From the NCBI GenBank assembly GCA_964270895.1, contig OZ185437.1: a DNA stretch of 64,000 bases. One strand, 5' to 3'. The notes under the pieces were generated by a model. It did no database searches, had not been told where the DNA came from, and saw only the letters and a program-made list of their open reading frames with translations. This DNA is from Podarcis filfolensis. Lineage: Eukaryota. The first letter of the stretch is position 1. Every line of letters starts with the position of its first letter. This document shows, piece by piece, positions 1 to 64,000 of the stretch. A program made the position numbers and the translations under genes.

Positions 1-24
1 TGCTCTTCTAATAAATAATGTTAC

Positions 25-228
25 CTGGGTAGACTGAGAAATGGCTTCGTCCAGTGCCTGAGCTCGCTTTTTGACATCTTCTTTAATTCGACTATAAAGG
101 GCATCAGCTGCTACATACTTCTCTTGGATTGAAAAACCTTCTCGCGGGCTCAGCTCCAGAAGCTGAGGTCCAGTTTTATTCATCTTATCTATATGAGGCT
201 TGTGTTCAGCAATCAACTCTCGCAGTTG
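25..228 (-). CDS. DST: DST exon ([10 protein letters not shown]...EAISQSTQ), 204 nt, phase 0-0
   Basis: tag|CAACTG acceptor, CAG|GTAACA donor; 68 codons; not in ORF track. Confidence 0.95.
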
Positions 229-1693
229 CTATAGCAAAGCAAAACACTTATCAGTATCTAACCCTTACATCGCCACATTCCAGCTGTCTGTGCGTCCAAC
301 ACGTTCAGCTGGCAAGGTGGTCTAAATAAACAATCCCAGCTGCATGCTAAGACAAAGTATAACTCATACTGGATATATCCATTTAGCCTTAGTGTTGTGT
401 TTTCAGCTCTAAGCATATAATGTTTCCTTTATACTAGAAAAACAGCATTTTAGTCAACCAAGATATTTAAAAGAACAGAATCTGGGAAGCAAAACAATAT
501 AACTAGTCAAAAGTATTCAGCCAGTTGTCCGGCACTCTAAATGATTTATTAAGTAATGGCATTCCAGAAGATGCCAAATTGTTTAAATATGATTATAAAT
601 AGCTCGCTAGTGCTCGAGTGCTGTAACAAAAGCAAGCAAATCAAACCTCCAAGGTTACGTCAAGGAATCATATTAAGATCATCCAATATTTTTGAGACTC
701 GTAGAAAATGTTGTGCATTAAAATGGAAGCAACACACTGTTGCACATTTAAAGCATAACTTAACGGAACAAACTGTTATAGTTTTAAAGTTCACTTTTAG
801 AAGGTGCTTCTGGGTACTTATTCTTTTGTTTGTCTCCAGTTTCTGTTGTATTCAGTATGCCTTCACTACTACTCAATGAAGCTTTAGCTGATTTTTCTAC
901 CCAGAACACTCTCTATAATTAATCTCCAACTTTGCTAATATGAAGACAGCCATGTTTCTCTTTATTGCTGCACTCTGCCTAATCAGGAACCTCTGTCTTT
1001 TGTTAAGGCTGGAGGCAGAACTGAGTAACTGCTGGACTTTATGTTTCCAAAATTGGGGGTCAGCCATCACCTCTTTCCCCAAAATCCTGGGTACAGACTG
1101 AGTCTGCAGCACCTAGTCCAATCCAGCATGCAATCTCTCTTAAAACTGAATCTAAATGCAGACGTAGTGGCCACAACCATTTTTGTTGTTTGTTGCTGTC
1201 CCCCGCCCCCTTTTCCCCATTCTCTGCTTTACATAACATCCTGACTAAGAGTTCTGGAGAACTCAAAAGATTGTGATACTTTGGCTGGACCAAATTAAGG
1301 TGTTTCCCAACTTTGGATTTTTGATTTTTTTTTCCTTAGGGAACACCACAGCTTGCTTTGCATTCCAGCTATTTTGGATACTGTTGTACATTCTCATTCC
1401 TTTAAAAAAAATGTAAATAATTTGTTCAGAGTTAGGCCACTAATTCACTAATCCACTTTTCACAATGATTGCTCTGCCTTGAGAATAATCTCAAACTTGT
1501 GTTTATATTAAAATAGAAAATGTTTGTTTCATAATAAAATGAATTTTGGGTTGTTGTTTTTAACAGAGAGTAAAAAATACGTAAAATCTGATAAGTATTG
1601 GTTGGTTTGGTGAATATGACATGCTAAAGAGAGGGCTGCACTTCTTTTGACCTTTGGAATTAACAGCATTTTGTAAGACAACTGCAAACTTAC

Positions 1694-1912
1694 CCGGTGC
1701 TCTTCTTGTTGTTGCTTTAGGGTTTCATATTCAAGAGCTGGTGCTGGAAGCTGTGATATTACTGTTTGTGTTTCCGTTAGCCATGGCCAAATCTCTTCAT
1801 AAGTCTCCCAGAACTGACTGGCTAGAGACTGAGCTCTTTCTAGCTGCAGGTTCCTCTTAGAGTTCATTTGACAGAGTGTATTATACTTCAGCAAGAGGTC
1901 TTCCAGCTTCTT
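1694..1912 (-). CDS. DST: DST exon ([10 protein letters not shown]...QQQEEHR), 219 nt, phase 0-0
   Basis: atag|AAGAAG acceptor, CGG|GTAAGT donor; overlaps ORF 1529..1894. Confidence 0.95.
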
Positions 1913-2219
1913 CTATTAAATAAATTACCAACAAACACCAGCATTTATATTTTGGTTGGAGACATTTACAAGATTACCATTGTGGCAGGTGACTAGTCTT
2001 GCTATATAACAGGGTGGGCAATCTTTTAGTCCTTTAGGGGGCAAGTAGGCAGGTGCTTGGGGGAGGCATATTCCCCCAAGGAGTTGTGGATTCAGCATTC
2101 CGGGTCCAATTCTATGGAACTCCCCCATGGTTGATATCAGGCAGGCCCTCTTTCCTGTTGAATTTTGAGTATATACTGAAGGCCTTTTAAAATTTCAACA
2201 GGCATTTCAAGTAAGTTTT

Positions 2220-2515
2220 AAGAACCTGCTGGATCAGGCCAATGGTCCATCTAGTCCCCCATCCTGTTCTCACAATGACCTGTGGAAAACCAGCATGCAA
2301 GATTCAAGCACAAGAGCACTTTTCCCTCCTCTGGTTTCCAGTAACTGGTATTCAGAAGCATCACTGCCTCCAACTGCGCAGAGCATAGCCATTATGGCTA
2401 ATAGCCATTGATAGCTTTATGAATTTGTCTAATCCTCTTTTAAAGCCATGTAAGTTAGAGGCCATCACTGCCTCCTGTGGGAGCAAGTTCCATAGTTAAA
2501 CCACGTGCTGCATGA
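2220..2515 (-). mobile_element. CR1 LINE 3' end fragment
   Basis: Typical CR1 3' sequence (ggatcaggccaatggtccatctagtc...gaatttgtctaatcctcttttaaagcc); degenerate, ends approximate. Confidence 0.7.
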
Positions 2516-2666
2516 TGCAGCCAACTTGAGGCAGCTTAAGCTTTCAAGGCACATTTCAGCCCCTCTTACATAATCTTAGTGGGCTCCAGCAACATGGCTT
2601 AGGAATCCCTTACGCATGCAGATTTTCAAAGTTATTGGTAAGCAAGTGCAAATCATGCTCCATTAC

Positions 2667-2774
2667 CTTCATGGTTTGTTTGTCCTCTTCCGTGCATGTC
2701 TTCATAATTTCATCCCCAGATGCAACAAGCTCTTCTATTGTATCCTTGTGTTTCAAAATCTCCATGGTAAATGC
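2667..2774 (-). CDS. DST: DST exon ([10 protein letters not shown]...DKQTMK), 108 nt, phase 0-0
   Basis: ttag|GCATTT acceptor, AAG|GTAATG donor; 36 codons; not in ORF track. Confidence 0.95.
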
Positions 2775-2919
2775 CTAATTACATAATACAATGCTCTGGT
2801 ATTAGGAATATGAGGACATAGAGCAAAAGCCTGCACTATAATGGTTTGAAAATTAAATCATGGCAGAAAAAGTAATGGCCATTAATTATTGCATTACAGA
2901 TGGAATCACATTTGTTCAC

Positions 2920-3039
2920 CTTTTGAACTTGTAGCTGAGCAATGGTCTGGTCACGTTCAAGCCTAATGTCACCCAGAGACATCAGTTTATTTTCTGTTTC
3001 CTCAACCCAGGCTAATTCAGTGTCGGCTGCTTGATCAAA
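2920..3039 (-). CDS. DST: DST exon ([11 protein letters not shown]...QLQVQK), 120 nt, phase 0-0
   Basis: ttttctttag|TTTGAT acceptor, AAG|GTGAAC donor; 40 codons. Confidence 0.95.
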
Positions 3040-4780
3040 CTAAAGAAAATACAGAAAAAATAAAAAAGCAATTAATAAAAAAATAACTCAAATTGGATAC
3101 GTAGAGGGTTTAAATGGAAAAGATATTTCAGAAAAGACATTTGATAAGATTCAGAGGTCCGGATCATAGCTCAGTGGTAAGACTGCACTGGTTACATTTA
3201 CACAGCCCCAAGTTTATGAGAACCTGTTTATATTTTGGATATCAGAACCAGTATAACCCTCAATTGCAAAGCTGCCTCTAGGCCAGTTCTAGAATGGTGG
3301 GTATTTTAAGCTGCAATGCTAAGGGAGTTGCACATAGCTAAGAATGTGTGTTGCAACACCTTCGGGAGGGGATAGAGGATGAAGCGATCAAGGTGTCAAT
3401 GGCAACAAGATAGTGCCTGTTAACTTCCCTGCTGGACCATAAGCTTTCCACAGTTTGTGCATTTAGACCTGGAAGAGGAGATGTGGCCTCTTCACTTAAG
3501 AGATATGATGGAGGATGAGAGAAATCTGGGTATTCTTAAAGGAACAGGTAAGGCAAGGCAGAATAGTGCAACATGCTTCACTGGCATTGGTCAAACACAT
3601 ACAGAGTCAGAAAGGTAAAGATTGTAAGCAGTGGGCCAAATATCCTTGAATAGCAAGTGTGATGTCTCTGTGCAAAGCTCAAAAGTATATGAAATAAACA
3701 CAGTGATCATTCACAAATTACCGGTATATGCAACGATATAATTTTCCTCCCTTTGCTGTGATAATTTAATGAAATAGGAGAAAAAAAACTTTGCCTTGAA
3801 TGAAATTGAAACAAGTAGCTTCAAGCTTGCTGATGAATTTTTGTTCAGCAGCTGCTGGCTAAAGTTTCCCTTTGAAGTTATTTTGTTGAAGAATAATGAC
3901 TTTCAGGTCAGCAGCACAGCATCCTGGAATCAGTGCTAGTAGTTAAGAGTGTGAGGCTAGGCGGCTCGTTGCTGTGATTGAATATAATGCAGCTTCTTAT
4001 AATAACCACACAGTTTGTTCTTATTTTATTAAATTCTAGGGCTCTCTGTGACACTGAGGAGTATATCAAAATCAGCTTATTTCAGAAGTGTTACAAAGAG
4101 GAAGCAGGAAATGTCAGAGCCACATTATACTTTATACTTCAACCAGAATTCTCTGTCAAAATTCTCACAAACATCAAAGGTAATATTAATACTTGCTTTT
4201 CTTTAAACATCTCTTGCTCTTGTCCATCTTTAAGATTATTTCCCTGCCTCAATAGAGAGATTATTTTTTAGTTAGGCTAGATCAATGGCATTAAAATCAA
4301 TGGGCAGCAAAATAGGAATTGCTTCTTGGTAGAAGTTGACAGTTCAGTTGTGCGAACGCAAGTCATGAGTATCTATAGCATACACATATTTCCCCCCTGA
4401 AAATCTTATCCTTTCAGAGACCACTAGTGGATTTCTTTCAAATGTCATTTTCCGAACATGCATGGGAGAAGAGAGCAAGTTTGTGCCCACTGAGCTTCCC
4501 ACCACCATGACAATACTACTGGCAGTACCCTGACTTCCACACTCTGGGGGAAGGTTCTAAAGAAGGGAGAGCCCGCTGTATGAACCTAGATTAGCACCCT
4601 GATCACAAAGGGTTCTGACAGAGGCAGAGCCTACACACAAAGCAGACTCCTCATTTCAGACCTTCCCTTTCAACATGTGGATGGCGCAGGGGAAGGGAAG
4701 CCAGGGTCTGTTATCCCACTAGGCACTGCTGTCATATGCCAATGTTCCACCCTCAACTTCGTTTCTTCCCCTGGGCTCAC

Positions 4781-4906
4781 CAGACCAGTTCTCAACTGAA
4801 CTCGAGAGCTTTGGAGAACTTTGAGAGCCTTCCCCATCCTGGTTCTTTCCAAACGCTTTAAAATACAGTTTCCATCACTGGCCATACTGACTGGGGCTGC
4901 TGCGAT
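4781..4906 (-). CDS. Candidate unannotated cassette (or alternative first) exon of DST, IAAAPVSMASDGNCILKRLERTRMGKALKVLQSSRVQLRTGL
   Basis: 126 nt, phase 0-0 in a phase-0 intron; CTCTAAC branch motif 31 nt upstream of cag acceptor; CTG|GTGAGC donor; no transcript evidence. Confidence 0.4.
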
Positions 4907-6098
4907 CTGGAGTCCAAATTATATTGAGGGCACCAAGTTAGAGAAGTCTACTGTAGAGCAATTGGTATGCTCGTGAAGCACAATACTTGAATGGTCTAGT
5001 TTAAACGGACAAATAAATATACACAACAAGTTTCAATGTGAATCATGTTCCTAAAAGAAAGCGGTAGAGAAACTGATAAGGTGGATAACTTTTATTGGAC
5101 CCACTCATGATGGTGGGAGCACATGCGACCTTGAGAGGTCATCAAAATTCTTCATTATGTCTGATGCTTTCAACATATGCTGGTTGAACAAGAAATAATC
5201 CTATTAAGCTGCTTGAGAAAGTTGATAATTTACATGTTTGTGGTGACAGAGTCACTTCCAACTGAAGGTGAAATTTAATGGATAAGCTGTCAAATCTTAT
5301 TCTTTAATTATGAATCATGACTGAAAAGCAAGTTATGTGGGCTGAGGTTTCTCCATGTTTTTCATGAGTAATTCTTTATCACACTGTTTAATCTATTTGA
5401 AACAAGCCACAAACATTTGCTGTCATCTCACATTTATAATCAGAGAAGGTACTTTTGGCCTGAACATTCTGTTTTGAAAGAGAGGCATATAAACTGAGTC
5501 ATACTAAATTAAAGGGCCAACAAATTAAAAGCTCTAAAAAAGAAAAAGAAAACCCTCGAACAAAACACTGATGTGTATATTAAGCCCATTTTAATGCTGC
5601 CCACAACTGCAAATAATGTTTATATTTCCTGCAAAACTGCATCCACTGGCTACTGTACACATCTTTACTTCAACCATTCATTTACACAAGCTGATATATG
5701 ACCTACATAGCGGTATAAATAATAAGTTACAGGGTTTGAGTTTACAATTCTTTCTGTACTGAAATTCCCACTGAGATCACTGCATGATGCCACTCGTAAT
5801 GCCTCTCAGTATGAGACTGATCTGTAATTTCTGTGTCAACTAGAAGACAGATGGCTACAACAATGACTGGATTTGCTTTGGTCTAGGACTCATGTCTGAC
5901 AACTATGACCAAGCTCTTTTCAAGTTTGGCCCCAGTTCTTGCAAAGACGTAGCATGCATGTGCCAATAATATGAACAGCAGCCTTTTCTTTTGGTACCGA
6001 TTCCCAGATATACACCTGGATGTATTCCTAGAACAGATAAATATACATATTTTTTCCCTATCATGCATAGACTGAAATGAGAATTATGGTCATTTTAC

Positions 6099-6305
6099 CT
6101 GCTGGGATCTGAAAATGGCAGCATCAATTTCTTCCACTTTCTGAGTTATAGTGTCGCTCACTAATCTGTACCGTTCGTTGTCTTCTGTGATCATTTTGTC
6201 TATCCCTTCCCTTGCTCTCCATGGCACCAGTTCAAGCAAAGCACTGCTGACTTCGTTAAGAGTGTCCAGTAAACTTTTATTATCTTTTGCTTCTTTTTTC
6301 AGTGC
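6099..6305 (-). CDS. DST: DST exon ([10 protein letters not shown]...AIFRSQQ), 207 nt, phase 0-0
   Basis: tttttag|GCACTG acceptor, CAG|GTAAAA donor; 69 codons; not in ORF track. Confidence 0.95.
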
Positions 6306-6877
6306 CTAAAAAGGAATATTTAAGGTAAACAAATTAAAAATAACACATTGGCGCAGAAACAAAATCTGCACAGCTCAAAGGTTCCACCCATGAGGCTTTT
6401 TTGGTTTTCTCCTTCTCCCATCTTCAGTTTTTTTATTTAGTTTAAGAGTACATAGTTGAAATGCTACAGCAGCAAACCAAAGCTATAAATATCACTCTTT
6501 TCAACTTGGCTACATTTGCTTTTGTTACAATCATGCTTGGGACCCCCTAACCTCTCACACTATCAATATAAATAAAGGACCTACCTACATGATGCTGACA
6601 CAAACCTCTAAACTAATAAAAGATGATAGTGCAAAAGAACAATACCCCATCTCTCTCTCTCCACCTCCCTCCCCTACTCTGAAATATGATGATGCTTCTT
6701 GCTTAGCCGGATGAAGGGTGAAGGGATGTGCATGAGGTGTGAATATATGCAAAAATGTCCCAACTTCTGTGTAGCTGTACAAAGGGAAGTGTCACGCCTG
6801 TTGCTCCACCCATCTTTGCTGCTGGAAAGTGGCCCCCGGAACGCTGTCCACAAGCAAACACAGCATTTTACGCTCAC

Positions 6878-7119
6878 CTTTTGTCTTTCTTGCGCTTGAC
6901 TTAACTCTTCACCTTTGGGGACCTGCGCTTCGTACGACTGTAATTCCACCTCAACTTTATCCAGCCAAGTGCAGAGTTTCTCATGAGCTGACTGCAGCTG
7001 ACCAGAAAGCTGTAGAGCCTGTTCTAAAGTCTTGGACACATCAGAACTCAGCTTAGTTATGTCCTTGTACCTTGTTTTAATGCCTTCCAATTTATCCTGA
7101 ATTATGACAACTTCATCAC
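6878..7119 (-). CDS. DST: DST exon ([11 protein letters not shown]...QAQERQK), 242 nt, phase 1-0
   Basis: gcag|GTGATG acceptor, AAG|GTGAGC donor; within ORF 6674..7192. Confidence 0.95.
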
Positions 7120-7356
7120 CTGCAATGCGAAAGGGGTATTTAACACACAAATCATCTAAAGCAACCAGGATGTTTTTAGTGTTTAAGTCCACAGGTGAAA
7201 ATAGAACAAATATTTCATCCTGATTAAGCTAGTTTTTCTTCTAAGCATGGAAGCTTCGCTGTGCACATGCAACTTTAGCCCACCCCATCTTATTTTAGAT
7301 TGGGCTCCACCAAAATAAATCTAGGGCAAGCCTCAGCCAATCAGGATTCTCTAGGT

Positions 7357-7477
7357 CAGGGACGAGGAACCTGTGGCCATCCAGATGTTGTTGGACTACA
7401 ACTCCCATCTTTGCATGATTATTGGTCGGCTCTGATGGGAGATGGGAGTCCAACAACATCTGGACTCCCTATCCCTG
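7357..7477. mobile_element. Palindromic hAT-type MITE (abundant lizard family)
   Basis: Self-complementary arms ccagatgttgttggact / agtccaacaacatctgg; CAGGG...CCCTG ends; related copies at 29169, 45586, 48416, 60395, 61484. Confidence 0.75.
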
Positions 7478-8487
7478 TTCTATGCACTGGCTCACGCCAA
7501 TTAAGTCATCAGTACAAGCTGGGAGCCCTAATGACTTCTGAGTGGGTGACAGGCAGTATGGTAGGCAGAGCTCACTATTCATGGCTCAGGGTGTTTCCTG
7601 CTCTGAAGTTCAGAATTGGTCTCTCTGAATATGGGAATAACGTGATAGCATTCCAGACTAAGGAGCAGATGGATGGCCTTTCCTTCTAACACCGTATGGC
7701 AACTTTATTTGACTATATCTTCAAAACAACAACCAACTATGTCTTTTCTCCAATATACATGAAATTACACAAATATTGAGATTTTGTGGTATGTACAGTA
7801 ATTAAATTTAATCCATTAAAATAAGGCAGGTAATGAATCAACTGACAGCGCTAATTACAATTAAGAACATTTTCCTCTTTGAGTGGCTATGTCCATGCAA
7901 TTGCCGTTCTACAGAGAGTAAAAGTCAGAATTGAAACTGCACTGTTCGTTATACCATATGTTTACCTTTCAGTGAACAATTCAGGTTCTAATTCTGTAAT
8001 TCATCTCCTTCTCTCCTCCCTCCCTTCTTCCCAGCCCCAAACTATGTATATCTTGGAGAGTTCATGGAGTTAGAGACTGGAAAATTTAGAAGATGTTGGT
8101 CTACAAGCCAGACATGCTGTGTGCAATTGGAATGCAACTTTCCCACAGTACTAGGTCCACTGTGGGGGAAGCAGCCTCTCTCACAGCAATAGGTAGACTA
8201 ATTACTCAGTCCATTTTTTTAAAAAAACACTCTTTTTTTAACATTTACTACAACATTCTTCTATATAGCTGTTTAAGCAGTCTATTTACTCCTTCCTTAC
8301 ATCTACTGGCTGAGATCCAAATGGACATGCATCATGATACCACACATTACAAACTGCTTTAAAATGCTGAAGTGCTACTCAAAAAATAAGGAACTATTCA
8401 AACTATAATCAAATTCTTCCAGAACCATGCATATTCAAGTTAGGGGTGAGTGATCACACTCTTGTTTTCAAGAGTTTCAACTGAATA

Positions 8488-8841
8488 GGTAAAGGTAAAG
8501 GCACCCCTGACCATTAGGTCCAGTCGTGACCGACTCTGGGGTTGCGGTGCTCATCTCGCTTTATTGGCCGAGGGAGCCGGCATACAGCTTCCGGGTCATG
8601 TGGCCAGCATGACTAAGCTGCTTCTGGCGAACCAGAGCAGCACATGGAAACGTCGTTTACCTTCCCGCCGGAGCGGTACCTATTTATCTACTTGCACTTT
8701 GATGTGCTTTCAAACTGCTAGGCTGGCAGGAGCAGGGACCGAGAAACGGGAGCTCACCCCATCGCAGGGATTCGAACCGCAGACCTTCTGATCAGCAAGT
8801 CCTAGGCTCTGTGGTTTAACCCACAGCGCCACCCGCGTCCC
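8488..8841 (-). mobile_element. Full-length Sauria SINE
   Basis: tRNA-derived head with A box TGGCGCTGTGG and B box GGTTCGAATCC; (ACCTTT)n tail; 12-bp TSD TTCAACTGAATA at 8476-8487 and 8842-8853. Confidence 0.93.
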
Positions 8842-9384
8842 TTCAACTGAATACTGTACTATAAAAAAGTCTCAAGTCGCTTTTAGTGTTAAGTTCAAAA
8901 TTTTAAGAAGCTTCTTTACCACCCTCCACTGTACTTCATTTACAAATCCCTGAACCCTAAGACTCCCCAAAATTTGGGGGTCTTGTCCCTAGCAGAACAA
9001 CATTTCGTGATGAGACCTGGAATGCGAATAAGAGAAATAATTTCCAGAGGCAAAGAAATGATCTATATGCTATTTCCATAAAGGATAAGGCCTTCCCTCT
9101 CCCCGACAGAAACGACACATGGAACTAATGGAGTAAGAGAGGAGAATGGGAAGGAGTAGAGGCCAAGTCTATTGCTCCCCACAACAATATTAAAACTGGA
9201 TCCAGTGTGTGCTCAAAATTCAAAGAGGATGAAATCTGGAAGGCTATTTCACCCAGCAGTAGAGTGAAATTCTCCAACTGTTCAAACATCTGTTAAGAAA
9301 TTCTCTTCTGAGAAATTTCCTATCAGCCCTAAATTTTCCCAATAGCTCTGCACAGTAGACAAGTAGAATATTACAGCAGGAAGG

Positions 9385-9498
9385 CTGAGGCTGAGTTAAT
9401 GGTTTGCCTAATGTCACCTAGGAAGTTCATGGCTGTGGTTAAATTTGAACTGAGGACTCCCAGCTCATGCTCTCAACCACTATGCTACACCAACTCTC
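9385..9498 (-). mobile_element. Degenerate tRNA/L2-related squamate SINE fragment
   Basis: cctaatgtcacctaggaagttcatggctgtggttaaatttgaac...ctcaaccactatgctacac resembles the reverse complement of the copy at 53365. Confidence 0.55.
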
Positions 9499-9765
9499 AT
9501 TACTGCTTTCTTTTCACATACCTGGGAGTAAGCTCTGCTGAGCTCAGTCATGCTTACCTCTGAGCGGACAGGTATAGTATTACACTGTGAAACTTTATTA
9601 GACACTGCACCCATAATTTTAAACTTATCCCATTACTTATGAACAAAAAAGGTTTTTTTAAATGAGCTTTAAAAAGGTTCCAGTAGGAGTCAATGAGCCC
9701 CCAAAAGTTTCTACTTTACTTGTCTTTGTTGTCATAAATCATTAATTTCCTCATGGCTTTCTCAC

Positions 9766-9850
9766 CTGTTGTTTGTTTGAGAAGCTCCAAACCATTTTGT
9801 ATAGCCTGATCAACATTTTGCTTTCTGAGCAGAATCTCTTCTTGGAGAGC
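9766..9850 (-). CDS. DST: DST exon ([10 protein letters not shown]...LLKQTT-G), 85 nt, phase 0-1
   Basis: ttttctag|GCTCTC acceptor, CAG|GTGAGA donor; not in ORF track. Confidence 0.95.
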
Positions 9851-10097
9851 CTAGAAAATTTCAGAATGCTTTTATCATCAGAGAAGTCATCATTTAAAAT
9901 CTATAAAGCTGAAAGTCTATAAGCAGCCACTTATTCTCTCAGAGTGAGAATTGGAGCAGGGTGCAGGGAGGATAAAGGCTTAAAAATAAATGATCAGGAT
10001 ACAGAATTAAATGACTATAACAATAAAAAAATGAGAAGTAATATGAAATAGTGCTTAAAATGGTAAAATAAAATCAACAGAAAATAAATGGAAATAC

Positions 10098-10424
10098 CAG
10101 CATTTCAGTTTGTTGTTTCACAAGCAAGTCAGTATTGTAGTCTTGGACTGCCAGTTTGCTCAGTTTCTCATGTACTTCATTCAGCCAATTCATCAATTCA
10201 ACTTCATCCTCTCCAAAAATCTGAGCATTGCAATAGGCTTGCTGTAGAAGCTGAGCCCTACTGCCACTTTTCTCTTGAATCTCAGTGTATTGGGCTTCTG
10301 AAGAATCTAGTTTCTCCTGCACCATTTCCTTGTCTTCCTTGGAGCTCAATGCCTTTAAAGCCTGACCAATATTAATAGCTTGCTGCAAATTTTTGTTGCG
10401 AGTGGCGATGTCTTCCTCCAAGGC
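10098..10424 (-). CDS. DST: DST exon (ALEEDIATRN...KQQTEML), 327 nt, phase 0-0
   Basis: tttag|GCCTTG acceptor, CTG|GTATTT donor; 109 codons. Confidence 0.95.
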
Positions 10425-10642
10425 CTAAATGAAGTTTTCAAAGTAGTAAGAAAAAGAAAAGAAAAACAAGCAAACAAAAGAAACCATAAAACCAAATATG
10501 AGAACAACCAAAAGAATATAACTTTGATGGTAAAAGAAGAATATAAACAAAGTAATAAAAAAATGTGTTGGGGAGAATACTCCACTTTTGATTTACAAAT
10601 CACAAAATAATTGCCGCAATGAAAGGCACATTAAGATCTTAC

Positions 10643-10802
10643 TTTATGTTGAGAAATCTGCTGTTGTAGTTTGGAAGCCTGTGTTCCAATGGGTTCTGAA
10701 TTTGAAAGCCTCTTTTCAGTGATGGTTAGCCACTCAACCAGTGGTTCTAAAGTTTCATGGAATTGCTGTGCTACAGCTGAGATACCTTCCAACTGACGAT
10801 TC
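10643..10802 (-). CDS. DST: DST exon ([11 protein letters not shown]...QISQHK), 160 nt, phase 2-0
   Basis: tgtag|GAATCG acceptor, AAA|GTAAGA donor. Confidence 0.95.
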
Positions 10803-11210
10803 CTACAATATGTGAAAACAAAGCACATTTTGTGGGATGAGGGATGTATGAAATACTAAAAAGTTAAAACCAGCGCTTGGAAAGAACTACTTCAGTTTAA
10901 TTATGTTCAATGAATTACTTCGAAAATCTCTGAACTACACCTAAAAGTAGTTCCCATAATTGGAAGATTATGGGAGACATCCACTTTACTACAAGAACGG
11001 GTGATTATGTGATACTGATTTCCCCATATTATTTCACTGAAATTTCTAAAAATAAAACTTGAAATATATTCAGAGCCATTTTCTCATTTAGCTTCAAATG
11101 CGAATCTGAAACTGGATGATAATGTTGCTATAGCTCCAAATTAGTTTCTAATGCTGTATCAAGGAGTACACCTTACTGTACCCCTAAGTGAATGCAAGCA
11201 TTTCAGGTAC

Positions 11211-11377
11211 CTTGTTTCTGCTTTATCAAGCAGTGCATCCCATCTGCTATCCAGGAGGCTCAGCTGTTTCAAGATCTTCTCTTTATCAGCGGGCTCTGCT
11301 GACTCTGCAATTTTCTCCCCTTCACGCTTGATTAGTTCAACAGTGGGTCTGCGGTCATCCAGCAATCTCTGGAGAAG
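11211..11377 (-). CDS. DST: DST exon ([10 protein letters not shown]...LDKAET-R), 167 nt, phase 0-2
   Basis: ctccag|CTTCTC acceptor, AAG|GTACCT donor. Confidence 0.95.
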
Positions 11378-13823
11378 CTGGAGACAAAATAATCAAAAAT
11401 CAAATTGCCAGGAAATGACTGTTCACTACAAGGCTGTAAAAAGATTAAGAGGCAGATTCTTCAAGGTCTTGTTTACTGGCAAAAAGAGGCAGGCTTAAGG
11501 GAACAGTTTTCTGAGATGGCAGGAAATTGTGAGGGTGCCAGCAGTCTTACAATGCAAGTGCCATAAATTGCATAAATAAGTAATTTCATTATGAGAGTAA
11601 GCAAACTGTGCCAATCTTAGCATCGGTTGTAAAGGTCTAGCATCCTTCCAAATGTTTTCATTCAGATTTCTTTTCAATGCTATCCTGGAAGCTCTGGAAG
11701 GGCTACAGATATATATGCCTTATATGAGGTATGATGTTGACATGTGCAGGGAGAGGGGGGAATCACAGTGGGACATTTTATAACACATGACAGTGCTGGG
11801 AACTTTTGAGGAAGCTTTTCCATTTTGGAAAAAGAAAAGATGGGAAATTTTCCACTTCACATAAGAACCCTCCCCATCTTTTCAATACGCTGGTGATGTT
11901 TGCAACTATCCACTGCAATCCAGAGAAATATCTGTTTGTTTATATAGTGCTCACCTTTCGAAACACTTGTGGCCGCATTCAATAAGATGAACACAATTCA
12001 GGGCTTAATGATGCGCCTAAGACCAAATTATTTTAATAGGGAATCAAACATGTTATAACATTCTCTGGATTCTGTCCCAAATTTTCAGTACAAACATATG
12101 ATCATTTTGGAGATTATTATGTTGCGCGCAGCTGCAACTTTGGATACTCACTTTGGCCAGACAACCTGAGGACTTGATTCACTAAGCTTCATGCAGTGCT
12201 CTTCCCTGAGGGTTGCCTTCTATGTTTCAGCCAAAAATCCCCCCTTCTCTCTCCTACTGCCTTTTGTTAAGACTGCTCAGAGAGCACAACTTCTCTCTGA
12301 TGCTGTGCATGCTGTGACCTGCTCTTCCCTTGCTCATACATTTATTTTGAACAGGAAAGTAATTATGGATCTGGTTACAGAGTTTGATGTGCTGTATTTA
12401 CTCCACAACTGCCAATTCAATATTTAATATGAACCTTCTCTTCCCCCCCTTTTTAAGCGAGGGTCTAACAATCCATCAGCAACTGTGTTACAAACAATTG
12501 TTGAACAATCTGAAGCAGGGGTGTTTGACATTATTAACTGAAGATACAGGCACACCAAGATGTTACCCTAAATCAAAACAGATTCTACAAAACTCTAGAG
12601 ACGGAAGTCAGGAAGTAAGGGGTGGAGCAGAAGCTGACACCAGGCACAGATTTCATCCCTTGCTAACCCAAATGTATAGGCAACTCATATAAGTCCACAC
12701 TGAATGGCATATATGGGAAAAAGAGATTAGCTGAGAAGGGGTGGGGTGGAGGGTTGTCAAAATGATGAAGGAGGATTGAAGCCCTGACAAAATTTTGAAC
12801 TTTATTTCAACTTAAGGGAGTAGCTCTACAATGTTCTTCCCCCTGCCCCTTTTTCACAATATCAGTGATGTCTTTTCAAACATCAAATTGCTTTTGATCC
12901 TTGAAATAATTGTTTTTGATGTGCATCCAGTGAAATGTACACGTGCATGAAATGATGCCAAGAACCAGCACAGATATTCCAGAGTTTTCCTTGCAATATA
13001 TACAGAAAACTGGTCCAATGAAATGATTGTTTGTGCTATACATGGCCTCTGTCCCTCCCAGTCTGCACCAGCTCCCCACATTTCCCAAAGAAGTGAAGAA
13101 AACCACATTTCCCCGGACAAAGGATGCAATCAGTGCCTGGATGGGAGGCTGCCTGGGAACGCCATTGAGTTACATGGTGAAATTAGAGCTGGATATAAAT
13201 TTACATACCAACTATTTGTTATATTTCTTGGTCACTTTTCTCATTGAATGAACCAAAGCAATTTAGGGCTCATCCCACACTTCCGCTTGCCTAGCCACTT
13301 TCCCCCAGGAAAACCCGCTGTCTACCACTGAATCCAAGCCATACAAGTAAAAGGCAGGACTAACAGATCCTGTCCCACTAATATGCTACAGTCTGGGTGC
13401 CTCTGTTAAAATGAGTGGAGAATTCCAAAATGAAAGTATCAAAGGGCAAATCTTTAAAGAGAATTTCACAGATTGGGTTGAGAAAATTTGCCCTTCCCCT
13501 GAAAAAAGCCAAACACATCCCCCACAGAAGCATCCATGACAACCATCCTAAGTGATGGGATGACAGAGACTATGGAAAGGTATTTTTTTTCAGGTTCTTT
13601 TGCAACTGCACGTCTTATAGCGCACGTCTAATACACACTCAGCCACACTGTTATCCAGGCCGTCACATGTTATTACTGTTATTAATTACCCACTATTCAT
13701 CCTAAGGCCCCGGGTGGGTTACAACATTAACACACAGCTTTAAAAACAGTTTAAAATACCCCACTGAGCAGGTGACAGAGAAAATATAATTAATCTAAAG
13801 ATAGATAAATAACTTCCACTCAC

Positions 13824-13994
13824 TTTCTGTTCCTGTATTTGGGCCTTCACAACTTTGAACTCAGCAGATGGAGGCTTCTGATTAGCCACAAGGTCTTCTG
13901 TGTCAATAAGCCAGCTAAGGATAGATTCGACAGCATCTTGAAACCTCCCACAGTGGAGCAATGCCTCTTGCAACTGGGCTGCTCTTTGAGCAAC
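13824..13994 (-). CDS. DST: DST exon ([10 protein letters not shown]...QIQEQK), 171 nt, phase 0-0
   Basis: long pyrimidine-rich tract then tag|GTTGCT acceptor, AAA|GTGAGT donor. Confidence 0.95.
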
Positions 13995-14335
13995 CTAACA
14001 AACAAAACAAAACAAAACAAAACATTGTAAATATTATCCTCTTCCCACAATACCTCTTTCCATCTTTCCAGTCAATCAAACAACCCCTAGGGAAAATAAG
14101 AACAATTTAAGGCTAGCAACTCCTAAACTATGAAGCTCTTCACTGACTTGAGTGACATTCTGTGCACTTCGGCAAATAATTAAAATTGTCTTAATACAGG
14201 TATGAACAATACAACATTTTGTAGCAGTAGGTCATAGGTGAACAAAGTGTGAGGTAGACCTGCCTAGGGATAATCCCCAGGGAAGCCTAAGTACTTCATG
14301 TGCCTCTTGAATGCACGCATCTTTATTTGGACATT

Positions 14336-14507
14336 AATATAATATAATATAATATAATATAATATAATATAATATAATATAATATACTTTTTTATTTATA
14401 CCCCGCCCATCTGGCTGGGTTTCCCCAGCCACTCTGGGCAGCTTCCAACGAAAGATTAAAAATACATTAAAACATCAGTTATTAAAAACTTCCCTAAACA
14501 GGGCTGA
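14336..14507 (-). mobile_element. 5'-truncated L2-type LINE 3' end with (TATAT)n microsatellite tail
   Basis: tttataccccgcccatctggctggg...gggcagcttccaac motif adjacent to a pentanucleotide run (14336-14386). Confidence 0.65.
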
Positions 14508-14763
14508 AGACAGTTGAGTAGGCATTTTGCTTCAATCAGCATGACACAGAAAGCACCATGAATTATGTTTTGCAATCCTCTATTTCCTTTAGGCTTTTGA
14601 CTTTCTACAGGTTTCTTTCCATGGACATTAAAATGACAGGGTACCCATGTGACAAAGGGTAGTCTGCTTCTGTAGGAGCTCTACATAAGCACCAGAGCAC
14701 ACATGGAGTTCTGGACTGGGGATTTTGTGCATTTTATTATGCAGTCTACTACAATAATGTGTA

Positions 14764-15132
14764 CAGGGACGCGGGTGGCGCTGTGGGTAAAACCTCAGCG
14801 CCTAGGACTTGCCGATCGCATGGTCGGCGGTTCGAATCCCCGCGGCGGGGTGAGCTCCCATCGTTCGGTCCCAGCTCCTGCCCACCTAGCAGTTCGAAAG
14901 CACAATTAAGTGCAAGTAGATAAATAGGTACCGCTTTCTAGCAGGAAGGTAAATGGCGTTCCGTGTGCTGCTCTGGTGCTGGTTCGCCGGAGCAGCTTCG
15001 TCACGCTGGCCACGTGACCCGGAAGTGTCTGCGGACAGCGCTGGCTCCCGGCCTCTAGAGTGAGATGAGCGCACAACCCTAGAGTCTGTCAAGACTGGCC
15101 CGTACGGGCAGGGGTACCTTTACCTTTACCTT
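14764..15132 (+). mobile_element. Full-length Sauria SINE, CpG-rich (young) subfamily
   Basis: A and B boxes (TGGCGCTGTGG, GGTTCGAATCC); (ACCTTT)n tail; 14-bp TSD TACAATAATGTGTA at 14750-14763 and 15133-15146. Confidence 0.93.
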
Positions 15133-15239
15133 TACAATAATGTGTAGTACTACTTTGTAGTGAAAATCAGAAATAAGAGCAAAACAAAAACAACAGCAGA
15201 CTAGAAAGGTAAACAACAGTGCAAATACAACTAACGTAC

Positions 15240-15401
15240 CTTTTTGTTGAGAGTTTTCCATCTTGTGTTAACATCCTCAAGATCACGCTCAAGGTTATCA
15301 GTACTAGCATTTTTAGCAGCACTCTGAATAAGGCCTTGACCCAACCAATTTACCTCCTGTTGCTTAACCTGCAGTGGTTCAATCTTTTCCTTCTCGAATA
15401 C
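15240..15401 (-). CDS. DST: DST exon ([10 protein letters not shown]...WKTLNKK), 162 nt, phase 0-0
   Basis: ctgaag|GTATTC acceptor (AAG type), AAG|GTACGT donor; not in ORF track. Confidence 0.94.
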
Positions 15402-15859
15402 CTTCAGATCAAAAGGAAAAGAAAGAAAGGCAAAGGCACATTTAGATTATTAAGTCTGGAACATGCTGAGCATAAGTAACGACCAGAGCAGATATCAGTA
15501 GTAAAATCACACAGCATGTCGTGAACATAGTGTTGAAAGACAGTATTTAGCTACAGAGTGTACATGTAAAATTGCTCTTAATGTTGTAAACACAAAACAA
15601 CTCAGAGTAAATTATATACACATTAACCCAAACCGGAGTTAAGAAACTGCTATTACATAAAAAAACAATCACTGTATTTAAAAGGAAGAGACAAACATAG
15701 TGCTCCATACTGAATCTTCCTAATATAGATGCTCAAACAATATTTAAAGCAAAAGGTACACGTTGTGGACACCTATGTCAAACTGAAGAGGATGACATAT
15801 TGTGGATAGTAATTGTTCAGATATCTGTTCACAATAGCCCATTCTTCTTGGGGCCATGC

Positions 15860-16720
15860 AACTCTGTGCAAACAGTTATCCTTTGCATATGGCCAGCAGA
15901 CACAAGTAGCCCATAAAAACATAACAGCCCTGATGGATCATGCCAAATGCCCATCTAGACCAACATCTTGTTCTCACAGTGGCCAACCAGATGCCTGTGG
16001 GAAGCTTGAAAGCAGGACTTGAGTGCAAAAAGGACTTGTGACTCTGGCGTACAGAAGCATACTTCTTCCAACAGAGAGAGCATAGCCATCATAGCTAGCA
16101 GCCATTGACAGCTCTATCTTCAATCAATTTGTCTAATTCTTTTTTGAAGCCAATCACAGTAATGGTCACCACTACTTCTTTGTCAAAGTTAAAACTATTC
16201 ACTGCATGAAGAAGTTCTTTCTTAAGTTCTGTCCTGAATCTTCCAACATTTAGCTTCATACTATGGTCCTGGGTTCTAGTATGATTCAGCCAATTTGGAT
16301 AGATCACTTTGGATCTCCTTGCAATCTCTTTTTGTTTTAACCACCCTGAACAACTTGGTACCATCAGCAACCTCAGCTACTATATAATTTATAATTTATA
16401 AATTATAATTTTTTATAATTTATAATTTATAATCAAGTTTTTTAATTTATATTTAATTTTAACTTTAATTTAATTTTAACTTTTTTATTTAATTTTAACT
16501 TTTATAATTTATAATCAAGTTTAAAAGCCCATGTCCCAATGCTGATCTCTTAATTGGGAGAACTGCCTATTTATTCCTACTGTCTGCTTCCTGTTCCTTA
16601 ATTAGTTGCAGAACAGTAGGAGGACCTCTCCTTTTATTCCATGATTAAGCTTACTAAGGAGTCTTTGGTGAAGTACTTTGTCAAACCCTTTCTGAAAGAC
16701 CAAATACACAGTGCCCAGAG
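15860..16720 (-). mobile_element. Degenerate CR1 LINE (3' end plus RT fragment) interrupted by an AT-rich expansion
   Basis: ORF 16095..16370 has CR1 C-terminal-like text (KLNVGRFRTE...GFKKELDKLIED); RT-like segment 16525-16720. Confidence 0.7.
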
Positions 16721-18202
16721 TCTATATAGTAGAGTTTGAAAGTACGAGTAGTAACGGTGGACAAGGCAAATGCTTAAAGTTTGGTGAGGAAATTAATCAA
16801 TCGTCTGAATATGCTCAGCATATGTTTCTGTGGTGCATAATGATTTGCATAGTCATTTAAAAATGATGCAGTGCTCTTAATTCTAATGGGAGGAGCTGGT
16901 GTTGGACAGTGTGGCTCCTACAGACCAAGTGAGCAGTGAGATGCTGGGCACATGCAGGAAGGGACCTGCCCCAGTCCTAACTGCACAGTGGAGAAATGCA
17001 AGCGCTATCCAACGATTTGGGGGCCACTATAGCATGGTGAGCCTGGACCTCAGGAATGGCCTGGGAGAATGAGCTGATCATATGACTAAGGAACTACACC
17101 AGCATTCACCTTCTAGATAAGACTAGTAATGGTTATATTGTTTTAGAAGATACTGAAAAACAGTGGGGACCATGTCCCTTTATTTCCCAGGTGGTCTTCA
17201 TTGGCAAGAAATTCAAGCATGCTTCACACAATGATATCATAATGCAGGTTAACTCAACCCACCAACCTAAGTGATGTTCATTTGAGAACTTGCAAAGGCT
17301 AGTGACAGAAAATATTCCACAGGCATCAAATGCTGTTGGTGGGTTATGAACCCAGGCTATACAAACTGTGGTCTTAAAGCTTCTTACCTTGTAAGTACTC
17401 CCTCCCCTCTCCCCCCCCCCCCAAAAAATCTACTTTTTCTTCTTCTACTGCTACTACAGACACTGTCCCTTGGCAGCAATTTCACTATAGTCAGCAAAAT
17501 ATTGTGAAGCCATTGTACTGCAATACTGTACTGAGCTTTATTATTATAGCTTTACTAGCAAATATGACTCACATCCTGAATATCTATTTCAGCTGCCATT
17601 AGTAACATCATTCCCTTAATACAAGCAATGTTATGGGGATACTACAAGTGTACCTCAGTATGGCTAAAGTTATTCCTCAGAACCTAGGAGCTAGACACTC
17701 AAGTAGCCCAGGACACCCAAATTCCTAGAACAGTCTGAATATAAAGCATGTTTATAGTTGATGTACCTCAATATCAGCCCTAAGTAATTTTTATGCTCAC
17801 ATAATTGAAAACAAAAATGATAAGAAGCCTCCCCAAGATGGGATACATAAATTGTACACCAAAATGGCCAAGCACAACACTAGTAGGAAAAAAGAAACTT
17901 GCTATGCACATTGTGTAAGAAACCCAGATTTTCTAGGGTAGTCTGCAAACAGCACATTTTCACACCTAGGTTTACGTCATAACAGCAGCCAGCACTTCAA
18001 CACACAGCAAGCACATTTGACACACAGGACAGTGTGTGGCCCATCTCTCCTCGAGGCCTTAAATCCACACAAATAACCGGGAGAAGGGGGTTTTGCAGAG
18101 GCAGTGAGGAACTTAAGTCCGAACATGGACAGCTCACACACGTTTGAGACTACATGCAATAATCCTCACACACGGTGGTGTGTTACATAGTAGCAACCAG
18201 GA

Positions 18203-18230
18203 ACACACACACACACACACACACACACAC
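18203..18230. repeat. (AC)14 microsatellite
   Basis: Direct reading. Confidence 0.95.
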
Positions 18231-19617
18231 GTATAATGCTGTTTTTGCTGCACTCAATAGCACTACCTATTTGCAGGACATTGTGAGATTTGTTAGGGGG
18301 GGGCATTATAAAGCAGATTTCTGAGGAACCAAGTAGTTGAAAACAGCAAACAGGTCTTACCTTTCCCACAAAATAATATATAATATGGGCAAGTTCTCTT
18401 TACTTTAGAGAAATAAACAAGGGCTGGGATGCAAAAGCTAATTTACACATACCCAAGTGTTAGCTCAGTAGTATCTTTGGCAATCAAACAGGCAGGCACA
18501 TGTACACACCCCAGGTTCCATAAACTACTTTTGAAATTCCCCTCTCTTTCAAAAGAAGCTTCCTGTGTTTGAGGTTGCTGTGTGAGAAACACAAGTGCTG
18601 CTCCAGTTTAGGCCCATGGAACTAGCAATTCAGTCCTTCAATCCAACTCTCTTCTATTTCAGATGTTCATATATTTTTAAGACAATTCCATAGCAATCCA
18701 AACCGAGTTGTTCCCCTTGATTTGTTGTTTAGATACACATACCTACTCACAAAAGTAGGACTTGAGGCTAGAGTTTGCCAGAACAGCTTAGCAACAAGTC
18801 CTAAAATAACTCAAGACACAACCAGATCAGAGTGACCAAAAACAAAAAGAACAAAATTAAATTAAAGACTTCACAAGCTCCCCATGCTTATTACAAAGCT
18901 GTTTTCTACTTCCTTACTTCATCCACCGCTCAGTAAATGTTACAAGATCCCTTGTAAAAAAAATCCCCTACAACTTTAGGACTACTTTTTGGCATGAAGA
19001 TGCAAGGAAATAATTTCAGTACGTGCAACAAGCCTTTAATCTGTGTACTTTGGAAACCGCAGCAATCTGAGCATCGTTGTGTATACCTTTATGATGAACG
19101 GTGCAATCCTATACGTGTCAACTCAGAAGAAGCATGCCCATTGGGTTTAATGGGCCTTACTCCCATGAAAGTGTGTACAGTATATGGCTGCAGCTGAAAT
19201 CTGGTTAAATCTGAATAGGGAAGGCCTATCTGCCCTTGAATGGCATTGGCTGCTTGAAACATAATTTGAGGGGAGGGGAGGAGGGGGTGCTGAACATCAA
19301 TGCCTAGTGGACGCATTCCAAATAAAGGGTAACAGGCACCATCTGGACAATAAATAGCCATGCAAACAAACAGCTGGAAGCAATCAACCCTGTCACAAAC
19401 TGCCCTTAATCAATTTACTGAAGTGACCATCTCGCCAATTTCTGCCTTCTAATAACTTGTTGGGCAAATGATTCTAAAGGAACTCTTTGGGTAGATTAGC
19501 AAAATCTAAACATAAGCATTCATGATGCAATTACAGAAGAAAAATAATAATAAAAAAATAAAATAAAAAATAACCCACCCTGCAGCATGAAAAGAATGCA
19601 TTTTAGTTTGGAATTAC

Positions 19618-20904
19618 CTTATAAGACAACATGCCATTGCACACTGTATCCAAGGTTTGTTCTATTTGCATGCCTGTAGTCCAAAAGCTGAATTCAGCAC
19701 TGATTGGATTTGCTTTTTGACAGCATGTGGTATTATTAGCCTCTAAAGCCTGACAGGACAATTCTATTGCACTTGTATGGGCCATATTACTTTCCTCAGT
19801 TTCATGCAAAATCACATATTTTACTAAGTCCGTATCACTAGCATGTAAAGCTGCATCATCATCATAAATATCTATATCCTGAGTTGAAATATCCAGGAGG
19901 TCCTTTTCAATCATCCTGTCTTGGGTGTCTAATGGCTCATTAACTTCAGCGCTGTTCCTCACTTCCTCTTTGTCTAAAGTGAAATCATGTTCCCTCTCAC
20001 CATCCAGGAGCCATTGGGGATGTGCTAAGAGGTCTTCTTTCAAATATGTCAGTGGACTGCAATGTCCATCTCCTTCCCCTTGGTTGCCCTCATAGTTCCA
20101 GAAAGGTTCTTGCTCTATATGTGAAGCATTCTGCAATTTTACTCGACAGTGTCCACTGGTAGGGGCACTTCTGGAGGTCAGCAATGAAATTTGATGTTCA
20201 CTACTAGAAATGGTAGGAGAAAATGATCCAAATTTACCTACAAACTGATTATCGTCTATGGAAGATATGCTCCTAAATTGAGTTTGTTCCCCTTCTAGCA
20301 CATTTTGTTTTTCTTCTCTTTCTGCTGGAGGACTGCACAGACCAGAGTCGTCTTCTTCGGAAGTTAGAGAACTAGTCCCACATTTGACCTGGCCTGTTGC
20401 TGCTAAGTCGGACACATCAACAGTCCCAGCAAGTGAACACTCACTTTTATTTGCATAGTCTGCAAAATTTGGTGGAACAAGCATCCTCCAGGATCTCCTA
20501 TGTTCTTTCTTTTCTGTGTGATACTTTGCTTTGGGCAAGCCAGCTGTTCGAATGATGTCACTGTTCAGCTTAAGGGCATCAAAGATCATTTTTTCATCTA
20601 GCTTATTGGCTTCCCGTCCTCTGAGTTCAAAGACACTAGAAGAGGAGAGGGCACCATTGGAGCACAATGTACTAAGGTCCAGTGTTCTATGACTATACGG
20701 CAAAGTCCGATCTGAGAAATGTCTGGAGGAGAGGCTGCCTTTAGAACCTGAGTCAATCTGTTCATTCAGCCGCACTGTGTCATAGATTGACCTCTGGGGA
20801 ACATAACAGTCCTCAATATTTATATCCTCTTCTTCTTCATCACCTTTTCCTACACAAGGAGGATTCTGGCGTAAACAGTCTGGCCTGCTCAGCGGCTTCC
20901 CCAT
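19618..20904 (-). CDS. DST: KIAA0754-like nested/alternative exon of DST (MGKPLSRPDCLRQNPPCVGK...GMLSYK), 429 codons from ATG to an in-frame donor
   Basis: 1.3-kb open frame; strong Kozak GAAATGG; motifs shared with recalled human KIAA0754 (MGKPLSRPDCLR, IEDCYVPQRSIYDT, NEQID, KLDE..IFDALKL, RRSW); AAG|GTAATT phase-0 donor at 19618/19617; phase-1 acceptor at 20945. Confidence 0.85.
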
Positions 20905-21479
20905 TTCTGCAGGAATTAACAGGTCTAGCACTGCTGCTAGGCTATCTTATTGGAGACACACAACACACATAAAGTAAAAATTAAAATAAAGTAATAGAAA
21001 AGCAGTTTTTAAAAAGTACAGTAAACTTGCCCTCAGCAGAAAGATGCTTACATACTAAAACACAGGAAATAATTTATGAGGCGGTTAAGGTCGTAATCAG
21101 TGCATCTGTGTAAGTTTACCTGGCTGTGATTTAAAACATTTCTCCCCCTGCCCCTAAAATATAAAGTGCTTGAGCTTAAGGGGGTGGGGAGAGGGGAAAC
21201 AAAAAAACCCCACACCTTTTAATATTTTAAAATACTAACTCAATGCACAAAGACACCAACAAAATGTACAAACCCCCAAACCCCAGGAAAATCTTTAAGT
21301 GGCTCAAAAGACTCAGAACTTCCCACATAGCATTCCATTTCAATTTTTAGGTCAAAATGTGTGTCTTAAATCTCCAGATTAAGTCTTCAAAATGAATCAG
21401 CATTATAGCAGGCAGCACGCTATATTCAGGAGGTGACAGATTAACTGTAATCCATTTAAATGGCTTGCAGAATTCCATC

Positions 21480-22560
21480 TCCTTTATAAATAAGCCATGT
21501 TGTGGACGCTTTTGAAGAAAAACAAACCAGAAGAGCTGTGGACTGTGGAGACCAAGGCACAGAGAAAGGCTTCAGGAAAAACAAAGGTATATCCAGAGTT
21601 GTAATAATAATAATAATAATAATAATAAAAGAAGAAGCTTTCTCCCCCTTTTTTGGCAGCAGCTATAAATAACCTCGATTCAAAAGGCAGTTTATTCCTT
21701 GCTTCCTTAAAGCTTCTCTGTGGCGCGTTCAGAAGTTCCATGGGAAACACAACAGTTTTCTGAGGAGCCAGACCAATGAAATAATAATACAAAAAAGCAA
21801 CAGAACAGAATTAGTAGAAAAAGAAACTTTTCCCCCAGTTTCACTCGCAGAACACATTCCTTGAAAGTTGTTGTCCTGTTTTAAGGCAACACAGCAGGAA
21901 ACTAGAGCGTTTCTTCCTCCACTCCGGCACAAAGGCACAACAGATTCACATTCTGTTTAAATTCAGCAGGACTTTTTTTTTTCTTTTTCATAAACGGTGG
22001 CTAAAAGAGCGTGGTCACTGTTTTCATCTCCGTCTTGAAGCGCAGCTGTAGCGAAGAAGGCATTAAAAAGAGCTCACAACAATAAACGCTCACATGTCCT
22101 GCCCAGCGCAGCTGATAAGCTTTCCGGCTCTCCCTGGTTTCTTATGGTCTGACAGGCATCCCTCCCAATAGTGAGCTTAAAAGAAACGCCCTTTGCTATT
22201 CTTTAGGCAACATCTGCTCCTATCGCATTCGTTCCCTGAGTATTATTCCAACCGAGCATTAGGAGGTGCCTGACCTCTTAGCTCTTCCCCCTTACGCTTC
22301 CTGCCCCACATGACTTTACTTAGCCATCTTTCACTTTTACTGTTTGTCTTGTCTCTGAATGCGGCTGAGCCTTTTCAGGGGGAGGTGCACAAAGGAGCAA
22401 GTTCCTGTCTGCAGCACTCCTGCATCTCGGAGTCTGTGCTCTCTAATTCTGGAGGAAAAGAGGGTGGGTGGGTGGTGGCTCACAAGCAGAATGGAAAAAC
22501 CGGTGCTAATTAGTTCAAAATGTCAAAAATTTAGTACATATTGCTTAACCGGGTAACCTG
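21480..22560 (-). promoter_or_regulatory. Putative internal promoter/enhancer upstream of the KIAA0754-like exon
   Basis: About 20 CpGs in 21670-22560 by manual count, with no recognisable repeat; AGCGCAGCTG (E-box) twice (22039, 22105); YTA(W)4TAR MEF2-like sites at 21484 and 21663. Confidence 0.45.
21602..21628. repeat. (TAA)9 microsatellite
   Basis: Direct reading; source of the poly-Tyr in ORF 21484..21792. Confidence 0.95.
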
Positions 22561-23424
22561 ACACCATACAAATATGGACCAGACTACCCAGGACCCTTCT
22601 AAAACACTGACAAACTGCACTTATTCTGCTTCATAACAAAAATAATAATCCAGTACTTACAAATTATGCAGATTAACAGGAATCTGAATATAGTGGATGG
22701 TCACTTTTAATGGTATGTAGCATTATAAACTAAACTAACCAGCTGTATAATAAGAATTCAATCAAATTGAATTACTTTCCACCATCACCATAAATCAATT
22801 TTAATTAACAGCCAGATCTTACTTCTGAGCAAGCCCCATGAAAAATCTCCATAGGATTGCATCCTTCGCTCTATATTTGTAACACATGTACATTATATTC
22901 TATAATTAAGGATTTAGCCAGCAAATTGGTCTCTCTGAATGACTACATAATGCATTCTTCATTCACAATCCAGTTAATCCAATGAAAAGGGATTTGCTTG
23001 ATATTTTTTTTACACTTCCTGGCTCTCAGACAACTGCAAATCCCAACATGCAAAGAAGTGCTGCAACTTTTCAAAAATCTCACCCAATACAGTACTCCTA
23101 AAAACCACACTATATTGAGGTAATAGCATGAGTAGTTTTACTTATTTGTTTCTGGATCTATTCAGATGGAAGGCATATTACATTTTTAATAAAATAAATA
23201 GCTAAAGCACTAAAAAGAGTAAAAATAAGACAGAGCAAGGAGAGCAGCTCATTTCTAAAAGCTGTTGGATTGTTAATTTATTTGCCATATATATACCAGC
23301 ATATCTACATATAAAAATGCCCACATTGCTAACAACCATCATGTCCCACTAAAAATACAATGTTTCACACCACCATCTGCAGTCACAACAAACCATATAC
23401 AAAAACTACAGCAGAAAAAGTTAC

Positions 23425-23776
23425 CCTCCCTTGGGAAGGCAGCACTATAAGAAGGGATAGTCGAAGACAGGAGTGAAGTTTCTGGCAGTCCATTGCCATG
23501 CATATTCACTACTCCATATTCACTACTCTTATTGTGTGCCACAAAGGATATTCCCAAATAAAGTGCAGCAAGTGTTTTCAAAGAAGTGGCCCTAGATGGG
23601 GGGCAGGAGACACTATCTGGGCTCTGCTTCAAGCAGCAAAATGGGTCAGTACTGGAATGACAATGAACCTTAAGACCCTCCTTTGAAGGAAGTCTGTCAC
23701 TCCCAACCCACAATGTATTTATAGTCAGCTGAGCATGGATTTGTTGAACAGGCACTGTACATGTCCAAGGCAGCAC
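23425..23776 (-). CDS. Candidate upstream coding exon (VLPWTC...MHGNGLPETSLLSSTIPSYSAAFPRE) with phase-1 donor matching the acceptor at 20945
   Basis: 117 open codons; GAGG|GTAACT donor; ATG with A at -3 at 23503; joins as ...FPRE-D-SLAAVLDLLIPAEMGKP. Confidence 0.45.
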
Positions 23777-25099
23777 CTGAACTGACACACGCAGCTACTC
23801 CTTCCATTTAAATGAATGGGGAAGACCATCTGTAAAGGAGCTCCATGTGAGCATTAGAATACACAGAGGGCTCTGGACAAATGATAAGGTCTGTATGCAG
23901 ACAGCCACCCCAAATGTATGTCGAGTTTTTTCTTTAATGTAGTGGTAGTAAATTATTATTCTTTCTTCATTTTATATTTAAGCTGCAAAACAGATGCAAA
24001 TATTGAAGTTGGTGCAGCGACAAAATATAATTTTACTTTTGAAGGCGCCTGTGAAAAGAAACCACATACTTCAGGGAAGAGTTAACACATTGCACTGATT
24101 CAATCAACAAGGTAAGAGGCCACCATCTACGACACTGACCTAAACCAATTTAAATATTAGTTCAAGCACATCAACTGGAATATTCATCCGGGCCCAGATC
24201 TCCTATGAAGCGCAATTAGAAGGCACCTCTTGACATATATCTGAACACTGGAAATAGACTGAAACGACCCTTTCCGCATCTAGTAATGGTCTAAATGGGG
24301 GAGGGGATTTAATGAGCCATTCAGTGATAGAAACTGACATAAATTCCATGTGCTTTAATAAATAAAAGAATAAATAAAGAGTGTGGCAGGTTTATGGCTG
24401 AAATATTTTGCAGACATTTCAAGGATTGTAATTACGTGGCAGAGATTGAACGCTGCTTCCCCACAACCCCACCCTAGAATGAAGTAGCTCATTAAAATGT
24501 TCAGCAAAATACAAACTAAACAAGGGCTTTTGTTTTTCAGGATCATCTTAGCTGGTTGGCTCTTTGTGAGGAAATGGGCATGGTGTAACCCAAGTAAAGC
24601 AAGTTCATCTGCTGAATTTTTCTTTTGCCCACGTTCATTCAATGCGTACTTTCTTTAAAGCACAAAGGTATACAATAAAACTGAATGAAAGTGAGAGAAT
24701 GAAAGAGAAACACCATGAAATACAATATGCCAGCTACTGTAAGTAACTGAAAATGGAGCTTTGATTGGAAACACTGGAAGATTTGTTCTTGGGTAGGATT
24801 TCTGAATACAAAACAAAATCCTCTTTTCTCTATGTAAATACCGATAGATAAGATATAAGAACTACAAGCAGACAATCTTCTTCTCAACTACCCAAAAGCA
24901 ATACTCGTTAAAAGTGGACTGACTACTGTTAATTGTAAAAACATATGCCTATGGACCATCGTTCTTGGTAATGATTTCAAAGGAGAGTCACTAGTCGCAA
25001 TTCCAATTTGCTATTCCCTTCCTCCAATGAGCTTGGGACTACCACTTGAACTTTATTACTTTACTATTACTTAGTGGTCTGCTTTGCACGTCATGTATA

Positions 25100-25780
25100 T
25101 CCATTTGTTTATTTCACAACATTTATATACCGTTGATTATAATAAAACCTCAAAGCGGTTTACAAAAAGAATAAACCAGTAACAATAACAGTAATTTTTT
25201 TTTACTAAAAACAAGTATTTAAAACATTCAAAACAAGTAAAAACAACAATAAGCTAAAACTGGGTCCAGGCACTGTTCCAAGGCATGCAAAATTGCTCCT
25301 AATTCAGATGTTATGGCTGAGTGACACCAGCATACTTATGGTACCTGGCCACAAAACTTCTAATGGCAGCTCCCAGTCAGGAAATTGTTGCTACCAATCT
25401 AAACTATACTAGGTAATGATCAGACCATGACAAAGCAGTGCACTTCCACACCCAACCTCAGTCCATCCCTCATGTCATTTGGGGCAAAGACTACATCAAG
25501 GGTGTCTCCTAAATGATGTGTTGGACCAATGACCATTTGAGAGAGCTGCATGGTTGTAATGAAGGCCTTAAGTCTTGAGCTCAGCCAATACAGTGGCAGC
25601 CTCTAATGGATATTGAAGTAGTCCAGAGACTACCTTGACCAGCTTGATCAAGCATGCTGCTGGGCAACAGGGTAGTTGATAGACCAGCAGCATCCCCAGT
25701 CTGCTTCTTTGGCCAAGCTCCAGGTGCAGACCCTCTGATAGCCTGTCCCAGGATCAAGAGATTTGCCAGTAAAGGAGATG
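25100..25780 (-). mobile_element. Old L2-type LINE fragment
   Basis: L2-like 3' tail near 25110-25165 and degenerate RT-like sequence upstream; ends approximate. Confidence 0.5.
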
Positions 25781-26309
25781 GTGCAGTTATGGACAATAGC
25801 AATACACGTACCCTCAACCCCTCACCGTAGCCTACTGCTAAAACAAGGAACGGAGACCAAAAAGCTAGGTGTCTGCCTCAAATGGTGGTCGTCCACAGGA
25901 AACACCTTGGTTACAGATCATGATTATGCTGGAGAGAGACATGCCACAAGCCCAAGTTAAGATGACAGGCTAAGTCAAACCATGGCTTAGCTCAGTCTGG
26001 TGCAGCAGCAAAACAACTGAGGAGCAGCAAGATGACCATTATCTCCTCTCTGGGAGCTGCACACTTGCACTAAGACATGGTTTGTCTTAGTGTGGCATGA
26101 AAACCAGGTCACTGTCTGAAAGAAGCCCACACCATCATCTCAAAAGGTATATACTGTGAGAAAAATCTACAATTTTGTAGTTGACTGTTGACTTATTACT
26201 GGATAAAGTGGATAATGTGAACCACTTTTCATATTCCTATTTGTAAATGAAGCGTGGTTTAAAACTCATTTAAATATATAAAAATAGATAATACGGATTA
26301 TCAGGAATA

Positions 26310-26520
26310 ATATAATATAATTAATTCATTAATTCATTAATATACCGCCCTATACCCACAGGTCTCAGGGCGGTTAACAGGATAAAATCACAATATAAAA
26401 ACACAAAATACATAAACAAAATAAACACAAGAACAACCCAATAACCCCCCCAAAAAATAATCAGAGAGCGAAAACGAAATTTAAAAAACACAGTATTTGT
26501 AATAAAACATATAAAAATAC
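26310..26520 (-). mobile_element. 5'-truncated L2-type LINE 3' end
   Basis: tataccgccctatacccacaggtctcagggcggttaacag motif next to (TTAA/TTCA)-type tail. Confidence 0.65.
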
Positions 26521-29168
26521 CCATCAGGTATCGTCAAGGAGTAGATTAAAAGATCAATTTAACTGTCTTTCAAATCAAAACATTTTAGCCATTGGTCCCC
26601 CTCAGGGTAACCATTCATAGAATGGTTCATAGAAATAATAATACAAAGCTCTATTTTTCTTCTTCTTGCAAACATAGGTGCACATCTTCAAGAAAGAGAG
26701 GTCCTTCCGAAAGGACCTTCAGAAGTGTGCTATTAAACCCATTCAAGTTGCCCTCACATAACCTGAATCGGATGCTAAAGACAAAGAAATAGACTAATCT
26801 TTGTAATCCAACAACAGGGATTTGTGAAGCTCTGTGTGCAACTGTTGCCAAAATGCATTGTTGCATGTGATGAACACATAATAAACAATAAACTTGGCAC
26901 ATATTATCATTTATAGCGGGAATGTCAGTTGGTGCAAAATTTAATTTAATTTTGAGAGAAATGATAAATATCACTAAAGAAAATATTGCTTGTTGTCCAG
27001 AATTAATGCTACTGAATATTTTTGATGATACCAATGTAAATATATATTGTCAAAAGAACTGGTCTTATATATGATCTTGACAGCATGAATAGTAATTGCA
27101 ACTCAATAGAAAACAACCCAAAATCTTACACTTTTGATATGATTTGGCATTGCTTTATGACATATACAGCGGCACCATAATTTTCAAGACAACCTTTGTC
27201 ACATGCCTGGCAAATCTGCAACTATAGATGATCTGGTAAAGTTGAAAGTCTTTACTTTGTTATTTTAACTCATTCTACATTCCTATTTTATAGTTTTGTT
27301 TTTCATCCTTTTATTTTTTGTCTCTTGTTCTAACTGTTCCATATACATTATAAAACGAAGTAATAATTACAAACTTTACCCAAAGACATAACAGAATTGT
27401 TCCAATTCTTACTGCAAATTACAAAAAGAAAGCCTGAACAGGCCAGTAGATTGCACAGACTACAGCTCCTCAGGGATATCATTGATCCCCTTTCAAGGAT
27501 GTGGTGGAGAAAGACAGAGGAAATTCTCAAACGTCTGTTCATCCCATATTTATCTGGGGCATACCTTGCATTGTTATATGGCAAGGAAAGCCTGTCACAT
27601 TTCTTTTTAAAAAGAAAAGCCAGTAAAACAATACAGAAAAACAAATGGTAGTAGCACAACCACTATCATCACAGCAGCAGAGATATCTGCTAAGAGCCAT
27701 CAGCTACCCTCAGTCAAAGGGTTTGCAAAAGAGCTCTTAAAGAGCTTGTGAAATGTACACAATGGTGGGTCCAGAAATGCTTTCCTGGGGAGGGCAGTCC
27801 AGAGCACTGGTGCCCTAACTGATATTGCCCTGTTCATTGTTCTCACCCACTGCATATCTGCTGTTGGGGAGATGCAAAGCAAGACCTCTGACGTTGCTTG
27901 GTCACTGAAGGAAATACATAGGAAAAAGCAATCCTTTAAGTACTTTTTATGACTTTCAAGTTTAAAAAACCCATCTTGGAAGCAAGTGTACCTTAAAAAG
28001 TGGTTGCTTCCACTGCCCACTGTTATATCTCTTCAGGTACTATTGTCTGATAACCTGAAAGAGGGCTTTTTCATCAGGGGAGCCCTATCTTTGGCTCAGA
28101 AGGGCTCCTTCTGTTATTTTTTGTATGCCAGGTAAATAATGTTTCATTTGCTCAGGCCTTTATATGCCTTTATTCTACTGATTCTGGTGTTGAGCAGGCA
28201 AGAGGACCTAGTGTTGTGCTTCCCTTCTGTGCCATCTTAGGAGATGAAAGTTCATTATGGAATGGAAGTTAGCACCTAGTGCCCAAGGCAGGGTTGTTTC
28301 TTTTGCTTTCAGCCACTGAGTTTATCTTAGGCACACTGGATATTAAAATAAATTCTGCCAGACAGCTTTCTTGGATGAGGGCCGGGGTTACAAGACAGAA
28401 ACCAGAACTATGCTTCAGCAGAACAAATGCACAGCCAGTGGCCTGTTGCCCTTGCCTTAGCTCACCTCCACACTTCTTTGTTTTGCCCTGACTGATTGAT
28501 CAGTACTTTTCTTGATCCTGGGAACCAGGTTTGGATGAAACCTCTTGGCTGCATAATGCCTGGCATGATCCCAGGCCATGACTCTTGGGACAACCCCCAG
28601 GAATGAAAGCTAATCTCAGCCTTTTTGAACCTCGCCCAGGACTCTGCTTGACCTCACCTTCACTCTGTCACAGGAGGGCTGGCTCTTCATATGGTGCACA
28701 TAGTAAATGAAATAAATATCTGCCACTAATACATATATAAGCACCAGCTGTCAGAGAAGACAGTTGAATTGCAGCTTCTTCAGTTCCTCTCCCCATTGTC
28801 TTTTATTTGGAATTGTTTGATATGAACACACTACTCAGAGCAGGATCTATTTCTTCCTGCATGCCTGTGCAATGCCTCTGGGGCGTGGGATGCTGGAGGC
28901 TGTGTTCATTGTGCTTTGTCTTGCTCTCTGGGAAAGATTATGGCTATATTCTGAATGGGTGTGGAGGTGGGGAAAGTTCAGGGCTGCTCCTGCCCTCATT
29001 CTATCCCATCATTCAGCAATCTGTTCATGAGAAGGCTCTCCTGCCACAGAAGCACTGAGCCTCCTCAGCTGGGCAGTATAGTAACAATGGGAAGCAAAGG
29101 AAATACAAAGATTCTTAAAGAATCCCAACTTTTAAAGTAAATTGAACTGTGTTAGTTAAGCTCTAGGG

Positions 29169-29304
29169 CAGTGTTTCCCAAATTTTGGTCTCTAGCTGTT
29201 GCTGGACTAAAATTCCCATCATCTCTAGCTAGCAGGATTGGTGGTCAGGGATGATAGAATTTGTAGTTTAACAATAGCTGGAGATCCAAGTTTGGGAAAG
29301 TTTG
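29169..29304. mobile_element. Palindromic hAT-type MITE
   Basis: cagtgtttcccaaatt ... tttgggaaagtttg inverted ends; flanked by ctctaggg/ctctgaat, similar to the NTCTAGAN target. Confidence 0.65.
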
Positions 29305-30131
29305 CTCTGAATAACAAAAGCTGCAGTTGACAACCCTTCTGCATGCTTGAATGGAAGCATGATTTAGTGTATTTGCACTAAATGACCATTTAAAAATTAC
29401 CATTAATCATGACAGCTGTGGGAGAGGAAAGGAGAGGAGAGGAAAACCCAAGAAGCTCAGCTTTGCTGGAGATCTTCAAAGCAAAATGCAGGACATTCTG
29501 TTTTAAAACAACTTAAGAATGCTTCTCTAATAACTTTTGACCAAAGAGAAGACCATCTTCTCAGTTTCTAAATTGCTTCATGAGAACACTGAGCTGAGAA
29601 CACTTCATACAACTTCAGACCACAACCCTCAAATTACTTGTAAATTCCAAGGACCCCCAAACCAAAGGAGCATGTGATATCACTTCCTGTTGGACAACTC
29701 AAGTCTTATTCATTACAAGGCAAATAAAAATGTTATGATGTAACTATTTTGCAGCAATTACGTTTCTCCGTTGAAATTAGAGGCGGCATTTGAATTCATA
29801 AACAAACAAACAAACAAAACTTGCTTATTTATAAAGCTTTAGATCTCAAGACGGGAATGCATTGGGTGGAATGTATGTTATGTTAGATCTCACTCATCTT
29901 AAAATAGGCAAAAAGCACCCTCTGTTGGGAAACATGAAAAATGACTTTGAACACAATTCTTAAGAAACTGACTGGCTTATAACACATGATCTATAAGCTG
30001 AAAAAGGAGGGCCAACCCAATCACTTTTCCTTGGGGGTCTAGACTACCAAGGAGCTCACGTCACAATATTCCTACAGTTAGTTTTCATTTTACAGTACAG
30101 AATTCTAAAAACTCAGAAAGGTCCTTCTTAC

Positions 30132-31606
30132 CTTAAATACGTTCAGCTGCTGATTTATCGTCTCAATTTCCATTCCAACAGAACCCTGGGACTCTTCATG
30201 CTCTTCAACTTCCCCAAGCAGTTTAGAAAACCCCTTTAGTTTACTGTAGAACTCTTCAACGCGGCTAATAGTCCCTTCAATCTGTTCATCTCTGGCTTTT
30301 GCTCTGTCTAGCAACTTGTTGCACTGCTTATTTAAAGCCTCCAAGTCCCGTTTTATACCTGCAAGATCTGGAGAAGCTTCAGCTTCATTTGCTAGCATCA
30401 TTTTGCAGGTATTATTTGCATTTTCATTACTGGTTATGAGTTCCTCCAACTTTTTCAGGAAAGTTTTTATATCCTTTCGCTGTGACTGCAGTGTGACAAG
30501 ATCCCTACCCACAGAATCCATGCTGTCCAATTCATCGTCGAACTCTGCAAACTGAGAAAACATCTCTCGGATGCTGTTTTGGAAATGGCCAATTCCCTGG
30601 AGTTTAGTCTCCAGGAATGAACATTTATCTTCAACCTGCTGACTGATGGTGCTGAATTCTTCTTCTAACGTTTCTGCCTGCAACAAGAGGTCAGAGACAC
30701 CTGATGAATCTGAAGCATCTGCCACCAGTTCTTGGGCCAGCTTTTTTGTAAGGTCCACTTGAGCCTTCACGGCCTGGAGTGTTTTCTGCTGAGCCTGCAT
30801 AATTGTCAAGTGTTTGTTACTGTAAGTCTGGGGTTTGAGAGAATCGTGTGTTTCCAGCTGTTCTCTGGCATTCTTCAGCTGCTCTTCAACATCCTTTGAT
30901 GACTCTTGAAACTCTTTCAGTCTCTGAGACATCTTTTCCAGACCATCTCTCTTAGCATGCAGTTGTTCTGTGACTATATCCATGTTCTGGATCAGCAGTG
31001 TCTTCTCCTCTTCAATAATGTCTTTGTCTGTCTGACAGGCACTGAGTAATGTCTCAGCTGCATTACTTAACAGTTCCACCAACCCTTGGTGTTTGTCTAG
31101 GTCCTTCTGCCAGCTCTTCACCTGAGCGATGGAATTCTCTAGCCGAACAGGATCTATGCTCATTTCTATTTGAGAGGTATTGCTTTGGCATTTCGCTATC
31201 CAGGGTTGTAGGTTTTCTACATGCTCTCTGTATCTAAGGGCTTTTTCCAAACAATCATTTAATTTATCTTGCCTTTCTTTAACTTGCTTGTTCATTTCAT
31301 CCCAGTTACCTCTGAGCAAGTTCAGCTGGGCCTGCAGCTCAGCCTTCTCTGCTCCCTGAGTCTTTTGGAGTAAACTTTCACCTTCTGTGATGATTTTTTC
31401 ATAAGAACCAGTCTGGTCAGACAAGGCAGCCTTGAACTCTTTCTGATCATCAATTAATGTCCACAGAGACTCCAGCTTGGTAGAGATGGGACAAGGCTGA
31501 TTCTGTTCTTCCTTCTTTTTGTCCAACCAGGCCTGAAAGTCCTTAGACATTTGCTGGAACTGATGAGAACTAACGTAAGTTGACTGAAGTTGCTCAATGT
31601 GATTGC
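30132..31606 (-). CDS. DST: DST large rod exon ([11 protein letters not shown]...QQLNVFK), 1475 nt, phase 1-0
   Basis: tcttctgcag|GCAATC acceptor, AAG|GTAAGA donor; ORF 30105..31631. Confidence 0.97.
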
Positions 31607-31660
31607 CTGCAGAAGACAAATAAACAAACAAACAGAAGGTCTTAAAATCCGTGTCTTCTC

Positions 31661-31732
31661 TTCTAACTAGGCTTCTAACTAGGATTTTGGCTTCTAACTA
31701 GGATTTTGAGTGGCTTCTAACTAGGATTTTGG
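31661..31732. repeat. Tandem repeat of ~19-bp unit CTTCTAACTAGGATTTTGG (3 copies plus a partial)
   Basis: Direct reading. Confidence 0.9.
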
Positions 31733-32689
31733 TTGATGTTATTTCAATCAAGGAGAAACATTATGTTATAGGAAAATGCACCCTATTGCAATTTGAGATG
31801 TTTTATTAAACATTATTCTTCATTGGAGCTTGTTAGCTGATGAGTTTATTGAAGACCACCAGCTTGGAAAATAATAGTACTGCAGCCTAAATTATAACCC
31901 CTTGATAATAATAATCATCCCTTGACAACAAGGGATTCTTGAGGGTGGGGAACTAATCAGGTAACCAGGATAGTATGATCACTAGTGCCACTATAAACAT
32001 CACAAACATAAACGACATGCACTATGAACAGTAAAGCTTGAAGTAATCCCTCAACAGTCATTGAGATAAAATGCTTCCAAAGATCACTGCCAGTCCTGTT
32101 GCAACTTTACAGAACTCCTGTTGGGACTCCCTTGTTGAGTCTGAAACACTCCCTCCCCAAAGTAAGGGCTCATCCATACTTGTCCTGTGCCTAGAAAGCA
32201 TAGGTCCAAGCAGTTTTCTGCTTTCCTAGCTAATTCTGTTTCCATGCCTGGAAAGCATGGATCCAAGCAGCTTTGCCCTGTCACTTTCCCCTGGAAAACC
32301 CGCCCTTTAGTGCTAAACGGAACAAATGGCAATCAGGTTTTGCTGTTTGTTCTGTTTCAGCACTAAACCGCCAATTTCTGCAGGGGAAAGCAGCAGGGCA
32401 TATAGAAGTGTGGATGAACCCTAAGACTGTCTGAAACTGTGGCACGGTCAAGAAAAATACACAAAGGTTGGAGAAATATATGCATTTTCCCTACATAAAT
32501 TTCACACAGAAGCATTAATTTACAATGTGTGAATCACTCACTGGTAAACACATATACAATCTACTGTCAATCACATGTCATTTGATATCTTAAAAAATTC
32601 AAATAACTGGCATAGTCTAGAAATATGCAGCTATTCTCACCCACCCATTCATAGAATCTAGGCCCTCAATATCATCTCAACTCATTTGA

Positions 32690-32817
32690 TGTGGTTTATT
32701 TATTGTTTATGACTTTTGTAATTATGTAAATCTTGTCATGCTGTAAGCCGCCTTGAGCATTGGTTTTTTAACTGTGGAAAGGCGGCATACAAATAAAAAA
32801 TGATGATGATGATGATA
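32690..32817 (+). mobile_element. L2-type LINE 3' end with (TGA)n tail abutting a DST donor
   Basis: tgtaagccgccttgagc...aaaggcggcatacaaataaaaaatgatgatgat. Confidence 0.7.
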
Positions 32818-32823
32818 ACGAAC

Positions 32824-33319
32824 CTGCTTTTTGTTCCATATCGTGAAAGGGTTTTAAGATGCCATCCAATTGCCTAGCTAGTTCAGCTTTCAAGTAATCT
32901 TCTGCCACCAGTGCGGACAATTCCTCACACAGAGCTTGAGCAGCCTTTCTCTTTGGCATTTCCCGTTCAATTTCTTCTTTCACTTCTCTGGCCACTTCCA
33001 GTTGCCGCTTCACAGAATCAGGGTCTGTACTTATAGCCAGGCTGCTGTTGAGTTTATCATCCAAGACACTAAGCTTCTCAGAAAGGCTTTTCAGGCAGCT
33101 TTGATATTCTGTGCTTTTCACAATGGCTTGATCAATTCGGTTGCATCGGTCACTCAGCTGTCCGGTTAAGCCATCCCATTTCTGCGCCACAGCAGCCAGT
33201 TGCTGCTTCACCATTTCATGAGAAGGTGGGTGTTCACCTGGTCTCTTCATTATCGCTTGTCCTGCTGTATTCAGCTGCTCATATTGGGGTTTTCGAGTGT
33301 CAAACTCATTGAGCAGAAT
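32824..33319 (-). CDS. DST: DST exon ([10 protein letters not shown]...DMEQKA-G), 496 nt, phase 0-1
   Basis: ctcatcag|ATTCTG acceptor, CAG|GTTCGT donor. Confidence 0.95.
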
Positions 33320-34317
33320 CTGATGAGAGAAAGTAATTTCAGGAAAGTGTAAGGAAAAACAGATATCACAAACTGTACTAGCCGTTTACCTAGTGTAGCA
33401 TCCTGGGCTGATGAGTACATGAAATAGCTCTTGGTCGTAAAAATAAAAGGCATTCTGCCAGTATCGCTTTAAGGTAGGTTAATATATTCATATTTATCCC
33501 TTACGTCTGGTTCAGACAACCTGCTGATCCAGTACTGCAACCCATGATGTGGAAGAACAGGTGCACCCTGCATCAACTCCACCATGCATATACTATCACT
33601 AAGGATAAAGAGGCACCTTGGAAAACACCTGATTTGCATGACCTAGTCTCCTGCTTTGAGACACGTGTTAAATGAATCAACCTGAGCATTGACACGTGTG
33701 GATGAAGCAGTCACCACAAATCAAATACTGTGGTTTTTACCTCATCGGCCATCACTCACTCCTGATTTTGGAAGCCAGTGTGTGTGCTGAAGGGGGAAAT
33801 TATACACTTACGTGGGAGTATTTGGAAGGAAGGATCAGTGAGTGGGCAAGAGATTAAGCACCTCCTTCTGCACTTCCAAGTGTCATCACATACCATGCAA
33901 CAGCATTAGGAGGGAAAGAAGACAGTGAGACCCCATATTTCTTTTCCAATATCTATACTGGTTGTGAGTGTGGAATATTTTGTAATTCACGTGTGATTGA
34001 TACTTGCTTATATATGCACAGGGTCATAGAAGAAAGGCACTGCCATTCATTTTCCCTTGCTCAAAACTTTAACCTCTAGCTGCACTTCTCTCGCCACACA
34101 GAAGCCCTTTTTTGTCATTATTAACATTATTAGTTCCTTTTTTTTTTTTTTAGAAAACTGATTGTTGTTTGGTGCCTTCATATTTGTTTTCAGAACTACA
34201 CTCCGCCAAAAAAAAAGGATAAACCACATTGGTGATGGGGCCACAATAGCAGCGTTTTCAACCCAGGAAGCACAGGCATCTTTCTGCAAATAATATGCAG
34301 TGGGACCAAATGCTCAC

Positions 34318-34517
34318 CTGAACTTGCTGCTTCTGCGTGTTCAACATATTTGGATCAATTGACAGTGGTCCAAGCACGCTGACCATTAATTCTTTTTCTA
34401 CCAGCCACTGTTTTAACTGAGCCTCGGTTGCCTGGAACTGGGTCAGGTAATTTGATGACTCTTCCAGTTTTTTCTGTCTGTCAGCTGTTACCTGGCTGAG
34501 TTCCCTCCATTTGGAAT
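34318..34517 (-). CDS. DST: DST exon ([11 protein letters not shown]...QKQQVQ), 200 nt, phase 1-0
   Basis: ttttttcacag|ATTCCA acceptor, CAG|GTGAGC donor. Confidence 0.95.
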
Positions 34518-35267
34518 CTGTGAAAAAATGAATGGAATATTTGTAAAATTGCATGATAATCGTAGTAATTTCACACGAAATAGTCAAACAAATAAACAAT
34601 GGCAGTGGTTTGCTGTGGACATGCAGATGGTTTCCGCTGTACTTCTCTACTAGAACAAGGGGGAGGAACAAACCATGATCCCTGGGCTTAGCTTTACACC
34701 CAACCTGGGGGTCTTGGTTTGGTTTGCTCACACAGGCCACAATCAAGAAACTGAGAACAAGCTTTGGCAAACAAACAGTGGGGCTTGTTTTCAAATGCCA
34801 AGATGGGGATTCTGATTTTGCAAGTGGCAGAAACAAACCACAAGCCCTGGCTTAGTATTATATAAAAACCAGGGATGGTGTGTTTGTTTCAGTCCAAACA
34901 AACCACAATGAAAAGCCAAGGTTTATGCTTGACTTTCGAATTGTGGTTTGTTTGAGTTAAGCAAACCAAGATCCCCGGGTTGGACGCAACGTTAAGCCAT
35001 GGATGATAGTTTACGGTTCCCATGAGCTGTTTTATCCTGACCTGTGGCTGTGGCCAATGCCTTTTAAAATATAAGATCTGATAGGATAGACCAAACCTCA
35101 CAAGCCAGTAGTCATGTATGAACAAAAGCATGTCCAGAAGAGGTTTCTAGTATGTCATGTGGATGAGGTGCAATCCTTCTCTCCAAAGCTCACAGACATT
35201 CAATCTGTGGTTTGTTTTGCCAAATGTTAGATCGTTGTCCTACACAGCAAAATAAAACCTGCCATAC

Positions 35268-35397
35268 CTATTTTATCCAACATCTGTTTCCATTTCGGTG
35301 CCTCAGGAGAGTCTGGGTTCTTCTCCAATAGCTCAGTCACTCTATCCTTCAGTTCTTGCACTTTATTCTCATTCTGTTTCAATTCTGTTTCAAATAG
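35268..35397 (-). CDS. DST: DST exon ([10 protein letters not shown]...KQMLDKI-D), 130 nt, phase 0-1
   Basis: cttcatag|CTATTT acceptor, TAG|GTATGG donor; not in ORF track. Confidence 0.95.
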
Positions 35398-35724
35398 CTA
35401 TGAAGAATGAACATGTTAGGCTTGAGAATACATAAAAACCAAAGTGTTTGGCAGAAGCGGTGATTCATTGAGATGATCTCTTAATCTGTTTAGGCAGCTC
35501 TGATACATTTTATCACAGGTATGCAATCTGACTTCTGATCCTATGCCTGATAAGACGTTTTTTATGGTATTTCCATAAGGCGTCAGTACAAAGTGCTAAT
35601 ATATGGTTGCACTGTTACATACATTATTAAACAGACCCTGTCCATTAATATGAACAGGGAGCTCACTTTAAAAATTAATTATGCTTAATTGATAGTTTTG
35701 AACAGAGGGGGAGACAGAAACTAC

Positions 35725-35960
35725 CTTGTGTTGATCGACTTGCTCTTTAACAGCCTCACTGTCAATAAGAGTTGCTTCCCATTTGGCTGCAGCAGTGTCC
35801 ATATTCTGTAACCATTCCATCATTGAATTTGATTCTCTTTGAATGTTTTGCATATTTGAAAGAGTGGATTCCAGTTCTGATCTTTTTTCCTTCAGTACAG
35901 CTCCCAAATCATCATAACTATGGCTTACAGTTGACATGTTGTGTTGGACAGTGGTCACTT
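35725..35960 (-). CDS. DST: DST exon (E-VTTVQHNMST...EQVDQHK), 236 nt, phase 1-0
   Basis: ctctcttgcag|AAGTGA acceptor, AAG|GTAGTT donor. Confidence 0.94.
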
Positions 35961-37074
35961 CTGCAAGAGAGGTGGACATACATTATTATTTTGATTCTAG
36001 TCATGACAGCAAGAAAAGATGCAAATATTATACATTAAAAGTTTTTAATCCTTCCATGAAATAATAACTAGAATAATTGGTTATAGTCATTTCTTTCCTA
36101 CAAAGTTGATATCCCAATATTAGTAGATTAAGAAAGAATGAACCAGTCACCAGGCTGATGACAGTGGATTTATTTATTTTTTTGTACAGAAATACTGTAT
36201 TGTATAAGGACTTCTGAAAGAAAATCCTGCATGAAGACAAGCATTATTTTGGTTTCTAATTTAAGGGTTTTGGAACACAGCTAGTTATCACCATCCTAAT
36301 TTCAACATCTGATTTCTTAGGAAAACCGAGGTATTCCAGAGCCTGTTAAAGTACGATGTGTGCATGTTAATTTTTATTAAAACACACCTTAAAAACCATG
36401 CCTGTTAATTTTAAATATATATTTCCGTTGTTTTCTGTTAACACATGCAAAAGATTCAAGAATGAGGCTCAGGATAATAACAGCTAGGCAGGCCAAACAC
36501 AATAATATAAGAGGTTAGTCTGTCTGGGGCCTTTCTGAATTCCACCCCTATTTGGATGGTTCCAATGTTCTAACTCAAGGCCAAAGTAGAGGCAAAATGG
36601 GAGATACATGGAGTGTCTTCTGATTATATTTTCCCCTTGAGGGCAGCTGAGGAACTCCAAATTGGACTGGAATAGTTAGTGGGAAAGGGGGAATCTGTCC
36701 TTTTTCAATGAACATCACCCCCCCCCCCGCTGCCCCAGTTGCTTCCCTCCTCCCTTTTAGCTGAAGTAAAGTTCAAATGAATGGTGTGAGAGACTCCACA
36801 TATCTCCAATGTCACATCTACTTTGGCTCTCCAGTATAAGCAGCTTCTTATATTCATATGTTATCTTGGGTCACTTGATAGTCAAGTCACTTCTTAAAAA
36901 CAGTGAACTCCACCTGCTAGAGATAACAACCTTGCTACTGTTGCTACTCATGATTACTTCTTAATGGATTAAAAAGCCAGGAAATAACTCCTTATCTTGT
37001 CTTGGCTCTCAATTAACCACAATCATTGGTTCACCCACTGAAACCAGACAGAAGTTGAATTAACCGGATGCATG

Positions 37075-37120
37075 CATAGACATAGACATAGACATAGACA
37101 TAGACATAGACATAGACATA
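37075..37120. repeat. (CATAGA)n hexanucleotide microsatellite
   Basis: Direct reading. Confidence 0.95.
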
Positions 37121-37260
37121 TATATGTCAAAGTGTAGAAGACCCCAGCTAAATAGGGGGTCTTGACTGTTACTTAGAAAATTCTATTAAAATGGGACAAA
37201 TTATAAACATCTTATGCTTGCTTATAAGATTTATGTATTAAGTGAGCCATTGTTAGTCAC

Positions 37261-37329
37261 CTTTGTTTGTTAGGAATCCCTGAGTACCTGTAGCTGCACC
37301 TTCACCATTTAATACTGTTCCACTTACAG
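37261..37329 (-). CDS. DST: DST small exon (A-VSGTVLNGEGAATGTQGFLTNK), 69 nt, phase 1-1
   Basis: ctctctctttcag|CTGTAA acceptor, AAG|GTGACT donor; matches recalled human GAVLNGEGTATNTEEFWANK; not in ORF track. Confidence 0.88.
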
Positions 37330-39764
37330 CTGAAAGAGAGAGATTAGAGATTTAGAGCAGGATTCAACTAATGAATTCAGTCAGCAGAAGCCCCGAGCAA
37401 GGACTTCCATTTGTACTATGGAGTCTCCCCCACACATGTTCCCCAACTGGCTCAGGGCAGGTCAAGAGAACCCCTGGAACAGTAAGCAGAAGAGAGGAGG
37501 GATCATTCCATCTGGCAAGCTTGCCCTGATGGAACAATCACCATAGTGCAATGTTGGATTCTTCTGTCATTGTTCAGACACTATGGAAGTATTTGATCCC
37601 TTTTCAAACCAATTTAAGGGCCAAACTAGATGTGGCATAGGCAGGTGAAAAGCTCTTCCATTGCATTTTAGAAGAACAGCCTCGGAGATGTGTGTGTGTG
37701 ACTGGAATCATGGTGCTAGGAAGTAATGGTTTAACCCTTTCCCCAGTGCCATTTCCCCCATGAAAATCACCCCCATCGAAGCTGCTATTTGCTCCATGTG
37801 AGGTAATGTTCAGATACCATCACCCATAGTCAATGCTAAATGTTTAGGTCCAGACAATACAATAAACTGTGGGGAAAGGGGAGCATGTGAGAACAAGGCT
37901 CACCTAGGCTCATTTATGTTATGGTAAATTATGGTTTAGTGTGACATGTGAATGCAGTCATAGCATGACTTGCCTAAAGCACCCAGTGAGTCAATGGATG
38001 AGCAGTGTGTTGAAGCCAATTCTTTCTTTTATTTTTATTTATAAAAATATTTGTATACTGCATATTTGTGTGTGAGTGAGAGAGGGAGATTTACAACAAT
38101 AAAAACGTAAAACCAAGGTCTAAGACTGTCATGTGTGTCACACTGGTCTTAGTGGTTTAAGAGTAGACTAGTTGTAAGTGGGATCTTCATAACAACAAAA
38201 TTTTTAGGATATTTTTACAAAATCAGTCCCAAATCAGCTCAACCGAAGTGCTGTCATAACTGTAAACATAAAGATACATGCTAATATCATCATGACATTA
38301 TAACTTTGGCAGAAATACTTGTGTACAAAGCCTTTTGTGAGAAGCTGCCCTAAGCATAAAATACCACTGCTGCAGACTAATTGTGAAAGGCACATGTATC
38401 CATTATTTGCAGCTTGGAATTTGGAGACCAATCACTCTCTGATTGCAGATTGCCCGTTCTAAACATTTTAAAGCAAAATATAATACATATTTGTGCCCAG
38501 CATAACTGAATTGGTATAAACAGAACTTGTTCTGAGCTGTTATCAGTAGCCATGTCTAAAATCTTGAATGAAACGTGCCTTAAGTCAGCAGTTCACAATA
38601 TTTCATGTAGTTGCAGTTCTGTGATTCCATTCATTGTGGAACAAGGACCCCAAAACATTTGTGGTACACTGATTTAGAACAGACAAAATGCGGAATGAGA
38701 GGGTTTCCAAAGTTAAATTTTGGTGTAAAACTTTGTTTTCTGTTTACAGATTTTCCACACTGTGAAATTAACTTCAGAAACCCGGCCCCCCTTTTAGCTG
38801 TTCCACAGGCTATTTCATGAGTACCCATTATTTATGAAGGGAATAAGAGCGCTAAGTAGAATCTACTGTATGTCTATGTAAGTAGAGAGCCTGAAGATGA
38901 TTATTTAATGGAGTAGAATTAATGGTTGCCTTGGAGAAGGCCAAGCATTCACCCCTCACCACCAGCTGGAAAGTGAGTGCTAGCCTAATGGCAGCTGGGA
39001 AATGGTGAGAGCAAGTAAGTCAGCCAAGTAAGTGAGATGGTCACATACTAAGATATCGAGACTTTTCTATATTTCCCATGAGGGAAACATTTATCATTGG
39101 CACAAAACCCAGGGTACTTGCACTCACTCATAAAGAACTTAATAAAGAAATGATTAACACATTTAGTAAGCAAGTTCTTAACATTATTTCAAGTACACAA
39201 AGTTCTGTTGGTACAAATACTAAAAATTACTGACTGCAGCTTAACAACTTGGGACCAATATACTTAAAGAATTGCCCTACCCCAAATGTGCCTATTTGCT
39301 TCCTTCACATTTACAAGTGCCACACAATGTTCATTCGACATTTAAGAGAAATCATTCCTTTAGCATAGCAGCACCTGTCTTCTGAAACTCCCTGTCTGTT
39401 GGCATTAAGCAGGTTCCTTCACAATACTGTTTTATATACCTACTGAAAACTTTTCTGTTGTAGCAAGGCTCTCCAGACACATGATTTGATTTTTGATTTT
39501 TCTGAACAAGCAGCATATAAATTTTCTAAATTAGAGCAGTACTTTCTCTGAAGTTACTTGCCCTTTACTGCTGGATTCATTAGTCCATACTAAAAAATGG
39601 AAATTGCTCTAATTTAGGAGGATAAGCTACACTTCTTTTTGAAAAAGAGGATCTGATCTCCAAAGTGCACACAAACCGAGGTTTTCAGTCTACACTGTTC
39701 CAATAACCCATACAGCTAGCAGGAAGTGGCACAACCTGCATGGGTCATATGGTACTCATGCTAC

Positions 39765-39932
39765 CTGCGTTTTCACAGCACACTGCCTGAACTCTGAACT
39801 GTGCATTGAGACCTGAGTCAGGAGCATGGAAAGCTAGCATCTGGGAACACTCTAAAATGGGACTGGAGGCAGAATTTTCATCATAAGATGAAGAGGTTTG
39901 AAAATTCTCAGCCAGAGGAGCAAGTACAGTGG
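39765..39932 (-). CDS. Candidate unannotated cassette exon (A-TVLAPLAENFQTSSSYDENSASSPILECSQMLAFHAPDSGLNAQFRVQAVCCENA), 168 nt, phase 1-1
   Basis: Open, symmetric and in frame within a phase-1 intron; ctgcag acceptor, CAG|GTAGCA donor (weak); competing upstream AGs. Confidence 0.3.
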
Positions 39933-40154
39933 CTGCAGACCTCAGAACACACTGAGGTGGTAGTAGAAGGTACAGCGTACAAAACAATTCATGCTCCTCC
40001 CCATAGAAGGGGGAGAAGTGTGGTGGTAGCAGGTGACTTTCTACAGAGGACAGAGGCAGTAGTGTGCCGAAAAATGACTCATGGTTTCAGTTGTCTCTAT
40101 ACAAATGCACAGAGTACGGGAAACAAGCAAGAAAAACTTGAGCTCTGAATACAG

Positions 40155-41185
40155 GATGGCAAATATTATCTAATAGGCATTACCGGAACCTGGTGGAATG
40201 AGACTGCAATGAAGGAATTGAGGGGTATGACTCATTCAAAATGAATAGATCAAACAGGAAGGGGGGAGAAATAGCATTACATGTAAAAGATGTGTACACT
40301 TGTGAAGAGATCCATGAGACTATATGGGTAAAAATGGTAGGAGAAGGAACAACAGTGACCTTGGACTGAAGACTTGAATGAAGCCTTCCTAGAGCAGATT
40401 ATCAACCATTCAAAAAGGAAAGATATAGTAGTCATGGGAGACTTCAACTACCCCAATATCTGTTGGAACTCAAACTCTGCCAAGAATTTAACATCCAGCA
40501 AATCCCACAATTGGCTCTCTGATGATTTCATTTCCCAAAAGGTAGAAGAAGCAACAAGAGGGTCATCTATATTGGACCCGGTCCTCACCAACAGGGAGGA
40601 ACTGATCAAGAAGGTGGAAATACTCAGAAACTTGAGAGGAAGTGATCATGCCCTCCTGGTTTCATGATACAGAGGAGAAGGGAAAGCTGAGTGTAGTCAA
40701 GAGATGCACTCTGGACTTTAAGAAGCTCAATTTCTAAAAGTTTAAGGAACTACTGGGAGAAATCCCATGGTCAGAAATACTCAAAAGCTAAGTGAGCCCC
40801 AGATAGATGGGAGTTTATTATAGGTGAAATATTAAAGGCCCAAATGCCAATAATTCCAACAAGAAAGAAAAGCAGGAGGTAGCTAAAGAAACTGGTGTGG
40901 CTGCATAAGGAGCTGATGGATTAGCTGAGATGTAAGAAGGGAATGTATTATAAATGGAAGAGAGGAGAAATCACAAAGGAAGGGTAGATACAAGTATCCA
41001 ACAGTTGCAAGGAGAAGGTCAGGCAGGCCAAAGCTCAGAATGAAGTCAGGTTTGCAAGAGAGGTTAAAAATAACTTTAAAAGCTTATTCAGCTATGTTCG
41101 AAGCAAGAAGAAAGAACAATCAAGTAATAGGGCCCTTGTGTGAAGAAGACAGAAAAATGCTATTGAGTGACAGAGAGAAGTATTT
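40155..41185 (+). mobile_element. CR1 LINE ORF2 fragment (AP-endonuclease region), frameshifted
   Basis: IVVMGDFNYPNICWNS, VEEATRGSSILD.VLTN, GSDH motifs in ORF 40374..40667. Confidence 0.88.
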
Positions 41186-41198
41186 TTCTAAACTGAAA

Positions 41199-41252
41199 TA
41201 GCTCAGTCAGTACAGCATGAAACTCTGAATCTCAGGGTCATGGGTTCAAGCT
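41199..41252 (+). pseudogene. Degenerate tRNA-Lys-derived sequence (pseudogene or SINE head)
   Basis: tagctcagtcagtacagcatgaaactctgaatctcagggtcatgggttcaagc resembles tRNA-Lys(CTT); no intact acceptor stem. Confidence 0.7.
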
Positions 41253-41371
41253 GTGTACCAATGGTTCAGGCTTTTCTTTAATGTACCTTAAAATTCATGT
41301 CTATCAAGCAATCTGGCATAAAGTTTCCCCAACTACACAGGATTGATCTAGGGAGCTAATAAAGACATCAT

Positions 41372-41376
<5 letters not shown>

Positions 41377-41403
<27 letters not shown>
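41377..41403. repeat. (TG)n microsatellite
   Basis: Direct reading. Confidence 0.95.
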
Positions 41404-41472
41404 ATTCTGTGTTAGCTATTTAGTTTCATTCACATGTACTTTTAAATATGTAGAAATGTCCATTGAACATAC

Positions 41473-41596
41473 CTGATTTTACTCCCCTTGACCTTGCAGG
41501 GGAGGTCACAGCACTAATTAGGTTGCATAATGCTGTTCCTCTGCTAATCATTTTCTGAATGTCAGGTGCCTTCGAACTCCATTCCTCCTCCAAATG
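41473..41596 (-). CDS. DST: DST exon (HLEEEWSSKA...SRGVKS), 124 nt, phase 0-1
   Basis: tttcttag|CATTTG acceptor, CAG|GTATGT donor; not in ORF track. Confidence 0.94.
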
Positions 41597-42351
41597 CTAA
41601 GAAATGAACAAGATGTTATTTTCAATACTGACTATATTTGTAAGCGTGACAAAAAGCATTCAACTCTAGATGGGCTGGACATGGCAAAAAATTATCTCAT
41701 CATGTCACATATCCCACTGTGCCCTGCCATTTCTCATTTATGACCCAAAAACTGGAGTGAACATTTTTTAAAAAGTGAGATAGCAGAAATCTCAAACAAA
41801 AATAGGGCTGGGAAGCTGTACTGGTACCAAAATACTGCAAGTACTTTACTCATATTTAAACCATGCCCAGTTTCTTATTATAAAAATGAATCATATACAG
41901 CAATAGTTTGTGATGAAACATAGCTAAAAAATGGGACAAAAGGTGTCTGTCTCAGTCTAGCAATTAGTTGCAAGCCAAGTTCTCCGCACTTGCAAGAATT
42001 TCCCTATTCACTAATGCGTGCAGCTGCACACGTACATCCTTTTGCACACACAGAGGTGTCTTTTGCTTTGACGTGTGTTGGTAAGTTCTTGCAAGTGCAT
42101 CGTCTGCAGTAGTCAACTAAGTCTTACTAGGCGTACACCTATTGAAATGACGGACCTAACTTAGTCATTAATTTTCATGGATCTACACTGAGTAAAACCC
42201 AGTTGAATACCAACAAAATATATCATTCAAAAGATCTACAGCGTTCCTACTTAATTCTTTGAGACCAAAAGGACACAATCAATTGACAAATCAACTGACA
42301 TACAAACCCAATTAATGAAATTATTGTCAGAAGTGATATGAAGTCTCTCAC

Positions 42352-42508
42352 CTTGGTGTTCTGCAAATGTTTGTTTAAATTCTCCACATTCAAAGAGGGC
42401 TGGATAGCTGGAATTCTTTCCGTCATCTCATCTACCCATTTCTTCAAAGATTCTACATGAAAATTGAACTCATCCATCTGCTTTTGGCAAGAGGACACAT
42501 CCTCTTCT
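42352..42508 (-). CDS. DST: DST exon (K-EEDVSSCQKQ...HLQNTK), 157 nt, phase 2-0
   Basis: tgtgcag|AGAAGA acceptor, AAG|GTGAGA donor. Confidence 0.94.
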
Positions 42509-43663
42509 CTGCACAATTGAAAACAAGGAAGGGATATGGGAGAGATAGTCTCCTTGTTCTCGGGATAATGTAGGCAAATCCTTCTTCTAGATAAAACTAT
42601 AATATGGGCTATATTAACAACCAGTATGTATAGCTGGGACTGAAAGCACTCCTTTCAGACTACAGCCCCTCATGCCACATGTCACATTTCAAACGCTGCT
42701 CCAAAGTGAGAGTCTTGATGGACTAATAGGGGCTTGTCACAATGTACATGCAAACCACCACACCCGGCCCTTTAGATCTCAGCCCAACTAGTGGCATTTC
42801 CTTATATATTATTACTGTATTTTTACTGTTGTCTGGTTGGTGCACACAAGTTCCTGGAGATGAAATCCCAGCCACTTCACTCCTCCCTGTGCCATGCTGA
42901 GCTAAGCCACATATTTGCTTATCATATCATCTAGAATTGGACTCATGATTTAGTTTTCTCCAGACAAACCATGAGCTGTAACAATAAGCCCAGGTCTGGA
43001 AAACATGCCGCACCAAACTATGGCTCAGCTCAGCATGGTGCAAGCAACAAAAGAACTAGAAATGAGTATGGTGGTTGGGTTCTCTTCTCTAGGAATCCAC
43101 ACACTTGTGCATCTATGCAAAGCTATGGTTTGGCTTAGCATGACGAGTGTTTCTTAATTCTGCAATATTGTTACAAGCCAGTAACTTCTCCTTCACTTTA
43201 TGAAACTGCAAAACACACCACAGCCATCTTATAGGTCTGTGCGTCACATTATTTGGAACTCTCATTTTTATAGTTGCAGCATTTAATATGTGTAATTGGT
43301 AACCCTTTAGTTGGTTGGTTGACTGACTGATGAATTGGCAAGATTACAAGTTCAAGGCATGCATTTCTTTGCTGAGCCTATTTTGATTCTGCTGTGCACT
43401 ATGGGGGGGGATATTAAAGATTAACTTCTAGTATTGAGTGGAATATTTTATTTATCAAATTCTAAGTTACCTCAAAAAGGCACCTATAATTAAGTGTTTG
43501 AAATATGTACATGGAAATTATTGTAATTAAGTAAAAATAAATCAGTCACAAGACAGATAATCAGCAGAAATTATTTACTCATTGACAACCCTGATTATTT
43601 TCATCACCACCACCACCACCTCCACCAGCACACACTATTCTAAAATCTGATTATTATACTCAC

Positions 43664-43830
43664 TTTTCTCGTATAGTCTCTTCCATTTCCTTGAATTTCT
43701 TTGACAAGGCATTTACTTTTTCTAACACTAATGACCTGTCTCCAGGAAGAGCATGAGGAGAGAGTTCTTCAATGAGGTGTTGCAAATTTTCAAGATCTTT
43801 TTTCTGCTCCATCAGTTCAGTGTTGGTTTC
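43664..43830 (-). CDS. DST: DST exon (ETNTELMEQK...EETIRE-K), 167 nt, phase 0-2
   Basis: ttttaaag|GAAACC acceptor (AAG type), AAA|GTGAGT donor. Confidence 0.94.
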
Positions 43831-44006
43831 CTTTAAAATGGACAAGAAAGTAATTGCTTCACACCTGAACACACTGCACGGTGTTCAAAATTTATTCCTT
43901 GGACTCAGCAGGTTCTCTTATAATTGTGGGTGGCATAGTTATGCCAGCCATTGTACTGCTCAGTAAGGGGCAATGTAGGGCTCACAAAAGTAAAAATCTA
44001 CAGTAC

Positions 44007-44324
44007 CTGCACATATAAGGACATCTCAGTAACGTCTTTTCCTGGGATGTCAGCCTCGCCGAGAGCCTGAGTTTTCTTGTCCAAGAATGACTGGAGTTTA
44101 TCAGTGAGGCACTCAAACAGCTCCACTTTGGTCTTCAATCCCTCCAACATTTCAAGTTTTTTCCTGTGTTTATTATTTGCTTCACAAAACCGCTGAGAAA
44201 GTTCGTTCATTTTAGCTTGTAAAGAGGATGCAGTGGATGGGTCTGTTGTTTCCATGAATTTGTTCAACTTTTCTTTCATGGCATTTAGGCTACTTTGCCG
44301 ACCCACAATGTCTTGTTCTAGAGC
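44007..44324 (-). CDS. DST: DST exon ([10 protein letters not shown]...EMSLYVQ), 318 nt, phase 0-0
   Basis: tcccag|GCTCTA acceptor, CAG|GTACTG donor. Confidence 0.95.
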
Positions 44325-45275
44325 CTGGGATAAATAGATAAGTCTGAGAAGACAGCCATACTCATGGGTGCATCTCTATGTGAATGAAGTGATTGCAAGC
44401 TGATGTAAATAACTGCACTTCCTGTAGTCAGTTTCTAAAGCAATGGAATCCACAAACAAGAAGTGGCAATGAGGAAGAACCCCAAAGATAAAGATGCGGA
44501 AGAAATTTGAATTGCATTTAAAGGTGAGCATGAAAGAATATGTGAAGCAAAAGCACAGCTATCCTTTGCACGTCTCCAAATTTACCAATGCAGTTCTCAA
44601 ACTAAAAAAAATCTATACACAACTGTGTATATTAGCATGAAATATTTATAAAAATTCAATGAATGTAGCACACAAAACTGCATAACAGGCAAAAATTGTT
44701 GCAAAAATGTGTATATCAGGCAAAATTGCACACATCTATGTGTACATTTAGGAGAAAGGCACACAAAAATGCTAATGAATTGTTGTGATGACTTCTTTAA
44801 AAAAAATTTGAACTGATGCAGCAATATGGCAAACAGAACTTAAGATTGGAAAAAGAAGAAACTAAAAGAGACAGATTTGTTTATTGCTACTCTTAGAAAA
44901 GGTAGTCATTACTCAATAGCTGCAGAAGTGACGACCAATGGTTTTGTGCAGCCCCCTGTGCCAACCCTGGTAGTATATTTGGATTTGTAGCAGTCTGCAC
45001 AGAGACTGGGACAGCTGACATGCACTTTCAGGTTGTCTGGCACACTAACATACAATATTAGCATGCATCTCACCCACAAATGCACTATGCGCACTAGAGA
45101 AAGTCACCGTCTAGATGCACTCTAATGAAACACTGTTTTAAGACTGAATTTTCTTCAGATACCTGAATGTATTAATGAAAACTTATTTTCAGTATCTTGA
45201 TTTCCCCCGCCCCCACTTTGAGCTTTAAGTTCCTGGCATTAGTAGGAAAATTTGCTCTGCTAAAAACTAACTCAC

Positions 45276-45484
45276 CATACTTTTACTAATGACATCCTGA
45301 ATTACAGAAGAATTCAAAGGCACTTGACCTTGCTCCTCAAGACTCTTCTCAACACCACTCATCCAATCAAGCATTTCATCCAATCCATCCTGGACGCTTA
45401 ATGAACGTGTCAGAGTGATCTGAAGTTTCTCATTCCGGTCATTCACTGCTTTGGATAAGTGATTATACTTATCCACAATAGTAT
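45276..45484 (-). CDS. DST: DST exon ([11 protein letters not shown]...DVISKSM), 209 nt, phase 1-0
   Basis: ttctttcag|ATACTA acceptor, ATG|GTGAGT donor. Confidence 0.95.
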
Positions 45485-45585
45485 CTGAAAGAAACAAGTA
45501 GATAAAGGATAGTTTATAAGTTCATAACCATTTTAGAATACAAGCAACTGCCTTTGGCAGAGTTATGCTAATAGTCCAGCTAAAT

Positions 45586-45716
45586 AAGGGATGGGGAACC
45601 CATAGCCACCCAGATGTGGTTGGACAACAATTCCTATCACCCTGGTACCATTGGCCATGGGGGGCTGAAATTGGAATCGAACAACATCTGGAGGGCCATA
45701 GGTTCACTACCCCAGG
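45586..45716. mobile_element. Palindromic hAT-type MITE
   Basis: gggatggggaacccatagccacccagatgt ... acatctggagggccataggttcactaccc. Confidence 0.7.
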
Positions 45717-48041
45717 GCTATCACAACATAATTTACTGCAATTGGAAACAGCACTTTGGGGTCTCATGCACAAGTGTTTGCCAATCCTGCTCCCTAACCC
45801 CCTATGACTGGAATCGATGGAATTGAACCTCAAATTTTGTAATACATGAAAGATAGCTCCTGTACCTTAAACAAGTTATTGGGGAAGAAGAGAAGTTAAT
45901 CCGTAAAGTGTAGCTTGCCTTGGCACACTGCGGCAGGAGTTTGAAAAGCTGCACCTGACAATATTCTCTTATCTACACAAGTGTCAATTTTACAAGAACC
46001 TTAACGCTGAAAGGTTAGCCAAAAATACCAGCAAAGCAATACTTTGCATGTAAAACACACATTCAAAGTATTGCTAGGTCGCTGTTTTCGGCCAAGCTTA
46101 TTTCAACCATGAACAAGATAGAGAGTTGAAAACATAATCCCTTTGAAAACAGGCAGGAGAAATTTCCCCTAAGTTTTGGAGCAGGATAGGCAACTAGACA
46201 AAGTAGTGGGAGTGTCCCCCCCCCCTTTTCAACTTTATTTTTAAAAATCCCTGTAGCTGCCTGTATCCCACATATTCTGGAACACTCATGGGAAATAACA
46301 CACTCTCTCTCCTCTTAAGGAACAGTCCCCACTCCCAAAAAAATTCTTCTAACTCACTTTCCCAATCCACACCTAAAGATTTGCCTAAGGAGTATTCTTC
46401 AGAATTTAGTATTTGCAAACAGCTAGCCAATATGACCAATAACTAGCTGTGACAAGGAGCATACCACACGATATAGGAAAGAGGCCAGTTAACACAAGCC
46501 GCACACAGTAGCGAACAATGCTTGGCTCTCAGAGTAGCCCCAGAAGGATGCAGAATTTTCTACTTGAGGTTCTCTCAAGTGAAACTGTACCTTAGAAACT
46601 GAACCTTAAAAATTCACAGCATAGGGGACCCATAGATAAAAGTTATTTTTTTCTGAGAGCCTACTATGGATTCTTCATCAGTACGCTGACTGGAGTCAGA
46701 CATATTCGACTCTGAGAACAACAAAGTGTTGGGAACACGTGATTCCCTTTTACAAGGGAGCTGGGAACATGTGATTCCTTCTATGCCTGAAGTGCATGCC
46801 CACAGAAGACGGCCTTGTGGATAAAACAGTTGGATAGAACAGTTAATCGATTCAGGTGGCTTGACACAGGTTTTAAAAAGGCAAATTGCAAAATATCTAA
46901 AAGAAAGAGGTTATATAAAAAGCAAATGTCCCCAAAGACTGCTGAGGCCCGAAGTCAAAGGGCAATATTCTACAAAAGAAGGATTTCATCTGTTCTTCCT
47001 GCTGATTGATTTTAGCAACTGATATCACTGTCTCATAAAGGGGACAATTCTATCAGTTGCTCAGAACTACCCTACATCTCCAAGCCAGGTAAATACAACC
47101 TGGATTTTATTCTTTACAGCAGGAATGGGGAACCCTTTTCAGCCTGTGGGTAGCATTATTTTCTGGGCAAGTTTCCAGGGACAACATGCCAGTGGTGCGC
47201 TGTAACAGAGGCAAAAGCAAGCAGAGTAATGAATGTAAATTTTGTCTTTGTACAATAGGCTAGTCTCTACACACACTCCCATACTCTTTTCTATCCTCAA
47301 GAAGGGTGCAAAGCGAAGAACGGGTGTAGCTGGTGAGGGGATCTGAAATGGGGGGGGGTTCCCCAGAAATTCTGTAGTGTCGGGTTTCCCGCTTTTTTTT
47401 TACACATTCTTTATTCATCAAATATCAAACACAAATAGCTAGAAAAGCAGCTAGAAAAATATCAGACGGAGCACTGAAAAACAAACCACCAAAAATTTAG
47501 CAGGTTAAGCAGTGCCAGGCATGAGTATGAAAAGAGGTATTGCAATATTTTAATACATTAACTTGTAACAGCAGGATGTTAAACAGATGGACTTCGCATA
47601 CTTGACGGTTGGAACCAGGGAATTAAAGGCTTAAGTCTGCATAGCCAGCTTTCTTTTGCAGGCCTTTATACATATTCCAGTAATCTCATATGGCTGCTAG
47701 GGCAGAACAGTTATAATTTTAAAAGAAACCTCAATCAGCTCAGATATCCTCTTCTCCAGACTCTTAGGATGTGTGTCTTTTTAACTCACTGAAACCACAA
47801 GATCACCCCTGAATCCAAAGTTTAGTTTAACCCGTCATTACCTCTGCACTTCTTGGTAACAGTTTCTCTGTTTCAGCATATTTGATTATTATTACAAGTA
47901 GAAATATCACTGAACTGTGTGTCATTTCCCCTAATTCTTTTCCGGCTTGAAACAGGAAAACAAATTCTGAACATGGACAGTTAATGCCTATGCTGGCCTT
48001 TGAATAATAGATAGTTGATGGCCTCTGATCTTAACTTTTTA

Positions 48042-48042
<1 letters not shown>

Positions 48043-48073
<31 letters not shown>
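48043..48073. repeat. (TG)n microsatellite
   Basis: Direct reading. Confidence 0.95.
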
Positions 48074-48077
<4 letters not shown>

Positions 48078-48415
48078 AGAGAGTAAACTAATTTGATTTT
48101 TTTAAAAATGGTATAGTGGTAAATAAATATTTGTATAAAGAAATATAGATGTGATGAACTAGAAAGCGATACTACTCTTCTTAACTATAAATGTTTACAT
48201 ATGATTAGCGCTACGGTAGTTAGGTTGAAACTTCTTTCCACAATAACTTTGGGGCTTCCATGTGCACAAGGTGACTTTTTGCCTTGGAGCAGCAGGACAC
48301 GCTACCACCGACACCAACACTATGACTTGTCACTAATGGGTTTGGAAAGTTCTGCAAGTTTCAAAAGCCATTTGTCGTGTGGTCTGAGTTCTGATAAACC
48401 CAAGTGCTTCATAAA

Positions 48416-48543
48416 CAGAGATGGGGAACCCGTGGTCCTCCAAATGTTGCTGTAACACAATGCCCATCATCCCTGACCACTGGGTGGGACTGATGGGAGC
48501 TGGAATTTGACAGCACCTGGAGGGCCCAGCTACCCCAATGCTG
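48416..48543. mobile_element. Palindromic hAT-type MITE
   Basis: cagagatggggaacccgtggtcctccaaatg ... cacctggagggcccagctaccccaatgctg. Confidence 0.65.
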
Positions 48544-48547
48544 CCCT

Positions 48548-60675: not shown

Positions 60676-61209
60676 TGCTAGAGTGATCAGACCTCTTAGA
60701 AGGCCCTCAAGATGCAGAACAAGCACCTGTGGCTATTTCACCTACAAAAGGGCAGCACGCAAGTCGCAGAGTGATTTCCCCAAATCACAGAAGCATCCAT
60801 TGTTGCTTCCTGGGACAGGGAGCTGGTTAGATTCCTGAACTAGATGACAAAGCACTCTTCTTCAACAGATACCCAAAGTCTAATGTGAAGTCCTAGGTCT
60901 GCTGCCTCAGCTTTATTAGTTTATTTATGACTCAGCTTTAAAGTCAAAGTCAAATCATTACCCACTGTTGGGTAAAGCATTTTATCATTTCTATATATTG
61001 CTGTTGAAACAAAACTTGCTGTTGAAGGAAGCACGCAACTGGTTCCCTCAAACATTTATCATGTGGCTTTAGAATTCTGAAGGATAGGCACACTGTATTC
61101 TTTTGCTTTCGACCCCAGCTAGAGTACAATTTCTGCACTTCAACATTTTGTCACGTCTCCACTTGGGTTCAGTGTCATGCTAAGCACACAATCACACACA
61201 GAAGCAAAC

Positions 61210-61443
61210 CTTCTGGTCAACAAGAACTTGTTCTGTCTGTAAGAGAGTTTCAAAATGGTCGACTTGGGATCTTATTGTCTCTTGCATTTCCTGGAAGCGC
61301 TTCTGTGTGGTATTCAAGAGCCTCAAGAGCTGCTTGCTCTGGTTTGGGGAAAGATCTTGGGCATGCTCAGAAATGAAGAACTGAATATCAAGTGCTGTGG
61401 ATTCCAACTGCATTTTTGTACATTCAAACTCTTTTTCCAAGTC
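61210..61443 (-). CDS. DST: DST exon ([10 protein letters not shown]...VLVDQK), 234 nt, phase 0-0
   Basis: tttgcag|GACTTG acceptor, AAG|GTTTGC donor; [27 protein letters not shown] matches DST. Confidence 0.95.
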
Positions 61444-62272
61444 CTGCAAATTAAGTAATAAAAATAGTATAAAAAACCCTGTAACAGCTTTTCCCAACCT
61501 GGTACTCTCAAGATGTTTTGGCATGCAGCTTCCATAAGCCTCAGTCAGCATGGTTATGGGCCAGTAGGAATTGTTACAAATAATCTAGAAGCCACCAGAT
61601 TGAGGAAGCCTGCCCTATCATTTGATAAAAGGTTAAGCTCACTCACTGATTTTTTTAAATCATTCAAATATCTGATATGGAATTCACTCTATCAGTTCAT
61701 AATCCAGTCTATTAAAGAATACTACTAGACGTTTAGGTTTGTTGAGCCTTCCTCAAATTCATTGACTCGCAACATCAGATCTACATAATTTTAAGTGTAA
61801 TGTTGGGGAGGAGAGGAGGAAAACCCATTGTGTCAGCAGAAGTTGTTGTTCAAGTTTTCTGCTGACACCACCATTTATTTTTGAATCATTGCACTGAAGA
61901 GAATTACACTGAGACTGTGTTTGCTATAGTCTTGGTCTGGACATATATGCAAAATATGTGACTGATAATGAGTTAAATCATAAACTTACTGACAGCATTT
62001 TCTGATGTTGAGCCTAGCACCAACCTCAAGGAAGAATTACTTTCTACTACTGAGATTTAGAACTTCTGTAACCATTCTGTTAAAACTATAGGAGTGTTAC
62101 TTGCACAAAACCTGACTGCCTATCCGAACTAACAATAATCACCCAAACTATCACTACTTTTGAACATGTAGGTTATCAGTAACTAGTACTGAATCAGAGT
62201 GGAGATCACCTACAAAACATCATATCTAGAAGTTAACAGTCACTGACAGATTAGGCACCAAGTGATACATGC

Positions 62273-62419
62273 CTTGAGTAACTGAAACCTTTGCTTCACA
62301 TCTTCTATATCACATGTATCCACTTTGAGATTATTCATTATTCCACTCTTCTCCTCAATCCAACCTGTAAACTCCTGAAGCTTGACTAGATGTTTCTGAT
62401 GAAGCACTGAAAGTTTAGC
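62273..62419 (-). CDS. DST: DST exon (AKLSVLHQKH...QRFQLLK), 147 nt, phase 0-0, GC donor
   Basis: ttcttttccag|GCTAAA acceptor; frame restored only with AAG|GCATGT donor; not in ORF track. Confidence 0.88.
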
Positions 62420-63452
62420 CTGGAAAAGAAGTTCAAATAAGATATTTATCCGACAACAGACCTAAACCAAACTAAAATGAAAACCAAACCAAAAGATTTC
62501 AGTTAGCTGACAGTGAAACAAAGCTACTGACATAATTGGAAAAATAAGGATACTTTTTCCACGATACATGTGGCATATTTTAGATCTACAAGAACACTTT
62601 GCTGACGATATCATTTGCATACGCAACGTCTATTTAATTCTGACACTTCAACAATGGGCAAAAGGGTTTATATCACTTATCTAATAAAAATTCTTTAGGA
62701 GAGAGCACATTCTTTCCAATCCCAAAACAAAAAAAATTTTTTCCTTCCAGTAGCACCTTAAAGACCAACTAAGTTAGTTCTTGGTATGAGCTTTCGTGTG
62801 CATGCACACTTCTTCAATCCCAGTTACCATTTCACAATAATGGAACTCCTTTTCTTTCAAAACTCACTAAATAATGAGACTAAGAAGAAGTTCATGTACA
62901 CTTGCTTATCAATTTAAGTTGGTATTTTTGTAACATGCTCTGAGACCATTTAGTGCAGGGTGGGTTATAAGTCTACTACTACCACCACCACCACAATCAA
63001 TGGATGTTACACAACTGAACATGAAAACATTAAAATGAATTGTTTGAGAAAGCTCTTGTATGCGGTGCTGATCTATGATCACTGAATCACACATGCACAT
63101 CATCATTTGATGTTCAAGTAATCAAAGGATACACAAGTTTTTGTATTCACTGTGATTCAGAAGGTATCTGCAATCCTACACACACTTTCCTACAAATAAG
63201 CCCCAATGAACACAGAGGCACGCACAGGATTGTGCTGCAAGTGATCATTCATTGTGAACAAACTTTTAGAGCATGGGTTCCAGCTAGCTAGTATCAGGCA
63301 ATAAATTTGTCACCACGTATGCAAAACCATTTTACAATACTTATTTGCATTTTACACTTGGTTTTGTTTAAAATGGTTGAACTAAATCTAAGTTTGGAGT
63401 TGGATAGGTTAAAAATCTATAGAAGTAAAATAGATGTGGGCTATGAACCTAC

Positions 63453-63668
63453 CATTTCAGAGTCTACTGCCAAGACTATTTGCTTTGCTCGATTTGAAGA
63501 CATTTCACAGACCCCAAAGAAATCCTTCTCCAAACATTCATAGCTTTCTTTTAGATCCACAAGCTGTGCTCTGGGAACATCCTTATGCTGAAATTTTAGA
63601 AACTCTTCTGCTAACTTCATATCTTTTCGCAGAGTAACAGCAAAGCCAGCAAGCCCTGATTCAAATGA
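63453..63668 (-). CDS. DST: DST exon (SFESGLAGFA...LAVDSEM), 216 nt, phase 0-0
   Basis: tttttttgtag|TCATTT acceptor, ATG|GTAGGT donor; LRKDMKLAEEFLK matches DST; not in ORF track. Confidence 0.93.
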
Positions 63669-63789
63669 CTACAAAAAAATAAATAAATACAGATGAGGTG
63701 CATTAAGGTCTTGCCTAAAATTAGTAGCACTGCGTGCAAGACAGAAAAAAAACCCGTTGCATTTTAGGGAGAAGTACCATTAGTCCTAG

Positions 63790-63955
63790 AGATGGCTGGG
63801 AGACCTGAAATCCCCACCCAGTTATGATGTCCATGGGCACTCAACAAGTCACTAGCCACCTCACAGGGCTGATGCAAGAATAAAATGGGGTCACCCCACC
63901 TAAAATTGCCCTGGGAAGCTTGGGAAATGGCCACACAAATGAGATAAATTAACCC
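63790..63955 (+). mobile_element. Degenerate squamate tRNA/L2-related SINE
   Basis: ctgggagacctgaaatccccacccag...aagtcactagccacctcacagggctgatgcaagaataaaatgggg. Confidence 0.55.
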
Positions 63956-64000
63956 TAGACTCCAAGATACACATCTCTTTATTTTGCTATCTCTCATTCC

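Follow-up and report, generated by a model that had tools for sequence, protein, structure and literature searches.

A nested open frame in the dystonin locus

The analysed window, a 64,000-nucleotide stretch of the Podarcis filfolensis genome, carries a series of rod exons of the dystonin gene (DST) on its minus strand. One exon encoding spectrin repeats ends at 30132 and the next spectrin exon starts at 15401, leaving an intron of about 14.7 kb. Nested in this intron on the same strand (-) is a long open reading frame (19603..20931 (-), from the ORF list and the minus-strand sequence). The features discussed below are:

30132..31631 (-): canonical upstream DST exon with spectrin repeats, which a short isoform would bypass
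20905..22400 (-): conserved non-coding DNA 5' of the ATG, likely to be the promoter and 5'UTR of an internal transcription unit
21663..21672 (-): conserved A/T-rich motif TTATTTATAG, which fits YTAWWWWTAR; putatively MEF2-like or TATA-like
21484..21493 (-): second conserved A/T-rich motif TTATTTATAA, within the most conserved upstream block
20947..20949 (-): in-frame TAA, 15 codons 5' of the ATG, read directly in the sequence
19618..20904 (-): coding part of the probable alternative first exon, spanning 429 codons between the ATG and a phase-0 donor
20854..20904 (-): residues 1-17, MGKPLSRPDCLRQNPPC, candidate N-myristoylation signal (G2, S6) plus C10 and C17
20425..20904 (-): conserved core, residues 1-160, dN/dS 0.03-0.11
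Blocks within the core: residues 30-57, IEDCYVPQRSIYDTVRLNEQIDSGSKGS; residues 101-116, KLDEKMIFDALKLNSD; residues 135-147, HRRSWR..PPNF
20326..20370 (-): DST-specific motif SLTSEEDDSGLCSPP, containing DSGLCS, a form of the beta-TrCP phosphodegron
19612..19617 (-): splice donor GTAATT (AAG/GTAATT; last exon base 19618, GT at 19617-19616)
15240..15401 (-): next canonical DST exon and probable second exon of the short isoform, 54 codons, VFEKEK, phase 0
25..13994 (-): further rod exons of the probable short isoform, on which proteins P0204 and P0201 map collinearly

Stop codons make up 5.4% of the codons in the window. The probability of 429 open codons is about 5e-11 per start and about 6e-6 over the whole window and both strands, which excludes a chance origin of the frame. 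The ATG (20904-20902) lies within the context GCAGAAATGG, with A at -3 and G at +4, and the frame, if read through the donor, stops four codons past it (VIPN and a stop). The donor at 19618 and the exon at 15401 agree in phase (both phase 0); the latter matches a spectrin repeat and has an acceptor made of a long pyrimidine tract and ctgaag. The start, length and donor of the frame and the phase of exon 15401 were confirmed in the sequence exactly as the initial annotation had read them. The donor of the upstream DST exon (TTTAAG/GTAAGA at 30132) is likewise phase 0.

Approximate tblastn limits of the remaining rod exons are 13994-13821, 11347-11210, 10828-10640, 10424-10098, 9850-9752, 7120-6878, 6302-6096, 3036-2875, 2774-2667, 1885-1694 and 228-25, and the collinear mapping of P0204 and P0201 reaches about residue 1100-1155 of these proteins. 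Exon by exon, Phrynosoma 'Dystonin' P0201 matches the window at 68-98% identity; for the rod exons the range is 85-98%. The nested exon is the orthologue of that of DST, not of MACF1: its first 230 residues share 77-88% identity with tetrapod DST-type sequences versus 44-48% with MACF1-type sequences. Protein identity is 80% to Elgaria and 72% to Pogona. An additional exon candidate at 23425-23776 was rejected; the stretch 23784-23618 aligns to Elgaria only, not to Pogona or turtle, and no protein match was obtained there with P0204 or P0201.

Short dystonins with this first exon in other vertebrates

Homologues of the exon, 194 in total, were found across jawed vertebrates, with conservation reaching from mammals to teleosts and shark. 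The N-terminal module is matched by 72 proteins of 1,874-3,424 aa, nearly all of those checked beginning with MGKPLSRPDCLR, and it lies at residue 1 of the long proteins (HMMER E 1e-227 to 1e-22). Over 30 of these proteins bear the name dystonin; they are 2,100-2,700 aa long and have this same beginning. The junction, K or Q followed by VF(E/Q)KEEIEPLQ, occurs in at least 16 of the proteins checked, including those of the lizard Phrynosoma (P0201), Haliaeetus (P0211), Rhinolophus (P0212) and Suricata (P0206). Pseudonaja P0203 has the identical join point but reads AFEKEE, and the mRNA-derived P0204 and P0215 share the join point with A or I as first residue. In the long dystonins checked, for instance P0201 and also P0204, exon 15401 is joined directly to the module.

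Transcripts carry the same junction. Four fully spliced mRNA contigs of 9-10 kb from four public sequencing runs (L001-L004) include it, two of them (L002 and L003) with a terminal poly(A), and their ORFs of 2,636-2,690 aa encode Spectrin, EF-hand and GAS2 domains. Pfam also detected the rod, EF-hand and GAS2 domains in P0201 and P0211. In five amniotes the exon lies, in the same orientation, within the DST gene encoding a product of 7.8-7.9 kaa. A protein search aimed at sauropsid transcript contigs returned gene models and no new assembled mRNAs. The long dystonins and the L001-L004 contigs thus bear out, in other species, the proposal that the frame splices in frame into dystonin. Exon, splicing and a dedicated 5'UTR were all seen directly outside Podarcis filfolensis; for this lizard we infer their use from conservation.

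We consider it very likely that 20904-19618 (-) forms the coding portion of an alternative first exon of DST, transcribed from an intronic start and spliced to 15401. Transcription would begin within the 14.7-kb intron of the rod region, and the phase-0 donor at 19618 would be joined to the DST exon at 15401. The product would be a short dystonin of about 2,400-2,700 aa with a 429-residue, largely disordered N-terminus in place of the proximal rod, the plakin domain and the calponin-homology actin-binding domain. Behind it would come about 15-17 spectrin repeats, EF-hands, the microtubule-binding GAS2/GAR domain and the C-terminal tail.

Such an isoform is already known, as it is present in public gene annotations of many vertebrates. 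The 'Dystonin' of Phrynosoma platyrhinos (P0201, 2,428 aa), the 'dystonin-like' protein of Haliaeetus (P0211, 2,687 aa), the 'dystonin' of Rhinolophus (P0212, 2,689 aa) and the annotated short dystonin of Sus scrofa (A0A480TTF5) all have the same first exon, junction and downstream exons as the window. There is no difference in kind between them and the window, which represents the orthologous locus of another squamate. Nor can the isoform be called unrecognised: it is annotated in NCBI, Ensembl and UniProt, and its exon is mentioned in a 2017 review.

A different reading is that the exon yields only a stand-alone protein of about 433 aa, unspliced and ending in the intron, as a nested gene like the original KIAA0754 cDNA. 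Most short gene models are single-exon read-throughs (NCBI 'uncharacterized protein LOC...', Ensembl opossum), the human cDNA FLJ26213 (P0055) contains the exon without rod sequence, and a block 520-860 nt 3' of the donor (window 19090-18780), with an ATTAAA at about 19040, is conserved in amniotes. The read-through tails, however, vary between species in both length (2-60 aa) and sequence and are therefore without coding constraint. The donor AGGTAAT is invariant in five further amniotes (lizards, turtle, bird, elephant), the sequence directly 3' of it diverges, and all read-through gene models have V (GTN) directly past the junction. Fully spliced mRNAs and many long models also exist. A stand-alone protein as the only product is unlikely; considering the many read-through LOC models, an unspliced transcript may co-exist with the spliced form.

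Upstream DNA and the start of transcription

Conservation extends upstream of the ATG into non-coding DNA. Lizard-turtle identity is 74% across 1.1 kb (window 22385-21297), and the alignment of six amniotes peaks at 22350-22100, 21700-21650 and 21500-21350. In mammals, the mRNA 5'UTRs of L001 (1023 nt) and L004 (384 nt) are collinear with the elephant genome 5' of the ATG; a block of 59 nt matches window 21723-21665. An upstream DST exon is absent from the 5'UTRs of the assembled short-dystonin mRNAs. Since these 5'UTRs are collinear with the DNA just 5' of the ATG, transcription probably starts inside the intron, in agreement with the internal transcription unit put forward by the initial annotation. 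The 1-kb 5'UTR of L001-L003 contains 13-14 upstream ATGs, which would impede translation of this transcript form.

The core TTATTTA of the A/T-rich motif at 21663..21672 is identical in all six aligned amniotes, but the complete 10-mer differs between species (Pogona ...AAAG, Emydura ...AGAG, Pogoniulus ...ATAA). Around the second motif, at 21484..21493, a stretch of roughly 60 nt hardly changes between lizard and elephant. The pattern YTAWWWWTAR occurs 21 times in the window, an unremarkable count, so that conservation alone is notable. A microsatellite breaks the conserved upstream block near 21640-21600. A conserved 43-codon upstream ORF starting near 21478 was not accepted as coding, as a 2-nt indel in elephant shifts its frame. 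An Rfam search over 18000-23000 gave only a sub-threshold SCARNA7 match (E=0.68).

Could the exon be a conserved relic in this lizard, with a silent promoter or with a regulatory or decoy role only? The interruption of the upstream block by the microsatellite would suit this idea; against it, the frame, the ATG context and the donor are all intact, and core dN/dS versus two other lizards is 0.04-0.11, which implies recent purifying selection in squamates. The initial annotation had made its proposal depend on conservation among sauropsids, and the ORF and donor are indeed kept in Elgaria, Pogona, Emydura and Pogoniulus. We regard an unused exon as quite improbable.

As a cassette within full-length dystonin, perhaps accompanied by the upstream candidate 23425-23776, the exon would insert the module into the rod. 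AG dinucleotides that could act as acceptors stand just 5' of the ATG (aataag and cctgcag), and a few ab initio models (P0194, P0230, P0152) place other residues before the module. The in-frame TAA 15 codons 5' of the ATG and the phase-0 end of the upstream exon nevertheless argue against in-frame cassette use, either candidate acceptor needing one carried-over base to enter the frame. Moreover, among the 115 matches listed by two region searches that admitted candidates of up to about 5,700 aa, the longest does not exceed 4,142 aa, and none of the proteins checked has the module behind real DST sequence. We consider a cassette extremely improbable, and retain the alternative first exon as the preferred reading.

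Motifs and predicted structure of the N-terminal module

Within the probable first exon, selection is uneven. Residues 1-160 are strongly conserved, with dN/dS at the low values listed above, whereas dN/dS is 0.15-0.56 for the remainder of the exon and 0.12-0.38 across the whole. Residues 161-429 are acidic (pI 4.3; 50 D+E versus 17 K+R), as anticipated from the first reading of the frame.

Residues M1, G2, K3, P4, L5, S6, P8, D9, C10, L11 and C17 are invariant across the DST, MACF1 and hagfish versions of the module. Co-translational N-myristoylation calls for a Met-Gly start, one of the small residues S/T/A/G/C/N at position 6 and a residue other than Pro at position 7, and MGKPLSR fits this with G2, S6 and R7, all invariant. 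K3 is unusual and does not fit the old PROSITE myristoylation pattern; ARF6, which is myristoylated, has the N-terminus MGKVLS and thus K3 as well. From its sequence, the MGKPLS start is a candidate for lipid modification.

The DST-specific motif SLTSEEDDSGLCSPP is conserved in DST-type sequences from teleosts to mammals, reads DSGLSS in whale shark P0082, and is absent from the MACF1-type sequences of the module alignment. Its DSGLCS may act as a degron, judged only by the DSGxxS consensus.

The initial annotation had proposed an N-terminal module; its conservation stands for residues 1-160, but the prediction is of a disordered rather than a folded module. AlphaFold assigns residues 1-160 a pLDDT below 60 and predicts only two short helices (40-51 and 104-114); for P0201, pLDDT stays under 50 across most of residues 1-432, and the pTM of the model for the window's first 230 residues is 0.12. 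For the 429-aa exon, no Pfam family was found at E<=1, the PDB sequence search gave no match, and ESM Atlas scores reached at most 0.77 without a family. The exon product resembles a lipid-anchor motif that leads into conserved linear motifs and then an acidic tail.

Relationship to MACF1 and age of the module

The exon had been called KIAA0754-like, and this resemblance is real: Hyaena P0127, an NCBI 'KIAA0754 homolog', matches residues 1-256 at E=2.7e-41, and further matches to the module are named 'MACF1 isoforms 6/7-like'. The first ~150 residues of KIAA0754 and of these MACF1 isoforms 6/7 are homologous to the window module. We aligned the module in 14 sequences, the window's own and those of hagfish, DST, MACF1 and KIAA0754-homologue proteins, and found MGKPLSRPDCLRQNP.C, IEDCYVPQRSIYDT.R.NEQID, LDE..IFDALKL, RRSW and MGKPLSRPDCL...C to be invariant. 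In MACF1, the exon is likewise a first exon before the distal rod, EF-hands and GAS2 (P0142, P0182, P0195; 3,200-3,400 aa). As a paralogue, however, it reaches only the 44-48% identity to the window module given above, lacks the DST-specific SLTSEEDDSGLCSP motif, and appears much longer, exon-level matches spanning ~900-1,400 aa and whole proteins being ~600-700 aa longer.

The hagfish protein shares the first ~150 residues of the module. Consequently, as the module is common to DST, the MACF1 short forms and hagfish, the arrangement predates the DST/MACF1 duplication. Every HMMER match whose source was looked up was from a vertebrate, with no sign of an invertebrate origin among them.

Possible function and comparison with known isoforms

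How the short isoform might work can be proposed from its motifs. The invariant MGKPLS...C...C start may be myristoylated and palmitoylated, the isoform would then link membrane, not actin, to microtubules, and the conserved linear motifs could bind partners or control turnover. Tentatively, and with more doubt than confidence, we picture the short isoform as a lipid-anchored, actin-independent membrane-microtubule tether with its own conserved promoter, whose two A/T-rich MEF2-like sites point towards expression in muscle or neurons. The phospho-motifs SIYDTV and RRSW and the DST-only degron-like DSGLCS would regulate the isoform, which would have been kept in both paralogues since before the hagfish split.

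Literature searches on KIAA0754, dystonin internal promoters and dystonin myristoylation yielded no functional study of the isoform, in line with the initial annotation, which knew of none for a short DST form; the peptide MGKPLSRP turned up in no paper in a full-text search. The reports on DST isoforms consulted here cover no forms other than a, b and e, with N-termini 1-3 (PMC6975176, PMC7325434). The one proteomic paper found to mention MACF1, Thinon et al. (2014), deals with its myristoylation after caspase cleavage, at a site different from this N-terminus. With the exon already in database annotation, our analysis is not a discovery and serves as a well-supported pointer to an unstudied isoform. 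Isoform make-up serves to explain which tissues suffer, and the short form, with a probable promoter of its own, a probable lipid anchor and neither actin-binding nor plakin domain, is missing from the described DST isoform picture though conserved since before the hagfish split. If the membrane-microtubule tether reading is true, it would represent an unstudied arm of DST/MACF1 biology and could explain differing effects of distal-rod/C-terminal and N-terminal mutations, because only the former would hit the short isoform.

Another parallel within DST is the dystonin-a3/b3 N-terminus, which has a myristoylation motif before a single CH domain and is likewise a DST first exon with a proposed lipid anchor (PMC6975176). 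That exon is a different one, located at the gene's 5' end; CH2, the plakin domain and the complete rod are all present in the isoforms that begin with it, and we saw no sequence relation to the window exon. Beyond DST the parallels are analogy only, given that the genes differ and neither has this conserved 150-residue module; the unique first exons of dystrophin are also short, unlike the window exon. In dystrophin Dp260, Dp140 and Dp71 (PMC7372313) and in the Shot D-type isoforms without actin-binding domain (bioRxiv 10.1101/122010) the logic is shared: an intronic promoter and a unique first exon yield an N-truncated member of the spectrin superfamily in which the C-terminal binding domains are retained.

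Architecture and conservation of the nested exon

Reading the sequence reproduces exactly the splice geometry proposed in the initial annotation, an open frame whose donor shares its phase with the next canonical exon of dystonin (DST):

31631-30132, minus strand: canonical upstream DST exon with four spectrin-repeat matches, ending TTTAAG before the donor GTAAGA, phase 0
20931-19603, minus strand: open reading frame, with its first ATG at 20904 (context GCAGAAATGG)
20904-19618, minus strand: alternative first coding exon, 429 codons from the ATG to AAG before GTAATT, last base 19618
15401-15240, minus strand: next canonical rod exon (VFEKEK), phase 0, preceded by a strong pyrimidine tract and matching a spectrin-repeat profile

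Translation continued past the donor meets a stop after four residues, VIPN. With stop codons at 5.4% in the window, about 6e-6 open runs of 429 codons are expected per window. A search of 5.8 billion proteins returned 194 homologues from lizards, snakes, turtles, birds, mammals, sturgeon, whale shark and teleosts, with identities of 80% in Elgaria and 72% in Pogona. When codons were compared with those of Elgaria, Pogona, Emydura and Pogoniulus, dN/dS came to 0.03-0.11 over residues 1-160 and to 0.15-0.56 beyond them, indicating purifying selection on the whole frame and very strong selection on its first third. Frame and donor are conserved in other sauropsids, a point on which the initial annotation had staked its proposal. 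In Elgaria, Pogona, Emydura and Pogoniulus, as in Elephas, the exon lies nested on the same strand of a gene whose 7,800-7,965-aa product carries CH, plakin, plectin-repeat and spectrin domains; all six amniotes share an unchanged AGGTAAT donor, while the intron immediately behind it diverges. Judged by these comparisons, it is a real, conserved coding exon.

Splicing into dystonin

A search admitting candidates of about 1,800-5,700 aa, with residues 1-160 of a long MACF1 model as query, detected the module in 72 proteins of 1,874-3,424 aa; of those checked, nearly all start MGKPLSRPDCLR. More than 30 are named dystonin or are clearly DST-type, including proteins from Phrynosoma, Pseudonaja, Haliaeetus (a cluster of 16 sequences), Gopherus, Pelusios, Rhinolophus, Suricata, Sus, Balaenoptera and several teleosts. 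Direct joining of the module to VF(E/Q)KEEIEPLQ was seen in 16 of the proteins checked, and the Phrynosoma junction, NGMLSDK followed by VFEKEEIEPLQ, falls as predicted. The join point is shared by P0203 (Pseudonaja) and by P0204 and P0215, both derived from mRNA, but their first residue is A or I. Four assembled mRNA contigs (Logan; L001-L004) of 9.1-10.1 kb from four sequencing runs each encode, without interruption, a protein of 2,636-2,690 aa in which Spectrin, EF-hand and GAS2 domains occur. Two of them, L002 and L003, finish with poly(A), and L001 stops just beyond an AATAAA; together with the long multi-domain ORFs, these ends identify the contigs as spliced mRNAs. Over about their first 1,100-1,155 residues, the L001 protein and Phrynosoma 'Dystonin' are collinear with the window exons from 20904 down to 25, and the bird protein has 15 spectrin matches, EF-hands and GAS2 in Pfam. 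The observation of the initial annotation is confirmed and its interpretation, in-frame splicing of the exon into dystonin, is supported, its use in this lizard being predicted by orthology.

An unspliced stand-alone product could possibly co-exist with the spliced isoform. Many gene models of the exon are single-exon, the short ones being mostly unspliced 'uncharacterized LOC' proteins, although two (naked mole-rat P0048 and the sea snake Laticauda P0010) contain the predicted junction. Models that read through all have V (GTN) after the junction, with tails varying in length and sequence. A conserved intronic block also leaves room for such a product: at 19090-18780 (minus strand), 520-860 nt 3' of the donor, 68-73% identity is kept from lizard to turtle, bird and elephant. 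This block holds a nearly invariant AGCTTTGTAATAAG and an ATTAAA at about 19040, and has no match in Rfam; the block may mark where an unspliced short transcript ends, or may act as a splicing element or enhancer.

In the gene model P0013, a 491-aa 'dystonin-like' protein of Limosa lapponica, the module is followed directly by VAQRAAQLQ, the exon at window 13994-13821. Skipping the VFEKEK exon, which comprises 54 whole codons, preserves the frame; this join may reflect a second splice form or an artefact of annotation.

Just 3' of the VFEKEK exon lies a SINE-like repeat (15000-15135, minus strand) beginning GGTAAAGGTAAAGGTACCCCTGCCCGTACGGGCC. ORFs 7300-7689 and 45522-45833 translate into similar peptides (..HPDVVG.Q..S..), which suggests several interspersed copies of one repeat. 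A DST intron contains, on the opposite strand, ORF 40374-40667 (plus strand) with an endonuclease-like motif (VVMGDFNYPNICW...GSDH) resembling the apurinic-endonuclease domain of LINE retrotransposons.

Evidence for an independent first exon

The internal transcription unit claimed in the initial annotation agrees with the mammalian mRNAs. The 5'UTRs of L001 (1,023 nt) and L004 (384 nt) are collinear with elephant DNA directly 5' of the ATG, and the 67 nt at the 5' end of L004 that find no match consist of a (GA)n run rather than a DST exon. Use as an in-frame cassette is disfavored by an in-frame TAA (20949-20947, minus strand) 15 codons 5' of the ATG and by acceptor phase, since both AG dinucleotides between TAA and ATG would need a carried-over base that the phase-0 upstream exon does not supply. 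Non-coding DNA at about 22400-21300 shows 74% lizard-turtle identity over 1.1 kb, equal to the coding exon, and blocks of it are kept as far as bird and elephant. The two strongest blocks each contain an A/T-rich motif fitting YTAWWWWTAR (MEF2-like or TATA-like):

21672-21663, minus strand: A/T-rich motif in one block
21493-21484, minus strand: A/T-rich motif in the other

As YTAWWWWTAR occurs 21 times in the window, these motifs are leads only. On sequence grounds the exon is probably a first exon, with an upstream region of its own and a putative start site. There may be several start sites, since L004 begins further downstream than L001-L003. The 13-14 upstream ATGs in the 1.0-1.1-kb 5'UTRs of L001-L003 suggest that translation is controlled, or that a shorter transcript starting further downstream, as L004 does, is translated better.

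The most conserved upstream block (21340-21500, minus strand) opens with a 4-codon mini-ORF, ATG-NNN-TAT-TTA-TAA (M-x-Y-L-stop), kept in six of six amniotes and overlapping an A/T-rich motif; a longer ORF follows, which a 2-nt indel disrupts in elephant. A trinucleotide microsatellite (21600-21640, minus strand), encoding a nine-Y run in ORF 21484..21792, interrupts the conserved region, and conservation drops there.

Nature of the N-terminal region

The exon has no relative in Pfam, PDB or Atlas. For most of residues 1-432 of the Phrynosoma protein, AlphaFold (42-sequence alignment) predicted no secondary structure and gave pLDDT <50, with spectrin helices from residue 433; the window's own first 230 residues gave a pTM of 0.12 and two short helices only (40-51 and 104-114). 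Given these models and the lack of domain relatives, the region is best read not as a folded module but as a disordered stretch in which linear motifs are conserved. The acidic tract described behind the conserved N-terminus is borne out by residues 161-429 (pI 4.3).

Motifs invariant in DST-type, MACF1-type and hagfish sequences
Residues 1-17: MGKPLS.PDCL....C
Residues 30-53: IEDCYVPQRSIYDT.R.NEQID.G
Residues 102-113: LDE...FD.LKL
Residues 136-139: RRSW

G2 and S6 at the start match an N-myristoylation signal, and two cysteines close by are candidate palmitoylation sites; the myristoylated protein ARF6 begins MGKVLS. DST-type sequences additionally keep SLTSEEDDSGLCSP (residues 179-192), within which DSGLCS matches the consensus of a beta-TrCP degron and, on that basis, may act as one. 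Most likely, this short dystonin would link membrane to microtubules: a putatively lipidated N-terminus would anchor one end and the EF-hand/GAS2 unit would bind microtubules at the other, with about 15-17 spectrin repeats as spacer and no actin or plakin-domain contacts.

Known isoforms and the relation to MACF1

The short isoform is annotated as dystonin in NCBI, Ensembl and UniProt for many species. A mention in a figure of Voelzmann et al. (bioRxiv 10.1101/122010) is taken to mean this exon, and we found no other in the literature; papers on DST isoforms and disease confine themselves to forms a, b and e, with N-termini 1-3. Literature searches found no paper containing the exon peptide and no functional paper on KIAA0754, the homologous nested exon of MACF1. 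The feature is, by sequence, the lizard orthologue of an annotated short dystonin isoform for which we found no functional study.

The proposed likeness to KIAA0754 holds: exhaustive HMMER search gave 47 clusters, vertebrate in all whose source was looked up, and 'KIAA0754 homolog' (Hyaena) matches residues 1-256 (E=2.7e-41). The window module is 77-88% identical to tetrapod DST-type and 44-48% to MACF1-type sequences, and is therefore the DST orthologue. The MACF1 counterpart bears the curated-style name 'isoforms 6/7', known from source-given record names, and 'MACF1 isoforms 6/7-like' (Latimeria) is among the matches. The matches further include long MACF1 models in which, as in DST, the module comes first, and a hagfish protein of 1,899 aa in which spectrin repeats follow it. 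Because this organization is shared, the joining of module to distal rod seems to predate the DST/MACF1 duplication.
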